A stretch of DNA of 62,328 nucleotides, counting the filler. It is 11 parts of 11 records of this genome, joined end to end, with 100 filler letters (N's around TTAATTAATTAA, not from the genome) between each part and the next. Parts side by side here need not be neighbours in the genome. Positions count along the whole stretch, not along the records: positions 43,637 to 48,564 come from SRR15195285_498; 10 more parts are not named here. One strand, written 5' to 3'. Each line of letters begins with the position of its first letter. Positions within the stretch are counted from its first letter, which is position 1. The notes below the pieces were generated by a model. That model worked only from the letters and a program-made list of their open reading frames with translations. It was not told where the DNA came from and ran no database searches. The position numbers and the translations under genes were made by a program. Below are positions 1-62,328 of the stretch, one piece after another.

Positions 1-27
1 CTCTGGCTCTGGCTCTGGCTCTGGCTC
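1..27. repeat. (CTGGCT)n microsatellite encoding EPEPEP at window edge
   Basis: ctctggctctggctctggctctggctc, in frame with the minus-strand gene. Confidence 0.9.
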
Positions 28-2351
28 TCGATAGCGTGATGCAGATTTCACGTCATCTTGGTTGCCTAATATTGGGCCACCACCACCACCTCGAATCCTG
101 ACCTTGGCAATAAGCGTCGCGCCCTCCGTAACCCCACATGCCTGAAGTGTCGCTTCATTGACCAACGGATACTTTCCTGGGAGGCATTTGTTGAATATGA
201 GATCGATTTGATGCGGCTCGTTCGAGAGAAGCGTTTTGAGCTCCCAGACTGTTGTTTTTTGCAGCCCTCGTGGCAAGTCCACGTGCACTTCATCCCGCCG
301 TTGAATCCTCTTCACTTTGACAAAGCTTGGGCAGAGGTCCCCCCGCCAGACTCCATCCTGGGCACGGAGCGAAGCAATGATACCTTCCTGCATCTTTCTA
401 TTGTCTGTCGTCTGTAGGGCGACTGTTTCGTCGAGCTCTGAAGCCAACACTGGGCTGTTGAGCAGCGGTTTCGTGTTGCTGCTCATCGAGTCTGCAGGTC
501 TCTGCTCGAACCGAGCAGGCTGACTGTCATCCATTAGATTCGCGTCGAGTGTGTCATCCAGCGACCTGCGCGCCTTCGTGGCAAGGTAGGTCGCTCTCAT
601 GGATGAGCACGACACGCCTAGCTGTTGCATCATCCCGCTGACAAAACCCCACACAACCACTGCCAGTTTGCACCAGAACACTATTGCCACCGACCAATTC
701 ATCCAGCTCGTTTGCCCACCAGCCCGGTACCTCGCAGGTGAAACCTCAGTATCCAACCACAACAACCAGCCGATTAGCGCTCCAGGGATATCTGACGCGA
801 CGTACTTGAACAGGCCGGCGTTGCGTATGAACTGCAGGTACTCATGAGAGATCTGTGAATCTGCGACTGTTTTACCACAGAGTCGAAGATTCACGACCTC
901 CAACGACTGGATTCGTGTGGCGCTCAACACAAGCAGCAGTGCCAATTTTGATGTGCTACGTCTGACATACGCGTTAAATGCGCTGTCGTGTGAAGCGAGA
1001 CTGCGGATCAAGTAGAGCTCTAGGAATACTGTCATCAGCACTGTTGCTGCCACCGAGCTGACATAGCACATAAGAAGCGTGTCAAAATTTGGCAAGGTGA
1101 CTGCCATTCGCAGATTGATAATATTCTGTACAGTGAACAACTGATCACCGACGCCGCACACGAACATAGACAGACCAAGCCAACCAACATAGACGTCTGT
1201 TCTGTCTCGTGTACTCATCTCTTGCTGACGCCTAAACCCTTGCTCGCTGCTGGTAGAGCGCTGTGACTCCAGGCTTTGATCCGAACCAAATCTCTGCGCT
1301 CGTAGCGAATTCAGGCTTGTGACAAGGCGAGGAATTGAAAATACCATGAACGCTGTGCAGATGACTGTGACACTGATAATAAGCCAGGTTCGGAGCGTAG
1401 ACTTGTCCGCGACTGAAATCAGGCCGGCAATCAGCCCGAACGACAAACCAATCCAGCAACTTAGTTGCACAACCTTCCCGAGGCCGCAACCATTCGTGTG
1501 TCCGCACCAAAAGTATACGACGAGGAGCAGTAGCACCACTGACAGTCCCAAACACAGTATTGCAAGCCCGTTAAGATGAAGCAAGCATGTAACCCCGTCC
1601 GTATTCTTGTCTAGAAAGGGGCTTACGAAGCCTGCTCGGGTCGGACATGGGAAGCATCCATGAGAGAGCGTCTTGTTGAGAGAATTACGATGCGTGGTGT
1701 TGACATCCAAATACCATCCAGAGTCGCATCTCGTACACACAGACTTTGCCGTCACCTCGGCGCATCCTGGAGGGAGACGTCTGCAACTGGCTGTATCCGT
1801 TAAATTTCCTAGCAGGCACCTTCGTTCACCTGAGAGACTATAGCCCGGGTCGCACCCTGGTTGACATGACTCCCCACTCTGCAGCACAGGTGGGCAATTG
1901 CCCTTCGTGCCATGCACTGGGGGAGGGGGCACAGGGCCACAGGAGACCACTGCTTCAGGACGGTATGTCAGCCACGCAGCGGGTGAGATTCACGCTGAAA
2001 CGGTTGACGGGCACACAAGTCTGCAACAAACGCTCTGAACGCACCGTGGGCGCAGGACATCCCCGAATAACCAGGATCACAGGTGCACTCCTTATTGCCG
2101 TGGCAGATGCCATGGCCGCTACAGACGTAGCCCGTGCACGGGTCGACGCTGCAGGTGTCCCCGCTCCACCCGCCGGCACAGGTACATGTGCCCCGTGTTG
2201 GTGGCTTCGCACTGGAATCCCCCCCCACGCAGTTTCCGTGACTGTTGCAGTCAGCTCGAGTCAAGCAGCCGGAAACAGAAATCGGGAACCCACCATGAAC
2301 GAGCACGATGAAGACCAGCGCGAGGCCGTCCAACAGCTGGGTCGCTGTCAT
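1..2351 (-). CDS. Signal peptide + EGF repeats + sushi/CCP-like + Cys-rich + multi-pass TM + ubiquitin-like domain protein (3'-truncated)
   Basis: ATG 2351; hydrophobic N-terminus; EGF motifs CNSHGNC..CTCAGGWSGDTC and CSGHGIC..CTCDPGYSGMSC. GT-AG intron ~2044-1953, then a frame I translated open to base 1 (missed by the ORF track): GESCQPGCDPGYSLSGERRC, about 6-7 hydrophobic segments, ...EATLQACGVTEGATLIAKVRIRGG, EPEPEP. Confidence 0.8.
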
Positions 2352-2765
2352 CACGCCGATGGAATCCAGGCGTCAGAGACAGTAATCTCTACCTTCGTCA
2401 CAGTGCCAGACGTGCAACTCGATTTGGACGCGAGCGCACGTGCGTGGTCGCTGATCGGTCCGCCGAGCGCCGTCGTCGCCCGCCGGCGGCGCGCGCGCCG
2501 GCCGCCGCCGCCGCCCGCGGGTGTGGCATGCAGCGTTGCAGCCGTGCAGGCGGTGTGGCGCGTCAAAGTCTGCTGGGGCAAGGTACCTCATGTACAAACA
2601 GGTAGCAGCTGCACATGTTGAGATTTCAGCCATGGCAATTCTGACTCATGTAATCATCCTGGATTCTGACTGAGATGAGAGCGCAGTTGATGGACTCAAC
2701 GAAAATCAGCGATTATGAGATCAGTGTCAACAGAATTCTGACTGATCAGCTGAAAAATGAGGTGT

Positions 2766-2806
2766 CGCCGCGCGACCCCCTTTTTAAAAAAGGGGGTCGC
2801 GCGGCG
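2766..2806. repeat. 41-bp palindrome (20-bp arms, 1-nt centre)
   Basis: cgccgcgcgacccccttttt-a-aaaaagggggtcgcgcggcg; related palindrome at 19639. Confidence 0.95.
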
Positions 2807-3027
2807 GACCGTCGGGAGAATAAGAGTCGACTGTGCAAGGGGTACAAAATATGGAAAAGTTCATGTACGAGCAGCTCGAGCCGTGTGAAGAATTGCAGGG
2901 GACGTCCCTCGCACGCGAGTAGCCTCGTCCATGTTTCGTAACCTAGCGCGGGCCGTCGAGGGCATGCCACTCACGGAGAGCGACAGCGTCCTGGGAGCGA
3001 ACGGCAACAAGTGGGAGGCGCACGCGG

Positions 3028-3127
3028 NNNNNNNNNNNNNNNNNNNNNNNNNNNNNNNNNNNNNNNNNNNNTTAATTAATTAANNNNNNNNNNNNNNNNN
3101 NNNNNNNNNNNNNNNNNNNNNNNNNNN
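3028..3127. other. Artificial contig spacer N-TTAATTAATTAA-N (also 8777-8876, 19539-19638, 24282-24381, 28559-28658, 39073-39172, 43537-43636, 48565-48664, 52131-52230, 57244-57343)
   Basis: Ten identical 100-nt spacers with a 12-mer that gives stops in all six frames. Confidence 0.98.
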
Positions 3128-3170
3128 AACGGTGTCTGCACGGATCCACTGGCCGTGGGCTGTAGGAGAT

Positions 3171-6100
3171 ATGGCTCTGCCACGGAAGTTCATCCTACTC
3201 GCCGGACTGTCAGCAATGTCGACGGTGCTGTTCATGTTCATTTCGCATAGCAGCTGGGACAGCAACTCCTTAGTCGAGGGAAATGACGCGGTGATCCCCA
3301 CGGGTGATGTGGCATTGCCCACTGAATGGGCTACTCTGCCAGCAGCAGTCGCGACGCCACGTTCTCAAGAGCCCATGAACGCTGTGACGCTGTCAGAAGC
3401 GAAAGACAGTTGCAACCCACGCATAGCACCGGCTCTGGCACAGATGAGGCCGTTGCGCTGGCTTTTCTACCAGACCAAGGAAGATGAGCAAACTCGCGGC
3501 GACCCGTTCTTCATCATCCTTTACAACGGAGCGGAGACCAGCCCGTTCATCAAGCAGAGCGTGCACTGGGGTCCTGGTTTTCCACACTACGACGATAAGC
3601 AGAGTCTGCGCGAGAACGTCAAGCAGCGGTACGGCGACGAAGAGTACTTCGACATAATATTCTTTTGTGGAGATCGCAAAGGAGTGGTCAAAGACCAGGT
3701 GATGACCGTGCAAAAGAGCTTTGCTATCTTGTTCCTGTGATGATCGTCTGCGCCTAGCACAGACTGAGCCTTTGACTGTTGGAAGCTACTGTTTGTTGTA
3801 ATGACTAACTTCGGTCTATTTGGCTGTTGTCTTCGCGTTGCCTCGCAGGTGCTGCACTACGCTAACAGCCGTGTTCTCGTGGCCACACGCAAGCACGAGT
3901 GCCGCCCAAAAGAAAACTGCGCCGGGATCCTCGGGCAGACTAAAGCCGACCTCTCTGTAAATGTCAACCCCTTTGAGGTGGGCACACTGCGAGTGCCTTC
4001 TCGCCTAGTCAGTTGCCTGCGGTACCCAAGTTATTTCTTCCATGCGGGCTTTGCTTGCTTGAGCTTGCAATTTTTTGGGCAAACACACTTCTGAAGTTTC
4101 TCTGTGCAGGTGGCGCTAAACTCCGAGCTAATGCAACTTTCAGAAAAGATGGTGTTGGTATGTCGTCCTGGTTGTCACAGTTGTCTACACCTATTCCATT
4201 AAACTCGCTGACCAGTGAACATGTAGCATTGTGGTGCATCCTTTGCTCAACCCGAAGAACATTTTATCCCTAACCGACCGCTACTACTGGTGATTCTATA
4301 GGCGCATGTATTTTCTCCAGCTCTCAGGTCGATGCACTTTGCTCCCGTCGAGTCAGAACGGCCCGTTGATGGTGCGCATCTCAGGCCCACCAAAGCAGCG
4401 TTGGATATGCATGTTTGTGGATCTGTTCTTCAAAAGTTTCAATATCCTGGTCCGACTTGATGGTCCGACTTGATGGGCATTCTGTTGATCCCGTGCGGCG
4501 TTTGCGGGACAGGCGCATTGATAGGTGCAGTGTCAGACGCGTACCCACTGCGAAAGCAATGGGCAGCTGTGGCCGAGAAAGGTACCTTTTCTCTGATCGC
4601 ACATACAGGCACATGATTTACGGATTTGTGGTTGACCTATACGCTACGTTGTGTCGGTTCGGGTCTTGAAGACAGAGCCATCTAACACAAGCTGTGCTAT
4701 TGGCATGGATGCAATAGGTATCAGCGGCCATCACCTTAAGCGGTACTCGCGTCCTAATACATGGCAGAACAAGGAGCAGAAAACAGGATCGTCCTGGCTG
4801 TCTCATTTTGCAGAATATTCGAAGAAACTTCAAACCGCCAAAATGCTGCTAACAGACGCAGCGTGGGTGTTCTACTCAGTACAGAAGTACTCGGAAGCAC
4901 CGACTGCTGGGGCGCTGCTTGTCTGTGACATGCCTCACGATCGCATGCGTGAGTTCCGTCACAGCTCAGTTGAGGTATCAACGAAGATGACAAATGAACA
5001 GTTAAGCAAGACTGTGAAGTGGTGAGACTACCGATACAGCCGGCGCACCAAAACATAGCTGATTGGCTGGTTCATCTGTCCTGATCGCTGCACACAGGTG
5101 GCTTGATAATCCAGAAGAGATGCGAGAGAAAGCCATGGTTGGTCAAGATTGGGCGCTCCATCACGTACAGGCAGCAGAGTTCTTTGAACAGCTGACAGAG
5201 CTTTACTACGACCAGGTTTCGGTCGACTATGGCGGGCAAGGCATGGTTGGGCGATCCTTTCACTCACCATTTTATGTGCGCTGTCGTGGTGCTGGTGGTG
5301 AGGCGTGGTGCAAACGCGAGCAGAAACATAAAGAGCCGCACTACTTGGGTAGGACGGGAGCTGCGGGGATATCGGAGCATCCGGCGTCGGGCGGGCCAGT
5401 GCCTACAGTGCGGCTTGCGGCAAGCTGTGCCGGCGATACGACGGGTACCATTGCACCGCACGCGTACAAGGCAAGATGGGGTAAGCGCAATGCCGACCCG
5501 AACGCGAATACAGCGCTGCGGGTGCTGCTACTCCAGACGAAGGAGGAAGCAGACCGTATGGATGGTGTTGACCCGCTGTACCGTCGATTGCTGACCGAGA
5601 GCGACAATGGCTACCCTTACGCAGAACTGGTATGTAAATCGTTGCTGGGAATCTGTTAGAGTCCACACCTGACTACTATCCGTTGTTGCGACATTCTTCG
5701 CCCTCATTACAGCAACTAATTGTATGGTTAGGTTCGATGGGGCCCCGGTTGGGACGGCTACCGAACCGAAGGCGTGAATCTGCGTGCAAATGTTGCCGAA
5801 AAGTTTGGATCCGAGGACTACTTCGATATGATTGTAACCAACGCAGGAACATTGCCGAATGATACCAAAGAGTATGGCTGCCACATTTGTCATAATTTAG
5901 CATGCGAACAATCTGCTGGCAAACACATGAAAGTTCTTTTCGTGGCTGTAGTTCGTGCATTGACTTTTCTTTTCGTTGCTTGACTAACATGCAGATACAA
6001 AGACAAACGGACCGTAGTCGTGTTGCGACGTGAGGAGTGTGTCGATGATGAATGTGGCACAAGTTTGGGCGCGCATGCTCCCTCCATCGTGCTGCTCGGC

Positions 6101-7890
6101 AGTCCTTTTGAGATCCTCTACACTACATCTCTGCACGAACTCTCGCGGAACGCGCTGCTTGTGCACGCTCCAAGGACGTCTGTTCCTCTGTCAGAGCCAG
6201 CAGGCTCAGAAGTACGGGCCGTGGATGTGCTGCTGGTAGTCAAGCCTGCAGATGGACAAAGATTCCCGATGCAAGCGCGTTGGCAGGAGGCGGTGGTGAC
6301 CATGCGAAGCGCTGGGGTGAAGGTGGAAACGATAGATGGCACAAATGGGCACCTCGTGTCACAGGTAAGTATCTGCAGTGCCTGAGCTACGCTTCCCTGT
6401 ATATTCGCTTTGCCCATCAGTTCCGTGGCGCTCAACACGAAGCTTACCAAGCACTGATTAAAAACATTTCCTCGTCATCTGGCTGGCTGGGTCATTTCAA
6501 TTTCAAGCAGCTGCGACGATCCAAAGTTGTGGTCACTGAATCCGGCTCACGTCGTTACATGCCGCCGGAATGGGAGGACTCACTTGGTTCTGGTTGTCTT
6601 CTCCTGTCTGATATGCCTGCCGAGAGAATGCGAGAGGTGAGCACACGCACACGCTAGGTTTGAGCACTGCAACAGCAGCGTTCTCTCTATACGTAGGCAG
6701 GATGTAATTCGGAGAGAAGAGAGTAATGGCATAGATCTGCCCTACTTGGCGTCCAAGCACATGCGATGAAATGTGGCGCGGGTGTGTTGCAGTTTCGACG
6801 CTTCTCTGTAGAAGTACCGCGCACATCATCCCCGTCTCAGCTAGCACAGCTGGTCGAGCGCTGGGTACAAGACACAGCGGCTCGGCAGGTAGGTCGCGTG
6901 TCCACATTGTTGCCTGATCACACGACGTGTGGGACCACTGAGTACACCTCCTGTACTTTTCATTATATTATGCAGTTGAAAACGCTAGAGGGTTACAACT
7001 GGGCCACACTCAATGCATCGCCATCGCATTGGCTAGACGATCTAGTTGAGGACTACTGGGAAGTTGTGCGAGTACCATATGGGGAGGGCCTTGTAGGCAA
7101 AAAGTTTCCGTGGAGCTTTCAAGCGAGTTGCCGTACAGAGGTAAAAGCTGGCTGTGCACAACTGACTTCAGAAGGCACTCTGTGCTGTGACATGTGAGAC
7201 TGACTAACGGGATGGCTTCGTGCCGCAGGGAGGCGAGCGCTGGTGCAAAGCCGCACCAAAAACGATCCGGCCACATTGGTCCCTCCCCGGATACCAAGAA
7301 AGCGAAGATATCGGTGCTGCATCGGCGATTCATGAAACAGGCACAGCGCTGGCACCGGCTCCAGCCACGAGTGGCGTTACAGTAGCACCTCGTCCTATTA
7401 GTCTGGAGGCTGGTTCACAGGACTCCGAGCGGGAGGAGATGAGTTGGAAGCTTGTGCGAGACCAAGGTCATCCCACGGTTGCTACCTGGGATGCCGGGTC
7501 GTTCGCTGATCAGCAGTGTCCGGCTCGAGTCTCTGCAGGGGCTAAGTTCGACGATGTCGATTGTGGATGCGCAGACGACCGAGTCGATCCAGATCCAGTC
7601 ACGTCCTGCGGCCAGCTGTGTAAGCCATGCTCAATCGCACCCTGACGTGCAAGCGTGCACGTCTTTGATGATGTTTGTTGTCTTGGCAACGGAACGCAGG
7701 TGCGAAATACTACCATAGCCATGGGTGCCGGTGGTTCTACATAAATAAGCGGAGTGGTGCGGACCCGCGCTACACGAAGAAGGGCCGCTGCTGCATGAAA
7801 ACCAACGTCGACCTGACTCAAGGCTGGCGCGCGCCAAAGGATTTACCGAACTACGGAAATAGCGCCTTCTATGAAATGCTACCACCGTAG
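3171..7890 (+). CDS. Type II membrane glycosyltransferase-like protein with two tandem GT-B-like (Glyco_trans_1_2-like) modules and a C-terminal Cys-rich domain; multi-intron
   Basis: N-terminal signal anchor (FILLAGLSAMSTVLFMFI). Duplicated motifs: HWGPGFPHY..LRENVKQRYGDEEYFDII vs RWGPGWDGY..LRANVAEKFGSEDYFDMI; AKMLLTD..KYSEAPTAGALLVCDMPHDRMREF vs SKVVVTE..EWEDSLGSGCLLLSDMPAERMRE. GT-AG introns e.g. 3699-3849, 5630-5731, 7620-7699; TAG 7888-7890. Confidence 0.7.
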
Positions 7891-7990
7891 GCGGGCTGAC
7901 AGGTTGCATGGCGACAAGCCCGCAGCTGTTGAATGAACGGCCTGCTGCTCATCGTTCGCGAGATGATGGTTGCTTTGCGTTCATTTGCTG

Positions 7991-8617
7991 CTACTCAGAA
8001 CCCAGCACTGCTGCACCCGCGCCAATCGCACAAAAGACAAGTATCACGACTACTATCGTCCCGCACGACTCGCACTCAGAGTACCAGTCCGCTGCTGCAC
8101 GGAGCCCCAATGTATCGCCCGTCACGCACGCGCAGCAGTCGGGGGGTTCCATGGCGTACTCCCGTAGCTGGTGGCACTGTGTCTGACACTCGACATTTTC
8201 ACAAGTGGCAGGCGCCGCTACAGGGGCCGGAGCCGCACAGCGGCAACCTGCAACGCTGTACGCTTCCCCGTCACTGGCACACGCGGTAGCCACAGCAGTG
8301 CATGGCGGATCCTCGCATGTGACGCATTCGACGCCGGTCACATCAAATCCATCGATGGTCAGATCCGCCTGTACAGCCGCAGAGAAGTCATAACCCGCCC
8401 CCGCCTCGCAGCTAAGTGTCGGTCGCACGCACTGGCCTGCAAAATCCCATAGCCACGCGTGTCAGACTAGCAGGCTCGGTCAATCAAGCCACGACTGGGC
8501 GTTGCACTCCCAACCGCCCACACATATAGGCCGGTGCTGTGACGCACCCGCAGCGCCTGGCACGAGCGCGCACAACGCCAGCACCCCCACGGTCCAGCGC
8601 AGCACTCTCGGCAGCAT
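7991..8617 (-). CDS. Small Cys-rich secreted or single-pass membrane protein
   Basis: ATG 8617, signal peptide MLPRVLRWTVGVLALCALVPGAA; GTGCGT..TTTGCAG intron 8547-8437 joins it in frame to the Cys-rich ORF; C-terminal hydrophobic helix GTIVVVILVFCAIGAGAAVLG. 3' end uncertain. Confidence 0.65.
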
Positions 8618-8990
8618 ACAACGCCCTCTGCCGGCCTTGTCTCCCCGGGGGGAGCGGGTCAGCTGCGGCTGGCGGCCACCGTCAGGATCCCCGACCCCAT
8701 CGACCGTCCATGGCTGCCCCACCGGTCTAGTCGACTCAGTCAGTGGGTCAGGATTCAATGCACAGGGGGGGGGGGGNNNNNNNNNNNNNNNNNNNNNNNN
8801 NNNNNNNNNNNNNNNNNNNNTTAATTAATTAANNNNNNNNNNNNNNNNNNNNNNNNNNNNNNNNNNNNNNNNNNNNATTGACTGGGGCGAAAAAGCGGAC
8901 TTTTCAAGCATACAGTTGACTGAGATGTGTCCCACCTCATAGAGCTGACTGCGGAGGTTCGACGACGGTACGGTACAGCGATCTGCCGCC

Positions 8991-10166
8991 ATGGCGGCCA
9001 GCTCGGCAGATGCGACGGCGTTCCTCTCGCAGGTGCTGCCAGACGCCGTGGCCTCACCAGTGGAGCAGCAGGCGCCGCCGCCCGGGCTGGCGCGGCAGTC
9101 GAGCGGCAATGTTGGCGACGGTGAGGGTGAGGCGTCCAAAGAAGCGGCGGAGAGTGCGGCGAAGCCTCGGCGCAAGCGGAAGCGGAAGCGGAAGCGGCGC
9201 TCGTCGGCGAAGAGCGGGGCGCCTGAGGAGGACGGCGCGGCGAGCGAGTCCGGCGCCATCATCACGACGGCCAGCGCGGCGGACGCCGCAGCGCAGCTGG
9301 AGCGGCAGGGGTCTAGCGGCAAGCGGCGGCGGACGCGTAATCGGAACACGCCGAGACGGAAACCGTGGTCGCAAATGACATGGGAAGAGAAGCAGGCGGT
9401 CGAGGAGCGCGAGGCACAGATGGCGGCGCAACGCGAGCGCGAGCGGCCGGAGCTGCCGATGGATCCAAACGGGCATGTCCCACGAGGGGTAAATCCACGC
9501 GACTATCGGCCAGCTGCGCCGCGCAACACGACTCAAGAGTTGCTAAAAGATGCGCGAGGCCGCCAGCGCTTCGGCAACGAGACACCCGAGTCCGGCTATA
9601 GCGACAACGACGGCCGCGCAGACTCGGACGGCTCGATGGGTGACGATGAGCTGGAGGACCTTGGTTCTGGATCGATGGCGGCCGCGTTCAATGCGCGTCT
9701 GGCCGGGCAGCCCACGCCCGCAGGGTCACCGCAGGACTCGGCGCTGGTAGCGACAGTCAAACGGCAGAAGCAAACAATCGAGCGATTAGAAAACGAGGTT
9801 GCAGCACTGCGGGCACAGCTACAGGTCCGCCTTACAGAATCGCCAGCGTCTTCACTGCCGCCCGCGACACCCCACTAGCATCAAACACCCGATCTGACGT
9901 TGCTATGCGCGTGCTACTATCATCAGGCGGTTGCAAACGCGTCCGCTGCTGCTGTGTCCCTCCCGTCGTCTGTCGGCGGCGGCGGTGGTCCCCGGGGAGG
10001 TGGAGGAACAGGGGGAGGTGGGGTGGGCGGACCAGCGGGACGCACCTGGGGGGAAGTGGGTGCTGCCTCGGCTGCAGTCTCGATGGTTCGGGTCGGTTCA
10101 ACACCGGTGGCGCCGAACGCAGCTGCTCTGGACTCACAGCGAGCAGCAGGGCGATCTCGCGACTAG
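8991..10166 (+). CDS. HEXIM-like protein (putative P-TEFb/CDK9 inhibitor homolog)
   Basis: gccATGg start; basic tracts KPRRKRKRKRKRR and KRRRTRNR; RKPWSQMTWEEKQAVEERE; PAAPRNTTQELL; acidic stretch; coiled coil. Intron 9825-9926; Gly-rich last exon. Confidence 0.7.
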
Positions 10167-10205
10167 TCAGTACAATAGCAACGGATGTTCCATTCACACC
10201 GTTTT

Positions 10206-11895
10206 CTACTTGGGAATGAGTTCCACGACATAGTGTCCAGTTAAGTGCTGGTACTGTTGCTGCGTAGCTTCCTTGCCGAGATCACCGGTCCGCACGTCGT
10301 CCTCCCGCTCAACATGACCCGTGCCACCCTCAACCATCCACACCTGCAGCCTGAAATCTTCCAACAGCCATTCAAAAAACGGTAGCTCTCGGTACCGCAG
10401 GCGGCGTTTGTATGCGAGAAAGAAGCGAGGAGGTCCGCGAGACTGTTCCAAGCCAGCGAAAAGACGCAGTGTCGCCAGGAACAATCCAAACGGACCAGGT
10501 CCTGCCAGTCCACAGCAGTTGTCGTGCACGTCATGAATACTGCTCGTAAAACGAGCGCAAGATATCGATCAAGCACTCACCATCTATCATACCGTCGGCA
10601 GTCGCTCCGAGCACATCTGCCGCAAGAACTACGTCCACGCCGCCAAGCGATGATGCCACAACCGATGTCGGCAGCGCATCCTCACCCCACATCAAAGGCT
10701 CAACAGTCACGACTGGAGCCCCCGCACCATCAGAACTTGCAGCACTCGCTGTGGACTGCCGCTGCTTGTCCCATAATGCACAATTTCGCGCAAGACTGTG
10801 GCGAGGTGGACCCAAAGCCTCGTCCATGTCTGTCAGCACGACGGATGAGGCACCGAGCACGGCCGCAGTCATCCCAGGCAATGCAGTCCCGCAGCCCTGC
10901 CACACCGAAATCATTTCCGGTATAAGGAGTTTACGCTGTCCCTAAGCTACCTGTCAGGAAGTGAGGCGTACAGATGATGCGCACCAACTCGATTACGCGC
11001 TGCCCACGGACTAGCTCAGGTTTGGCTTCGAGAAAATCGCACAGTCCTTTTGATGCATCCCAGACCACCCCAGCGGTAGAGGACATCACGACTTGCTCAA
11101 CATGCAGCGCAGTGCCCTGTGGCACCGAATGGGGTCGCGTGTGAATTCAACTCGCCAACCACGAAACAGCAACGGGACACTATGCGCACCGGACATGACC
11201 GCAATGGATGTGTATATGTTCCACTTCCCCAATTATCTTTGCCCACTCTACAGAGCCCCACCGAGAGTCACGTGTACAGCCATCAGTGAGCAGCGGTGCC
11301 TGCAAGAGTGTACTGGCATCGAATGGTGCGGCAGCGTGGTGGTGCCGGCGTGTGACAAGGCCGCAGAGGGGGGTGGGGCTTACTCCTCCGCGTCTTTGTC
11401 TGCTATATCAAACATGTCCGCGAACTGTGAGAGACATTCTGATGTCTCATCCCAGAAAGCTGCCGCCGGGTCAGGACCCTCGAAGACATCTCGCCAGTCT
11501 GCCAATTCGACTACGCCGAAATCCACTGCACCTGCGTCTGCCAGAGACACACCACTGGCTCCTGACCCGCCGATCCCAACGTCGACTGTAGTGGCTCGAG
11601 CAGCCAGAGCTCCAGCACATTGATCAGCTTGTTCATCATCAGCCATGATCGAGACGCTACACTCCCTGGTTCCACGTAACGACTCGCGCTGCCAGACGAG
11701 GCCGGGCCAATCTTGAGAGCTGACCACACGTACTTACGTAATGCTTGCACAGCCGAGTCCACGAACCGAGCCTCGTCAGCTCGTCGATGAGCGGTTTCGC
11801 ATCGTGTCCATCAGGTTGAGGGTAAGGCTGCGCTGCGCAGCAGGGTGGGAGCTCGTGCGTGCCTGCGCTACGTAGCGAGATCTGCAACTATCCAT
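10206..11895 (-). CDS. METTL21/Methyltransf_16-family protein lysine methyltransferase; multi-intron, 5' end approximate
   Basis: AGVVWDASKGLCDFL, RGQRVIEL|GCGTALPGM (motif I split by an intron), VVLTD, LMWGE, DVVLAADVL, FLAYKRR. Confidence 0.8.
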
Positions 11896-12472
11896 CGCGC
11901 GCGTCCGGTCATGCAAACCGCCGGCGCCGCGCGCGGGCGCGCGTGCATGCCTGCGCGCGTGTCTATCCTCTAGCTAGAGATACTATACTTCTATCTCTAG
12001 AGCGGACTACCGGCGCGGTACACATTATCATCAATGTTCAATCGCATTTCAGCATACCACCATATTATGCATACTGGTAGGGATCCCTCGATCCCTAGCT
12101 CGAGCGCGTCGAGGTACTACATGTAGGAATCCTAGTATGTTTTTGTACCGGCGGCGGCGCGCGGTACCGTATACGATTCGCGTCATATTATATGCAGGCC
12201 GCCGCCGGCGCGCGCGAGGCGCGTGCGTGCGCCGGGCCGGCCCGGCGCGCGGCGCGTATCCGCCGCTCTTGAGCGAGGCGGTGCTCGCCCTGGTTGAAGG
12301 ACGTTCTCTTCATGTGAGAGCAGTACAGTACGCACAGCCAACGCGCCACTACAGTACACGTTAGCGGCTGGCCGTCCAGCGCCAGAATGTGAGCACAGCT
12401 CTGGGCGTTGCCTGGTGCCCTAGCGCAGCGCTGTCACGAAGTCAACGAACTGGTTTGTTCGTCGAAGCATAT

Positions 12473-13585
12473 ATGGATAGCATCCCGAAGCCGATGCGCC
12501 TGATGGCTGCAGGCGCGTGTGCTGGGACTGTCACAAAAACATTCACCGCGCCCCTGGACAGAATCAAGGTACTGCTGCAGGTGCAGGCCATGAGTCCTGA
12601 CGAGAAGGTGGCGTCCAAGTACAACGGGATCATTGGATCGGTGCAACAGGTGCTTAGAGAAGAAGGGTTTCTCGCGCTGTGGCGTGGGAACTTTGCGAAC
12701 TGTGCCCGGATCGTGCCAGTGTATGCAAGCCGATTTGCATTCAACGACCTTATCAGAGACATGGTGATAGAAGAGGGGCAAGACCGGACCAGGCTGCGGC
12801 CGGAGCAAGCGCTTTTTTCCGGGGTCCTCGCCGGCCTTGCTCAGCAGTCGCTCTGCTATCCGTTCGAGACAGTCCGCACGCGGTTGAGCTTGGGGGTGCG
12901 TGATCGATTGATCAATAGTTCTGCGCATGAGTTTGCATTATTGTGTGGCGTGCTTTGGTGATGCCAATACCTGTGCTTGCTGCTACCATACGCGTACACT
13001 TGGGAATCGCGCAGGGCAAAGCCACCGGGCTCGGGCAGAGCTACAACGGGATGCTGGACTGTCTGGTCAAGACCTGCCGCATCGAGGGCATCCCAGCTAT
13101 CTACAAGGGACTCAGCGCATCCTGTCTGTATGGAGGTCCCTACGTAGGTCTGAATATGTCGATAAACGACATGACGAAGCGGATGCTCGCGGGGGAGGAG
13201 TCAACTGACTCGCTCGGGCTGGGTAGCAAGCTGCTGGCTGGCAGCGTGGCGGCCACCACTGCGCAAACAATTGTCTTCCCTCTCGACACTCTGCGGAGAA
13301 GGCTGCAGGTGCGTGTTAGCTCGACTTAACCGAAAGCAACCTTGTATCCCACAGTCCTGCTGTTTTGAGCGCATCGGCGCACTCTGTGCTTCGCAGGCCA
13401 ACGGAGAAGGAGGTACCCAGCGGCTGTATACCGGGCTTCTCGACTGCATCGGCAAGACGTACCGGTCTGAAGGAGTTCGTGGCTTTTACCTCGGTTGCAC
13501 GGCAAACGTGGTGCGTATGATCCCGACGGGCGCGATACAACACTCCGCCTATAGCTTTTTAAAGGATGCTTTCAATTGTTCCTGA
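12473..13585 (+). CDS. Mitochondrial carrier (SLC25), SLC25A16/A42-like by appearance
   Basis: Three PX[DE]XX[KR] signatures (PLDRIK, PFETVR, PLDTLR); introns 12896-13014 and 13309-13396; TGA ends 13585. Confidence 0.92.
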
Positions 13586-13762
13586 AGAGGTTCGCCGTGA
13601 CGTTGCTGGCCGAAGTCCTTGGGTAGCTACAGGTCTGAGCAGATGCAGCGCATCGCTAAATGCATCAGATCCTGTGGCCTGAGCACATCCATTTTCGTTC
13701 AACACGTTGTCGATAACCCATCTCCTTGGACTGAACGTTGTTCAAATAGCACGCTGGTGCGT

Positions 13763-16700
13763 CTAGAACAGCTGGCGGTCCTCCGGAAATCGTGCGGCAA
13801 GGCTTTGTCGGCACAGCAAATCCAAGTGCTCCCACCCAAGCTCCTTCATGAGATCCGCGCGCTCACCCCTGCGACGCACACAATCATGCATGTATGATTG
13901 TACATGTGCGGTAAAATCGTCTCGAGAGTCCGATGACAAGTTCAGAGACCATGACAGGAGCCGCTACTTACCAGGCATCGCGCGACACACCCTTATCCTC
14001 TTTCTTTATCGCCGCCTCCAATGCCTTGAGCGCACACGCAGTTCGACCGTGTGCCTTCTCCACCTTGACCATCAGCCTGTTCTCACAGCAAAATGTTTAA
14101 TCATTTCCCAATGTCAACCAGTTGTTTGGCAACATCAACGATTTCTGTGGAAATTTAGTGAAAGTTTCGAGCAGTACCGTGGAGCATGCTCGAGTGGCTC
14201 AACCCATCCGCTGAGCACTGCAACAGAGCACTCCAGCTCTGCGAGTGTACTTGGGTCCGCGCCGTCTCGCAGCGCGAGGGCTGCCTGAGCGGTTGCCTTG
14301 CTCACCTGTCACGCGTAGTTTGCCTTTAAACGCCATAAAGGCTTGCAGGAGTTTGGCGTGGCTCACGAGTGCTGCGAGGAGCGACTTCTTGAGGTTCTCA
14401 TCGTCCTGCCGGAGTTTCTTCGTCGCAGCATCGGCATCATCGAGGAGACGCTTCGCAAGCGCCGCCTGCGCGTCAACAATGTCGAATGCACACCTCTAAT
14501 GCAATTATACGCTAGCGACGGTTGTGACGTAGATCACGCAAAATTTAGCTGGCTTGGCTTGAGGGCACACCTGCACGCGGTCCGCGTCGATCTCAGCAAG
14601 CACAGCCTCAGCTGCAGACACGACGGCAGCCCACGCCGACTCAGCTTCTCCTTCCTCTGCCTTTTCGGCATCCTTTTTGGCACGCTCCATTGCCTCCTGC
14701 AGTAGTGAGCGAATCTATTATTAATAGACAGCTGTTCGAATAGTGAGTAAAGGAACAGCGGCCTGGCGATAATGTTTGTGCAGTGCTTTTGTCCTGCTGA
14801 CAATATACGGCACCCGGACTAGAAATCAGGTGCGATCGACAGACACGACGATCTCACCGAGAGCAGCGGCAAGTGTGTAGGATACTCCTTCAGCAGCTCC
14901 GCCAGCATCATTCCGTAGTCCTCTTTGTCCTTCGTTGCACTGAGCTGCTTAATCTGCAACTCGCGGATCGCCTCTTTATTCTTCTCCGCTTCGGAGCGCG
15001 TGTCCTCCGGCTCGTCAGCAACTGGTTTCGGCTCGCTCGCCAGTCCGGGCGGAACTGTGTAGCGTGCCGTGATACGAGCACTGCGCCATCGAACACCGAA
15101 ACCAAATCAGATACCTCCATGGTTCTGGTGGAAAGCCCAGCGTTAACAGCGCAGCGGTTGAAGACACATTGGATAGCTCACCAGTTGCTCTTGCCCTCAA
15201 TGAAGTCTTCCGCTGGAGCCGCAGATTCAAACTTGATCGCGCCCAGCAGTGTATCCCCCGGCTCAACACCTTTGATGTCTGTCGCAGCGCTGTCGTCAAC
15301 TGAGAAAAATATTGGCATGCATTCGCCGCCAGCGAGCCGCGTCAAGCTGGGTGCCTTGCCTGTGCACAGCATAACATCTCTCTCTCTCAGATCCCAACAA
15401 TTCCGACCAGAGACAGCATGCAATTTTTTGTCACACCAGTGCCTGCAATCGCGTTGTTGGCGCTGTTGTATGCAGTGAGCGGGACAGACTTTGGGAGATC
15501 AGTGTCTACCCCGATGACCTGTCAAACAAACATACATGCGCGCACGCACACGCACACGTACACATACACGTATCTCTCACCACGATGTTTTGAGAGATTA
15601 GACTGGTGCAGTCGCGCGCGAAGAATTCATCATACCATCCCAACAAAGGCTTTGAGGCTAGACGCCGAAGCTCCACGGATCTGCATGACCACGGTATTCT
15701 TGCCCTTCGGCAACTTCAGCTCCTCTGGCCAGGCATCGGAGGCACCAAGAAAGCGCTTGTGCTCGTCATAAACCATCATGAGCTGGCACATCAAACGATT
15801 TGTCAGATTCTCAATTGTTGCTTCTTCAGGGCAGATATCTGGGCGCACCTGTGACTCAATAGGATTCTCATACAGGCGATTCTGCACGCGGAGGGCACGG
15901 AGGGTAACACTGCTATCCTCTTTCAGCTCTAGCTCGTACTCCTGTTGCAGCTCGTGAGAGCGCTGCAAAACGATCGTGGCACATACGAGTTAACTCAAGC
16001 CAAGGTGCAAAAGAGGAAGTACACGACATTCGGGAAATGTTTGGGAACTCTTCTTACCTGCTCATCTGGGAAGAGGTCACGTTCTCCCAGTGGAACTATG
16101 CTAGCACCAGATTTCGGGCGCAACAGCCGACGTTGCACAGTAAGCGACGCCGAGGGCGAGACAGCTGTGCTGCCGATAGTTTCCGGCGCGGTAATGTCAA
16201 TGCGTGCGATGGACTGTGCGCCGTCAAGAACAAGGTCGGTCGTACTAGCTGTCACTCCGTGGAACGTAATTGATATCCCTGCTAGCCCTGAGCCAAGGCT
16301 CGACCAGAATTGCGCCAGGGTCAGCTCCAGCGTCCGTCCTCCCCAGACCTTAAACTTGTGAACCTTTTTGTCTCCTTGATTCGCAAACCACCGTGGCTTG
16401 TGTTCCGTGAGCGAAAACGGCACGTGCGGGACCAGCTGCAGAGCGTGCATGTACAGCATGCGACGATCTCCTCCTAGACCTGTGTACGAGTCCATTCCCA
16501 CTGTCACCTCAGCCCAAGTAGCGCCAGCTGGGACCGCAATGAAGTGGCGATGAATTGCCCCAGGCGACATTTGCAGCGATTTCGGCGGTGCACACACAAC
16601 CTCAGGGGCACCCGCCGCACTGACATCAACCCCGGTGGGTTTCATCACGCAGACTGGTACACGGAAAAGTGGTTGACCGACTTCGCCCTCGGGGCTAGGT

Positions 16701-19128
16701 GCTTCATAACCTAAAACTTCAGCATGGTGTGCTGCACCTTCGGGGAGTGCAGTAGTGTCGACTGAGACATTGAAACCTGCAATAAGAGACACCGCCCGTG
16801 TTCACAAAAGCATTACGCAATTGCATATATACTCGATGCTGATGTGTACATGCAATTCGTATGCGCAGCTCTGTGACCGCAAGTACAGCAAGTGCTACTG
16901 GAGAGGGAGAAAGGAGGTGGGTGCAGAAACATTCGTCTCAGTGTGACGTACCACGACCTGTGGCCATCAGCACCAAAGCTGATGGTACTTTGATCCAGTC
17001 CACGGTCGGCACAAGAAGTACATGAGACTCGAAATCAATCCGCAATTGGTTGTCGGATTTCATCACACGCGATCCTGTAGGCGCCGAGGTCTGGTCTTGC
17101 ATCCGCGGTGTAACGGAAACCATCACCTGCTGCGTCCCCATCTCGCATGGCTCTCGTAGGTAAATTCCTTTCTTAGGAGCGCCAGAGCCTGCGAACACAA
17201 CACCAGGTAGCAGAATTCATATAATCGATTATTGATTCTGCTCGCTGATCTATACTCGCTGCCCTTGTGAAGATGTCTCTGCTAGTTTCGTTTCGTCTAT
17301 TGGCTGCTTCGTTATTCTGCTCACCATGACCTGGCATGCTGACGCTGACGTCGTAGCTGATATCATCTGTCCACTTATCCGCACGCGACTTGAGGTATTC
17401 GAAGCACGCATCGACCTACTCCAGCGTAATCCAGCGCACAGCGCAGCAGTTCAGCAGTTCGGTCGTGTATGACTTTTCGCGAAGAATCCAGCAACGGGGA
17501 TCAAGTACCTGGACGATGCCGTGGCCCACCTCCGAGCGGTCGGCGCCCGGCAGCGGCTTTGCGGTGCTGATCAACGCGTGCCGCACGCGCGCTGGTGTTG
17601 CGGGGATTGAATGAGCCTTGCACGCAGAAAGAACCAGAGCGACACAGCCTGTGAGGTTCGGAGATGACATCGAGGTACCTGAGGTTCGACACAGCCCGTG
17701 AGGTTAGAAAATGACACCCAGGTACCTGAGGTTAGGAGATGACTCGATACCGTTCATCAGCTGGCCGCGTTGTAGAGTCCAGGTTGGGACTGATGTGATA
17801 GCTGCCCCAGGCGCAGTAAGCTGTACGCCTTGAGAGCCGTCCTGAGCAGGCCCACGGCTGGACCATGTCGTCATGGTACTCGGCACCTTCTCAAGCATCG
17901 AGTACTCAGCCTCCATCATTGCTGGTGTCACGTACGCTCCACAAGAGATAATCTCTTCACAAGTCCCACCCGGTGCCCCGACAGTCGTGTATGCGGGCCC
18001 GTTGTTCCCCGCAGAGGATATAAAGATGATGCCGTGCTTGTTGACCACCTCGGCGGCCTTCTCAAGGAAGCGCCCGGCATTTGGTGGCGATGCGGCCTCA
18101 CCGAAGGAAAGATTGATGAGGTCACAGCCATTGTCCAGCACAGTGCGCAGCCCGCGGACAAGCGCCGAAGCAGTCTCCATACCGTCCAGCCGCGAGTCAC
18201 CGATCTTCACAGCGACAATCTGCGCACCGGGCGCCACCCCGTTGAACTCGGGGGCATCTTCGTGGCATGCGCCCACGATGCCGGCGACATGCGTGCCATG
18301 AGCCCCACTGTCGCATACGACGCTGAGCACGCTGCCTTCGTCAAAGATATTGATGGCATAGTTCATCAGCGTACCTGCAGGGTCGAGATTCTCGCCCGTG
18401 AACGTCCCGTACTTGCGTTCTGCGCGGAAGTTCGTGAGTGGCTCGAGGGCCGAGACGTCACCATCATCAGTCGTGCCGACCACCGCTCGCCAGTCAGAGC
18501 CGTCGTGCCACACGACCGCATCAATCACGGGCCCCAAATCCTTCACTATCGACTCTGCACTCTCCAGCTGCTCAAGGTGCGCCTTGAGCTCCCGCTGTGT
18601 GGCCTTGTCCTCCTCGCTGAGGGGTTTGCTGACGGGATGGGCCACCTCGAACTCGCTCAACACGGTGCGTGCCTTAGTGGTGGCGGCCCGCTGCGCCTCA
18701 TCGAAAAATTTCTTGCGCGCCTTCTTGATCCGGCTCGCTAGCCCACCAGGAATGACATCGTAGAGCGGTTTCGCCCCAACTCTGAAGTTGCCGGTCGGAT
18801 TCGACCACCCGTCGTTGAGGGTGATTGTGCGCCCTGACTTGCCCTCGATGGTGAGCTTGCCGTCCGCCACTTTCGCTTCCCGCACGGTGCTCGTGTCGAT
18901 GTCGCCCGAGCCAGTGGCGTCCACAACGTCGATGACCTTCGGCCTGCCGTCTGGGCACGTCGCGTTCAGCCCAGGAGCCCCCGGGTCCGTACCCGTGTCG
19001 AGAATCGCCACCACCACATTCCGTCCGTCGCACTCCGGATACTTCGACAGGAACATCTCCGCCTGCGTGCTGGCCGTCGGCACCCGCACCGAGTCCGCAG
19101 GGAACGTCGCCGTCGGCTGCTCCGCCAT
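13763..19128 (-). CDS. TPP2: Tripeptidyl-peptidase II (subtilisin S8 family); multi-intron
   Basis: Catalytic motifs VAILDTG, HGTHVAGI, SAGNNGP and MNG|TSMSSPN (restored by splicing 17750-17679); C-terminus LMKELGWEHL..RFPEDRQLF-stop typical of TPPII. Confidence 0.95.
17679..17750 (-). other. 72-nt intron made of degenerate tandem copies of the downstream exon
   Basis: Intron gtatcgagtcatctcctaacctcag|gtacctgggtgtcattttctaacctcacgggctgtgtcgaacctcag vs exon gtacctcgatgtcatctccgaacctcacaggctgtgtc; contains an in-frame TAA. Confidence 0.9.
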
Positions 19129-19638
19129 CCTCCCACCTGAATACGTCTGTACGCGAATTCCGCTGCTGCGACGCCTCCAGCACGGCGCACGGGCGCTGCT
19201 CTGCAACACGAGGTGGCTGCGCCCGGATCCAGTAGAGCGCCTCGCCAGCGTCGGCAGTAGCGAGCCTCGCGAGCACCGAATTGTGAACCAAAACTGTTGC
19301 ACACGATGGCCAACAGGCACTCTACACGTACCCAGTATATATAGATAGTAGGCAGAGACTGCGCACGGACAGCCGTGTACACCTGAGGACGACTATCACT
19401 GCTCCTGGCGGTCCCTCGCGCTCGCGATCAGCCAATCGCGCCGCGCGCCGCGCCCCCGCGCGCGGCGCGGGCGCGGGGGCACGCGTGCTGACTCGGGCCG
19501 GGGACATTGGCCATGACAATGTGATTTAGCGGTCGGGGNNNNNNNNNNNNNNNNNNNNNNNNNNNNNNNNNNNNNNNNNNNNTTAATTAATTAANNNNNN
19601 NNNNNNNNNNNNNNNNNNNNNNNNNNNNNNNNNNNNNN

Positions 19639-19669
19639 ACTCCGTTTTAAAACGGAGTCGCGTGGCGGA
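19639..19669. repeat. Palindrome-family copy truncated by contig start
   Basis: Perfect 20-bp actccgttttaaaacggagt followed by cgcgtggcgga, matching the right arm of the 2766 copy. Confidence 0.8.
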
Positions 19670-20024
19670 ATTTGGATTCTCATTCATTCCCGCAAAGGAA
19701 GACAAGTTGAACGTCACCATTGATTGGGCCTCTGAATCGCCATTCGCAGTGAAATAAATGCAACATCCTATCGCTGTGGCGGCCGCCGCCTTGCCGCGGC
19801 ATCGCGCGTGAATGCAAGATCGCCGCGCCGGCGCGACCGCGACTCGCTGCCGCGCGCGCGGGGCAGTCGGTGGGGCCGGGCATGCGCACGCTGTCGCTGA
19901 TCAGGCTGCGCGCGTGGAGCGAGCCGCCGAGCCCTCTCCGCTCGAGCCCGCTTCCCGCCGCCGGCGAGCCAGAAGCTCTATTTTCGGCTTAGTGCTTTTC
20001 TGTATTTGCGCCAGCTCGGGGGGC

Positions 20025-22882
20025 ATGTCCTTTTTGCTGTGCATCAGTGCGAGCTTGGCCACCTGTTCGTCTGCACCGGTCGAGTCAACCTCAGTTCCCA
20101 CGATCGTGCAGGGCCTCGTGGGCGAGTACACACGGCAGCCGATGCGGGTGCCAAGCAACCAGACAGTCGGGGCCCCGCTCCTCGGAAACGGAGAGTTTGG
20201 TGTTGTCATCGGCGGCCGGCCAGCGGACAATAACTTGACATTCTTCCTCGGCTCGAACCAGTTTTGGTCCGCTCCCACCAGTGGGATTTCACAGTGTGGG
20301 TTCCGCGATGGCGACAATCTTTACTTCGAGCTAGGTGGTGGCGGTGGTGTGCGCCAGATAGGTGGTGTGACCATTAGTGCACCTGGTTTTGTCAACGCCG
20401 GCCGTACGAAGCCAGAGCAGTATCGCGCCTGGCAGCGGATGGCGAACGCCACAGCCGCCACTCGGCACACGCGTGGCACTGATGGGCGTGCTCTGCTCAC
20501 AGATTCATATGTTCACGCCGATCAAAATTTGCTCGTTACACGAATAAAGGTCGTAGATAACTCCAGCGTTGCTGGCCGCAAGAGTGAACCGCTTCGGATC
20601 GTGGTGTGGACAGTGGGATCAGGCATCGGCCCGGCTCACAGCTATCCGAACAAGCAAATACGCCTGCCACCGAATATTAGTGACCCGAGCTTGATCCCAG
20701 CTTGCGCGTTCCCGACTCGTGCTGGGTGCATCTCATCGTCTTCAACGCGATCAACATTGTTCACAGACGGAGCCTCCGCATGCAAAGATGGGGCTGCCGT
20801 GCTCGGAGCAGGTGTGAGCAGAATGGCTGGATTTCCCTTTCAACAAACGCCACACACCAATGTCACAGTCATCGCTGCAGCGGTCGGGGCGTTCATGCGG
20901 TCTTCTGGCACTTCGACAGTCAACGGCAGCGGCAATGGAGGTAGCTCACCTACAATGTCAACAGCACCAGCGGCACTGCGCGATATTGTGGCTGAACGTG
21001 GCAGCAGTGGTGGTGATCGAGTGTCTTTTACGTTGGACCTTGCTCCTGGCGATGAGCTTTTGCTCACTACATCCCTCGTCAGCAACCGCGACGCTAACTG
21101 GACAGATCCCATGCAAGCTGCTGCGCAGCATGTATATGGTCTTGACAAGCACGGTGTAATTGAGCGGCTTGACGAGCAGCATCGTTTGTGGTGGGCTAAA
21201 TTTTGGAGCAAATCTTATGTGCACATTGAGACAAATCGGCCGATGTTCGACCAGGGAGTCCACCGGTTCTACTACGGTGCGCTGCATGTGCTGGCATCGG
21301 CATCGCGATCTGGAAAAGTGGCCCCGGGGTTGTACGGACCATTCGTTACGTGCGACCACATGCTGTGGGGCGATGGTGCGTTTGGTGTGGCCATCATTGG
21401 TTGCAGTGTTTGCAGTACAAACATAATCCTAGTACATCATTAACCGATTGTGCATCATTGTTGGTAGATTTTCACCTCAACTACAATTTTCAGGCAGCGT
21501 TCTACGGGGCTGTCGGGTCAAACCGGCCTGAACTTGCAGATTCCTTCTTCCCACCCGTGCTTAACCACGTTCCAATTGCTCGAACAAATGCACACAACGA
21601 CTTTGGCTGTCCCGGAGTCGTCTTTGACGGGGCAATTGGTCCTCGAGGTATGCTGGCTACTCATGTAGGAGACATGGGTCAGAGGAGCGATGCTGCGTTC
21701 GCCGCTGTGAATTTTGTATCACGTTGGTTGTACACACGAGACACTGGATTTCTGCTGGATGACTTCGAGACAGGACAACTAGGTTGGGCTAGGACTGCGG
21801 TAACCCCGTACGACTTGCTGAAAGATATAGCTGCATTTTGGAATTGCTACCTTGTGCGGAACTCCACGACCGGTATGTATCAGCTAGACGATATCAACGA
21901 CTGCGTTGGCGAGATTTGCCAAGACAATACAGATGGAATCGATGTCAATCCAGTTGGCGAGCTGGCGCTGCTGCGCTACACCTTGGCAGGTCTAATTGAT
22001 GCCTCCGTTGCATTGGATCGTGACGCTGCTCTCCGTTCTAAGTGGACTGAGATGCTGTGCCATCTCGCGCCATACCCGTCCAAGACTCTGCCAAATGGTG
22101 GCGGTCCGGTTTTTCTTGAAGTGATCAAGCGAAACTCGTCGATTGCTCCGGCCATGATGCCCACTGCACCAGCAGGAATTGACAGTTCGATGGCGATCTG
22201 GCCTGGTGGTGCGACAGTCTCGGCGCTAGACCGATGCGCCTTGCCGTACTCGACGGTGCAAGAGATGATCAGAAACGGGCTTGCCAACACCTCTGAAACA
22301 TTTGGTGGGGACAGCTATCAAACACCAGCTGCTGCGATCTATGCGCGGTACAACAGGACGGCATTGTTTCCAGCGCTAGAACGAGGCTTGCAGCCCTGCA
22401 CTGAGCAATGCAACGCCATGTACATGTGTGGCGAGCTCTGTTTGCATCCGAGTCTGTATCTGGATCAGCATAACGGCGGAGGTCTCGAGACAGCTGGTGC
22501 TATTGAGTGGGTGCATGCAATGCTACTACAATCGCGCGATGGGGTGTTGCGGGTATTCGCGTGGCTACCTGAGGGCACTCGCGCTGCCTCGTTTGTACGA
22601 CTGCGAGCCGTCGGTGCTTTCTTGGTGTCTGCAAACTACACAGCGACCCATGGTGTGGCGTCACCCGTCGTTGTCCAGAGCGAGTCCAAGCAACGGTGCA
22701 TAATGGAAGAGTTGCAAGGATGGGAAGGTAAAAACGTGACTGTGTGCTGCGGGCCGCAGCAAATTGAGGCGCACAGACGTTTGGACGATCTCGGGCGTAA
22801 ACTGTGGTCATGGTCGACAGAGGCGAAGGGCACTTACCGAGTGCACAAGGATGTAGCAGCTTGTATTGAACAGGTTGAATAA
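20025..22882 (+). CDS. Secreted GH95-like (alpha/alpha)6 glycoside hydrolase
   Basis: Signal peptide; APLLGNGEFG; PGLYGPF..WGD|DFHLNYNFQAAFYG (intron 21376-21467); AMLLQSRDGVLRVFAWLP..FVRLRAVGAFLVSA. Confidence 0.75.
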
Positions 22883-23441
22883 TCAAACCAATGAAAACGT
22901 GTACGCCGGGCTGTTTGGATGATGATGATGATGATGGGGTGGTGGCGACGGACCACAGTTGCTCTGCACATGTCTGCATCGTGCCCTGCAGTATTCGTGC
23001 TGTACAGCATTTGGAGCTAGTAGAGCTAGTAATGATAGCGTAGAGATGCAAAACTGGCTAGCAAATGGAACACGTTGCACGCGACCTGTTCGGTACCATT
23101 CGCACCGTCTCCTCACAGCGCGCCTCATTGCCTAAGCATTCTATACGCGAATCCTTGCGAAGAGGGTTGGCGCAGCGCAACCGGTACGTGAGTCTGGCTA
23201 GACGCATTTCGAGACCCGTAGGCTAACGAACACTTGTTTACAGTACGGTCTCGAGAGGAGAAGAAGGCAGTGTTTGCGCAGCTTGCAGTCTCTGGGCCAG
23301 TACCAACACTATAGTGCACTGCAATAAATATGTGGCAAGAGCACAAGGTGGTGCGCTCGACGCCATTTGGCTGTAAATTAGACGCAGATGCCACTCACAC
23401 CTACACTCGCAGCATGCGAGTGCTACAAAACACGCAGGCAC

Positions 23442-24281
23442 CTAGGAAAATTGCAAGATTTTCTGCACTACGTCTTCTTCACCGCCGAAGACCTTGCCGT
23501 CAGGACATATTGCCTGCCCACCTCCGAGGAAGTACGCCAACGCGTTCGAAGCATGTGGGTATTGCGACGCATCTACCTGCATAATCGTCGAGAGCGGCTC
23601 ACACGCGACGACCAGTAGCTTGCCAAGGCTCTCCGCGACCCGAAACTCCTTCATGCACCATCTGTGCAAAGGTGTGCGCAAAGGGCGGAGGGTCAAGACA
23701 TACGCACATACATGTGCGCATATGCGCAGCCGCACATTCATGCCGAGGCATTACTACTTCTGGCACAGCAATGAACTTGCAAACAAGCGCACTGAGGGCA
23801 ACCGGCTAGGGAGCATCGCGCTTTGCGCTCACGGCGAAGTGAGGTAGTCCGCGTTGACGAAGCAAATGATCTTCTTGGATTTTTGCGCCGAGGGAAACCA
23901 CTCGGAGAACCAGTTGTCGCTGTCCTTCGGAATGTTTGTCTTCTGCTGCCACACGGCCAACCCTCGGGCTACTAGCTGCTCCCGCACTTGGAGGCAGATG
24001 GCGTCGCAATTCGTCTTGTTCGAAAACACGAAGTCGAAGACATCGCCGAGCGTCTCAATCTCGGTGGTGATGCCGTGCGACTCCACCGTCAGCGCCTGGG
24101 GCACAGATCGTGCAAGTTCGGGCTCCGGCTCGTCCCCGGCGGCAGCGGCCGCTGGTGCGCCCGGCGCTCCGCCCGTATGGGCCTGCATCACGTAGCTGAT
24201 CAGCGTGCTCTCCGGCTCGTCGGTGTCCATCGCCGCCTCGAGCTCCGCCGAGGACATGCCGGCCTCCCTCGCGCGCTGGCG
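23442..24281 (-). CDS. TIR (TIR_2-like) domain protein, 5'-truncated
   Basis: FDFVFSNK..LVARGLAVWQQ..IICFVNADYLTSP|WCMKEF (intron 23832-23662); upstream helical motif AGMSSAELEAAMDTDEPESTLI and an EPEPE tract. Confidence 0.8.
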
Positions 24282-24834
24282 NNNNNNNNNNNNNNNNNNN
24301 NNNNNNNNNNNNNNNNNNNNNNNNNTTAATTAATTAANNNNNNNNNNNNNNNNNNNNNNNNNNNNNNNNNNNNNNNNNNNNACTCGTAATTAAGCGCTTA
24401 GAACGATAGTAATTACTCTTATATTAATCGTGTAATGAGGAAGTGTGGGCGGCAGACGCAGTGGAATTTTCGGCGACGTTCGCTCTGATGGGTGGACGGT
24501 TGGTGGGCTGACCATGTCTATGCTCTGATTCATGAAGTACATGAAGTACATGAAGTTTTGGTTTGTTTTGACCATATTCGTTTTTGGTTTTGATAGATTT
24601 CTGCCACAAATTCGACCAAAGTGTATATCGCCCGATCGCGCATCGCTGTACTATTGTGCGCAGTGGTGGCGGAGGCCGTATGGTTCATGGTTGCTCGACG
24701 CCGAGGCCTTTGTGCTTGGGTGTACCGACGCCACTCCCAGTCGACCGCGACTGTGAAGTTGCAGTGTGGTTGTCGTTGGACGAACAGATTGTGATTACTT
24801 CATGATTTCATGAACGATTACAAGAGCTGCCTTA

Positions 24835-27800
24835 CTATGCGCAACCGCAACTTGTTGACACGTTCAAAGTACGGCCACTCTCGCCCGCATCCTGTGTAGC
24901 GTGCCCCACCGAAACCAGCGTTGCGATGATCGACGTTGCTCCACCTCCGACCATGGTCGAGAACTTCGTCAAAGTACGCTTATCGACAACAAGCCCAAAG
25001 ATCTTGACTGTAGCAAGATAGTCGTCGCGTCAAAAGCAACCCATTCATCAGTCAAATGTGTAGTATCAAGAGCGTGGCGGTACTGACATACTATGAACTG
25101 AAAGGTGTTGGGCGAAGTGACCTACAGCCAAGTCCTTGTCCTGAGTTCAGATTCATCAGCGACTCACGCAGCGCTGCACAACGATTCTTGTGTGGCATAC
25201 CACCCAAAAAGCTCACGTCATTTAGTTGATCGAGAAGTTCGTCACAAGAGGACGAAACCTGGGCCGGGGCAGCCAAAATCATCAGAGGCAGCACTGCTGT
25301 CCCAGCCAGTCCTATTTTTATCGCTAGAGTATCAGTTGCGACCGCATATGGCACCGCGCAGAGCGTAAATGCCCAGAACCCCAGCATCGTCGCACCCATC
25401 GCTGTGCCCTACCACGCCACAATGCAATTCAGCTATTCCACAGAACGCTTGCAGGCAATCGAACAGGTTCAGACTCACCCAGGCCGACAGCACCTTGAGC
25501 GTCGAGACAATCATCGTGCATGGCTGCTGGACGCGTGTTATCCAAGTCGCGCGCCCGGTGTCTTCCCCGAGGTATTGTTGCGCGGCAAGTGGGCCAAGAT
25601 CCTTCATCAGATCATCCACCGCATCTTGCGCCAGCGTCACGGCAAGGCACAGAGACAATTGCCAGGCCGGGTAGACTACTGAAAAGAGCATAGCAGCTGG
25701 CACCCAACATATCACCAGCAAGACTGCGTAGACGGTCTGCATCGTGTTCGAAATACAGCCCACGGGTGGAAAGAAAAACTGCGCAATACCACCGTCCAGT
25801 TTTTCGCTGAGTATGTCATCGTCTGAAGACCACAAATGATCGGCTATAATTGAAACGAAAGCGACCAATGTGAAAACCACCAAAACGAGCAATGTTGCGG
25901 CAAGCAAAATCGTAATGTAGAAGCAGATGTGCAGCCAAGCAATCGCATTGGCGTCGAGTTCCACGCGCTCGACACCAATTCCATCCGCCCTCAGCCTCGA
26001 AGTCGACGTATGCGAAAGCAACGCAATCCCACCGAGCGACACAACCGGGAAACTACCTGTCTTTGTACCCTCTTGAACAGAGGGATCAGTGACAAAAGCA
26101 ATCGCCCCAGCTTCGTTCTTGGATTTCATCCTCAGCTCTTTTTCGTACTGCTGCTGCGCAACGTCATGTAGGTGGTGTACAGAGAATTTCGCCATGTTCG
26201 GCACCATCAGGTGATGCAAAGAAACATTCTTGGTGGCCGGTATCATTTCGTAGGTGAGCAGTTGCCACTTGAGACCAAAAAGCGACCTATCGTACCAGAA
26301 CCGAGAGGAATATTCTGTGATGAATGCGTCTAGAGCCTGGGAGGCCTTGTCTAGTTCGGCTTGGAGTTGCTTCTTACTCTGGGAACGAAACAACCGGAAC
26401 CCCGTGTCATCCTGCGCCAGCTCCTGTTCTTGCACCAGCTCCACCAAGCGGACTTTTTCGGCGCTGAGCATTTCATACTTACGCAATTTTTCGAGTGCCT
26501 TGGCTATACACTCAGGAGTCTCCATGGTTACAATGCCGTAATGTGCAATCGGTGCTGACTGAGAATCGCCTGCTTGCGTAATTCTCTCATCTAGCGTGCC
26601 GTCATCGTCGTCACTGCGTTGCAGCACGTAGACTCGAGCGCTGGCCACTGTTCCAACTTTAGAAAACATGTCCCGCAGCTCTTCGTCATTCATACTTTCC
26701 AGAACGTTAGTCACGTACAGCGTTCTCCCCTCGTAGCTCATGGTGCCGAAGGCCTTGTCAATCAACTCGATACTTGTATTCGAGAATCGCGGACGTCGGG
26801 CGCGCATAGGCATGCGGCGAACAGATTCAGAATGAGTAGGGGATAAATGAGGCAGCTCCCCGTGAGATTCCTTGGAAGCGGTTGATGGTATCGTTTCGGT
26901 CAGGGTCATCGTTGTAGTGTCGCTGAGATCAGCGTCGAACTTCTCACCTGCAACTGTAACCTGCGCGCTCTGCATACCATCGACAGCTGACTTCGACAGC
27001 TGACTTTGCGCTGCTTCATCAAAATCTTTCCAGCCACTTTCATCGTCAGGTTTGAACTGCCAGTGTAATCCTGGGACGGTTGCAGGCAGTCCACTGACCA
27101 AGTTGTCTGTGCTGTTTTCGCTTTGTTCGTTCGCAGTCGAACGCTCGGGCGGTTTGTCCGAGGCAGCGTCACTTTGATCTCCCGCAAGTGATGTTGGCGC
27201 CAGGGCCCATTTCCTGAGCTGATCAAGAGTCACCTTTGATTTATCGCAATCTTGGAAGCTTGGATGGGTGCGGATGAAGCCAGTTTCTTGCTCTGAAAAT
27301 GTCCGCCGCTTCAGGCCCAAGAGTTCCGTGCTGCCTGGTATATAGTCACTTGTGCGCATCCAGCTGAGCTCATCTAGTCCCTGTCGCTCGGTGTACAGAA
27401 CCCCGAGCTCACGGATCAGCAGCTCGTCCCGAAGAGTCTCGCGTGTGGCTTCCTTTTGAAGATCGATGTCAGCCCATTCCAGCTGAATATTTTCTACCGG
27501 TGGTGGTGACGGCGGTGGCGGCGGCGATCGTGGTGACAACGTCCCCGGCCGACTCGATGTTCTCACACTGCGGTTGCTCGGAGAGGTGGCACGCAGGTCA
27601 TTCCTGGCCTTCCTGGCCTTCCTCTTTTTGCGTTGGGTCTTCATCTCCACCAAATATTGTTGCTCGTGCTCTACAAGTTCCGTTCCACGGTGGGCGCCAC
27701 GAACTGCCTCTACAAGCCCCCTGAACTGGAAGAACCACGCACATGTGAAGACAAAGATACCGACCCCGAGCATTGCATCGACAGGTGCACTCACGGTGGC

Positions 27801-28256
27801 ACAGCCGTATGCGAATTCTAAGACGTAGCCAACTGAAGCCACGAATGGCGCGGCAACCATTAAGGCGCGGACTACCATGTTCAGCGATTTTTTCTGCAAG
27901 ACGACAGAGATCCATCCGTCAAACCACTCCGGCGCCAGTTCGACTTTTGAGCGTGTGCCGTGGTGAGTCTGCTCTCCCGCAGCATTGTCCCACCCTTCAG
28001 TCACCAGCCCTGCGTGTACGCTCTCCTCAACGCCACAGGACAGCTCGCTGTACCCCGTTGATCCGTCCCGTAGTCTCTGCGATGTCAAAATCACAGTGCA
28101 TGAGACAGTATGGGCGATAGGCAGGAAAACCTCCCTTCAAAGTTGGAGTGACGGAGAATTTAGATGGACTGCTGCGATGAGACGCTATAGTGTAGACACA
28201 GAGAGCTGACAGGTCATTCCACTCACGGATCGACTGGCTGAGTCCACACTGCGCAT
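24835..28256 (-). CDS. Gustatory-receptor-like 7TM (7TMIC/DUF3537-like) protein with inserted WWE and RRM domains
   Basis: gccATG 28256; introns 28226-28077, 25478-25409, 25125-25008. Two N-terminal TMs, WWE-like WQFKPDDESGWKDFD..VTVAGEKFDADL, RRM RTLYVTNV..LRDMFSKVGTV..YGIVTM, further TMs, and PAQVSSSCDELLDQLN..GQGLGFKIFGLVVDKRTL. Confidence 0.75.
28057..28234 (-). mobile_element. Spliced MITE-like element, copy A (178 bp)
   Basis: 10-bp TIR GTCGATCCGT/ACGGATCAAC (9/10); donor GTGAGT at 28226, acceptor CGCAG at 28077; homologous to 43756-43924. Confidence 0.85.
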
Positions 28257-28806
28257 GGCCCTGCTGCTCGTCCGCGTGTGTTCTCGCACCACCCCACCGC
28301 TTGCAGCCCTGCAGGCCGTCGGGCGGCTTTCCACACTGCGTACTCCCCGAATTACACGTCACGTGTATGTACGCCGGTAGTATCCCGGCCAGAGAGCTCC
28401 CTGCACCCCCCTGCTCCGTCGGTCTTACGTACGCACGCGTCGTGAGGGATCCGGATAGCCTCACTAGCTAGGGATAGCAGCATACGTAGCACGAGACGAT
28501 AGCTGTGTCCACAGCGATGAAGTACAAGGTGATATAGCGGTATTTTGCCTCATTTGGGNNNNNNNNNNNNNNNNNNNNNNNNNNNNNNNNNNNNNNNNNN
28601 NNTTAATTAATTAANNNNNNNNNNNNNNNNNNNNNNNNNNNNNNNNNNNNNNNNNNNNTCCTCGCGCGCGCGCTCGCGTTGCGCGTCGCGCGCGGCGGTG
28701 GGCGTCGCGATACAATTCATCGATGTGGCATATTCCTGTATGTACGGCTTGAGGACCTCGATGCAGTGGAGATAGCAGGTCCTGCAGCCGGCTCAGCTGC
28801 CATCAC

Positions 28807-31800
28807 ATGCCAGGGGTGCCGCGACGACCAGCACGGTTGCTGTCCTTCCTGCTACTGCTGCTCCCTAATGCTGCAGAAGCACCAGAAGACGCCGCTCCGG
28901 ACAGCAGCGCGCAGCAGGAGCTGCAGGAGCCATCGTGCTATGTCAGGACCGCCGTGCTGCGAAAGTTCGACGGCCCAGCTGCGGCTGCAGGTGTCCGGTA
29001 TCTAGCGGGACTAGATATGTGCCGGCGGGCAGACGGAGGTGGGGCATTGGTGACGGTGCATTTTCAGCTGGCAGACGGTTGCAAGCTCTTGGCGGAGCTG
29101 CACGAGCAGCTCACACCGCGCAACGATCCTGCGGATGCGCTCGGTGCTCCAGGAGCTTGCGCGGATCTAGTCGCGCAGTACGGCTGCGCAGGTGCTACGC
29201 CCCCCGCAGCTTTACGGGACAAGACACGCGGCCAGTCACTGGCTGAGCTATGCCCGGCGTCGTGTCCGTTGCAGGGGCGCAATGCTTCCGCGAATAAAGC
29301 GACAGCTGCAGAGCTCCTTCGGTCTCCGCTGACCCAGCCAGCGCTTGGCTGCACTAAGACCACACCAACCTGTCCACGTGCGGTGCTCATATCGCTTCCG
29401 ACGGGTGGGCCCGCCCGCAGCTACCTGCTGCGTGTGTACGCCACCCCCGGTGCATCTGATGGCACCGAGGTACCGATGGTTGTGGAGCTGACCTTGGCTG
29501 TGGCGCCTGTGTCTTGGGGAGCACGTTTCTATGTAAGCAATGTAGACAAAGACGTGTCCGAGGCAGCATCAGCGATGGGGGCTGAACTGCCCCATCGCAG
29601 CGCGCTCCTGCCGATACCATTTTCTGCGTTTGAAGCGCACGATGTAGTACTGACATCGCCATTGCGCCGGCACCTCCGGATCGGGACACGGTACAATTTC
29701 GAGGTGACTTTGAGAGATCATGCGCAGGCCGTCGCCTTGGTGCCAGCGAAGGGTGCGAAAGGAATGGCGCGGAATGGGCAGCTATTGCGTTGGATGCATC
29801 TCGCGCCAGCCGAGGGTGTGGCGCCGAAGGCAGGGATTGTTCGATGGAGAGGGAGCGCTGTCATCAAGGCGGCGGGCGGGCTTCTTATGATCATGGCTCA
29901 GTTTGGTAGCGGCAATTACGATGCACTAGTCCAGTTTGAAGTAACAGATGATTTGCAGCTTGTGGATGGTTCGACTGGGGCACCAGGCAACCAAGCGTGG
30001 AAGACACCTGTGCGGATAATACCTACACCAGCGTCTATGGGTGATCTTGGTATTCAGCCAATTTCTCATCCTTACAGCGAAATCTTCCTAGCCGGAATGC
30101 ACATGACCATGACGCTGGCGACGAAACGTCCTACACGTTTACGAATTCAGACATCCAGCGAGCAGCAACACACGCTGCACACAGATCCACCATCAGGCGT
30201 GGAGGACCAAGCCTCCAAGATATGTGAGTTGGGAGAGGACAGATGCAATTCTGTTGGTGTCATATGGGAACAGCCGAGAGTGCTTGTCACGCACAATGCA
30301 GCCAACACGGAGCATACGATATACGTTCACTGGGACCACCCAGACGCACAAGTGGCCAGTGATGGTGACAGCGGCAATGACGGTGGTCGGCTGCTGCAAG
30401 TGTATGCAGCAGATCTTGTGACAGCTGACGATGTCACGGGGCTACAGCAAGGCTGGCCGCAGGTGCTTGAGTACTCCGTGTGGGTAGCTGCGCACAAGCA
30501 TGGGAGTGTAGCTGACACTGGCGGAACAATTCTGAGTGGACTCGCATCCTCACTTGGTGGATGGTTATCTGGATCCTTGGATTCCGGCCCACCGGCTTTT
30601 GTTCCACTGAAACGAGGGAACTCTGGCAATCCAATCTCAGTGGACCGGCACCTACAGAACCTCCCTACAAATATCAGCAACTCTGTCGAAAGCTTGGTAA
30701 GCCGCAAGTCTCTCAGGTGGATGAACATCAGCTGCCTTGCTGCACCCGTAGAGTTCATACGTTGACAACAAGAAATGTGTGCGTGACAGGCGACAGGACT
30801 TTGCGTCTGGGATGAACCAACTTGGAACTACCGCTCCATCTTTGGTTGGGTTACGAAGAAGATTGAGTGAGAGCGGCAGTCCTCTAACTATGACTCATCA
30901 TCTCCTTCGCTTTTCAGCATCATACATGTAATGGGCTGCATGTCGCTTGAGCATGAGGTCTTATTTGACTGTTTCACCATTATGATCATTGTCGCTTGAT
31001 GGTGGGTTGCGTGATGATGCAGATACGACGAGCCATTGCTCAGAGTCTTGGAAGAAGATCCGATAGCACGGCGGACGATTCGGCCGATGGAGCCGCAGGA
31101 GGTCCTGGCACAACGCCGTACTGTATGTTCGGGCTATGCAGCATTGACAGTCGCGCTATGCCTACTGTGTGAAATTCCAGCGTATAGCGTCACAGGCCAT
31201 GCGAAATCGAATGCGAGAATAGGCACACCCTCATCGCAGCGGCTTGGCCACGCTTGGGTGGCGGTGCATCTAGATGGGCGCTGGATGTTGAGTGATCCAA
31301 CGTGGGCAAGTGCTGCCATCGACGATGAGAGCATGACGCAGCATGAGCGATGGGATGGCTCGGATGAGGTAGCAGATGATGGCCAAGCTGCTGATGATAT
31401 GGGGAGCGGGACCGAAAGTGTCGTCGACGACTATTACTATCTACCGTCCGCAGCCGAGCTGCTACCTACGCACCTCCCAGAAAATCCGCAATGGCAGCTA
31501 CTGGATACTTACAATCCACCGATTGATCGAGAGCAATGTGAGTCAGCATACGAGTAGAATTTTCTTCCAGATCGCACTGAACGACTGTGCCAAAAAACTT
31601 GGTCGTACTTGTAGATCAAGTTTTCGTGCATCTCTACCCTCAAATTAGCTCACTGAGACATTGCGTTCTCTCAACTGCATCGACTCAATCGTGGTGCAGG
31701 GGACAATCTACCGAAGGTGAAGCCATCATTTTGGAAGGCGGGACTCTCCCCTTTGACAATCGCACGTGGTGATTCTAACGGGAGCCCTGAATCTGTAGCC

Positions 31801-33705
31801 GCGATGGAGCAGGCAGAGAGCGCATGGGAGCTCTGTGAGGCATCTGCGGGCGGACGCGATGGATGGCGCGGTCTGTTCTTCAGTCTTGGGCAATGGGCAC
31901 CGGTGCACTGCACACGTCTTCATACAGCTGGACGACGTCTGTACCCTCCAGTTGCATCAGCTTTCACTGGCACTTCCGGAGAGTGGGAAGTTGTCCGATT
32001 TGGACTGCGGCCTGGTGCACCCAGAGAGATCGACCTGTTGCCTAAGGTGTGGTCTGTTTCTGGAGCAATATCTGCCGACACAGAAGAGGCGGAAGAGGAC
32101 TACATGCACGACAAGCATCGGCAACAGGAACAGGCATCTGGCTGGCGCAGCCTCGCTTCTGTACGTAGAGAAAACGACGAGTTCTCCGTCTACGTCGTCC
32201 TTCCAACGCGAGGAATATATGTGCTGCGTATCTACGTGGCGTTGGCAGCCCGAGCTGCAGACCACAGCGGAAATGAGAAAGTTGTTTCATCGACGCCAGG
32301 CATGAATCAAACAATGCAGTATGCACACGCCATTGACTTTCTACTCGAGGCGTCGGCTCCGTTGCCTCACTGGGTCGACTGTAGTGATTGTCTGTACCCA
32401 CGAATGTTTGGAGCTGCGGGTGCAGTGACGCTGCATGCTCCGCGCCAGCGAATCTTGCGGGTAGGTCATGACTACAATCTAGTGTTGGAGCTTCCATCGC
32501 ACGCTCGTGAGCAGACTCTCGTTGTCCGCGATGCAGGCACCGGACGCGAGGTGCAGTTGCATTGTACGACAATCGGTACACTGCTTGGGGTGCCCAAGTT
32601 CGTTCGAATGGCGTACGCTGGCTCCTTTCGGTGCGCAAAAGAAGGGGTGGTTACAGTCTTCACACGTTGGCGAGGAGACCGGACGATGCGTGCAGTGATG
32701 GAATTCGAATGTCGCATCGATGGCCACGCCCCGCTTCCAGGGACCGGTGGTGTCATGCCACCATCCAATGTGGTAGACGATGCGACGACGTCGATACGTT
32801 GCGAACGTCTTGCTTGTCTGCCAGTGCTACCAAATGTTGCTTTTATTCAAGATGCTGGCGTAAGCCTTGGATTGTTGCTCATGAGCCACACAGCCGCTGC
32901 GTGGAGCGTGATGACGGCGGAGACGGAGCGTATAACCTTTTCGACCGCAGTGCCGAGCACTGTATCAGCGCAGCTCAAGGAAACAGGAGTTTCTGACGCA
33001 GCACAAGATCCGGGTGTGTACACCTTCGTGAGTTCTAGCGCAGGCGGACGGACACATGAGGTGGAGCTGCGCTGTCGCCGACCGTGGCGGTATGAACTGT
33101 TGATTTTCGCTGGGCCGCGAATGGATGCTTCTCCACGCAGTCTGCCACTAGTTGTGCAGTATACTGTCGATGCGACGCCCACAGGGCTCGATCAAGAGAG
33201 TTCTCGCAGTGCTAGTGGGATTGTCGCAAAGCGACAGGCGCAGCAGTTCCCTAGGTTGTTTGCAGAGTTCAGCAGCTGTGACTGCCAGCTTTTGCAGCCA
33301 CGTATCGGGAAGCTCGCGGCCAGCCCGCAAGCAAGGGCCAACTTCACGCTGATTCTAGGTGTTGAGTGTGAGGCGACAGGGGTTGCCGTGATTCAAGCTG
33401 GGGGCGACGGTACCGCTGCGAAATGGACGCACTTGCAGGCAGAAATTGCCGGTGCCGAGGATAGCTACTCCGTCGCTTCTGTCTCTGATGCTCGTAGGGT
33501 CAGTAGTGCCAGTGAGAGCAATCATCAAGATACCGCGACCGAGGGAGCAAGACCCTTGCGGTGGACTGGTATAGTGGAAAAATTGGAGCCGGGTGAAGTT
33601 CACATCGCAGTCCAGTTGGCTGCGACGAAAACAGGAGAAGGGCGACAACAAGCGCGCGGTCACTCGGGCGAGTACCGCCACTTCGTTGAGTACATGGTAG
33701 AGTAG
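28807..33705 (+). CDS. Signal-peptide-bearing kyphoscoliosis-peptidase/hillarin-like transglutaminase-fold protein with Ig-like repeats
   Basis: LLSFLLLLLPNAA signal; triad VCSGYA / GHAWVAV / LSDPTW; YYYLPSAAELLPTHLPENPQWQLL; GT-AG introns near 30707, 30867 and 31538-31699. Confidence 0.8.
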
Positions 33706-34000
33706 GTATAGCCTCAGTGCTGTGAAGACTATGGCCGAGCAAGTGTTTGAGCGCCCTGCTTTGCGCTAGCAACTGCAACTGTAGTGCAGGAAACACGGCG
33801 ACACACCGTGAATCCATAGCGCACAACGCTAGCGAGACACTACGAAGCGTCGGTTGTAGACATGATATTTGCGAGTCCGCGCTGCGATCGGAGCGCCTAG
33901 GGCCAATGTCACATTCTGCGGCACAGTAAACGATATTGTTGTCTCCTCAATCAACAACTGTGTCTGACCCGTCTCTTTGCTTTTAAAACGGCCGTCAGCT

Positions 34001-36669
34001 CTACTCCTTTGCATCATCAGTACCATCCGGGTCCTTGTCAACTCGCAGCACAAGCTGGCTTGAGCTCTGAAAGTGCGTCAGCGTGCTGCTACTTGTATTC
34101 ATATCTGTCGAGGCTCGCCGAGCAGAACGCCTCTGGGCTTGGGCTTTGATATCAGCCTGCAAAGTTCGACATAATGCATTGGGGTCTGTCAGACAAACTA
34201 CATCTAGAACACCAAGACAGTAGAAGCCAGGGTGCAGGTCTTACCTGGAAGTCGGAGACGGCATCAGATGGACCCCCATCCGGTAGGAGAACATGCGCAG
34301 CAATCGCAGGGATGGCACAGCATAGCACACGAACCAAGACGGCCACCCACAGCATGGAGAAATCCTTTGCAGTCACTCCTGTGACAAGCCGTAAGTTCAA
34401 ATCCACAACGGTCAGCACACTGACCGGGAGCATGGATTTGCGCAACATCCTTTTAACCGGTGGGTTGAGAGAAAGAGACGAAGCGATGCGTACCCAGCCA
34501 GTCAAGGAGCGCAGCCCCCCAAAAGTGCGCGACATCGCCACCCACATTTGAGATGGCCATGATCGTCGCAAATAACGTTGCCTCCACATGATCAGGACAG
34601 ATCCTCGCCGCCAGCACCAGAAACGGCAAGTGCTTCAGCTGCCCTAGCATCTGGTGAAATACCTGGTCGCCTATATCCGCACAGGTCAAAACGGCCAGAT
34701 CAAGAGCCCACTGCAGAGGTTTTGTGTGGCGTATAGTACAGACAAATGCAGACAAATGACAGGAAGCCCCTTCCCCCAATTGATGGCTGGTCTGTGTGAT
34801 GCAAAACGCTAACGAAGGGCGTTCCCACCGATCATGAAGGCATGGTCAGGAAGACCCAGGGCAACGTTCGCTCGACTGACAATCATCAGATCAGGTAGGA
34901 TCGACAGCCCTTGCACAAACCATGCCCAAAAGAAAATTGTGCGGAAGTCAGTCGTCTTGTATCTGCACAAAGCGGCCGTCACATCTCAGAATGATATCAC
35001 AAATCACAATCAGAACTGGTACGCCAGTTGCTGGCGTGCAGTCTGATGCTGCTACATTGTAGGCACACGCACCTAGCGTTGTAGAGCACCACGCCAGCTA
35101 AATAGCCGCAGTGACCTAGTGCCTTCAATGCACCCATAAACGCGGGAGAAAAGCCGATGCAGCCTCGACGATTGATGTCACACTCTCCACACGCCTGCGG
35201 GCACTGGTTCCATGCCTGCGCGAGCAGCTCGAACTGCATCTCCCGCGCCTCCTCCACCTCCTCGGCGGACTGTAGCCACGAAAAGCTGTTGTCATATCTG
35301 CTCCACGTTCATCAACCGAGAGTTAGACTACTGCTAGAGTCTTATCAAACGCGGTTCGATCAGAAACCCATGCGCAGACAGAAAATCTCCCTGCGGAAGC
35401 TGAAGAGTGCAGAAATACGCCACGTCTGACGAGAGGCTGGCAACGATCTGAGGCGCGCTAACAACGTCGCGGGGCAACGGCCATGCGCACATTTGTGTTC
35501 GGCATTGCTGCGCCCCTTTATCTACAGCATTCGCTAGCTGCACACCTCTACTTGCAAACCAGGCGCAGCCAACAACTGTTGTGTCTAGTCCGTCCAAGCC
35601 TGTCAGCCGCAGGCACAGTCCAGTCCAATCGAGCAGTCAGAGCTGGAGGCAAGCAATCCTTCAAAGCGAGCACAATTTCACCTGTATCCATGCTGTTTGG
35701 ACCAGGCGGCAACGGATGAGTCCAGCCGTCGTACGGCGGAAACGAATCAGGTCTGGGTAGATCATCCTGATCCGTCCAGAACTTGAAGGTCGCAGAACCA
35801 ACCGACGGTAGCGCAGCGTACATGAGAAAGATGTAGAGCGCCGCCTTCCACACCAGGGGAACCCGGACAGTCTCGCAGAGCAGCCGGACCTGAAGTTCCA
35901 GCTTGTCTTTTGTCATCCGAGGAGCCGGCTCCTCCCTAAGGTTAATAGCCATTGCCACCGTCATGGCATATATCAACCCAAACAGTCCAAACATCGCACG
36001 CGCCCCAATTACACCGTACAGAATTCCACCGCCGACGGAACCCAGAATGCTGCCGATCGCGTACGATCCCCACGCAAGTGACTGCAGATTACCTGCAGCC
36101 GTCGCCGGCTCTTTTTTCGCACCAGCTGCTACCATAGCATCCACCACAACGTCGTTGAAGGCGAAGCCTAGGCTGATCAGGAACAGACACGCAGTTGCAG
36201 CCCACTCGTTGGGCGAAAGCAACGCCAGCACCAGGTAGCTGACGGTGGCCGTGGTACCCATCAGCCCAAGGTAACCACGCCGATGCGTCCCACACAGTGG
36301 TACAACGTCCGACAGCATCCCGTAGAAAGGCTTGAGATTCCAGGGGACACCGGACAGAGTGATGAGTACCTGCGCTCGCGCTGGCGAGAGCCCGAGCCCG
36401 GCGCTAGCGTCCTGATAGTAGTAGTCAACGGCCAGATTGGTGAAGCCCACTCGCGAGCCCTGCAGAAAATATACCAGCATGATTGCTCCGAGGAAGTTAC
36501 TCCCAAACATCTGCAGCAGCCGCGCCCACCAGTGCCGTAACTTTGACATAGTCGAAGCCGAGCCGAGCGCGGCGTCCACCCGCGGCAGCGCGTCGCCGCT
36601 GTCGTCAGCGCCGTCGGCGCTTGAGCGCAGCAGCGATTTGGTCTCTCGATCGTCAGCGCTCGATGCCAT
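34001..36669 (-). CDS. Folate-biopterin transporter (BT1 family, MFS); multi-intron
   Basis: PWNLKPFYGMLSDVVPLCGTHRRGY; FNDVVVDAMV; LAARICPDHVEATLFATIMAISNVG; stop 34003-34001. Confidence 0.9.
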
Positions 36670-37387
36670 TTTTCGAGCGGCAAAACCGTTGGCCGCGCTC
36701 GCTAGACACACGACTAGTGCCCGGTTAGCTCCGCGCGGCGCTGCAGGTCACGCCCATCGCAACTCGTCCCTACTGGTACGGGCGGCCGCAGCGCAAGACG
36801 CGCGATGAAAACTCGCAAGGGCTCGCCGTTCGTGCCGCCCAGCAGCCAGCTCGATCCATCACGCCACGCTCGACCTCGCCTTTTGCTATATACAGAGATG
36901 CCGCTAGAGGTCAGCTAGATTTGCCGCTACAGGGCAGCCATTTTAGCAGTGGATCACCCATCTCATCCTTGCCTGCGCACATGTGCATGCATTGCTGGGG
37001 CTCGCGTGCGTGCGCGCGCGCGCGCGGCCGCCGGCGCGATGATCTCGCGCCGGCGCGGCCGCTGGCCTCGCTCTCGCTCGGCTACGCTCAGTGGCGGCTC
37101 TACGTAGATCTAGCTAGTGTATTCTGTATACCGCAGGCTTCAGGTACTGGTCAGACGTATAGACGATCGCCGGGTTTATGATAACAATATAAGTATAATA
37201 CCGGTACCGCCGGTATCCTCTTGAAACGTGCCTCTATAAACATGCAATTTCCTGCACAGCTCAGCTTCGTCGACTTCGTTCGTTCGTGTCGCGCGACAAC
37301 AGCTGTCTCGGCGCGGGGAGCGTCAGCCGTCACGCCTGCTAGTCGAGCGCCCCACCAGAGCCAGCCACAACTGAGGCAGAGTCTAAT

Positions 37388-39072
37388 ATGCAGCTGGTGC
37401 TGCTGCTCGCGAGCGTTGGCGCTGGCGCCGGTACCGCTCTCTCGGCGCCGGCGCCGGCGCAGGATCCAGAGCGCGCGATCCTTGATGACCCGCGGTTCGG
37501 GGCGCCCGTGCGCGAACGTCTGTACCTGCGTGAAGGCTATACGCAGTTCAATCATGGGAGCTTTGGCGTGGTACCGCACGACGTGATGGCCGAGCTACAT
37601 CGCCTGCAGGAGCAGTGCGAAGCGGATCCGGATATCTGGATTGGGTCTGGCTACCGCACGCTGCTCACAGAAGCCCGCGAGGCTATGGCCGACTACGTGG
37701 GAGCGGATTCAGACAACCTTGTTTTCGTTGAGAACGCCTCTGGTGGCTGTAACTCGTTCATCCGGAGTGTGGCAGCCCAGTTTGCTGCTGCACAGGATTC
37801 CCACGTGGATGGAGCGCCACAGCCAAAGATACTGCTGCTGTCGTGTGCCTACGGAATGGTAAAAAACGTGCTAGCCATGCTTCAAGACGAGCAGGGGGTG
37901 GAGCTTGTCGAGGTCGAGGTCTCGCTAGTACTGCACGACCCGGAGCTTTTGTTGGCCACAGTGGAGGAAGCGATCGTTGCGAACGGTGGCGCTGCTTCCT
38001 TCTCGTTGGCGGTGATTTCCCATATCGCGTCCATTCCGGGCGTGATCCTGCCGGTTGAGGACTTCATTCAACTGCTGCCTGGGGTCCCGGTCATGATCGA
38101 TGGTGCTCACGCTCCTGGCGCCATCCCCCTCGATCTGGAGGCTCTGCGTCACCACCACCACGCGGTTCACGAGCGCGCACTCCCGTCAGAGCGCGGTGGC
38201 TGTGCTGGCTGCGCGGGATACATAGGCAATATGCACAAGTGCGGCTGTAGCTCCTCGTCCCACGCCCACGAGGCAACTGTTGCTGACCCTGTCGCATTAT
38301 CAGGAGCTTTGTTCGTCTGGTCGCCAGAAACTTCGCTCACCGCCACCTGTGTCTGATTCTTCGTCGCCCCAGGTGGTTGTTTTCGCCCAAAGGCACAGCA
38401 TTCTTGTGGGTAACACCAGAGTGGCAGGTCCAGATGGTGCCACCAACGCTGAGCGGGTGCCGCGGGGACTTCGTCTGCACTTTTGAGTACACTGGCACGC
38501 GCGACTACGCTCCCTTTGCTACGGTGAGTGCGTGCTCTGGCACTACCGCGGCCACCGCTTCACACGATCGCCCAAATATTCTCGCTGCATTTGCGTTTGT
38601 GTGCAAAGTTAGTGAACAACATTGACGTAGCGGTCTGCGTGTGCGCGCATGTAACTCGGTGCTGACGAGGGCAGGTTCCAGCCGGTCTCGCATTTCGCAC
38701 CAGCGTTGCCTCAGAGCTCGAGGTAATGAGCTATGGGCACGAATTGGCCGTCTGGACTGGAGAATTTCTCAGCAATTTGTGGGGCACTGAAGTGCTGCAA
38801 CCGGAGTCGATGACAGGATGGATGACGAATGTGCGCTGGCCAACAGACGATAGCGCTGTGGCATCAGCGGTCTCGGCGCGACTCCTCGCAGAGTACGACA
38901 CGCGGCTGAATATCTTTACACTCAATGGGCTGGTCTACTCTAGAGTCTCACTCCAGATTTATCTGACGAAGGACGATGTTGAGAGAGTCGGCGCACTCGT
39001 TCTGGAGCTGCTTGACGAAGCTGCGCGCTGCCTTAGCAGCGTCAGCATCAGCATCAGCATCAGCAGCAGCAG
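37388..39072 (+). CDS. Class-V PLP enzyme (isopenicillin-N epimerase / cysteine desulfhydrase / Egt2-like), 3' end at contig break
   Basis: FNHGSFG, FVENASGG, IDGAHAPG, GNMHK|WLFSPKG (intron 38239-38372 splits the PLP-lysine codon), FEYTGTRDY. Confidence 0.88.
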
Positions 39073-39179
39073 NNNNNNNNNNNNNNNNNNNNNNNNNNNN
39101 NNNNNNNNNNNNNNNNTTAATTAATTAANNNNNNNNNNNNNNNNNNNNNNNNNNNNNNNNNNNNNNNNNNNNGGGGGGG

Positions 39180-42100
39180 ATGAGCTCGGAGGAGGAGGAG
39201 GAGGAGGGGGCCGGGGATGTGTTCGATATGGAGGCGATGGCAGTGCCGGAGGTGCGGCGGCAGTCGCCAAACCGCTCGCTGGCGTCGATGCGAGGGATGA
39301 TGTCGGAGGTGGGGACCGCCGGGACCCGCACGCTGGCATCGATGCGCGGGACAAACTCGCAGGATCTGCCGCCACGGAACTCTGCACGGCGTGGCTCGGT
39401 CGTGCAGGTGGGTGGGCGCTCCACCGCGCTGTCCCAAAGCGCGGAGCTAGCTGTGACGCTGCGGCGGCTGAAGGCTGCGAACGAGACGGGCGACCCCAAC
39501 GTCATGCAAGCAGCGCTGACCGCCGCCGGCGCCGCGGCGCACATGCAAGGGCCGGAAGCCGCGGAGCTGCAGGCACTCGCCATGGCTGTGGCAAGCCGCC
39601 TAGCCGACGACAAGGAGTTCGCCAAAACAGGTCGGCTCCGCAGGTCCGGCCAGGTTCGGGCACGCGTGCGGCGCTTATGGGACCTGATGGTCGCCGAGAC
39701 GACGGCCATCCGCAAGGAGAGTGGCATGATGCGGCCTGGGGAGACCGCACAGGACGTCACACTCGAGGCATACCGCAATATGCACATCCGTGTAGCCAAA
39801 GTCCTGGCCTTCAGGGACGAGTTTGACAGAGAGGAGGCGCTCAAGATTGCAGACCAAGACTGGGCTGAGGATATCTCGCGCTTCTCTGGGACAAGCCACA
39901 TTACCGTCTGGCTGGATGAGATCCGTACGAAGTTCAAGGAGGCCTCGGCACGCGCAGTGGCGGAGCATAGTTTCCGTGAGCTGTTTCGGACGTTCGATGC
40001 AGACGGCAGTGGCGAGCTCGATCGCAAGGAGTTCCGACAGGCGGTAAGGGAGAAGCTCCACATATCGGAGGAGACAATCACTGAGGGGGAGGTGGAGGCA
40101 CTGTTTGACGCCGTTGATGCAGATGGTAGCGGCGAGGTCGACAGCACTGAGTTTGTTGCGTGGCTATTCCCAGCCAAACTTGCGAAGAGTCCTAGCGTAA
40201 TGAAAGGTGGCAGGAAGAAGCGCAGTGCAAAAGGGCTGGTTCGCACCAGTTCGGAAACTGCACTGAAGCAGCGCTTCCGAGAGGCATCTGAGCGGATGTC
40301 GCAGGCTGTCGGGTGGGAGATTATCTTCCAGAAGTATGACGATGACAATTCGGGCGAGCTTGAGATAGATGAGTTCACGCGTGCTGTGCGGGAAGAGTGT
40401 CAACTGACAGAAGATGCAGTGCCGGACACCGAGATCGAGGAGCTGTTCGGTGTGATCGACGCAGACCAATCCGGGGCCATTGACGCGGACGAGCTTGGGG
40501 AGCTGCTGAATGCCAATCTTGGCACAGCAACGATGACCTTTGGGCCTTTTTACAGCAGCATATTCGAGCTGGTCTCCGTGTGGGTCCCTGTCGAGAACGA
40601 GAGCTCCTACGTGCGGTTCCTTGACCATGTCTTCAATTCAATTACAGATGCTATCAACGGCCATGAGCTGGACCTTGATACGGCGCGTGTACCGGTGTTT
40701 GATGACGGAGATCAGCTGGTTGCAAACTTCCGCCTCAAGCAACTTAATGAGTGTCTGTCATTGGTGACGGAGGATGGCAACCTCGATATGGTTGACCTGG
40801 ACACTGTCAATGCACAAGATATTCTACCAGAGAACAACCCAATGTCACCGGCATACATCGAAAACAAGCAGGCGAAGGGCCGAGAACGGAGGAAGTCCCT
40901 CAGTGCGACGGTGTCGAACTCTTCACTGACATCGCCAAGAACACAGACCGGGAGCAACCCAGAGTTGCCCACCCCCTCGCCTCAGGAAGAATCGCTCCCC
41001 GTGCTTCCTGAGACGGAAGACACAGGCGAAGATGAGGATACGGAGCCATTACTGGAGCCAGAGGCGGAGCCGGAGCAGCAAGAGGCACCAGCGGCCATAA
41101 TGCCGCGCAAGCAATTCCAGCCGCGACCGCCACCGCCGAAGCTCACAATGAGCGATGACATGTGTGACGACATCAATGCGGACAAGTTTGGTGAGGGCGG
41201 GTGGCGCAGATTGGCATCTCCTGTATCAAATGCTATAGACGCGAAGGCCAAGACACGGCACGGCGATCTCCGGGCTACCGTTGCGAGCCACTGGACTTAC
41301 GGTGCTGTGCCACCTAGCTTACGGTACGGCTCCACCACAGCTGCGCCGCCGCCAGCAGCAATGGGAGCAGGAATGCAAGTCGGAGCGGATGGGTATCAGA
41401 AACAGTCCAAAGACCTGCCCGCTGTGCGTTTAAACCCATCAAGGGCTGCCGGGATGGACTTGAGTCAGCCGGAGCCGAGGAAGAAACCGTCTAGCCTTGC
41501 TGGTAAGGGAAAGGCTCAAAGACTCAAAAAGAACGGCAAACCACGGCCAACGGTGCGGGTTGACGCTATTGTCGGTACTGGGCCGCTTAGCGGCCGGCGG
41601 CTCTGGTCATCCGGCGGCATACCACCACCACCTTCCACGGCGGGAAGCCGGCTCACAACGCCTCGTGTGTTGGGTGCCGCTGGCTTCCGATTCGCGCCTC
41701 CACCATCAAGGAGGGCTGGCTCCGGCGCTCTCGAGCATGAATTTCAGAGGTCGTCGACTAGCTTGACCCGTGCTCAAACCGTGGGGGTATCTACGGAGGA
41801 ATCGTGGAGGAGCCCATTTGAAAAAATCGGGGGACGTATGGCCCCACCGATGGCAGCGGCAGCAATCCCTAATCGTCCACATACAGGTCATTGCACTCTG
41901 CAGCCACGTAAGCGACCGGCAGCGGTGGCCAGCGTCTTGCTGCGTCCCGCCGCCGTGCCGTCGGAAGGTAACACGGCGCGCGAAGCGCTGGGATACGACG
42001 AGGCACCGCTGTATCTCCATCTGATACCTGGTGCGGTGCCAGGCACGCCACGGAGCACACGAGGTCTGCGGACCGGCGGCATTTCTCTTCGCGCGCCTCT

Positions 42101-42281
42101 ACTCAGTCCTGGAAAACCGCACCGAGGGCTGCCACACAATCAGTTTGAACTGCCGACAGTCGATCTGGCGAGTGCCGTCGCCGCCGGTCAGGACCTACCA
42201 GCTCAAGCTGGACCTAAGCCCGGGTCTTGGGGCCGTCTGCCGCCTGGGCAGACCTCGTTGCTAGGCGTTGCAACGCGATGA
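39180..42281 (+). CDS. EF-hand protein with four canonical EF-hands and long low-complexity C-terminus (5' possibly truncated)
   Basis: DADGSGELDRKEF, DADGSGEVDSTEF, DDDNSGELEIDEF, DADQSGAIDADEL in a 1033-aa ORF. Confidence 0.85.
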   Translation: MSSEEEEEEGAGDVFDMEAMAVPEVRRQSPNRSLASMRGMMSEVGTAGTRTLASMRGTNSQDLPPRNSARRGSVVQVGGRSTALSQSAELAVTLRRLKAANETGDPNVMQAALTAAGAAAHMQGPEAAELQALAMAVASRLADDKEFAKTGRLRRSGQVRARVRRLWDLMVAETTAIRKESGMMRPGETAQDVTLEAYRNMHIRVAKVLAFRDEFDREEALKIADQDWAEDISRFSGTSHITVWLDEIRTKFKEASARAVAEHSFRELFRTFDADGSGELDRKEFRQAVREKLHISEETITEGEVEALFDAVDADGSGEVDSTEFVAWLFPAKLAKSPSVMKGGRKKRSAKGLVRTSSETALKQRFREASERMSQAVGWEIIFQKYDDDNSGELEIDEFTRAVREECQLTEDAVPDTEIEELFGVIDADQSGAIDADELGELLNANLGTATMTFGPFYSSIFELVSVWVPVENESSYVRFLDHVFNSITDAINGHELDLDTARVPVFDDGDQLVANFRLKQLNECLSLVTEDGNLDMVDLDTVNAQDILPENNPMSPAYIENKQAKGRERRKSLSATVSNSSLTSPRTQTGSNPELPTPSPQEESLPVLPETEDTGEDEDTEPLLEPEAEPEQQEAPAAIMPRKQFQPRPPPPKLTMSDDMCDDINADKFGEGGWRRLASPVSNAIDAKAKTRHGDLRATVASHWTYGAVPPSLRYGSTTAAPPPAAMGAGMQVGADGYQKQSKDLPAVRLNPSRAAGMDLSQPEPRKKPSSLAGKGKAQRLKKNGKPRPTVRVDAIVGTGPLSGRRLWSSGGIPPPPSTAGSRLTTPRVLGAAGFRFAPPPSRRAGSGALEHEFQRSSTSLTRAQTVGVSTEESWRSPFEKIGGRMAPPMAAAAIPNRPHTGHCTLQPRKRPAAVASVLLRPAAVPSEGNTAREALGYDEAPLYLHLIPGAVPGTPRSTRGLRTGGISLRAPLLSPGKPHRGLPHNQFELPTVDLASAVAAGQDLPAQAGPKPGSWGRLPPGQTSLLGVATR

Positions 42282-42740
42282 TCTACGACGTTTCGCGTTC
42301 AGTGTGGGGTGGGGGTGGGTGGGAGTGCACACGTGCGTGCTGGCCCACGACGTAGCGTTTAGCTCCGGCGACCTGTCAGCGGTTTACGCGCGCCCGAACT
42401 GGAGATACAATCAAATGTAGCTGCATTCCGGATCGCTTACGCCCACCACGCTCCCTGCACGACCTCTCTCCGCAATGCGGTCCTACCAGGTCCACCACCC
42501 TGTCTGACCTCTCTTGCGAAGATATCTGACTGCTCGAGGCCACCCATCCACCCCAGTAGCATGGGATGTCCCACCTACTACTCACGCGAGCCACCCCACC
42601 AGCACGGACGCCCGCCCGCCACCGCCCGCGACGGACAGCGCTCTCCGCAGATACCCAAGCAACCGAGTGCACCACGACTTGCCGCTTCCTGCTCGCACAC
42701 CACTCAAGCCCGTACAATCTACCTCGAGCTCTACGTCAGA

Positions 42741-43536
42741 TCAGCATGCGCAGTCTCCGCCACCACCGGCTGGCTTGGCATCGCTCACGTTGATAATGCT
42801 AGGGATCTCAACCTGCTCCTCCTCGCTCTCCTGCTTCAGCGCCTGCATCGCAATATTCCCGTGTCAGCGCTGTTCCCGCGCAGACAACGACACGATCGGC
42901 AGGCGGTGGGCACTCTGGCAAGGCAGCGCGTGGGCGCACATTTTTGGCGATCTCCATGAATGCCTGCTCAACGTTGGTGTTGTCCTTTGCAGAGGTCTCG
43001 AAGCAGGGGATGTTGCCCTTAGATGTACACCATGTCTGGGCGCGCTTGAACGCCACCTGCCGGTTTTCAAGATCGCTCTTGTTGCCCAGCACCACGAACG
43101 GGAAGTTCTCAGGATCCCGCGGCCCCGCCTGGATCAGGAATTCGTCCCGCCAGCTTTCACAGTTGTCGAACGACTTGAGGTTTGTCAAGTCGTACACAAG
43201 CACGCACGCGTCGGCACCGCGGTAGAACGCGACTCCGAGGCTCTGGAACCGTTCCTGGCCAGCAGTGTCCCAAATCTGCGCGGCCGCACACATCGCTCGT
43301 TAGAAACCCCTCAAGCCGAAGCATTGACCACCTGTGTCACCGGCGTCTCGCGCTCCCAGTGCCAGCCAGCCCCCGTGCTCGCCGCGTTGCTGCCACCGCA
43401 GTGCGACGCACCTGCATCGTGACGAGACGCTCATCCACGACGACCTCCTTGGTGAGGAAGTCAGCACCGATCGTCGCCTTGTACTGGGAGCTGAACTTCT
43501 TGTTCACATACTGGTTCATCAGCGACGTCTTGCCGA
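42741..43536 (-). CDS. RAB7: Rab7 small GTPase, 5'-truncated
   Basis: [62 protein letters not shown]; introns 43411-43276 and 42939-42843; C-terminal CAC prenylation motif. Confidence 0.97.
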
Positions 43537-43755
43537 NNNNNNNNNNNNNNNNNNNNNNNNNNNNNNNNNNNNNNNNNNNNTTAATTAATTAANNNNNNNN
43601 NNNNNNNNNNNNNNNNNNNNNNNNNNNNNNNNNNNNTTTATCAGTGAGTTCTATGTACTCCACAAGCCTCCAACCCAGCCCGTGAGGAATTCCTACCGTT
43701 GGCTCGTCCGGTGGGGCGCGGTGCTGCGTGGGCCTCGCTGGTACATGTAGCAGTC

Positions 43756-43924
43756 GTTGATCCGTAAGTGGACCGTGCTGCTCAGCTCTCTCTATGTATA
43801 GCGTCTCGTCGCGGCCGTCAGCAGTCGAATCCCTTCGGCACTCTACAGTGACAGTTGTGGTTTTACGCCCGTACTGTCTCATACGCTGTGATTTGGCGCC
43901 GCAGAGACTACGGGACGGATCAAC
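43756..43924 (+). mobile_element. Spliced MITE-like element, copy B (169 bp), upstream of the 44092 ATG
   Basis: Perfect 10-bp TIR GTTGATCCGT/ACGGATCAAC; donor GTAAGT 43764; acceptor CGCAG 43904; last 25 nt identical to copy A. Confidence 0.85.
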
Positions 43925-44091
43925 TGTCTGTACCACAGCCTGCCCTCGGCTTGCCCGCTGCAGCACCACACGATGCGGTGACTGACCAGTGGCAGTGAGT
44001 GATCTCGTCGGTCAACACCGCGAGGACCTCGTGGGCAGCACCGTAGGGACAGTGTGGAGCGGTGTCGCAGCTGTCTAGAGGACGCGACGAG

Positions 44092-47000
44092 ATGCCGAGG
44101 CATGGGCGCACGACCGTGGGTGTGGCGGGGCGCGGGGCTGGGCGTGGGCGGGAGCTGGAAGAGGCGTGGCGCTGCCTGCGCACAACCAAGGTCCGGGCGG
44201 CATACTCGCGAGATAGTCAGCGGATTGGGGTGATCGAGCGTGGCGAGCTGGTCAAGTCCATCGAAGAGCGCACAGACGAGCTCGGCAGGCCGCAGCATCG
44301 TCTCAGCTGGCCCCTGAAGGGATGGGTGAGTGAGACTACCAGCAACGGTGACGTGGTGTTCTGTTCAGCTGAGACGGACGACCTTTCATCTAGCAATGAC
44401 GATATGATTGAGACACGCCCCGATAGCCGTCGACGATCTCAGAGCACTGCGGTGACCCGCGGCCGCCGGCAGCCCTCGCCGCAATCGAGAACGAATCGGC
44501 ACGAGGCTGAGCAGTTCGTCTGCCTGAACCGCGCGCCGCTACGCGTTGGATTGGACATGCTGTCGGAGCGAGCTGGGTTCGTCGAGCCAGGCGATATTAT
44601 TAGAGTGCTAGATGTCCGATTCAACGATAAGGGGCAGCGACAGCTACGCTGCGAAGCTGGATGGGTGATGGAATACGGCTGGACAGGAACGCAAATGTTC
44701 CAGCCGCTCGACCCAACCGCGGCGATGGGCGATTCCTCATCTTCGTCCGAGGGCGTGCAAATAGCAATGGTTGTAGAACGGGAGCTTTCTCGTCGTCAGT
44801 CACGCTCGCCGAGTCCCGTGCGTCACCGGCGTCGTTCGAGTTCGCGCTCACCGTCGTCACCGGCACGCCGCGGCTCGTTGAGCGCACGCAGACGACGTGC
44901 TGAGCAACGCAGCCCTGGGGGGCGCAGCATGTCTGCAGGACGGGCACGAAGGCGTACGCGGCGCCTCTCTGCCGTCGGAAGCGAGCACAGCGACGTCTCT
45001 GGTGACGAAAGCTTGGTGGATGGCAGTCACACAGAGGCACAAGCACGTGAGTATTTTGCAACAATGCTAGGGCTGGCGGGAGCAATCACAGACAGTCATA
45101 TCGACAAAGCGATGGGCATGGCAGCGGAGCGCGGGCTAGTTAACGCCGCGCAGTGCTCGCGGATAAAGAGGCAGGCAGGACGTGCGAAGATCGTGACTGC
45201 ATTCAACATCATGAATGCGGCAGGGTCAGTGCAGCACCGCCGCTCTCGCACCGCGGCCGTGGCAGAAGCGCAGCCTGTTCGGCGCACGTTGAGCCCGAGG
45301 TCACAGCAACGTTTTGTTTCACGGATGCAGCAGGACGCTCAGCAGCGCGAGGAGTATCTTGATCAGTTGCGGGACCTGCACTCTGAGCAGCACTCGCGAC
45401 GAGCGAAATACATCGACCGGCGCGCGCACGAGGACTTGCTGGCACGCATGGAAGCGCACACACACCAACGCGAAGAGGAGTTGGAGCTATATCGAAGTAG
45501 ACCTGACCTAGTGGACCCGCACCTTGTATTTCAGCCAACTATCAACAGACGGGTGCCCAGCACTCGAAGGAGATCTTCTCCGGCACGCTCTCCAATGCGG
45601 CGTGCGGAAAGTCGCCACCTGGACCAAATGAACGCAGCCAGAGCCAGGGCTGCTTCCATAAATCGGAACACGCACTTGCGCCGCCCAAAATCACCACGCC
45701 GGACTAATTCGCCTGAGTTGGTTCCAATTTCAGACAAAAGCGTTCTGCGGGAACAAATTATCGAGATTTTTGAGCTGCACAATCCAGCTAAGCTGGACAG
45801 CGTGGATACTTTAATCGAGAAGTATGGCGCGGAGCCATTGCTGCGTCGGATGGAAGATAAGTACTCACGCACGCTGGAACCAATTGAGAGATCGCTGCGG
45901 GTGCGATCGCCAAAGCAGTTGCAGAGCCCTCGTGGCGGAGCGACGTTGAGTCCAAAGAATCGGCGTGTTACCTCGGCTCGGCGGCGGCAGCCTGTCAACA
46001 AGGGCACGCTGAAAACAGCCTCGGTCTCGCGCAATCTACCTACGCATGCAAGCCCAGGTCGCACCCGAGGTGATTCGCCAGGGCGGCAGCAAGGCGATAG
46101 CGTCTCGACGCGCGCAGAGGTATCGCACGACGACTACTCGGATGAATCAGCTGAAAGGATCGCGCTGAGCCGAAGCCGTAGACGGTTGCGCCCAGATTCA
46201 GCGGCTCGTGCAACTTCAGCGAGCAAGTCTCGTGCAACTTCAGCGAGCAAGTCGTCGAGCCGTCGTCGTTCTCCGTCACCGAAGGCGAGGGGGAAACTGC
46301 GGGCGAAGGATAGAGACCGGAGGCCTGCACGCAACGCGCCACCAGCAAGAAGCAAGGAAAGTGGCTTTCGCGCAATGCCAAGGCTCACACAGGATCAGAA
46401 ACAGGTCATAAATCTCTGTGTGAGTATGGTGGACCGCCACGGCACAGGCTTTGAGGCCAAGCTTCGGAATCATGCATCCGAGGATCCTCTGCTCGAGTTT
46501 TTCCTCGACAAAACCTCAGATGCGTGGAAACACTACCATCAGATTTTGAACGACATAGACCGTCGCAAACCATCCAACTTCAAGCAATACCTGGAGAGCA
46601 TGGTGCTGACTGATGTGAGCGCGGTCAGGCGCGCCCTCGAATGTGAACGTATCGAATCTATGGATGACTGGGATGCCTTGGATGAAGCTGAAATAGATGA
46701 CCTCCTGCGATTCTTATCGTCGGCATCGAACATCAAGGATCGAGACCTTGGAATCATCGAGGGCCACTTGCGTGGAGATTTGCATGCGTTCGACAATTTT
46801 GCACGCCGCCAATCAACCTCTCCATCCAGAAACCGTCGCAAGGACGTAAGAGGATCGTATCCAGAACCAGAGCCTGAACCTGAACCGGAGTACAGGAGCC
46901 CTGTGCACGAAGACGGTCGATCTGCTGGAACACTAGGTACAAGATCTAGTGCCAGTGGCGGCAGCAGGCACATACCTGCTCGCACTGGCTCATCTAAGTC

Positions 47001-48564
47001 CGTGATACCTCCGTGTGACGGTAAGCTTTACGTAAAAATCGTGGGTGGGCACGAGCTATTACTGCCTCGACAAGAGATGATAGCGATCGAGTTCAAACTC
47101 GGTACCAAAGGTGGCAAGCAGACGACTGTTCCCGTACTGTCAAATGGCGGAAAGCCCGAATGGAATCAGACGCTGGAATTTCCTGTAACGCACACGGAAA
47201 AAATTAAGGAGTATGAGCTCAAGGTGAACGTTTCTGGGTACAAATCCATTCTCGGCACGGGAGATTTTGTCGGCGAAACTACGATAAAGCTCGACGAAGA
47301 GTTTGCGACAAAGGATTGGAATGCCGAACTCACTCGCGAATTTTCATTGTGGGATCCGAAGAAGAAAGTGAAAGCAAACAAGCCAGCTCGTGAAGTCGCC
47401 TGGCGACGTCAAAATGGCCCCACCTGGGGTGAAAATTGCTTTCATGGCAAGTTGGCAGTTCAGCTGTGGTTCGTTGGCTTTGAGAAAGCAGAGGAGGCAT
47501 TCGCAATGGGCAAAGACGTAAGCGGCTGCTGGGAGGCTGTTGGTACAGACAACGGCACAGCAGTCCCGTTGCAACGATTTCATTTGCAGCAGCACGCGGA
47601 CTCTTCAGTGACTGGCCACCAGCACGAAAGCCCGAGGGCGCGTGTCGATTTTGCAATCGAGAATGCCACGCTTGACGGGCAGCAACTGAAGTTCGATCAA
47701 GTACTCAGCCAAGATAGACATGGGAGATCCGGACGTTACAGCACCGTGTACTGGTCTGGTACACTGACTAAGAAAACCGGTGTTTTGCACTTCGAAGGGA
47801 CATGGGCTGGTGCCAAGAATGGGAGATTTCACGCGACTCTGACACGTCCGAGTGTTGACGATCCTAGGGTTGGAAGTCAGCAGCTTCGGGAACATATGGA
47901 TGCGGTTGGTGTCCGAGATCTGGACCTTGTCATGGACTTCCTGGAACGGTCTAACGTTGCTAACCTCGATAAATGGGTTGACCTAGGGACTGAAGACAGG
48001 GAAGACATTTTGGCAGCGCTGGGCAGGGAGCGACGTGTAAGACGTGATGATATCATAGTACTGAAGTCGGCAAAAGCATGGCACAGACAAACCTCATCGG
48101 GCAAAGTACCGACAGCGATTCCCCGAATCTTCGAATGCATTAATGGCGACGGGGACGCCAGACGCTTATTTCAACGATACGACAGGGATGGCAATGGCTA
48201 TCTGAGCCCCTCTGAGCTGGCAGCGGCGCTGCGTGGCATGCAGCTAGACCTAAGTGATGACGATGTCGATGAGATAGTGGCGTTCATGGATACAGACGAC
48301 GACGGTTACGTCTCGCTTATTGAGTTTATGGATAGGTCTTACATAGGCAATCTTGCGTACGTGCGCGAAAAGCTCATCGATCGGGCTCCAGACGCACATG
48401 GTGCACCCAGCTTTAGGGGGCTATTCAACAGGCTTGACAGGAATGGTGATGGCGAGCTCAACTTCGACGAGTTCATGAAAGCAGTGCGGAGTCGCAGTGG
48501 GTGCGACATACAGGAAAGTGAGCTCTCGAGAAACCAGCTGCAGCAGCTATTTGATCATATCGAC
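44092..48564 (+). CDS. Large mosaic protein: 2 SH3b-like, RS-rich, SURP, 2 SAM-like, C2, EF-hands (3'-truncated)
   Basis: ~1490-aa open frame; SURP-like VINLCVSMVDRHGTGFEAKLR..LEFFLDKTSDAWKHY; C2 GKLYVKIVGGHEL..PEWNQTLEF..DFVGETTIKL; EF DRDGNGYLSPSEL, DTDDDGYVSLIEF, DRNGDGELNFDEF. Confidence 0.85.
46205..46252 (+). repeat. Perfect 24-bp in-frame tandem duplication (RATSASKS x2)
   Basis: ctcgtgcaacttcagcgagcaagt twice. Confidence 0.95.
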
Positions 48565-48664
48565 NNNNNNNNNNNNNNNNNNNNNNNNNNNNNNNNNNNN
48601 NNNNNNNNTTAATTAATTAANNNNNNNNNNNNNNNNNNNNNNNNNNNNNNNNNNNNNNNNNNNN

Positions 48665-50568
48665 TGCTGCTGCTGATGATGATGATGATGATGCACCGCC
48701 GTCTATATCGCCTGCAGCTGTGGTACCTCCAACGCCCCCAGCACCTGTACCTGTATTTGCGCGTAAGTCAGCCACGAGCGGTCCCAGCAGCATCTTGACA
48801 GTACCTGTGCTTTCGCCAGCGTTATCACCCAGTCCTGTGCTGGATCACTAGTTTCGGATGTGAGCACGGCGGCGCTGGTGTCGACACCGCCGCCGCCATC
48901 ACTGCCACCGCCGCCGACGACGACGAAGACGACGATACAGCAGCAGCCGAGACAGCCGCCGTTCGTCGTGCTGCTCAGCGGACACTTGCGGACATTTTGC
49001 GTCTCAGCCGCTTCTGTTGCCGCCTTTTTTGCGACGGACCCTCGCTTTCATGGCCGGCCACACTACGTTTTCCTCCACACATGGACCGAGATCGAGAGCT
49101 CTGAGGCCAGCTGGTGGAAGAAAGCTGGCGCACCTCCACCTGTAAGCTCACCTGCGCCTCATCTCTGCGTCGTGCCAGTACGATGTTATGCGCTTCGGCT
49201 GTGCATGGGAAAGGTTACCGCGGACTTCGTCCCAGAGGCGACGCTGCGAGACAGTACGGTGCGGGCCCTCCAGTCACATCACTACTGGTAATGTTGATGA
49301 GAGTCCACTCGCTACAACGTGCTCTCTCAATTCAGTGTTGAATTAATGATTGTTGTTCGACGATCCTGCAGCTCAACCCGTGGGCAAACTCAGATAGATT
49401 TGCATCACTTGTAGAAACCTATGACAAGTCGACCATACCGACACCTGCTGGGTCGCCAGCAGCGCTGTTTTCCCAGCAGTAAGCAGCAGAGCTCAACACA
49501 GCGCCTACACAGAGTGTTGGGGCTTGAAACAATGGGTGCTCTGGATTGTTTCGCGTGCATGCAGTGCACAATGGGAGACTAGGCGCCGGGTGCATCGATT
49601 TGCGCACAACTGGCTGTCAGAGCGTGGGATCACGTTGGACCCGGAAACGGTCGTCATTAAGACCCGGTAAGAGCCTTGAGGTCCCACAATCATAGGGCAG
49701 AATACTAGTATGCGTACAAGAGCACGCAGCATGGACATTCACTGTCACTGTTTCACCACACATATGGCTTCTCTATTGAAAGACAGTGGTGACTCATACT
49801 GATCCCTGCAGGCCTGATGCAAACTATCTGAACACCCCAGACCTGCTCGAGACGGAGACACTCTTCCGCCAGCGCCCAGACACGTTTCTCGGCTTTTGCA
49901 AAGGCGGCGACAAATTTTCGCACCGCATCGCCGACTCTGGTGCTCCTGTGCAACTGCCTGCCGCGCGTGCTTTCGAACGGCATTTGATGGAAATGCATTT
50001 CCGGCTTGCTTTGGTCTGCTTTGCTTTACTTTGCTTTCGCATGGAACGCATTAGTTACAGATCCAGTCCCATGCAAAGTTGTACATGTAGCTCTGTGTGA
50101 TGCTTCAACAAACCTGATCAATGTGTGTGCCTGTGTGGCATGGAAACAGCTTGGGTCTCGACCTTGCGAACATTTGAAAGGCTTGACGAGTTTGATTACG
50201 TTGGTGCGTCGCACCGTGGCTCCTCAGGAACGCGTTCTGTTGTGACTCGCGTGATCGATTCTGACGTTGCAGGCCAACCATCAATCGTGCTCAAGTCGAA
50301 GCAAGAGCCGGAGGTCAACATGGCGCAGATCCTAAAAGCGATGCGAATTGCGACGATTCTCGAGGTCGTTGGTGTACGATTCTGTCGTGTGAAATGGGGT
50401 GACGATGACAGTCAGGCAGCAAAAACAGTGTCGCTCGGGAATTGCCTCCAGCACTCGAAATGGGATCGGGATGCGAACAACCAGCCCAGTGGAACTGTGG
50501 TATCGTTGCTCCCTTGGCTTGAGAAGGCAGGAGACGACGCATTGTGGGAGACAGTGCCAGTAGGATAA
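48665..50568 (+). CDS. Uncharacterised protein, possibly a glycosyltransferase-like fold (5'-truncated, multi-intron)
   Basis: Pro/Thr stalk then VVLLSGHLRTF..YVFLHTW and VVIKTR|PD across an intron; final ORF ends TAA 50568. Confidence 0.55.
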
Positions 50569-50610
50569 ATCACGTTTCAAATTATCATTCTCATCGCGGC
50601 GGGTGTGTGG

Positions 50611-51618
50611 TCAAATTTTGCTCCTGCTGCTACTGCTTCCCGTTGCACTGCGGAGCTCAGGCTGAGTGTACTCGTTGAAGGACAGCCTCGACGAAGGGCA
50701 CCCGGAGACTGGTACCAGCTTGTGCCACTCGGCATCGTACGAAAGTACCCGCACCAGCGGGGGTACGACCCGAACAGCCAACCCGATCCTGCGTTGTGAG
50801 GTGATATTGGGCGCTGAGTGATGCAGCGTGCGCTCATTAAACAAAATAGCCTCTCCTGCGCGCATCGGAACGGCCACGGCGTCCGATGGGTTATACGCGG
50901 CTGGGTCTGCTCCCTTGACGAAGTTGGATGGAAGCTCGTCGTCTCGGCCGAGTGCTACATGCGGCACCACAGTTTGGTGAGACCCTGGGATAATCTGCAC
51001 GCAGCCCATCTCAGGTGTACTGTCGGTAACCGCTATCCATGCTGAAATCACCACCGCCGGCTCGAGAGGCCAGTAGTTGGCGTCCCTGAAGGGTCCAACA
51101 CCAGCGGTGGTCAAGGTTGCACATTGCAGCGAACGGGCAGAAGTGGTGCTTCCTCACTGGTGGAATGGGATCTCGCGTTGCAGTGGACTGCCCGAGTCGA
51201 CTCCATCCTTGACGAAGAAATTCGTTCGCCAGATAGACAGGTCGCCTCCGAGCAAGCTCGCCATCCGCCCTACAATTGCCCCGTGCGACGCCAGCTCCCA
51301 CACCGCTGCCTCGTGCTGGTGTGCATTGTGCCCCTCATTTTCCTCTTCGTCGAAGATTCGCTCGAGCTCCGCGCGCCGCTTGGCCATGCTGTCTGTACCT
51401 GCACCCCGAAACCGTGTCACTTTAGCAATCAAGTAGTGCATAACCGAACGACTGCACTGCAAGCCCAGTGACTGCTGGCGCATGAGCTCATATACTGAGC
51501 CAACGCGCAGGACGAATTCACTACACGCGGTGACAGACGTACTCATGAGCTCGAATGGAGGCAAATAGCCTCGCTCGTGAAATTGCAGCACTTCTGCTGC
51601 GCTCAGCGAGACTGCCAT
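50611..51618 (-). CDS. PhyH-family Fe(II)/2-oxoglutarate dioxygenase
   Basis: FHERGYL; IWRTNFFVK; PFHQ|DANYWPL (HxD across an intron); SAWIAVTD..GCVQIIPGSH; TLHHSAPN..RRIG. Confidence 0.9.
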
Positions 51619-52381
51619 CGCCCCCGCGCGCGCTCAAACCCCAGCAGCAGCGCCTCTAGTTTCACAGCTACACGGTGTGTGTGTACAGGAGACTGCCAAC
51701 TCAAAGCTGTAGATACCGTGCGCAAGCTTTCGGATCTACATTCACTGCGTGCGTCGACGGCGCCGCGTATACAAATACATCGCGTCCCATGTGCAATCTC
51801 GGATTAAAGTGTGTTCAAAGTAGCAATTAGACGCATATTATTTGAATTTAAATCACAACGAAGATATTCTCCAAGGACTACGAGACTATAGACACCAGCT
51901 CTGCAATCTGGGCACTGTCTCACGACGCATCATCTACCCTCTAATGTCTATGCCGGTGAACAGCTTGCTTGTGTACACTCAACACTGTATGCGATAAACT
52001 CATTCTCTATCTCCCCCCCGCCCCGCGCCAGCGGCAGAGGTCGCGCGGTGGGTGTGTACTGTCAGTCCAGGTGGTCACGCAGAAGTTCCTCGGAACGCCG
52101 AACATTCGGAGGTCAGGATGACAGCGGCACNNNNNNNNNNNNNNNNNNNNNNNNNNNNNNNNNNNNNNNNNNNNTTAATTAATTAANNNNNNNNNNNNNN
52201 NNNNNNNNNNNNNNNNNNNNNNNNNNNNNNAAGGAGAGGAGAATTAGATTCAGATTATACATCTTCTCTCTGCGTCGACCGTTGACCGTTGGCGCGTTGG
52301 GCGTTGGGCTCATTCATTTGCATTCGTGGCGGAGCGGCGCGCTGCGTGGCGGCGGATAGGATGGGCGGGCTGTGCTAGTCG

Positions 52382-54291
52382 ATGCCAGCCGAGAGCACGC
52401 TACACCTGCTATCCACCGTCTCGCTGTTCTTCGCGCAGCAGGCCGCCGCCAAGTTTGAGACGCTGCTCGGGGGGCTGGTGCAGCAGCGCGAGACGACGAG
52501 GGACATCCCGTCGCGAGTTGGAAGCGCGGCGGCGGGAGCGAAGGCCACGGCGGCGCCGGGCATGGGCGGAAGCGGCGCTGTTGGTACGGCCGGCAGGGCT
52601 GCCGGCGCGGCCGCGGCGACGTTTGCCACTGGCTGGGCGGTCGCCAACAACAAGGTCCCGCCGGCCACGGGGATCATTCCGTACGCCATCCTGGAGGCCG
52701 CGGCCGAGCTGAAGGTCAAGACAGAGCGCTGCGTGTTCGAGGGTTCGAACGTCGCGCTCGGGGTGCTGCTCCTGCCTTTTCACGTGCTCAGCTGCGGACT
52801 GCGCGCCCTTGGATGGGCCCGTGTCATGGTATGTATAAGACTGCTAGCAGCACACCATGCGCAATGTGTGCTTTCGCTCCCGTCTGGCAACGTGACACGA
52901 ATTGCTGGGTATCTGCGTGCAATGTGTGGGCGCAGCCGGAGGGCACAACACCGCTGGGTAGCGTGAGCGACAGCGCAGACGCGCAGCGCCTGCGTTTCGT
53001 GCAGCGCGAGCTGGCTGATCTGAAAGCCGAGATTAGTTTGATTCGCCAGGCTGCTCAGGCTGCACCAGGTGCCGGTGCCACACTGGCCCTTGCCGCCGCT
53101 CCGGAGCATCCCGCAGAGGTCGCTCGCACTTCGCCAGCACGTCGTCCGCTCCCACCGCCACCACCGCCACCGCCAGCTCAACCCAGTGGGTCTGCACCAG
53201 CGGTATCCAGTACACCAACTTCCGACGTTGTCCCTGCAATCTCAAACACGCCGGCTGATATGGATGGAAAGTGCGACTTGATGGCAGCGATCCGCGCTGC
53301 TGGGGGAAGCTTGCGCAAGGCAGCCTTGAAGACCTCCCAAATGCCGGAGGATGGCAGCACTGACGCAACCCCTGCAAAGCTCAACGATGGGCGACCTAAT
53401 ATGCGTTCTATTGTTCCTAGTACGCCACCTACACTACGTAAAGTGGCAGAGCACTCTCCCGGAGGAACGCCAATGGGGACGCCGCGTGCGTTGATACTCA
53501 TGTTCCATCTGCATACGTTGCTCTCACCTTTATACCTGACAGCGCAGTCCTCACCCCTTACATGCCGCTGTTTTCGAGCAGGATCATCAAGTACAGATGC
53601 ATCCAAGTCTCAGATACAAGATTTCCTCGGGTCTGCACTACGTGAGCGTTCTAAACGGATTCGCGGCATATCTCCCGCAAGCGACGACAGCGAAGGCGTC
53701 GGACCTATGCGGACGGATTCTGACAATAGTGCCTGGGCCCCAAGCCCACGAACAAGCCCAGAAATGCCACCGCGGATCAATGTGGATGCAGAAATCTCGA
53801 TAGGAGGGCAAACCAAACGAAAACGACAGTGCTCTTTCACAGGCATAGACCGGCGCAATACGCCGCTCAGCATGTCGTCACCCAGCAAAGCCAAACCTGC
53901 ACCGCTCCCCCGGTGTGCAACCAACATTATATGCCTCCCTCTGACCACCACACTGTCGCGTTTGATTCGTCAAATGTACGGTGCATTTCCAGGACTCCGC
54001 ATCCAGTCAAATCACAACCATCGGTCGACGGCAGCAGCTCCGCCGGGCAAGTCGGTACGCCAGCAGGAGCTGCTGAAGAGACGAGAACTGCACTGCAAGC
54101 GCGAGTGCGCACTCCCGCTGGCACACAATCGATGGCTGACGCTCCACAGCCCCCCTTGCCTCAAAGACCGGCGACAACGACAACAGCCGAACCCAAATCT
54201 AGTCCGGTACGCGTTTTGCATTGTGCATTGTTCGCATTCGTGCGTTCCAGTTCGTTTGACCGACACTCGTGTGGCCAGCACTGACAACTAG
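52382..54291 (+). CDS. MTFR/PRR11-like proline-rich protein with WH2-like motif; exon structure approximate
   Basis: Coiled coil QRELADLKAEISLI, poly-Pro, DLMAAIRAAGGSLRK, PNMRSI..LRKV..SPGGTP, FLGSALRER..DNSAW. Confidence 0.55.
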
Positions 54292-54764
54292 TGCAAAAGT
54301 CATGCGCTTACAATGTGATCTGTTGGAGTGAACAGGGCAAGGTAGCGAAGGTTGCATCAGAGACTTGGGAGGAGGGCAAAGACTACTACTAGAAAATCTG
54401 TGCGCACCAGTGAGCCGTACGCCTTAACGACGCCAATAAATAAAAACACAAACGACCCAGCGTTTTTCTATTTCAGTGCTAGCGACTGCTCTGGAGACTT
54501 GAACCCACAGCGAACAAACCTCTCGTTCATCATCGTCGTCCTGTCGTACAGTGGGGCCCGCAATACTTACGTGTATACATTTGACGAATGCATTTGCGAC
54601 ATTTGACTGTGACGTGTGTGCATATAAGATTGCAGTGCATGTACAAGGAATCTGTAGAGCATATTTGTGTGCTGAAGAGCAACCTTCAGGGAGCTCCGTT
54701 ATCGACTGGATAAACCTTCATCCATCACTGGTCGACACGACTGCTCCGTCGCTCCTCTGAGCGC

Positions 54765-57243
54765 CTACACGATAGCTCGGCAACTTCCTTTGCTCGTGCT
54801 AGGGGGTGTCCCCTCAGACAGCGACGAGAAACTTATTCCGTCAATAGAAATCGCCGCCACGCTGCCAGCTCCAGGTCGGAAGCTGCCTGCTGCCGTCCGC
54901 AAGCTGGGGTGTTGTTCGAGCTGGTCAATTTCTACCCGCAGGTGCACGAGCTGGCTCTCGGGCAGGCGCATTTCGTCCTGCATCAGTCGCAGTGTAGCCT
55001 GCTTCTCGCGAATCTTGGCTTGTATTGCAGCCGCTTTGGCTGCCTGTGGTGACTCAGGGCTTGCCAGGGGAGCGGGATAGAGCAACTGAATCGGTGGCGC
55101 AGACGGACGCAGCTCTTGGGCTGTCGATGTCAAGTGGCACTCAGACGCTCCAGCCGCTCGCTCCTTTGCCACCTCCTGCTGCAAGCTTATGCGCTTCACC
55201 TTAAGCTCAGTGATTTTTCTCCGATGTGTTGAGTCAGACTTACAATCAATACACCGCACGAAACAGCCCCAGCAGCCCCCAGCAAAGTAAAGCTCCAGCT
55301 CCTTGACCTGCCAACCCAAGCGCTCGATTTCGAGCTGCTTAAATTCAATTGGGCTTATTTTTCCATCGCCGTCAGTGTCAGCAATGGCTAGGTACGCCGC
55401 ATCGACATCTCTCAGCTCCTTGTTATACGCTCGCTCCGCCTCAACCAATTCAGATCGCTTCTTGTCGAGCTGTCGCTGGACCTTCGTCTTGGTTCTGCAG
55501 TCGAAGCACCTACGGCAACGGCCCGAGCAAGATTGGTCGAAGTAGCTCTCGAGTTCTTGGATTTCGTAATTGATGGCATCAACGACCTTCCCAGCTTCTA
55601 CAGCTTCCACGATTTCTTTTTGCAGCTTGTTCCATGTCTTGTTGTAGACAACTCGGCCTGAAATAGCACAACAGCAGCAGCCGCCACCACTACTACTAAT
55701 CAATGTCACAACCAACCACGTCCCAGTGGCAACTGCAGCCACTGCGGCCACGACAATCGCAGCCACAAGTGCATCCTCAAGCAAACTGTCAAAGAAGACG
55801 CAGCGAGGATTCACTCCCCGTGGCTGCGTCGACTCATCCAGATTTCGAAGCGGGCAAGTAAACTCGCTCTCACGAGTCGTCCACAGGAACCAGGTTGAAA
55901 ACCCTGTTGCGCATGTTACCGTGCATGTAGAACCAGACGGCACGGCGACACAGTTTGACATATACTCGTCACTGCTGTCGAGTCGGGCGCAAGGAACAAT
56001 CTCCCGGCACAGCGGGGGAACACCTGATACATCCTGATACGGGTTTGTGTTACCTTCCGGGCAACTAAACGACCACGCAGCTCCGGATGGAGAGTAGTAC
56101 TGGTTCACCGGGGACATGATAAAGCCATCACTGCAGCTGACTGGACAACTTCCTCCAGCAGGGACGCTGGTACATGCACTCAGATCCAACCCAGCGCGGT
56201 GCGTGAAATCGTTGGCACCCGGCGTAGCGGTGCAGGGAACCACTGGCAAACACACAGGCAGCACAGGGCCAGATGGTTCTGTCGCAGGTGATACATTGTC
56301 TCCCGGACAGGAAAAGGTAGTTCTCTTCCCAGCGAGCGAGAAACCACTCGCACAATCAATGGTACATGCCTTGCCAGGCATGACAGTGGCGCACTTCGAT
56401 ACATCAAACGCTATACCTGGACTTGATAATGCTGCACACCCAACAACTGGGAGCAATGGGAGCAATGTGCCTATCGGCTCCGTTGAGTAATCGACATTCG
56501 CCGTTGGGCACGTGAACTCTGAGGGTGGCCCTTTGAATTGCGATGTGGGCGTAACATAGCACGCAGAGCCAGCGGCAACTCGTGAACACGATGAGACGTC
56601 GTACTTGCCGACCGAATCTTGCAATGGTAGAGCAGCGCATGGCAGAACTGCCGCACAAGAAGGTAGGGTCCCGCTCGGCTCTGCATGCTCGTCAGTATTC
56701 ATCGATGAGCACTCCCACATCATCGGGCTTCCAACATACCCGGTTGCACATCCAACCGAGCAGCGGTCGCCTGCAGGCACTTCACTACATCCAGAGACAT
56801 CATATGCCGACCCCCGAGAGCTCAGTGATGCGCAACCAACAATGGCTGTACATGTTGCCAGAGTTTCATCAGCGCTCGGTTCCACTGTACCATCCGTGTT
56901 ATCAGAGGCACAAGCGAACATCGTAGACCCTCCGACATAGCCGGGAGCGCACAAAACAACGCAGCTATCACCTGCGTTCACGCTACTACAGCCTGCCACG
57001 TCATACTGGTCTCCTCGGGAAGACAGTGCCGCACAGCCAGCAGTAGCAGTGCACGTCGGCAGACTGCCAGACGGCTGAAATATTGCATCCACGTTGTCAC
57101 TTGGGCAGCTAAACGTGGCTGTTGCCGTGCCAGTGTAGCCTGTAGAGCAGCTGACTTCGCACTGCTCTCCCGCTGCGACAGACGCACAGTCAGAGACGTC
57201 AAAGGGCGCGCCGAGGTCGCTGAGAGCAGCGCAGCTGACTATC
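54765..57243 (-). CDS. Single-pass membrane protein with tandem sushi-like Cys repeats and cytoplasmic coiled coil/EF-hand-like loop (5'-truncated)
   Basis: About seven ~65-aa repeats CAAL..DVS.C..V.AG..C.V.C..GY.G....F.C..N....EP.G.LP.C; TM ALVAAIVVAAVAAVATGTWLVVTLI; CCCC; DTDGDGKISPIEF. Confidence 0.85.
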
Positions 57244-57545
57244 NNNNNNNNNNNNNNNNNNNNNNNNNNNNNNNNNNNNNNNNNNNNTTAATTAATTAAN
57301 NNNNNNNNNNNNNNNNNNNNNNNNNNNNNNNNNNNNNNNNNNNCGCTTGATTTTGCAGAAATGAGAATCGACCATGGCTACAGCTGTACCTTGTAAGAAC
57401 CTTCAGGTACCGAGTACAGTACTGAGGTGAAAACGGCTACTAGTAGTCCAAGGACGGACCGAATGGCGCTCGCCCTCCGTGGTGGTGCTGCCTGTGCCTC
57501 GCGCTGAGAGGACGGCGGCAGCAAGTGCCGAGCGAGCGTGGTAGC

Positions 57546-57611
57546 TTCGGCTGGCGCTGGTGCTGGTGCTGGTGCGGGCGCTGGTGCTGGTGCTGGTGCC
57601 GGTGCTGGTGC
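57546..57611. repeat. (TGCTGG)n-type microsatellite
   Basis: ggctggcgctggtgctggtgctggtgcgggcgctggtgctggtgctggtgccggtgctggtgc. Confidence 0.85.
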
Positions 57612-57892
57612 AGTTCTGAAAGCTCACTGAGAGATCTCTCCCTCACATCAACGCAAGCGGCCTTGGAGGGAGCGACCGCAGGCGGGTCCTCGGGTGCAGT
57701 GGTGGTTGGGCAGGGTGCGTGCTGAAGACGGAGCCGGTGTAACGCGTCGGGCTCGCGAGCCTGGAGGGCAGAGAGTGCTGCGAGCGGTCTGTACTAGTGC
57801 GCAGATGGTTGGCTCGGCAGCCAGTTCAGTGTGACTGGGTCGGGCTGCGGTCGAGCCAGCTGTAGTGAGCGCACAGGACAGACTGCGCAGCA

Positions 57893-60800
57893 ATGGGAGA
57901 GCTTGCGAGAGCCGTGTGGGGTGAAGCCAAGGGTTTCAGCGCAGGTTCTAATGCGTGGGTGCTGTCGCGCATCCACGCCAAAGGCGTTGCTGCAAGAAGA
58001 CGCGTCGACAGTGGGTTGGCCTATGACAATGCTCATCGCAAACTGCGGAGGGTAGTCAACTTGATCAGGCTGTCCCTGCGGTCTGTGCGTTTCGTAGCGA
58101 CCGGAGTGGCGCAGAGGCACTACGACATGACGGCTGAGACAGCGGTCGCAGTGAATACCCTCCAGCGGATCGATGGCCACCTCAAGCGGCACAATCAGTC
58201 TGCCCGTGACCTCTTTGAGCGCCTCGACGAAGACGGCGACGGAACGCTCACTATCACTGAGTTTCGAAAGGGGCTGACGGCTGAGCTAGGACTGAATTTT
58301 GAAGAGTCATGCATGCAAATTACGATGCGACACGTAGACGATAGTGGGGATGGGTTGCTCGACTGTGACGAGTTCTGCGGAAAGATGCGCCAGATGCTGG
58401 ACGCCGCAGGGTCCACACCGGTCGTCATCCTCTGCCGTCTCGGCACCTTTCTGCGAGAAAACAGGCTGTCAGCAGAGGTATTCGTGGCCAAGCTTGACCA
58501 AGATGGGTCGGGTTGCCTGGATCCTGCGGAGTTTGGCAGAGGGCTGACCGAAGTAGGTATCCGAGTGAGCGAGTTAGCAGCAAGAGCGGCGATGGACGAG
58601 TTGGACTTAGATGGTGATCGAAGCTTGCAGGTGAATGAGCTGGTCAGCAGCTTGGAGGAGTTTTCGCGACAGCGACGAGTGTTCGCTGCGACAGTGCTCG
58701 GGAGAATATGCGATCATGTGAAAAAGACACGCTCCAGTATGGTGCAGCTATTTGCGCACATGGACAGCGATGGATCTGGAAATTTGGATATGCTCGAGCT
58801 GCAGGAGGCTCTGCGGTGCATCGGACAGGAGTTGAATGAGATGGAGGTGAAAGAGGTCATTTCAGAACTAGGCACTGGCCACGAGAGCCTCTCTCCGCAC
58901 CAGTTCCTGGACAAGCTCAGAGAGTATGAAAAGGAGCGCGAGCGTGATTCTGAGAAGTGTGCTCGGCTGTTCGCGCAGTTCGACGCAGACGGCAGTGGGG
59001 AATTGGATCCGCAGGAGGTGTACAAACTTTCGCTCGAGATGGGCTTAGGTGCGCTTTTGGACGATGACACGTCTGAGCTGACTCTGGATAAGCTGATAGC
59101 GAATATTGAAAGCGCGAGGGACAATGACGAGGAAACCGAGGATGGGGGTGACGCAGAGGAGAGTGATGGTCTGGTGTCATTCGACGAGCTACTGTCATGG
59201 TATTTAACCGATGGGCGGTCGTACTTGCCGCCCCCAGAATACAAGTTGATGGAGGAGATAGATGATCCCACAGAGGAAGAACTCAAAGATCTATTTGCGT
59301 CCATAGACGACGATGGCTCTGGCCACGTTTGTCTGGACGAGGTCAAAGAGGGTTCGTTAATCAAGTGGCCGTATGTCGGCACGTCGTTAATTGAGCAGGC
59401 ATTCGCTACTGCCGACATGGACGGGAGTGGAGCTGTCACGTTTGACGAGTTCGATGAGCTGGTGCGGTGTATGCAGTTTCTGAACAAAAACCGCCACATG
59501 GTACGTGAGCTTTTGGAGCAGTTCGCGCATGGCGTTGGAAACGAGGAGTTCTACTGCGGGCTCGCAGCCTTAGGCAGCATACCGGTCAGCGAAACACAGG
59601 CGTCGAATTTTTTTGACGCCGAGTGTGTGAGTCTCGGCAAAGAAAAGCTGTCAGCCGATGACTTCATCAAGTGGGTATGTCGGTATGAGTGTATAGATGG
59701 TGTTGCAGAGGCGGTGCACGAGCAAGCTGAGCTCGCAAATGCAGCTATACATCTACAGGAACACATGTCGGAGTTCGGCGACATCTTTTTCGAAGATTTA
59801 GCAATGGTGATGCATTCGTCCAAGCGCAGCCGTGTTGCAGAGGTCCGCAAAACAAACGATCTGCAGGCGCGGATCCACGGAGCGAAACTGGAAGCCGTGG
59901 AACGTTTCCATCTCCTGCGTGACGGTATTGAGAAAGCGACACAACTGCGTGAAACCTTTCCGGATATATCTGATAGCGTGGTTCGCGACCTCGTGACTTG
60001 CTGTGAGTCAAAGGTATATTATAGCGGGCAGAATTTCATCACACAAGGAATGGAGGAAGATTCCTTTTACGTGATCCGTCGCGGCAAAGCAGACTTCATC
60101 GTCGACGACGCGTCATTGAAAAGCTTCGTTGCGGGCGAACCACTCGGAGAGATCGCGCTGATGTACAGCTCTAGGAGGTCTGGAACTGTGCGAGCAGCAG
60201 GCCCGGTCGAGGTACTGGTGCTCAGCCGGGCGGCATATGACACCTGCATGGCTCCGGTACCAGAACAAGATCGAATGGGTCCCCTGCTCAAGATTCAGCA
60301 CAAGCTGTGGGCGTTGTGTACAGGACCAGACGGCAGCAACAGGCCGGAAGTTGACTACGCCGTGTATCTCAAGTACCATCTTCGCGTCGCAAAATCATTG
60401 ACTAGTGCATCCGACATGGACGATTATGATGAAGCCGAGGGCCGCGAAATCGCACTAGAGGATTGGGCCGAGGACACACAGAGATTTGACTTGAAGGTCA
60501 CTGGCTCGTTGACATTGCCTATGTTTTACGATTCGGTGATTCAGATGGTCAGCCTATGGGCTGGAGGGTTGTCTCTGAGCTTCGTCGAGTTTTTGACCAT
60601 CATTTTCGACAACATTTCATTGTGGGTCCCGGGTACTGAAGAATACCCCGAGGGATACTGGGCCTTTCGGCCGCTCGACGAGATCGGTAGTAAGAGTGAC
60701 GAGGTCCAGGCCATTCAAGATGAAGCGAGGGAGCAGCAGGACGCGGACAGAAGGGCGAAAGAAGCTGCGGACGCCGATGCAGAGCGCCGCCGAGCGGAGC

Positions 60801-61927
60801 AGGAGACACTCGCCAGAGAGCGAAGAGAGGCCATGCGCTTGGCGCAAGAGGAGAGAGAGCGACTGGAGAGGCGTAAACAGTTCATGGAACAGCTAGATCT
60901 CCGCCTCGCTGCGCTGGCTAGAGAAGAAGCTTTGGCCCGCAAAAAACTCCTCAATTCCATTTTAACCCGTGCCGAGGAGGAGTCGTTGCGGAGGCAGCTG
61001 TCACAGTTTCCAGCCGCCCGGAACGAGATCCTGATTGAAATGGTGGAATATGACGAAGATGAGCTTGTCCGGTGCTTGACAGTCGGCGAGGTGACCTCAG
61101 AAGGGATGGAAGAGTCATATCGACAAGAGCTGGCGGACTGTACACGGGTCAAGCTATCCCTGAGGGTGGACCTGATCGAAACAGAGAAAGCTGAGACTGA
61201 ACGACTTTTGAAGACTGTTTTGGATCGGACGGGGTTATTACGCACAACCAACCAGCTGTCGTTGGATGACGAGCTAGCCCTCAAACGTAAAATGTGGCTT
61301 ACTCCAGACGAGGTAAACAACTTGGAGCACAGGCTGCCAGAAATCGAGGGGCAAGACCTCAAATTGCTACAGATCGCTATCCTTGATACCGAAGCAGACG
61401 AGCTACATCGTCGTATCGCAGCCGGGACTCTAAGCGTGGACCAGGAGCATGCAGCGCGCGAAAGAATATCTGTAGTCTTAGGAACGGAGCGAAAGAGAGT
61501 CCTGGACGAACTTCTACAACCTATCACGCTGCAGAAGGCGTTGAGGCTCTTGGAAAAGTTCCGGTGCCAGTTTAAGTGCAAATCTCGCACGTCCTGCCTT
61601 CGTGCAGAGGATGGTTCGTACCTGCTTTCCGAGATGGCTACGACGCTGATGGCAGCAGAGCTAGTGTGGTGCTCACAGCTAGCTGCCGTCGGTTCTGCCG
61701 CAACGAAGTCGAGCAACGCGACTCTGGGGGAGCAGGCTGAGCAAGTTCGTGCCGCCTTGAGCTCTCATGGTGGCGGACCAAGTGCCGACGCGGACGATGA
61801 AGAGGCCTTCACCCTCGCTAGTTGCATTGCCTTTGCTACTGAGATCGGACGCTGGCGTACCACGGTTGGCTGTGCTAGGACATCAAGCATCAAGCTAGGG
61901 GTTTTTCTTAACCACGCGCAGCTGTAG
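57893..61927 (+). CDS. Multi-EF-hand + cyclic-nucleotide-binding domain + coiled-coil protein
   Basis: 1344-aa ORF; about 9 EF-hand loops (e.g. DEDGDGTLTITEF, DSDGSGNLDMLEL, DMDGSGAVTFDEF); CNB FITQGMEEDSFYVIRRG..GEPLGEIALMYSSRRSGTVRA. Confidence 0.88.
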   Translation: MGELARAVWGEAKGFSAGSNAWVLSRIHAKGVAARRRVDSGLAYDNAHRKLRRVVNLIRLSLRSVRFVATGVAQRHYDMTAETAVAVNTLQRIDGHLKRHNQSARDLFERLDEDGDGTLTITEFRKGLTAELGLNFEESCMQITMRHVDDSGDGLLDCDEFCGKMRQMLDAAGSTPVVILCRLGTFLRENRLSAEVFVAKLDQDGSGCLDPAEFGRGLTEVGIRVSELAARAAMDELDLDGDRSLQVNELVSSLEEFSRQRRVFAATVLGRICDHVKKTRSSMVQLFAHMDSDGSGNLDMLELQEALRCIGQELNEMEVKEVISELGTGHESLSPHQFLDKLREYEKERERDSEKCARLFAQFDADGSGELDPQEVYKLSLEMGLGALLDDDTSELTLDKLIANIESARDNDEETEDGGDAEESDGLVSFDELLSWYLTDGRSYLPPPEYKLMEEIDDPTEEELKDLFASIDDDGSGHVCLDEVKEGSLIKWPYVGTSLIEQAFATADMDGSGAVTFDEFDELVRCMQFLNKNRHMVRELLEQFAHGVGNEEFYCGLAALGSIPVSETQASNFFDAECVSLGKEKLSADDFIKWVCRYECIDGVAEAVHEQAELANAAIHLQEHMSEFGDIFFEDLAMVMHSSKRSRVAEVRKTNDLQARIHGAKLEAVERFHLLRDGIEKATQLRETFPDISDSVVRDLVTCCESKVYYSGQNFITQGMEEDSFYVIRRGKADFIVDDASLKSFVAGEPLGEIALMYSSRRSGTVRAAGPVEVLVLSRAAYDTCMAPVPEQDRMGPLLKIQHKLWALCTGPDGSNRPEVDYAVYLKYHLRVAKSLTSASDMDDYDEAEGREIALEDWAEDTQRFDLKVTGSLTLPMFYDSVIQMVSLWAGGLSLSFVEFLTIIFDNISLWVPGTEEYPEGYWAFRPLDEIGSKSDEVQAIQDEAREQQDADRRAKEAADADAERRRAEQETLARERREAMRLAQEERERLERRKQFMEQLDLRLAALAREEALARKKLLNSILTRAEEESLRRQLSQFPAARNEILIEMVEYDEDELVRCLTVGEVTSEGMEESYRQELADCTRVKLSLRVDLIETEKAETERLLKTVLDRTGLLRTTNQLSLDDELALKRKMWLTPDEVNNLEHRLPEIEGQDLKLLQIAILDTEADELHRRIAAGTLSVDQEHAARERISVVLGTERKRVLDELLQPITLQKALRLLEKFRCQFKCKSRTSCLRAEDGSYLLSEMATTLMAAELVWCSQLAAVGSAATKSSNATLGEQAEQVRAALSSHGGGPSADADDEEAFTLASCIAFATEIGRWRTTVGCARTSSIKLGVFLNHAQL

Positions 61928-62328
61928 TCCCAACTCTCTTCGCCTGGATCCGTGCGTCAAGCGAAACAGAATGCATCGCCAGTCGATCATTCGGACAAGC
62001 CATTGTGTCGCAGTGCCCGCACGTTCGTGGTGAGCGCCGAGCATCGTGAGCACAAGCTCGCGGTCGCGTGCCGTAAATGCGCGTGGTATCGGTTGGATCT
62101 ATGAATATAAATCTATCGGTAACTGGCAATGCATACCTTTAAATTCATGGTAGTGAGTTACCTTTCAAAAGGTACCTGAAGGTAGAGCTGCAAATAGATA
62201 TGGTAAATAGGAAATGGATAATTGGTGTGTTCCGACTACCTGTATTCTCAAATCCGACCGGGCTCCGCTGTGTGGTCGATTCTGAGAGTCGAGTACCCTT
62301 GCAAATTTACGCAATAGCATGTACTATT

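Follow-up and report, generated by a model that had tools for sequence, protein, structure and literature searches.

A probable member of the HEXIM family, of a divergent long-linker type, in the DNA of a marine protist

The closest described counterparts of the gene presented here are HEXIM1 and HEXIM2 of animals, in which a basic region is followed by a KP[YW]..TWEEK linker helix, a P-x-N-T-T-Q motif, an acidic region and a C-terminal heptad helix. In the sections of the literature drawn on here, human HEXIM1 is described as disordered, with a linker helix (residues 171–194) that lies between its basic region and PYNT motif, and with a coiled coil at the C-terminus (PMC12901311). The basic region of HEXIM is in two segments, with a conserved Pro-Ser at their joint (PMC12901311, PMC10083321), whilst in the human protein Phe262 and Phe267 form the cyclin T1 contact (PMC6838758), and Tyr271 is included amongst the residues reported to be needed for P-TEFb binding or inhibition (Chivu et al., 10.1101/2023.02.19.529146). 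The same sources regard both HEXIM and 7SK as having arisen in Metazoa, or at most in Holozoa, in connection with promoter-proximal pausing (PMC10083321; Chivu et al.). The portions of Chivu et al. used here further report HEXIM orthologs in choanoflagellates and ichthyosporeans, together with patchily distributed HEXIM-like sequences elsewhere, many of which are without key residues; as such, the statement in the first-pass annotation of our DNA that HEXIM is described mainly from Metazoa is dated. These portions also link the key HEXIM tyrosine to the pausing index and trace cyclin T back to the ancestor of choanoflagellates and animals. With respect to the remaining 7SK-core proteins, stramenopiles, alveolates and amoebozoa are reported to have LARP7, and Bin3/MePCE is reported from every eukaryotic lineage (PMC7928011, PMC8917221, in the sections consulted); neither is thus confined to animals.

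The window, by which we mean the whole stretch of 62,328 nt that was analysed, carries on its plus strand a gene for a HEXIM-like protein (Table 1). In the frame that opens at 8991 we found all five features that the annotation had listed, and in the order given there: Arg/Lys tracts, KPWSQMTWEEK, APRNTTQELL, an acidic region and a coiled-coil segment. This architecture matches the human scheme, as far as it is laid out in the consulted sections of PMC12901311 and PMC10083321. The N-terminal start of the protein, MAASSADATAFLS, is common to three homologs (P0003, P0005 and P0006).

Table 1. Coordinates of the HEXIM-like gene and its parts within the window
Feature	Position	Strand	Basis or remark
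Whole HEXIM-like gene, ATG to stop TAG (10164–10166)	8991..10166	+	ORF list and sequence
Exon 1, 278 codons, carrying all HEXIM-like features	8991..9824	+	ORF list, sequence, family alignment
Basic tract 1, residues 58–75, KPRRKRKRKRKRRSSAKS, NLS-like, coded by AAGCGG repeats	9162..9215	+	13 of 18 residues K/R
Basic tract 2, residues 109–123, SGKRRRTRNRNTPRR, positioned like the HEXIM basic region/ARM	9315..9359	+	8 of 15 residues K/R
KPWSQMTWEEK motif and linker helix, residues 124–152	9360..9446	+	Pfam HEXIM positions 2–30, hhalign, AlphaFold2
Long-linker insertion, residues 153–175, PELPMDPNGHVPRGVNPRDYRPA	9447..9515	+	Opposite a 16-residue gap in verified HEXIMs
PYNT-equivalent APRNTTQELL, residues 176–185	9516..9545	+	Sequence, hhalign, motif scan
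Acidic region, residues 196–226, with conserved GDDELEDLGSGSM	9576..9668	+	11 D/E against 1 K/R
C-terminal heptad helix, residues 247–278, putative dimerizing coiled coil	9729..9824	+	AlphaFold2 and heptad pattern
Putative intron, phase 0, 102 nt, GTCCGC...ATCAG, containing in-frame TAG (9876–9878)	9825..9926	+	
Exon 2, Gly/Ala-rich tail, 79 residues and stop	9927..10166	+	Translation
Clade-specific conserved tail motif AAVSMVRVGSTPVAPNAAALDSQR	10071..10142	+	Alignment with L001 and L002

When the window protein was compared with Pfam, HEXIM (PF15313) was the top match (20.0 bits, E-value 8.4e-4), the best stretch pairing residues 124–152 with profile positions 2–30 of 142. The HEXIM assignment of the annotation is thus borne out to the extent of a profile match at an E-value of about 1e-3, but not to the level of membership, as 20 bits lies under the 29-bit gathering cut-off and the protein is therefore not a member of PF15313 by Pfam's rule. 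A word-indexed search of 5.8 billion proteins returned only eight close relatives. Three of these scored individually at 21.7 (P0007), 19.8 (P0004) and 18.5 bits (P0003) on Pfam HEXIM, and seven of the eight family members matched HEXIM at an E-value of up to 1, the best value being 8.7e-05; the next families, SlyX and NST1, were matched by four members each. The profile of the resulting family alignment (A1) was used for a wider search of 1.84 billion representatives, in which 57 proteins were found at an E-value of up to 1e-3 and 18 at up to 1e-10. We scanned 51 of the 57 on Pfam, omitting four members of the window's own family, a repeat protein of 2259 aa and a fragment of 46 aa. Thirteen scored 29.3 to 155.9 bits and so reached the HEXIM cut-off; for a further 12, HEXIM was the best match but fell below it, and 26 were without a family, such that a non-HEXIM family was the best match for none of the 51 proteins scanned. 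The library-wide E-values of the A1 profile for the proteins passing the cut-off ranged from 4e-20 to 5.6e-4. Furthermore, hhalign alignment of A1 with seven verified HEXIMs (A2; 73–156 Pfam bits) gave a probability of 98.9 % and an E-value of 2.7e-17 over 65 columns (40 % identity). The alignment extends over residues 109–189 of the window protein with a single 16-residue gap on the HEXIM side, and nothing aligns past residue 189.

Taken together, the profile search and the hhalign result give good support for homology of the segment running from basic tract 2 through the KPW..WEEK helix to APRNTTQ with the basic, linker-helix and PYNT portion of HEXIM, as judged from sequence comparison. The suggestion of a deep-branching HEXIM is likewise upheld by the profile search and by the profile–profile link to proteins that pass the Pfam cut-off, and we consider it very probable that the window protein is a HEXIM homolog. 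The contrary explanation would be that the resemblance is convergent or due to chance, with basic, acidic and coiled-coil segments of the kind common in disordered nuclear proteins accompanied by two short chance motifs. The sub-threshold Pfam score is in keeping with this, as are the structure-based searches: a profile search of solved structures gave no HEXIM chain at an E-value of up to 10 (an RSK1 peptide at 0.018 being noise), and Foldseek comparison of the AlphaFold2 model with the PDB gave no match at an E-value of up to 1e-3. The HEXIM1 entries in the PDB, as tabulated in the part of a review available to us (PMC10083321), are of the ARM peptide and the coiled-coil domain only; these structures are without the matching segment, and the profile search of structures could not have found it, so that its result is uninformative. 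A search of the ESM Atlas with residues 105–278 reached a best score of 0.75 and provided no lead. Chance is also difficult to reconcile with the hhalign E-value over 65 columns and with the graded series of intermediates that leads from the window's family via Cafeteria (39.9 bits) and Sphaerothecum (43.7 and 44.8 bits) to HEXIMs of 73 to 156 bits. As such, this explanation is highly improbable, and the profile search, Pfam scan and hhalign comparison already bring it close to refutation.

An AlphaFold2 model, run with a 57-row alignment, had a mean pLDDT of 65.8, with most of the N-terminal 120 residues below 55. Blocks of 85–94 extend across residues 121–170, followed by 79 for residues 171–180 and a further helix at 181–193; within the first of these regions, and as in HEXIM, a helix is predicted between the basic region and PRNT at residues 131–150 (pLDDT about 93, block 93–94). 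A second well-predicted helix occupies residues 247–277 (pLDDT 91–97). The predicted model matches the experimental picture of human HEXIM1, as far as that picture is given in the consulted portion of PMC12901311.

Turning to the individual parts, basic tract 1 is conserved across the window's family. Basic tract 2 directly abuts KPWSQMTWEEK (124–134) and is aligned by hhalign to the KKHRxG..KRKW stretch of verified HEXIMs, so that here, as in HEXIM, an Arg/Lys-rich and putatively RNA-binding region stands directly before KPW. In the insertion that follows the linker helix, P164–P174 is invariant in the family, and its P.D..G[RH]..RGV...DYRP pattern is common to Cafeteria, Sphaerothecum and others. 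The PxNT core is kept and continues with T-Q (P177-R-N179-T180-T181-Q182), T180 being the equivalent of Thr205; Arg178 occupies the position of Tyr203. P177, N179 and T180 are invariant in an alignment of 21 long-linker proteins (A4), whilst P174 and P177 are the only residues invariant across all 57 rows of the wider alignment (A3). The block around PRNT, P164–Q182, is the most conserved of the window's family, as would be expected of a working site. Within and after the acidic region, G214, G217–D219, D223–G225 and G227–A230 are invariant in the family. Seven of the eight a/d positions of the heptad segment 247–278 are hydrophobic (L/I/V/M).

We scanned 62 proteins for the motifs KP[YWF]..W.E[KR] and P-x-N-[TS]-[TS]-Q and found both in 27, with a bimodal spacing from KP[YWF] to PxNT; none of the 27 had an intermediate value. 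In 21 proteins of a long type the spacing is 52–58 residues and R, K or H follows the proline, whilst in six proteins of a short type, which include the Pfam-strongest HEXIMs, it is 35–38 residues and Y, F or W follows. The long type carries the conserved insertion P.D..GR..RGV...DYRP ahead of AP[RK]NTTQ; next come an acidic, G[ST]M-containing stretch and, at the terminus, a heptad helix. With a spacing of 53 residues (LPMDPNGHVPRGVNPRDYRPAAPRNTTQ) and Arg after the proline, the window protein is of the long type. The named proteins of this type are a Cafeteria transcript (P0011, a bicosoecid stramenopile; 39.9 Pfam bits), Cyanoptyche gloeocystis (P0017, a glaucophyte; 27.2 bits) and two from the ichthyosporean Sphaerothecum destruens (P0029 and P0031; 43.7 and 44.8 bits); on reading of its sequence, a Syssomonas protein (P0038) also appears to belong here. 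These proteins are probably amongst the patchily distributed HEXIM-like sequences mentioned in the consulted part of Chivu et al. (2024).

The window protein shares with the other long-linker proteins the linker of 52–58 residues, P.D..GR..RGV...DYRP.AP[RK]NTTQ, and an R, K or H at the Tyr203 position (all 21). Its own clade differs from them in having Glu rather than Phe after TTQ (six of the seven members, P0007 keeping QFLM with Phe at the Phe208 position), KPW rather than KPY, a KRKRKRKR tract and a C-terminal tail, and scores lower on Pfam HEXIM (18.5–21.7 bits for the four members scored, as against the Cafeteria and Sphaerothecum values above). In a tree of the core, built from the 32 of 57 rows that hold both motifs (25 rows being left out), the six aromatic rows group on a branch of their own (support 93/89) that excludes all 26 rows of R/K/H/M type, and the window's family is a clade of seven rows (support 99/98), the remainder being unresolved. 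As the long form is present in an ichthyosporean, the short aromatic form looks derived, a polarity read from distribution rather than from a rooted tree. An alignment-based word search for further named relatives gave 16 matches, with no new named taxon other than a chance plant match (E-value 3e-4), and a metagenome scan with P0004 gave none. EukProt lists the nearest named relative of the window protein under a single-cell assembly assigned to Picozoa. Single-cell assemblies can contain DNA of other cells.

Towards the 3' end of the gene, an in-frame TAG at 9876–9878 interrupts the frame from 8991, and the plain ORF is consequently 295 aa long; four of the seven members of the 90 %-identity cluster of the window protein have this length, the others being 117, 173 and 306 aa. 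Splicing out 9825–9926 yields a protein of 357 aa with its stop at 10166. Thus, of the extent 8991–10166 proposed in the annotation, the end is right only if 9825–9926 is spliced, and the frame is not open throughout. In P0004 (..LRAQLQ) and P0008 (..LRKQLA) the heptad helix runs directly into AVANAS.. or AIANAS.. and a Gly/Ala-rich tail, and the window encodes the same tail in the same frame at 9927–10166, after a 102 nt GT..AG stretch. The 102 nt stretch is likewise missing, with helix and tail contiguous, from the relatives' metagenome contigs L001 (68 % identity) and L002 (69 %), and in all four sequences the joint is LQ/AVANAS or LA/AIANAS with nothing in between. When exon 1 was compared with L001 over 273 aligned codons, differences by codon position numbered 34/30/135; for the exon 2 tail they numbered 9/8/39 over 64 aligned codons, of which 21 were identical, 31 had synonymous changes only and 12 changed the amino acid. 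These comparisons show a pattern of purifying selection in both exons. As the codon pattern of the tail is the signature of a translated frame, we take 9825–9926 to be most probably a phase-0 intron, with a full-length protein of 357 aa. The tail itself has no Pfam match and belongs to no known family.

Whilst the comparative data favour such an intron, the RNA contigs show the region unspliced. One contig of RNA library X2 (9741–10015) and two of X1 (9656–9908 and 9883–10049) are unspliced through 9825–9926, and the splice joint was found in none of the contigs of four marine RNA libraries, which cover parts of the gene only. Additionally, the window's three TPPII introns, all of which were compared, have better-matching 5' splice sites (GTGAGC, GTACGT and GTAAGA) than the GTCCGC of this stretch. 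The unspliced contigs possibly represent DNA carry-over, intron retention or a tail-less product of 295 aa. As all HEXIM-like features lie within exon 1, the main conclusion is independent of the intron question.

With regard to the host, seawater RNA libraries contain contigs that match the gene at 99 % identity or more; amongst these libraries are two, from two different studies, that were made with oligo-dT. Other ORFs of the window specify a subtilase/TPPII, a GH95 domain, a BT1 transporter, a WWE+RRM protein and three very large EF-hand proteins, and a Methyltransf_16 gene lies downstream of the HEXIM-like gene in convergent orientation, both in the window and in L002, the genomic metagenome contig of a relative. 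The TPPII fragment is 44–55 % identical to the best 120 listed proteins, in which oomycetes, animals, Chlorella and planctomycete MAGs appear alike; with identity so even across groups, there is no close named relative among the matches listed and no metazoan affinity. The BT1 ORF, when compared with the ESM Atlas, yielded nothing beyond family names. We therefore regard the host as a marine protist that is not metazoan-like, without placing its lineage more exactly. A gap at 8777–8876 lies 114 nt upstream of the gene.

These data also bear on the possibility that animal DNA has contaminated the assembly at this locus, which the annotation had named as a finding that would overturn its interpretation, or that the gene was recently acquired from an animal. 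No positive evidence for either origin was found, the one point in favour being that the join at the upstream gap is not checkable from the window alone. Against both, the protein is of the long-linker R-type rather than the short aromatic type of Pfam-strong HEXIMs and falls into its own separate clade, its gene has the same convergent Methyltransf_16 neighbour in L002, TPPII is without animal affinity and a BT1 transporter is found amongst the neighbouring genes. On the strength of TPPII, the neighbouring genes, the seawater RNA contigs and the shared synteny with L002, the contig does not look metazoan, and we judge contamination to be exceedingly unlikely.

As a divergent HEXIM, the window protein both keeps and replaces residues that are important in human HEXIM1. 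Equivalents of Pro202, Asn204, Thr205, Thr206, Gln207 and Leu209 are kept, whereas the aromatics Tyr203 and Phe208 are replaced by Arg178 and Glu183. From KPW to PRNT there are 53 residues, as against 35–38 in all six short-type HEXIMs, the extra length being the conserved insertion PMDPNGHVPRGVNPRDYR. We found no alignable counterpart of Phe262, Phe267 or Tyr271 in the window protein, the hhalign alignment ending at residue 189 and the Pfam stretch at profile position 30; a phenylalanine at position 233, within GSMAAAFNARL, cannot be equated with any of the three. The heptad helix comprises ∼32 residues, compared with about 100 in the coiled-coil domain (254–359) given for human HEXIM1 in the sources consulted. 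Instead of the Pro-Ser joint between basic segments there is N-T-P (T-T in P0002 and P0006). Unlike animal HEXIM, the window protein also has an extra basic tract 35 residues upstream of the one beside KPW, and a Gly/Ala-rich tail with a conserved motif of its own that is absent from other HEXIM-like proteins.

For the function of the window protein we infer, by analogy, two principal scenarios. In the first, which we would put at about an even chance when taken as a whole, it would act as an RNA-gated kinase inhibitor of the HEXIM type, by steps modelled on those given for the human system in the consulted parts of PMC12901311, PMC10083321 and PMC6838758. The protein would be nuclear and would dimerize via its C-terminal helix, and the basic tract adjoining KPW would bind a structured RNA; this binding would free the invariant RGVNPRDYRPAAPRNTTQ segment from the acidic region, allowing PRNT to occupy the substrate site of a CDK9/CDKC-type transcription kinase. 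The partner cyclin would probably be of the cyclin T/K type, and some other RNA would stand in place of 7SK. A search of the 62 kb window against Rfam gave no RNA family match, either at the gathering score or at an E-value of up to 1. In arriving at this estimate we counted against the mechanism the replaced aromatics, the missing counterparts of Phe262, Phe267 and Tyr271, the short helix, the lack of Pro-Ser, the late date of cyclin T and the sub-cut-off Pfam score, as well as the Rfam result and the RNA contigs that show only an unspliced 3' end.

In the second scenario, a serious contender that we nonetheless place somewhat below even probability, the window protein would be a HEXIM homolog with another job, a nuclear, dimeric RNA-binding adaptor without inhibition of a CDK9-type kinase; P-TEFb inhibition would then have come later, together with the features of the short-linker, animal-type form, namely its aromatics and its long coiled coil that binds cyclin T. 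Arg in place of Tyr203, Glu in place of Phe208, the absence of a detected Phe262/Phe267/Tyr271 counterpart and the shortness of the helix all point in this direction. So do the separate branch of the six aromatic rows, the link of the key tyrosine to the pausing index and the dating of cyclin T to the choanoflagellate–animal ancestor (both as given in the portions of Chivu et al. used here), and the tail motif peculiar to the clade. It is harder to square with the observation that the invariant block of the family, which is also the best conserved in all long-linker proteins, is precisely the PYNT-equivalent with Thr205 kept, a constraint difficult to explain without kinase binding, or with the retention of QFLM by P0007 of the same clade.

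Irrespective of function, the locus is best explained as coding for a diverged HEXIM-family protein whose long-linker type is present in scattered unicellular eukaryotes. HEXIM-like sequences outside Holozoa are already known, having been briefly noted by Chivu et al. in the text available to us; in a full-text literature search this was the only work found to mention HEXIM outside Holozoa, and the window protein may or may not be in its taxon table. With a score of 20 Pfam bits, it may have been overlooked there. What is new is the statistical link of a sub-threshold family to HEXIM, the distinction between long- and short-linker types with the conserved insertion, the clade-specific Glu183 and C-terminal tail, and the two-exon model of the window's gene.

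A broader and more speculative reading, which we hold only tentatively and consider rather unlikely as a whole, is that the HEXIM module is much older than Holozoa, and that a long-linker Arg/Lys HEXIM, acting with an unrecognized Pol III RNA and the widespread LARP7 and Bin3/MePCE proteins, gates a CDK9/CDKC-type kinase in diverse protists, amongst them the window's marine lineage, a bicosoecid and a glaucophyte. If this were true, the 7SK snRNP of animals would have been derived by shortening rather than newly invented in animals or Holozoa, the animal form having lost the insertion and gained Tyr203 and the long cyclin-T-binding coiled coil. The split between long and short linkers suggests which changes may have occurred on the way to the animal form, and the window protein offers a concrete case for asking whether RNA-gated control of an elongation kinase existed before animals, and which RNA would have been involved.

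The gene for the HEXIM-like protein is followed by a convergent gene of the Methyltransf_16 family, which specifies a lysine methyltransferase, and the same pair recurs, in the same orientation, in a relative's metagenome contig, L002. Within that contig the HEXIM-like frame ends directly after NTTQELL, and the coding sequence picks up close to the acidic region in a different frame (L002 684-796). This break could reflect either an error in sequencing or an intron placed differently; P0008, a protein relative from a similar organism, is contiguous across the site. On the upstream side, the start codon lies 114 nt downstream of the end of an assembly gap, which leaves the promoter, along with part of the 5' UTR, without sequence.

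Features in and around the HEXIM-like gene, and other genes of the window
Feature	Location	Strand	Details
Assembly gap	window 8777-8876		Runs of N flanking TTAATTAATTAA linker
AAGCGG repeat	window 9168-9199		Codes for KRKRKRKR
Tail motif AAVSMVRVGSTPVAPNAAALDSQR	window 10071-10142	+	Kept in relatives
Methyltransf_16 gene	window 10241-10914	-	Downstream of HEXIM-like gene
Methyltransf_16 gene of relative	L002 1180-1983	-	Metagenome contig
Tripeptidyl-peptidase II (TPPII) gene	window 15678-19125	-	At least three GT..AG introns
934-codon frame	window 25332-28136	-	WWE domain, partial RRM
1050-codon frame	window 39129-42281	+	EF-hand pairs
1521-codon frame	window 44047-48612	+	EF-hand pairs
1352-codon frame	window 57869-61927	+	EF-hand pairs

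The tail motif is kept in both metagenome contigs (L001 and L002) and in three protein relatives (P0003, P0004 and P0008), and matched no Pfam family. In marine RNA libraries, many contigs of 31-32 nt, with depths of up to 700, pile on the AAGCGG repeat; as these probably come from unrelated genes sharing the same repeat, depth there is uninformative on the HEXIM-like gene.

Elsewhere in the window, each TPPII intron is roughly 100-180 nt long, with 5' ends reading GTGAGC, GTACGT and GTAAGA and 3' ends reading TGCAG or TTGCAG. For this gene no close named relative was found, the top identity being 55 %. On present evidence the WWE/RRM frame is no LARP7 candidate, since it is not a La-module protein. 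Finally, among the three very long open frames with EF-hand pairs, one carries a C2 domain and one a cyclic-nucleotide-binding domain, and the three together resemble a cluster of large proteins for calcium signalling.

Follow-up and report, generated by a model that had tools for sequence, protein, structure and literature searches.

The stretch of DNA analysed here, called "the window" in what follows, comprises 62,328 bases in which 11 contigs are chained, each linker being made of 44 N's, TTAATTAATTAA and another 44 N's. The contig of interest occupies positions 8877-19538. On its minus strand, an open reading frame runs from a Met codon at 19128 to a stop at 17704. The first 459 residues of this frame match the Pfam profile Peptidase_S8 (E=1.2e-31) and align to chain residues 9-459 of the solved Drosophila tripeptidyl-peptidase II (3lxu, E=1.4e-89), with the latter alignment stopping precisely where exon 1 does, at ...QLMN (residue 459 of the chain). 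From 17676 on, a further 56 residues are encoded; they match residues 461-515 of the same chain, directly continuing the product of the first exon, and cover positions 239-288 of Peptidase_S8, the end of that profile. Further downstream, open reading frames carry the TPPII_GBD (galactose-binding-like) and TPPII Ig-like-1 domains of Pfam.

The product contains the motifs DTGTD, HGTHVAG and GTSMSSP, the last of these only after predicted splicing. From what is known of the family, the catalytic residues are taken to be Asp, His and Ser, with the Ser lying within GTSMSSP. With its S8 motifs and its TPPII-specific downstream domains, the gene reads as one for tripeptidyl-peptidase II (TPP2), an S8 subtilase. 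The public sequencing runs in which this stretch occurs come from marine or seawater metagenomes. Among named relatives, the one closest to the TPP2 product, at 87% identity, stands under a EukProt accession naming Picozoa sp., and it is from the name on this relative that the host is called Picozoa-like here. The features of the locus are collected in Table 1.

Table 1. Features of the TPP2 locus, in window coordinates.
Feature	Position	Strand	Description
TPP2 exon 1	17751..19128	-	Met codon at 19128 to first G of the Gly codon (GTSM); 459 full codons
Putative intron 1	17679..17750	-	72 nt, phase 1, 5' GTATCG ... CTCAG 3'; consists wholly of decayed copies of the downstream exon
Copy A	17726..17750	-	25 nt; would be the remnant of the first 28-nt duplicate, 3 bases lost; holds candidate 5' splice site
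Copy B	17679..17725	-	47 nt: 39 nt like the exon start plus 8-nt junction motif AACCTCAG holding candidate 3' splice site
First 47-nt tandem unit	17687..17733	-	TRF and direct-repeat search; 87% identical to second unit
Second 47-nt tandem unit	17640..17686	-	last 8 nt of intron plus first 39 nt of exon 2 (source)
TPP2 exon 2	17509..17678	-	starts with GT of the Gly codon, then Thr-Ser-Met-Ser-Ser-Pro-Asn; catalytic-Ser codon at 17673-17671
Intron 2	17416..17508	-	93 nt, GTACTT..TAG; common to the P0245 and P0249 lineages; absent in L001
Intron 3	17189..17324	-	136 nt; common to the P0245 lineage; absent in L001
Intron 4	16777..16951	-	175 nt; absent in L001
Intron 5	15963..16057	-	95 nt; from excision scoring
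Intron 6	15783..15848	-	66 nt; from excision scoring

Exon 1 ends ...ATGAACG at 17751, and the exon restarts with GTACC at 17678. The 72 nucleotides between them begin with GT and end with AG; when the sequence was re-read, their coordinates and letters proved to be those given in the initial annotation. A ribosome reading through from exon 1 would meet an in-frame TAA, also as annotated, at 17706-17704. This comes after 15 extra codons past the Gly codon, and the open reading frame ends ...MNGIESSPNLRYLGVIF.

To define the gene model, all GT/GC..AG excisions between anchors in both exons were scored against the proteins of three relatives, L001, P0124 and P0121. The excision of 17750-17679 came out on top against each of the three (226, 191 and 219), and would yield exactly the protein of the relatives, ...LMNGTSMSSPNLTGC..., thereby restoring the serine motif as had been claimed. 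With this excision, exon 1 (3lxu up to 459) and exon 2 (461-515) become exactly collinear. The same scoring defines the five further introns of Table 1, and the length of intron 1 falls inside their range of 66-175 nucleotides. The GC content of the introns is 0.44-0.54, versus 0.62 for exon 1.

The 5' site of intron 1, GTATCG, and the context ACG| that precedes it are unlike those of introns 2-6, among which CAG|GT occurs three times. Intron 1 has a YTRAY motif 20-30 nucleotides before its 3' end (CTAAC, at -26, with a candidate branch A at 17704), as do two of the five other introns. The branch-site consensus is therefore loose in this gene, and the CTAAC of intron 1 gets no local backing from it.

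Where might such an intron have come from? Tandem Repeats Finder (TRF) reports, at 17640-17733, a repeat of period 47 with 2.0 copies, 87% matches and a score of 146, the highest among 9 tandem repeats in the window. Local alignment of the intron with the next 120 nucleotides of exon gave a score of 48, versus 13.6 ± 2.2 for shuffled sequences (z=16), and none of 300 shuffles reached it. The same shuffle test found no resemblance between the five other TPP2 introns and their flanks (z of -1.5 to 1.7). When the 72-nt intron was used as a blastn-short query against the window, it matched the adjacent exon at E=5e-8.

The initial annotation had described the insert as two decayed copies, of 25 and 47 nucleotides, of one exon segment. 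Both copies are indeed present, and both open with GTA and close with CTCAG; they are, however, not a single 30-nt unit copied twice, and are described better by nested duplications of 28 and 47 nucleotides. The motif CTAAC stands at 17735-17731 in copy A and at 17707-17703 in copy B, where it overlaps the in-frame TAA; the exon has CGAAC in its place. When copy B is compared with the exon, all four amino-acid-changing differences fall on B, including the loss of the catalytic Ser. A T-rich cluster also sits in copy B.

The nested scheme was examined by having a script predict the two-step product from the present exon alone and aligning this to the observed 191 nucleotides. Over 194 aligned columns, there were 7 mismatches and 3 gap columns, all of which fall inside the insert. 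The model predicts an insert of 28+47=75 nucleotides; the observed 72 correspond to 3 bases lost and 7 substitutions. The junction 8-mer AACCTCAG occurs twice, at the ends of copies A and B, and the junction is absent from intron-less sequence. If the junction arose a single time and was copied afterwards, the order of the two events is set, the 28-nt duplication coming before that of 47 nucleotides.

The history would then read as follows. In the first step, 28 nucleotides would have been duplicated in tandem, beginning at the second G of the Gly codon (GGT) and ending with ...CCTCA. The junction so created, CTCA|GGTACC, has the form of a 3' splice site (CAG) with the old exon start behind it. 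In the second, a 47-nt unit spanning this junction (7 nucleotides of the first copy, all 28 of the second and the next 12) would have been duplicated, doubling AACCTCAG; here, the repeat itself is seen in the sequence and its place in the order is deduced. The loss of 3 bases and 7 substitutions would have followed, to give the present 72 nucleotides. In the third step, the donor would be the GT at 17750, which belongs to the original Gly codon, the acceptor would be the last junction CAG, at 17679, and the branch site probably the CTAAC 26 nucleotides upstream of this acceptor. The mRNA would encode an unchanged TPP2 with its catalytic serine. Every splice signal would, of course, derive from the codons of the Gly-Thr-Ser-Met-Ser-Ser-Pro-Asn-Leu motif.

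The first step presents a difficulty. A 28-nt duplication shifts the reading frame and is shorter than any intron seen here. It would therefore have been hard to tolerate on its own, unless the two steps were nearly simultaneous or TPP2 was briefly dispensable.

Relatives of the window's gene both carry and lack the insert. A cluster built at 90% identity around the protein P0121 has 11 members, all of which were read; 8 of their open reading frames reach the site. Three of these have the same insert, one has a longer, frame-shifting variant collinear with it, and four run straight through. The three that carry the insert, P0241, P0242 and P0250, end ...MNG(I/T)ESSPNLRYLGVIF, which is the read-through tail of the window. 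P0241 is identical to the window and P0242 differs at 3 residues. P0250 has Thr for Ile (MNGTESS versus MNGIESS), which amounts to a T/C polymorphism at intron base +4.

The four that run straight through, P0121, P0245 and P0248 (94% identical), and P0249, encode an uninterrupted ...LMNGTSMS(A/S)PNLTGC.... All four run on into intron 2, and P0121, P0245 and P0248 reach intron 3 as well. Because they retain intron 2, these are genomic sequences.

The longer variant, P0247, comes from an 876-nt contig and was seen as protein only. Here, MNG is followed by 27 residues and then by the exon copy in the +1 frame; by frame logic, its insert would be 83 nucleotides long, a length that 3 does not divide. 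Starting in the tail of copy A and going on through the exon, P0247 and the window's translation in the same frame are identical at 27 of 36 residues, without gaps. The differences fall at 1 of 14 positions in the exon copy versus 8 of 22 in the intron. The B copy of P0247 shares a Met-to-Val change with the window's B and otherwise differs from it. This pattern fits two inserts of a single origin whose lineages split early. When the P0247 tail was used as query, no further carrier of the insert was found.

Beyond the cluster, a metagenome scan found 71 TPP2 loci, among which L001 is the sole close one. Its DNA at the site reads GGC ACC TCG ATG without interruption; it lacks the window's introns 1-4, and has two introns elsewhere. 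P0124, which is 82% identical, is uninterrupted over 793 residues. In 70 of the 71 loci, the motif is encoded in one tblastn piece spanning ±8 residues of the site, and in the remaining one, L071, the piece ends 7 residues past it. Of these 70 contiguous loci, 34 are split elsewhere into 4 or more tblastn pieces, and are taken to be intron-bearing eukaryotic genes. Thus, no older intron was found at the position of intron 1 among the 71 wider loci or the close relatives, an outcome that the initial annotation had named as the one to look for in orthologs. Scans for TPP2 relatives in genome contigs returned 5 loci, all of them distant and bacterial, and in viral contigs returned no loci.

This distribution would place the gain before the split of the window and P0247 lineages, and after or around their split from the intron-less sister lineages.

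The insert might, instead, be a disabling tandem duplication and no intron. TPP2 would then be a null allele or a young pseudogene here, truncated at the TAA and without its catalytic serine. This reading is unlikely, although some observations lean towards it. The stop follows soon after exon 1, as described above, and spliced RNA was not seen, in contigs that miss 17594-17962. These came from two metatranscriptome runs, X14 and X15, which gave no contig over that interval and no splice joint elsewhere on the gene. Contigs from both pass through intron 2 without splicing (17358-17593 in X14, 17317-17538 in X15), and those of X14 also through intron 5 and both borders of intron 6; because they are unspliced at introns 2, 5 and 6, they look like DNA or pre-mRNA. 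Further, dN relative to L001 is somewhat higher downstream of the insert (0.057) than upstream (0.032).

Against the null allele stands the constraint on what follows the insert. Every downstream exon tested is open and collinear with the relatives, with an omega of 0.03; relative to L001, dN/dS comes to 0.029 over the 99 codons upstream and to 0.032 over the 190 codons downstream, although, with dS saturated, the downstream value says little about the short period that followed the duplication. The exon copy retains all of the conserved residues, whereas copy B has lost them. The insert is kept with intact flanks in three strain-level open reading frames of different sources, as well as in the diverged variant, and its GT..AG boundaries lie at the only positions that restore the ancestral protein. 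Finally, coding or dead sequence is not expected to diverge as P0247 has, with its changes concentrated in the intron and the exon copy nearly spared.

The insert might, alternatively, be an old intron that was precisely lost in the intron-less relatives, or an older, unrelated intron overwritten by conversion from the exon. This is very unlikely, even though the tree leaves some room for it. A protein tree was inferred with IQ-TREE from 17 rows, including two outgroups, trimmed to the residues encoded by exon 1. In it, the close lineages form a polytomy; the intron label changes twice on the best tree, and a single change is not excluded. With such a polytomy, loss in the sister lineages is compatible with the tree. 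Intron positions also turn over heavily among these lineages, as L001 illustrates.

The divergence data speak against great age. Synonymous sites have reached saturation between the window and L001 (pS 0.58-0.68), so that dating by dS fails; an insert that still matches its source at 87% is, however, probably much younger than the window-L001 split. The P0245 lineage, moreover, keeps introns 2 and 3, which start ~170 and ~355 nucleotides downstream of the site, while lacking intron 1, and no intron occupies the site in 70 of the 71 wider loci. As for conversion, the novel junction repeated twice is a signature of duplication.

Splicing might also follow another pattern. One version uses a donor GTGTCA at 17717, giving a 39-nt intron and leaving an in-frame insert of 11 residues before the Ser; another is the recursive removal of the 25-nt and 47-nt parts that the initial annotation had suggested, for which the internal CAG|GTACC junction at 17726/17725 does exist as a sequence motif. 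The 39-nt excision is in frame and free of stops, and was the runner-up against all three relatives (205, 170 and 198). Both versions are nevertheless highly improbable. Introns of 39 and 25 nucleotides would be shorter than all five others in the gene, and beyond its junction motif the recursive version is not supported. An 11-residue insert before the catalytic Ser would break a motif found unbroken in 70 of the 71 loci. The length difference in the 5' part of the P0247 insert is not divisible by 3, so that no reading frame is conserved there.

That the insert is an artefact of assembly or amplification, a worry raised by a window that is a draft of short contigs joined by linkers, has next to no probability, since independently assembled contigs from two separate studies span it (one of 3,246 nucleotides from run X1, covering 16185-19430 with 0 gaps, and one of 522 nucleotides from run X2, covering 17468-17989 with 0 differences) and open reading frames sharing its tail were found in Logan, JGI and NCBI sources alike. 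Misassembly and chimera are thus excluded, and the insert is real DNA. Run X1 may be the source sample of the window.

The preferred reading is, then, that TPP2 of a Picozoa-like marine protist holds a young spliceosomal intron, created from its own coding sequence by two nested tandem duplications. Taken as a whole, this account is probably correct. Its parts differ in strength: that the insert arose by duplication of the adjacent exon is very likely, and that it acts as a working intron is likely. The original proposal of an intron made by tandem duplication of the catalytic-serine exon is supported in its core by the TRF repeat, the shuffle test, the fit of the two-step product, the excision scores, the contigs of two studies and the absence of the insert in relatives.

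The proposed change from CGAAC to CTAAC fares less well. The two copies do share CTAAC, and the initial annotation saw in this a change to a branch-point consensus. The site concerned is CCG AAC in the exon versus CCT AAC in both copies, a change that is synonymous in the exon. L001 has G there. In the exon copy of P0247, however, Leu stands where the window has Arg in the shifted frame, which implies T at that base of the exon. Thus, T may be ancestral, and what is seen in the window would be explained equally well by one synonymous T-to-G change in its exon and by a G-to-T change made in parallel in each copy. Convergent creation of a branch site is therefore not supported, and the loose branch-site consensus of the gene lends it no help either.

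A more ambitious hypothesis can be built on the intron-by-duplication reading, and it is offered tentatively, as one that may well prove wrong. Here, the birth of this intron would be seen in stages in wild populations: a frame-shifting 28-nt duplication, probably too short to be spliced, would be rescued by a 47-nt duplication that reaches a spliceable length, with donor, branch site and acceptor recruited from universally conserved active-site codons, and with intron-bearing, intron-less and length-variant lineages coexisting in the ocean. If this were true, environmental RNA and DNA would allow the de novo creation of an intron to be measured, along with its early tuning, of which the T-rich cluster of copy B and the T/C polymorphism at +4 would be part.

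Intron gain by tandem duplication of exonic sequence is known, as the initial annotation noted, and is rarely documented. The cases on record are vertebrate ATP2A1 (PMC3265369) and, in addition, two fission-yeast genes and potato RdRp (PMC4974935). The second of these papers points out that few gained introns have a traceable source sequence, and that the origin of new introns is a long-standing question (PMC4974935). TPP2 intron 1 is not a new mechanism; it adds a well-preserved case to this short series. In the literature searched, no report of intron gain in a tripeptidyl-peptidase gene or in Picozoa was found.

The likeness to ATP2A1 is close (PMC3265369): the intron comes from a duplicate of the adjacent exon, GT and AG are supplied by the duplicates, and mRNA and protein are unchanged, which for TPP2 is a prediction. 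There are also differences. The TPP2 exon has CGGT in place of AGGT, and its AG was made at a junction, not copied. One duplication occurred in ATP2A1, versus two nested ones (28 and 47 nucleotides) in TPP2. The ATP2A1 event is ancient, whereas the TPP2 copies are still 87% alike. The TPP2 intron is also tiny, at 72 nucleotides, and its host is an uncultured protist.

The potato RdRp case resembles TPP2 in being a recent tandem duplication with a clear source that is absent in relatives (PMC4974935). There, the duplicate spans an existing intron-exon boundary and inherits from it a branch site and a 3' site; in TPP2, by contrast, every candidate splice signal comes from coding sequence. In the strict form described by Rogers, an AGGT within the duplicated segment supplies both splice sites. 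Here, the donor is ACG|GT, while the AG of the acceptor comes into being where the duplicates meet, at CTCA|GG, and intron 1 is best described as the exon-duplication mechanism in a variant form, as has been argued for potato (PMC4974935).

A case known from a microbial eukaryote is similar in that a small exonic unit, present more than once in tandem, makes up a short intron. Its units are equal, of 24 bp, each has AGGT, and ESTs provide evidence for it, whereas those of TPP2 are unequal and nested and are known from DNA. The TPP2 event differs as well in sitting in an active-site motif.

What recommends TPP2 intron 1 is its value as a clean natural example and test case. Its source is adjacent and still 87% identical, the order of its two duplications can be read from the sequence, and intron-less sister lineages exist for comparison, together with a diverged variant. 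It suggests that coding sequence, even an active-site motif, can provide donor, acceptor and probably branch site in a compact protist genome.

Introners, or introner-like elements, are associated with recent gains of introns in marine protists; they are dispersed in multiple copies and show presence and absence among close lineages. TPP2 intron 1 differs from these in matching only its own flanking exon in the window. Neither blastn-short nor the repeat search found a dispersed copy of the 72-nt intron within these 62 kb, and as far as the window goes, intron 1 does not qualify as an introner-type mobile intron. The scan for introns resembling a flanking exon, proposed at the outset for the whole genome, was run within the window; there, the direct-repeat search returned four local families, and that of TPP2 intron 1 is the only one to involve an intron. 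Elsewhere in the window, a perfect duplicate of 24 nucleotides, at 46205-46252, is an in-frame coding duplication.

Across all 460 residues encoded by exon 1 of the TPP2 gene, the window is identical to P0250, a relative's protein that carries the same insert; in the read-through tail, P0250 has Thr where the window has Ile. This difference implies that the putative 5' splice site is polymorphic within the population at base +4 of the intron, being either GTAC or GTAT. Here, the GTAC form is the same as that in the source exon.

Copy B, the longer of the two decayed exon copies that make up the putative intron, differs from the exon by six substitutions. Three of these fall within 5 nt, every one to T, changing CATCTCCG in the exon to CATTTTCT and thereby creating a short T-rich run immediately upstream of CTAAC. 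The B copy in the lineage of P0247, a relative's protein with a longer, frame-shifting variant of the insert, is without the three T changes, and Ser-Ser-Pro is still read there. The cluster may reflect the tuning of a new putative intron, or it may be the product of a single multi-base mutation.

The relative's locus L001, metagenomic DNA that carries TPP2 without the insert, has introns at two positions that have no counterpart in the window. One of these, before VVNKHG, seems to be common to the Picozoa-named P0122, whose ORF stops at ...KAAEVRFP. Conversely, none of the four window introns in the overlap is present in L001. Thus, a locus that lacks four window introns and has two of its own implies that intron positions turn over rapidly among close lineages.

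Features of the window and of L001, with their positions
Feature	Position	Detail
Polymorphic intron base	17747 (-)	GTAC or GTAT
T cluster, copy B	17710-17705 (-)	three changes to T
L001-specific introns	L001 1-120; 990-1102	before VVNKHG; after ...ILGYE
Low-complexity stretch	15530-15573	CA/CG-rich
Gap in X2 contig	15785-15917	131 nt; ends GC..AT
Linkers (ten)	3028-3127; 8777-8876; 19539-19638; seven further sites	each 44 N, TTAATTAATTAA, 44 N
Tandem duplication	46205-46252 (+)	24 nt, perfect

The low-complexity stretch has a summed contig depth of 106-1186 in all four runs, against ~4 elsewhere, and many loose contig ends; the excess probably comes mostly from repeats of other organisms, not from this gene. 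One contig from the DNA run X2, aligned over 32 nt on its shorter side, omits intron 6 together with ~68 nt of exon. This skip could be a mis-join or a strain variant.

The linkers mark the window as 11 short contigs concatenated, and “genes” on either side of a linker are not physically linked. The 24-nt duplication lies in frame within a 1,521-codon open frame, and the 8 residues that it doubles belong to a Ser/Arg-rich stretch. With it, the assembly has a second case of a small, very young tandem duplication within coding sequence.

Follow-up and report, generated by a model that had tools for sequence, protein, structure and literature searches.

Copies of a terminal-inverted-repeat element with candidate internal splice sites at the 5′ ends of two genes of an uncultured marine eukaryote

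Two copies of a short repeated element, here called A and B, lie at the 5′ ends of two long genes, A and B, of an uncultured marine eukaryote. The DNA analyzed, referred to below as the window, is a stretch of 62,328 bases made of 11 short contigs (3.0-10.7 kb, 53-61% G+C) separated by runs of N and a short linker; copy A is carried by the contig at 24382-28558 and copy B by the contig at 43637-48564. The contig of copy A was found in marine or seawater metagenome runs of 13 studies. The protein record of gene A itself (P0001) bears the source label 'eukprot'. A search of the whole 62,328-base window for a dinoflagellate-type spliced-leader relic returned 0 matches. Four runs were aligned to contig A, as assembled contigs only: X15 and X16 are RNA libraries (metatranscriptome), X1 and X2 are DNA. 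The features on which the analysis is built are the following.

25335..28136, minus strand: gene A, long open reading frame (ORF) that opens inside the element and has RRM and WWE domains; stop-to-stop length 934 codons
28254..28256, minus strand: upstream ATG of gene A, in frame with the long ORF once 28226..28077 is removed
28234 down to 28057, minus strand: copy A, 178 nt, sense relative to gene A, bounded by the similarity between A and B and by the divergence of metagenome contigs at 28057
28225..28234, minus strand: 5′ terminal inverted repeat of copy A, GTCGATCCGT, 9/10 against the reverse complement of 28057-28066
28221..28226, minus strand: candidate 5′ splice site GTGAGT of copy A; the upstream exon would end at 28227, and the same hexamer is the inferred donor at 31538
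28100..28109, minus strand: conserved block ACTGTCTCAT, 23-32 nt 5′ of the candidate acceptor, the same in A and B and present in two loose-end consensus strings of other copies
28077..28081, minus strand: candidate 3′ splice site CGCAG of copy A; the exon would resume at 28076
28057..28066, minus strand: 3′ terminal inverted repeat of copy A, ACGGATCAAC
43756..43924, plus strand: copy B, 169 nt, running from GTTGATCCGT to ACGGATCAAC, sense relative to the downstream ORF
43764..43769, plus strand: candidate 5′ splice site GTAAGT of copy B, read from the sequence
43900..43904, plus strand: candidate 3′ splice site CGCAG of copy B, giving a candidate intron at 43764-43904 of 141 nt
44047..48564, plus strand: gene B, long ORF that runs off the contig end after >1506 codons and contains C2 and EF-hand domains

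The two copies align over their full length (blastn, 184 columns, 72% identity, E = 5e-18), their flanks are unalignable, and the 10-nt terminal inverted repeats, perfect in copy B (10/10) and nearly so in copy A (9/10), sit exactly where the homology between A and B starts and stops. A profile search of the window with nhmmer gave significant matches at copies A and B only, as did a search for the terminal motif. The 3′-terminal 25 nt are the same in both copies and unique in the window even when three mismatches are allowed (0/100 shuffles match). The initial annotation of this DNA had described a 178-bp element with 10-bp terminal inverted repeats at 28057-28234, together with a diverged second copy at 43756-43924 that keeps the repeats, both splice motifs and an identical 3′ end of 25 nt; both descriptions hold, with an inverted match of 9/10 in the first copy. 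It had also seen no clear target-site duplication, and we likewise find no direct repeat of 2-8 nt at A or B, a short eroded one being conceivable in two diverged copies.

Coding capacity is minimal: at a length of 169-178 nt, five of the six frames contain stops in each copy. The fully open frame of copy A (59 aa) was compared with 1.84 billion representative proteins and gave 15 weak matches at 27-39% identity, the best of them (E = 6e-11, 33% identity) in short repeated stretches and the whole set having the character of weak repeat-protein matches, several in large proteins; none of these protein-library matches is a copy of the element. Known RNA families of Rfam gave 0 matches over 27900-28558. 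The inverted repeats base-pair in the minimum-free-energy folds of both copies, and these folds are no more stable than those of shuffled sequences (z = 0.15 and -1.36).

The metagenome contigs indicate that the element is repeated beyond the window. Word depth over 28022-28161 is 14.2 in X15, 18 in X16, 6.6 in X1 and 19.3 in X2, against ~2-6 in the adjoining bins, that is, 3-5 times as high. Ten contigs (3 in X15, 1 in X1 and 6 in X2) match exactly to 28057 and then run into other flanks; consensus agreement beyond that position is low (0.52-0.56), so the flanks of the matching contigs differ. Further contigs match over 28057-28089 or over 28088-28126 and diverge beyond. This breakage into differing flanks shows that 28057 is a true element boundary and that several other copies exist in these communities; the possibility left open by the initial annotation, that only two copies exist, is contradicted by these contigs and by the raised depth. 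The matches ending exactly at 28057 come from independent runs belonging to two studies. Two studies have DNA contigs with copy A itself at the gene A locus (X1 records 4 and 7, X2 record 32), and an empty site at that locus was not found among the DNA contigs of X1 and X2.

Pattern scans for further copies returned 0 matches in JGI metagenome contigs and 0 in IMG/VR. In GTDB genome contigs, one scan gave 0 matches and another 2, in Chthonomonas-type MAGs; these two were rejected as element copies, having nothing in common with the element beyond the pattern itself, and are taken as chance matches. A transposase locus with the same termini, which the initial annotation had thought worth looking for, did not appear either: none of the 35 window ORFs scanned matches a transposase family, and the terminal motif occurs only at A and B.

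Taken at their most skeptical, these data could be read as chance similarity, segmental duplication or assembly artefact, with no mobile element at all. The window holds only two copies, and neither a target-site duplication nor an autonomous partner (35 ORFs scanned) was found in it. Against this stand the alignment of A and B at E = 5e-18 between unrelated flanks, the perfect 10-nt inverted repeat of copy B placed exactly at the homology ends, the exact loss of match at 28057 in contigs from independent runs of two studies, and the recovery of the same insertion in DNA contigs of two studies as well as in a JGI protein (P0003). A non-mobile origin is effectively refuted, and A and B are copies of a multi-copy, 170-180-bp non-autonomous terminal-inverted-repeat DNA transposon (MITE).

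The element also carries motifs resembling splice sites. In both copies GTRAGT occupies element bases 9-14, that is, 8 nt inside the 5′ end, and CGCAG lies 20 nt from the 3′ end; the initial annotation had placed a donor at bases 9-10 of the left inverted repeat and CGCAG 20 nt inside the right end, and both are read at these coordinates. For comparison, four host introns were inferred in the window from ORF continuity and domain matches, all of them GT-AG and 72-162 nt long.

43411..43276: first intron of a Rab7-like gene, 136 nt, donor GTGCGT
42939..42843: intron of the same Rab7-like gene, 97 nt, donor GTGCGC
31538..31699 (or ..31657): intron of a Transglutaminase/KY-like gene, 162 or 120 nt, donor GTGAGT
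51157..51086: intron of a PhyH-like gene, 72 nt, donor GTGAGG

At 150 nt in A and 141 nt in B, the candidate introns fall inside the host size range, and their donors resemble host donors. YAG stands at the acceptor position in A, in B and in four loose-end consensus strings of other copies, one of them with CGTAG; these strings are consensus mixtures and weigh little. A branch-like TTGAC motif, found ~24-27 nt from the AG in three host introns, lies only 9 nt from it in copy A and is absent from copy B. The conserved block ACTGTCTCAT may represent a branch-point zone, and could equally be a subterminal transposase-binding region. Our preferred reading, to which we give somewhat less than an even chance, is that the bulk of the element can be taken out as a regular GT-AG intron of 150 nt in A and 141 nt in B; the family is plausibly introner-like.

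The mechanism that we propose would run as follows. Each copy lies in the 5′ leader of a long gene or at the extreme start of its coding region, in the orientation of the gene; read in that sense, it offers a host-type donor GTRAGT, a conserved block in the branch zone and a YAG acceptor. Splicing would remove most of it and retain 8 + 20 nt in the mRNA; in gene A, this would connect ATG 28256 with the conserved N-terminal coding region, which lacks an AUG. The internal sites would thus leave a 28-nt remnant, a length not divisible by three, and no target duplication compensates for it. Both copies are in sense orientation relative to the adjacent long ORF (2/2), a result with a chance probability of 0.25.

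At gene A, the arithmetic of the reading frame agrees with this proposal. Left unspliced, ATG 28256 opens a 25-codon upstream ORF that stops inside the element, and removal of 28226..28077 (150 nt) puts it in frame with ORF 25335-28136. The initial annotation had claimed that splicing brings this ATG into frame with a 920-aa ORF: the frame arithmetic is right, and the 920 aa are those of a gene call beginning at a GTG inside the element (P0001, the window's own call for gene A). A total of 68 in-frame combinations of ATG, donor and acceptor were listed at the 5′ end of gene A, all passing through one of four AGs, so in-frame joining alone is weak evidence; the pair 28226/28077 is distinguished from the other combinations solely by the quality of its donor.

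Another argument comes from the relationship between gene A and its homologs. The first 27 codons of the ORF and part of the next are element sequence, and the JGI protein of the same species (P0003, 925 aa) begins with 14 residues of the same element-derived peptide. A relative with 65% identity to the gene A protein is represented by P0002 (897 aa) and P0005 (922 aa), and the alignment of this relative with gene A opens 4 nt beyond the element, with the Tyr codon 28052-28050. There is no ATG between the in-frame stop at 28139-28137 and this conserved Tyr codon at 28052, so an unspliced mRNA cannot encode the conserved tail from an AUG; the first in-frame ATG of the ORF, at 27878, comes after 58 codons of the conserved region. 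A conserved N-terminal region devoid of its own in-frame ATG argues for some splicing. Among short protein fragments covering the gene A N-terminus, sought as possible spliced products, 257 candidates were examined and none reached E <= 0.01.

The relative also throws light on the state of the locus before insertion. P0005 bears 26 extra upstream residues that resemble our upstream region translated in the frame of ATG 28256 (frame 2), with a local score of 34 reached by 2/500 shuffles; the scores in the other two frames were reached by 492/500 and 155/500 shuffles. In P0005 this upstream peptide stands 10 residues before the conserved YSGLS... segment, and in our DNA its counterpart lies 40 nt before the element. 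Such a spacing leaves no room for an element of ~170 nt and amounts to an empty orthologous site at the protein level. The element is therefore probably absent from the ortholog of the related species and its insertion lineage-specific, judging from the protein alignment. The empty site that the initial annotation had wished to see is thus available in the relative as protein, and no empty DNA contig was recovered.

Ordinary MITEs are small, non-coding, multi-copy and gene-proximal elements with terminal inverted repeats, and they often land in the 5′ regions of genes. The present element shares all of these properties and differs in its candidate donor and acceptor held in a fixed orientation; to our knowledge, ordinary MITEs are not expected to bear a host-consensus donor and acceptor in this way. 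The leading alternative, which we regard as a serious possibility if clearly short of an even chance, is nevertheless that the element is a plain unspliced MITE whose GT and AG motifs are incidental. Gene A would then start at ATG 27878, its former N-terminal tail having become leader, or would be impaired, and copy B would sit in a promoter or leader.

The RNA libraries speak for this alternative. The spliced joint 28226/28077 is absent from the contigs of X15, X16, X1 and X2. In X15, record 15 (27767-28130) is unspliced over the candidate acceptor and extends 54 letters past it; in X16, record 23 (28117-28286) is unspliced over the candidate donor, and record 20 (27928-28104) reaches into the element and 28 letters past the acceptor, below the 31-letter rule used for bridging. 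Stretches of contig A left uncovered by the RNA libraries were given no weight. Splicing of the element at 28226/28077, as proposed in the initial annotation, thus finds no joint in four runs, and both sites are covered by unspliced contigs from RNA libraries. Metatranscriptome contigs are assemblies in which rare forms are dropped, may derive from DNA or pre-mRNA, and come here without a control intron, so the unspliced contigs weigh against efficient splicing only. If splicing occurs, it may be inefficient. An odd joint in X15, from 28128 to 28215, was considered as a splicing event and rejected: its ends are AC..GT and its shorter side measures 20 letters, and it is read as an internally deleted other copy.

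Several features of gene A also bear on the plain MITE. Two in-frame Met codons, one at 27878 and one six codons after it, have no counterpart in the relative; a downstream start is thus possible, and the pattern fits a shift of the start after insertion. Identity to the relative is somewhat lower in the N-terminal 58 residues (32/58) than in the following 60 (39/60), and conserved termini with subterminal blocks are expected in any MITE. Conversely, an unspliced leader would hold upstream ATGs, including 28256 and two inside the element. That both copies should have a strong host-type donor, read in the sense direction, among their first 14 nt is improbable by chance, at 1-8% per element on a rough estimate. 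The tail is still an open, conserved frame, in which 2 of 3 strain differences in 27878-28056 fall at third codon positions, a very small sample. The position at gene 5′ ends fits the plain MITE and the spliced element alike.

The element could also be removed from the mRNA of gene A through other canonical sites, in which case it would lie within a larger 5′ intron or supply the acceptor of one. In one example, a donor TGC|GTACGT at 28432 or GC|GTGCGT at 28436, following ATG 28483, would be paired with the acceptor 28077/28075 inside the element or with TACAG at 28048, a little past its end. The combination of ATG 28483, donor 28432 and acceptor 28077 is in frame, GTGCGT is the donor of the first intron of the Rab7-like gene, and the upstream region is present in RNA-library contigs, one of which, in X15, spans 28322-28480. 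This very contig (X15 record 16) is however unspliced over the upstream candidate donors 28436/28432, as is X15 record 15 over 28077, and it is the frame of ATG 28256, rather than the one opened by ATG 28483, that the N-terminal peptide of the relative resembles. When the N-termini were modeled, alignment with P0005 slightly favored ATG 28256 (123 and 116, against 114 and 106), by small differences. We hold this arrangement to be unlikely.

Still less probable, and in our estimation a marginal candidate, is a non-canonical excision of the whole element guided by its inverted repeats, as in Amoebophrya, whose introners bear inverted repeats of 8-20 nt at the intron ends, according to the available text of PMC7789003. 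Removal of 177 nt (28235..28059 or equally 28234..28058) would keep ATG 28256 in frame; the N-terminus of the relative aligns best, and without gaps, to this product (123 against 116), and the inverted repeats pair in both minimum-free-energy folds. The better alignment of the 177-nt removal is expected in any case if the relative simply lacks the element. The host introns inferred in the window are 4/4 GT-AG, no direct repeat of 3-5 nt overlaps the element ends, the folds are no more stable than shuffles (z = 0.15 and -1.36), and a joint at the inverted-repeat ends was not found in RNA or DNA contigs.

Among the sources of episodic intron gain, introners have the best support; the first step by which a transposon becomes spliceable is still an open question. 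In the portion of Gozashti et al. (2022, PMC9860276) available to us, 548 introner families are reported, including families of marine eukaryotes. One of these, in Aureococcus sp., carries both splice sites inside the element and adds 12 bp to the transcript. The premise of the initial annotation that introners are spliced out cleanly is for this reason too strong (PMC9860276, available text). Like the Aureococcus elements as described there, the present copies are short and non-autonomous, have both splice signals inside and, with the candidate splicing considered here, would leave a remnant in the mRNA and extra residues relative to an element-free ortholog. In Aureococcus, 4 nt of element and an 8-nt target duplication make up the 12 nt, a multiple of three, and the available text documents splicing (PMC9860276); here, unlike in that account, the candidate remnant is 28 nt, a target duplication was not seen, and both copies lie at gene 5′ ends. 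Internal splice sites leaving an element remnant in the mRNA are thus not new in kind.

Other parallels exist. The same study, in its available part, reports introners with terminal inverted repeats and no target-site duplications in Acanthoeca sp. from Tara Oceans MAGs (PMC9860276). By that description, the two cases share a marine, uncultured eukaryote known from metagenomes, clear terminal inverted repeats, the lack of a target-site duplication, GT donors and a length of ~100 nt or more. In Micromonas pusilla, as far as the accessible portion of PMC11282704 goes, a 3-nt target duplication supplies the second splice site and the excision of introner elements is exact. Those elements are, like ours, MITE-like, with terminal inverted repeats, an element-supplied splice site and a sense orientation in genes (PMC11282704, same portion); by the same account they number thousands and are found throughout coding regions. 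The introners of Amoebophrya use non-canonical sites flanked by direct repeats of 3-5 nt in a host where >60% of introns are non-canonical, according to the accessible part of PMC7789003. The inverted repeats at both ends of a repeated element (8-20 nt in Amoebophrya) and the occurrence in marine protist genes, as described there, are common to both; in contrast to that description, the host introns here are 4/4 GT-AG, direct repeats are absent and a joint at the repeat ends was not found. A preprint on Polarella (10.1101/2020.10.14.339549) describes, in the part available, splice sites inside the element, inside the duplication or over the boundary.

Set against these systems, the fuller version of our proposal is a MITE family that carries a complete internal intron with inexact excision, leaves a fixed 28-nt tag in the mRNA, and persists solely when inserted in a 5′ leader or right at the beginning of a coding region. 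We regard this fuller version as rather doubtful; the family-wide rule of 5′ ends in sense orientation put forward in the initial annotation would be drawn from the two copies studied. If it were true, the family would be an 'imperfect introner', intermediate between plain MITEs and elements that generate clean introns, and the new features would be a remnant whose length is not divisible by three and the resulting restriction to 5′ leaders. Insertions could then rewrite translation starts and N-termini, as gene A suggests, where an upstream AUG with nine or ten new codons would replace the start that the relative apparently has just before the conserved segment. Should imperfect splicing and confinement to 5′ leaders both be real, such elements would represent an intermediate stage and a route to new 5′-UTR introns and N-termini. 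As it stands, the element adds one more family of terminal-inverted-repeat MITEs without target duplication and with splice-like signals in a marine eukaryote.

Copy B lies 168 nt upstream of the first ATG of gene B (44092), in sense orientation, and the contig holds only 119 nt of sequence upstream of it. Gene B has an in-frame stop ahead of 44047, and the frames from its upstream ATGs are short and end quickly, which places copy B in a leader or promoter, where splicing would have no coding consequence. A search for relatives of the gene B N-terminus found none. Beyond the window, the single X1 contig that leaves the element at 28057 shows, in element orientation, an ATG-initiated open frame starting 3 nt past the element, with 30 nt visible.

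The RNA-library run X15 holds one contig in which position 28128 of the element copy at 28057..28234 (minus strand) is joined to 28215, so that 86 nt of the element (28129-28214) are absent. The joint has AC..GT ends, and its shorter side counts only 20 letters. Rather than a splice, it probably represents an element copy at some other locus that has lost internal sequence. Other copies of the element in the metagenomic runs have the 3' third in common and diverge in the middle (28088-28126), with loose ends at 28088-28092 and 28126-28132. The family seems to combine conserved ends with a variable core.

As examples of host introns for comparison with the candidate intron carried by the element, we took the two inferred canonical introns of a gene for a Rab7-like small GTPase, in both of which a CTAAC or CTGAC motif lies about 24 nt upstream of the AG:

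42757-43536, minus strand, Rab7-like small GTPase gene, truncated by the contig end
43411..43276, minus strand, putative Rab7-like intron of 136 nt, donor GTGCGT
42939..42843, minus strand, putative Rab7-like intron of 97 nt, donor GTGCGC

A candidate second leader intron of about 76 nt (43995-44070, plus strand, GTGAGT ... TCGCAG), recognized by eye only, is situated after the second element copy (43756..43924) and before the first ATG of the downstream gene B.

Within gene A (25335-28136, minus strand), which encodes RRM and WWE domains downstream of the first element copy, a 15-nt insertion polymorphism at 25786-25787 was found in the marine DNA runs X1 and X2, and appears in X15 as two adjacent pieces. 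It corresponds to a stretch that is five residues longer in P0003, the JGI protein representing the same species' version of the gene A product, and this agreement implies that at least two strains of the species are present in the data. Where gene A encodes a proline-rich segment (27462-27601), depth is 22-97 in all four runs (X1, X2, X15 and the second RNA-library run, X16), with numerous loose ends and a joint in X2 that goes back 37; this pattern reflects either cross-matching of low-complexity sequence or variation in length.

Weak to moderate domain matches were obtained in three regions (31018-33702, 39174-42278 and 57869-61924), including a KY-like Ig domain with a transglutaminase core, a STIM1-type EF-hand and SAPC2_N, together with a HEXIM match below threshold. 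Most of the families belong to animals or holozoans, and the nearest Atlas clusters of a TPPII-like ORF carry the label Chordata; the protein matches hint that the host may be a holozoan, for example a choanoflagellate. At the 3' edge of this subtilase/TPPII-like ORF (17707-19392), two 47-nt units with 87% similarity to each other are arranged in tandem (17640-17733). Two long ORFs at 19812-22879 (plus strand), of 543 and 550 codons, lie in different frames and share about 210 nt; the second has a GH95-like domain. The overlap could be due to an intron or a frameshift, or to faulty assembly.

Repeat family D1 was rejected as a genomic repeat, as it consists of the N runs and short linkers joining the 11 contigs, and most long inverted repeats returned by the repeat search likewise correspond to these joins rather than to biology:

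3028-3127, N run with short linkers, contig join
8777-8876, likewise
19539-19638, likewise
24282-24381, likewise
28559-28658, likewise, followed by five more

Follow-up and report, generated by a model that had tools for sequence, protein, structure and literature searches.

The DNA analysed here, hereafter the window, has a length of 62,328 bases and consists of 11 contigs of 3–10 kb that are chained by ten identical linkers of 100 nt, each formed by a run of N, the sequence TTAATTAATTAA and a second run of N. The linkers are located at positions 3028-3127, 8777-8876, 19539-19638, 24282-24381, 28559-28658, 39073-39172, 43537-43636, 48565-48664, 52131-52230 and 57244-57343, and the genuine sequence, linkers apart, amounts to 61 kb. 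The ten identical linkers show the contigs to be unrelated, and distances and neighbourhoods across a linker are meaningless. The DNA is eukaryotic, with a G+C content of about 51–62%, and its open reading frames (ORFs) are long and mostly unbroken. Proteins with EF-hands are numerous, and Rab7, a TPPII-type subtilase, a mitochondrial carrier, a BT1 transporter and a PhyH dioxygenase are also encoded. Rab7 is too conserved to be used as a taxonomic marker, and its closest matches are environmental proteins. A dinoflagellate host was considered and is unsupported, as a 15-nt piece of the dinoflagellate spliced leader was not enriched in the window (2 matches at 3 mismatches vs 1.55 expected by chance).

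Contig 8 (43637-48564) holds a short element, copy B (43756..43924, plus strand, 169 nt), and the coding sequence of a C2/EF-hand protein, gene B (44092..48564, plus strand, 1491 codons), which runs off the contig. The left edge of the contig lies 119 nt from copy B. Copy B is in sense with gene B, and its end lies 168 nt before the ATG at 44092-44094, which is the likely start of gene B as judged from its homologues: protein P0122 (3166 aa) begins at this methionine and is 100% identical over 303 residues, and P0125 (86% identity) begins there as well. In P0123 (62%) the matching methionine, within an MPR motif, is residue 27, the called ORF starting 26 residues further upstream. An in-frame stop is located at 44044-44046, upstream of the ATG. 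The matches of gene B to P0122-P0125 come from the full protein scan; with the word-indexed collection, nothing was found among the 820–2610 aa proteins searched. P0122 extends 1675 residues past the end of contig 8, and that portion is absent from the window. A second consensus donor, GTGAGT at 43996, is present in the leader of gene B, and its sole in-frame acceptor, TCTAG (to 44078), is weak; the stretch 43996-44078 may represent a short intron of the leader or have no significance.

Copy B is bounded by terminal inverted repeats of 10 bp. The left repeat, GTTGATCCGT (43756-43765, plus strand), has the GT of the predicted donor as its last two bases, and the right repeat, ACGGATCAAC (43915-43924, plus strand), is its exact reverse complement, so that 10 of 10 bases are complementary and the perfect repeat claimed in the earlier note stands. 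Between them lies a predicted intron of 141 nt (43764..43904, plus strand), with the predicted donor GTAAGT at 43764-43769, the predicted acceptor CGCAG at 43900-43904 and a candidate branch sequence, CTCAT, at 43878-43882, the A of which (43881) is 23 nt from the 3' end. The positions that the note had given for the repeats, the donor, the acceptor, the 141-nt predicted intron and the ATG at 44092 were all correct. A subterminal inverted repeat of 12 nt, CCCGTACTGTCT / AGAGACTACGGG (43868..43914, plus strand, 83% complementary), brackets the branch region and the acceptor; it is also found in the second copy of the element, copy A (28067-28113), with one additional mismatch. Each of the two copies contains the motif GTCTC[A/G]T two times as a direct repeat, which suggests an internal duplication inside the element.

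A perfect 10-nt inverted repeat is not in itself remarkable in this DNA. The window contains 19 such repeats with loops of 100–300 nt, 20 shuffles gave 14.45 on average, and the repeat of copy B taken alone is not more than chance. Its coincidence with both limits of the homology between the two copies is the improbable part, with 10/10 bases complementary in B and 9/10 in A. No match at the gathering score was obtained with Rfam in the whole window, and the predicted RNA folds of the two copies were unremarkable (z-scores of -1.76 and -0.83).

Copy A (28057..28234, minus strand, 178 nt) is located on contig 5 (24382-28558), so that the two copies, on different contigs and in unrelated genes, lie on opposite strands, A on the minus and B on the plus. 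They share 71.7% identity over 184 columns by blastn (E 5e-18) and 69% over 182 columns in a global alignment; copy B also matched the element profile with E 1e-52. When 50-nt flanks were added to each copy, the similarity extended exactly from the first base of the left repeat to the last base of the right repeat, and the flanks were unrelated. The reading of 43756..43924 as a second, diverged copy is supported. The host genes are unrelated too, as had been noted: one codes for a WWE/RRM membrane protein and the other for a giant C2/EF-hand protein. No further copies beyond these two were detected in the window, either by blastn with a word size of 7 or with an nhmmer profile built from the two copies, which gives 2 copies in 61 kb. 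A two-anchor pattern scan of a bacterial and archaeal genome collection returned 6 loci, all of them attributable to chance and none homologous by nhmmer at E <= 10.

Divergence between the copies is concentrated in the interior. The outer columns of the alignment (1-40 and 121-182) are identical at 84 of 102 positions vs 41 of 80 in columns 41-120 (Fisher p 1e-5), which bears out the earlier description of conserved termini and a variable interior. The last 25 nt are identical at all 25 positions and the first 17 at 15. Conserved ends are a feature of any MITE family, and the GT and AG would both be expected to be shared by just two copies with a probability of about 0.69^4 = 0.23 at the background identity. 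The selection on both mobility and spliceability that the note had proposed is not supported by this comparison of two copies. The identical 3' end takes in the silent positions of seven codons of copy A, which suggests either that the nucleotide sequence itself is constrained or that copies with different interiors stem from a recent common source. The left repeat of copy A, GTCGATCCGT (minus strand, 9/10 match), has a single mismatch, a C where copy B has T (28230-28232 on the minus strand vs 43758-43760). This base gives the codon CGA (Arg) in the frame of the host gene, where the sequence of copy B would read TGA.

Copy A, rather than copy B, offers the best evidence that the family behaves as an introner. 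Its host, gene A, has an open frame of 934 codons on the minus strand (25335-28136), which extends into the last 20 nt of copy A and contains no methionine across its first 85 codons. Protein P0121 (412 aa) aligns from residue 42 of this frame with 48% identity (E 6e-66), and thus the coding sequence of gene A must reach upstream of the first methionine of the ORF. A single ATG is found upstream of copy A, at 28256-28254, and it opens ten codons that end at 28227, exactly where a GTGAGT starts. In-silico removal of the 150 nt from 28226 to 28077 joins these ten codons in frame to the long ORF. The predicted gene would comprise an exon 1 of ATG plus 9 codons (28227..28256, minus strand; MRSVDSASRS), a phase-0 intron of 150 nt (28077..28226, minus strand; GTGAGT...CGCAG) and an exon 2 of 914 codons plus stop (25332..28076, minus strand), beginning with RLRDGST and coding for the WWE/RRM membrane protein. 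The final 8 nt of exon 1 are the 5' end of copy A, and the opening 20 nt of exon 2 are its 3' end.

The peptide of exon 1 resembles the N-terminus of P0121, MRPVGRSTSRS. Against the first 11 residues of P0121 it scored 21. Of all 10-mers that begin with an ATG in the six frames of the window, 1468 in number, 1 reaches this value, and it is presumably the exon-1 peptide itself. A GT-AG intron can rescue gene A only if its donor lies within 28249-28197 and its acceptor within 28135-28021. Within these limits there are 72 candidate pairs, 19 of them in frame, and GTGAGT/CGCAG is the only consensus combination; six of the eight candidate donors are inside copy A. Copy A is therefore best read as a probable working phase-0 intron after codon 10 of gene A. 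The spliceability that the note had proposed for the family is supported for copy A alone, and indirectly, by restoration of the ORF and by the N-terminus of the homologue; it is because of this indirect evidence that the family is called here a spliceable TIR (terminal inverted repeat) element.

The history of the insertion in gene A is less simple. P0121 has 6 of the 10 residues contributed by the element, within a low-complexity stretch rich in S and R, and these may equally reflect an old shared insertion or coincidence. The number of residues before the shared EGWD motif is nearly equal in the two proteins (37 in P0121 vs 36 in gene A), and this does not fit well with a simple, recent gain of 28 nt. 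Moreover, a footprint of 28 nt is not divisible by three, yet copy A is in frame, so that an unseen duplication of 2, 5 or 8 nt or later indels are needed.

Splice signals were compared with those of the Rab7 gene on contig 7 (42744-43536, minus strand), the two canonical introns of which were the only references. They were mapped with P0012, an environmental Rab7 of 205 aa whose residues 60-172 match the central exon with 100% identity. Intron 1 (43411->43276, minus strand, 136 nt) reads GTGCGT...CTAAC...CGCAG and intron 2 (42939->42843, minus strand, 97 nt) reads GTGCGC...CTGAC...TGCAG. The predicted introns of the element (141 and 150 nt) resemble them in size and in the GCAG-type acceptor, and the donors of the element, GTAAGT and GTGAGT, are nearer to the consensus than those of the Rab7 introns. 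The two strands of the window together contain GT[AG]AGT 42 times, and 2 of these sites lie within the element copies. A survey of ORF-joining introns was tried as a training set for splice sites and rejected, its 291 candidates being too noisy. On the Rab7 contig, the ORF call of the collection, P0001, begins inside intron 1 and extends into intron 2; since its start lies inside an intron, prokaryote-style gene calling has mis-modelled this contig.

On balance, we favour the reading that copy B is a non-autonomous, MITE-type introner of about 170 bp with splice signals inside its 10-bp terminal inverted repeats, which would form an intron in the leader of gene B. According to this mechanism, the element would carry its 5' splice site 8 nt from the left end, a branch region, and its 3' splice site 20 nt from the right end. 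After a sense insertion in a transcribed region, the spliceosome would excise everything except a footprint of 28 nt (8 + 20 nt), and in the case of copy B the whole right terminal inverted repeat and most of the left one would remain in the mRNA. Such an insertion could persist at sites where an extra 28 nt, together with any target duplication, are harmless, as in a leader or in a loosely constrained N-terminus. The copies are short (169 and 178 nt) and lack an ORF of their own, and splice-like signals are placed at conserved positions in both. We infer that the family was mobile in the past. No direct repeat of 2–9 nt abuts the terminal repeats of either copy; a target-site duplication may have been lost by decay. 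The 42 ORFs of the window scanned against Pfam revealed neither a transposase nor an autonomous partner.

Described introners offer several points of comparison. Inverted repeats were reported in 72 of 177 introner families and duplications in 49 of 130, and in the same work splice-site arrangements vary, some families having repeats without duplication (Gozashti et al. 2022, PMC9860276). A later catalogue comprises 1,093 families from 201 species, about 72% of them unclassifiable (Gozashti et al. 2025, PMC12130899). The present family matches introners of the DNA-transposon (MITE) type, a kind that is already known. Like the MITE-like introners of Micromonas and Aureococcus and the catalogued families of DNA-transposon type, its copies are short, non-coding, similar to each other and placed at unrelated gene positions; they have terminal inverted repeats, an element-supplied GT...AG and branch region, and are in sense with their genes. 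In most described families the length of the mRNA is unchanged, whereas here both splice sites are inside the repeats and a footprint of 28 nt is predicted. The present case also differs from described introners in that only two copies are seen, with no visible target-site duplication.

A further parallel concerns the introners of Aureococcus that bring both splice sites, in which element-derived bases lengthen the transcript by 12 bp and add codons to the host protein (PMC9860276). There, 4 nt of element and an 8-nt target duplication add up to 12 nt, in frame, whereas here 8 + 20 nt are expected and no duplication is detectable. Introners of the Acanthoeca type likewise have terminal inverted repeats without visible target duplication (PMC9860276); the missing duplication here may be the result of decay in two old copies and not an established trait of the family. 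The termini of the element had no match in the supplementary tables of PMC9860276 and PMC12130899 (the latter taken without files 13 and 14), which apparently contain statistics rather than sequences. A full-text literature search with the 10-mer of the element gave, among the matches listed and by their titles and the opening of their abstracts, unrelated subjects.

The family also resembles ordinary MITEs (Stowaway- or Tourist-like) in its small size, inverted repeats, lack of coding capacity, conserved ends and variable interior. Ordinary MITEs are not known to have a positioned set of donor, branch and acceptor or to be removed from mRNA.

Copy B as a 5' UTR intron of gene B is a reasonable reading of its position, and the chances that it is spliced as a 141-nt leader intron, provided that transcription starts upstream of it, are judged about even. 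A possible though less favoured alternative is that the transcript of gene B does not include copy B, which would then belong to a promoter, to intergenic DNA or to the end of an upstream gene and whose splice signals would be unused. The contig offers just 119 nt upstream of the copy, with no mark of a transcription start, and within them no ATG-started ORF runs into the donor of copy B in any of the three frames. Intergenic copies of introners are tabulated for Micromonas (PMC4815162), and the sense orientation of both copies has a chance of 1 in 4. On the other hand, a distance of 168 nt to the start codon is a plausible leader length, and copy B is in sense with a donor, branch region and acceptor as intact as those of copy A.

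It appears improbable that the shared 170 nt are an immobile, conserved 5'-proximal module, consisting of a first intron with its flanking signals, be it one copied between genes through gene conversion or segmental duplication or one retained for regulation. Both copies are indeed in sense at the 5' ends of genes, neither a target-site duplication nor a transposase was found, and the 25 nt of the 3' end are identical at every position, third codon positions of copy A included. However, the homology stops exactly at the terminal inverted repeats on both sides of both copies, which an arbitrary duplication would not do; flanks and host genes are unrelated, and neither Rfam nor the fold z-scores (-1.76, -0.83) revealed anything unusual. 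More doubtful still, and hardly to be expected, is an interruption of the coding sequence of gene B by copy B, with the true start beyond the edge of the contig. Between 43648 and the donor of copy B one frame has no stop, and a chain through the second putative intron (GTGAGT 43996 -> TCTAG 44078) reaches the main ORF in frame. Against this, P0122 and P0125 begin at the methionine of 44092 and the stop at 44044-44046 is in frame; the weak TCTAG acceptor would be needed, one in-frame acceptor among five candidates being the chance expectation, and the upstream extension of P0123 is unlike the upstream frame of the window. The ATG at 44092, with copy B in sense upstream of it as the note had stated, is backed by P0122, P0125 and P0123.

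Under the favoured introner reading, a further and unlikely variant is a family whose terminal inverted repeats are meant to stay in the mRNA, each insertion adding a fixed tag of 28 nt (8 + 20 nt). The identical 25 nt at the 3' end would then point to a role at the RNA level, as an exonic signal required for splicing of the element itself or a shared leader motif. If the element also favoured sites within the first few hundred bases of transcription units, such a design could spread a common 5'-proximal intron plus tag among unrelated genes.

No mechanism other than introners is known to generate introns in bursts. With each new family, especially one from uncultured marine protists, it becomes clearer how the spliceosome is recruited by transposons. 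The present family would be a clear example of the rarer design, in which both splice sites are carried and a whole inverted repeat is left in the mRNA, and both copies are placed at the extreme 5' end of genes. If confirmed by a full genome and RNA data, the size and location of a tolerated footprint could be shown. Copy B alone is little more than a second data point for the family.

Other features were observed in the window. The N-terminus of gene B (44170-44800) contains two SH3-like modules of about 60 aa each, with 140 relatives at E <= 0.001 in a representative library and no Pfam match; the ESM Atlas gave a lead to SH3_3/SH3_16, at a score of only 0.83. At approximately 44116-44187, P0125 is without 24 residues that are found in gene B, between two near-identical direct repeats of 10 nt. 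This gap looks like an indel between the repeats rather than an intron, its boundaries not being GT-AG. On another contig, a 47-nt unit is present as a tandem duplicate with 87% identity (17640-17733), adjoining the 3' end of the open frame of the subtilase ORF, on the opposite strand.
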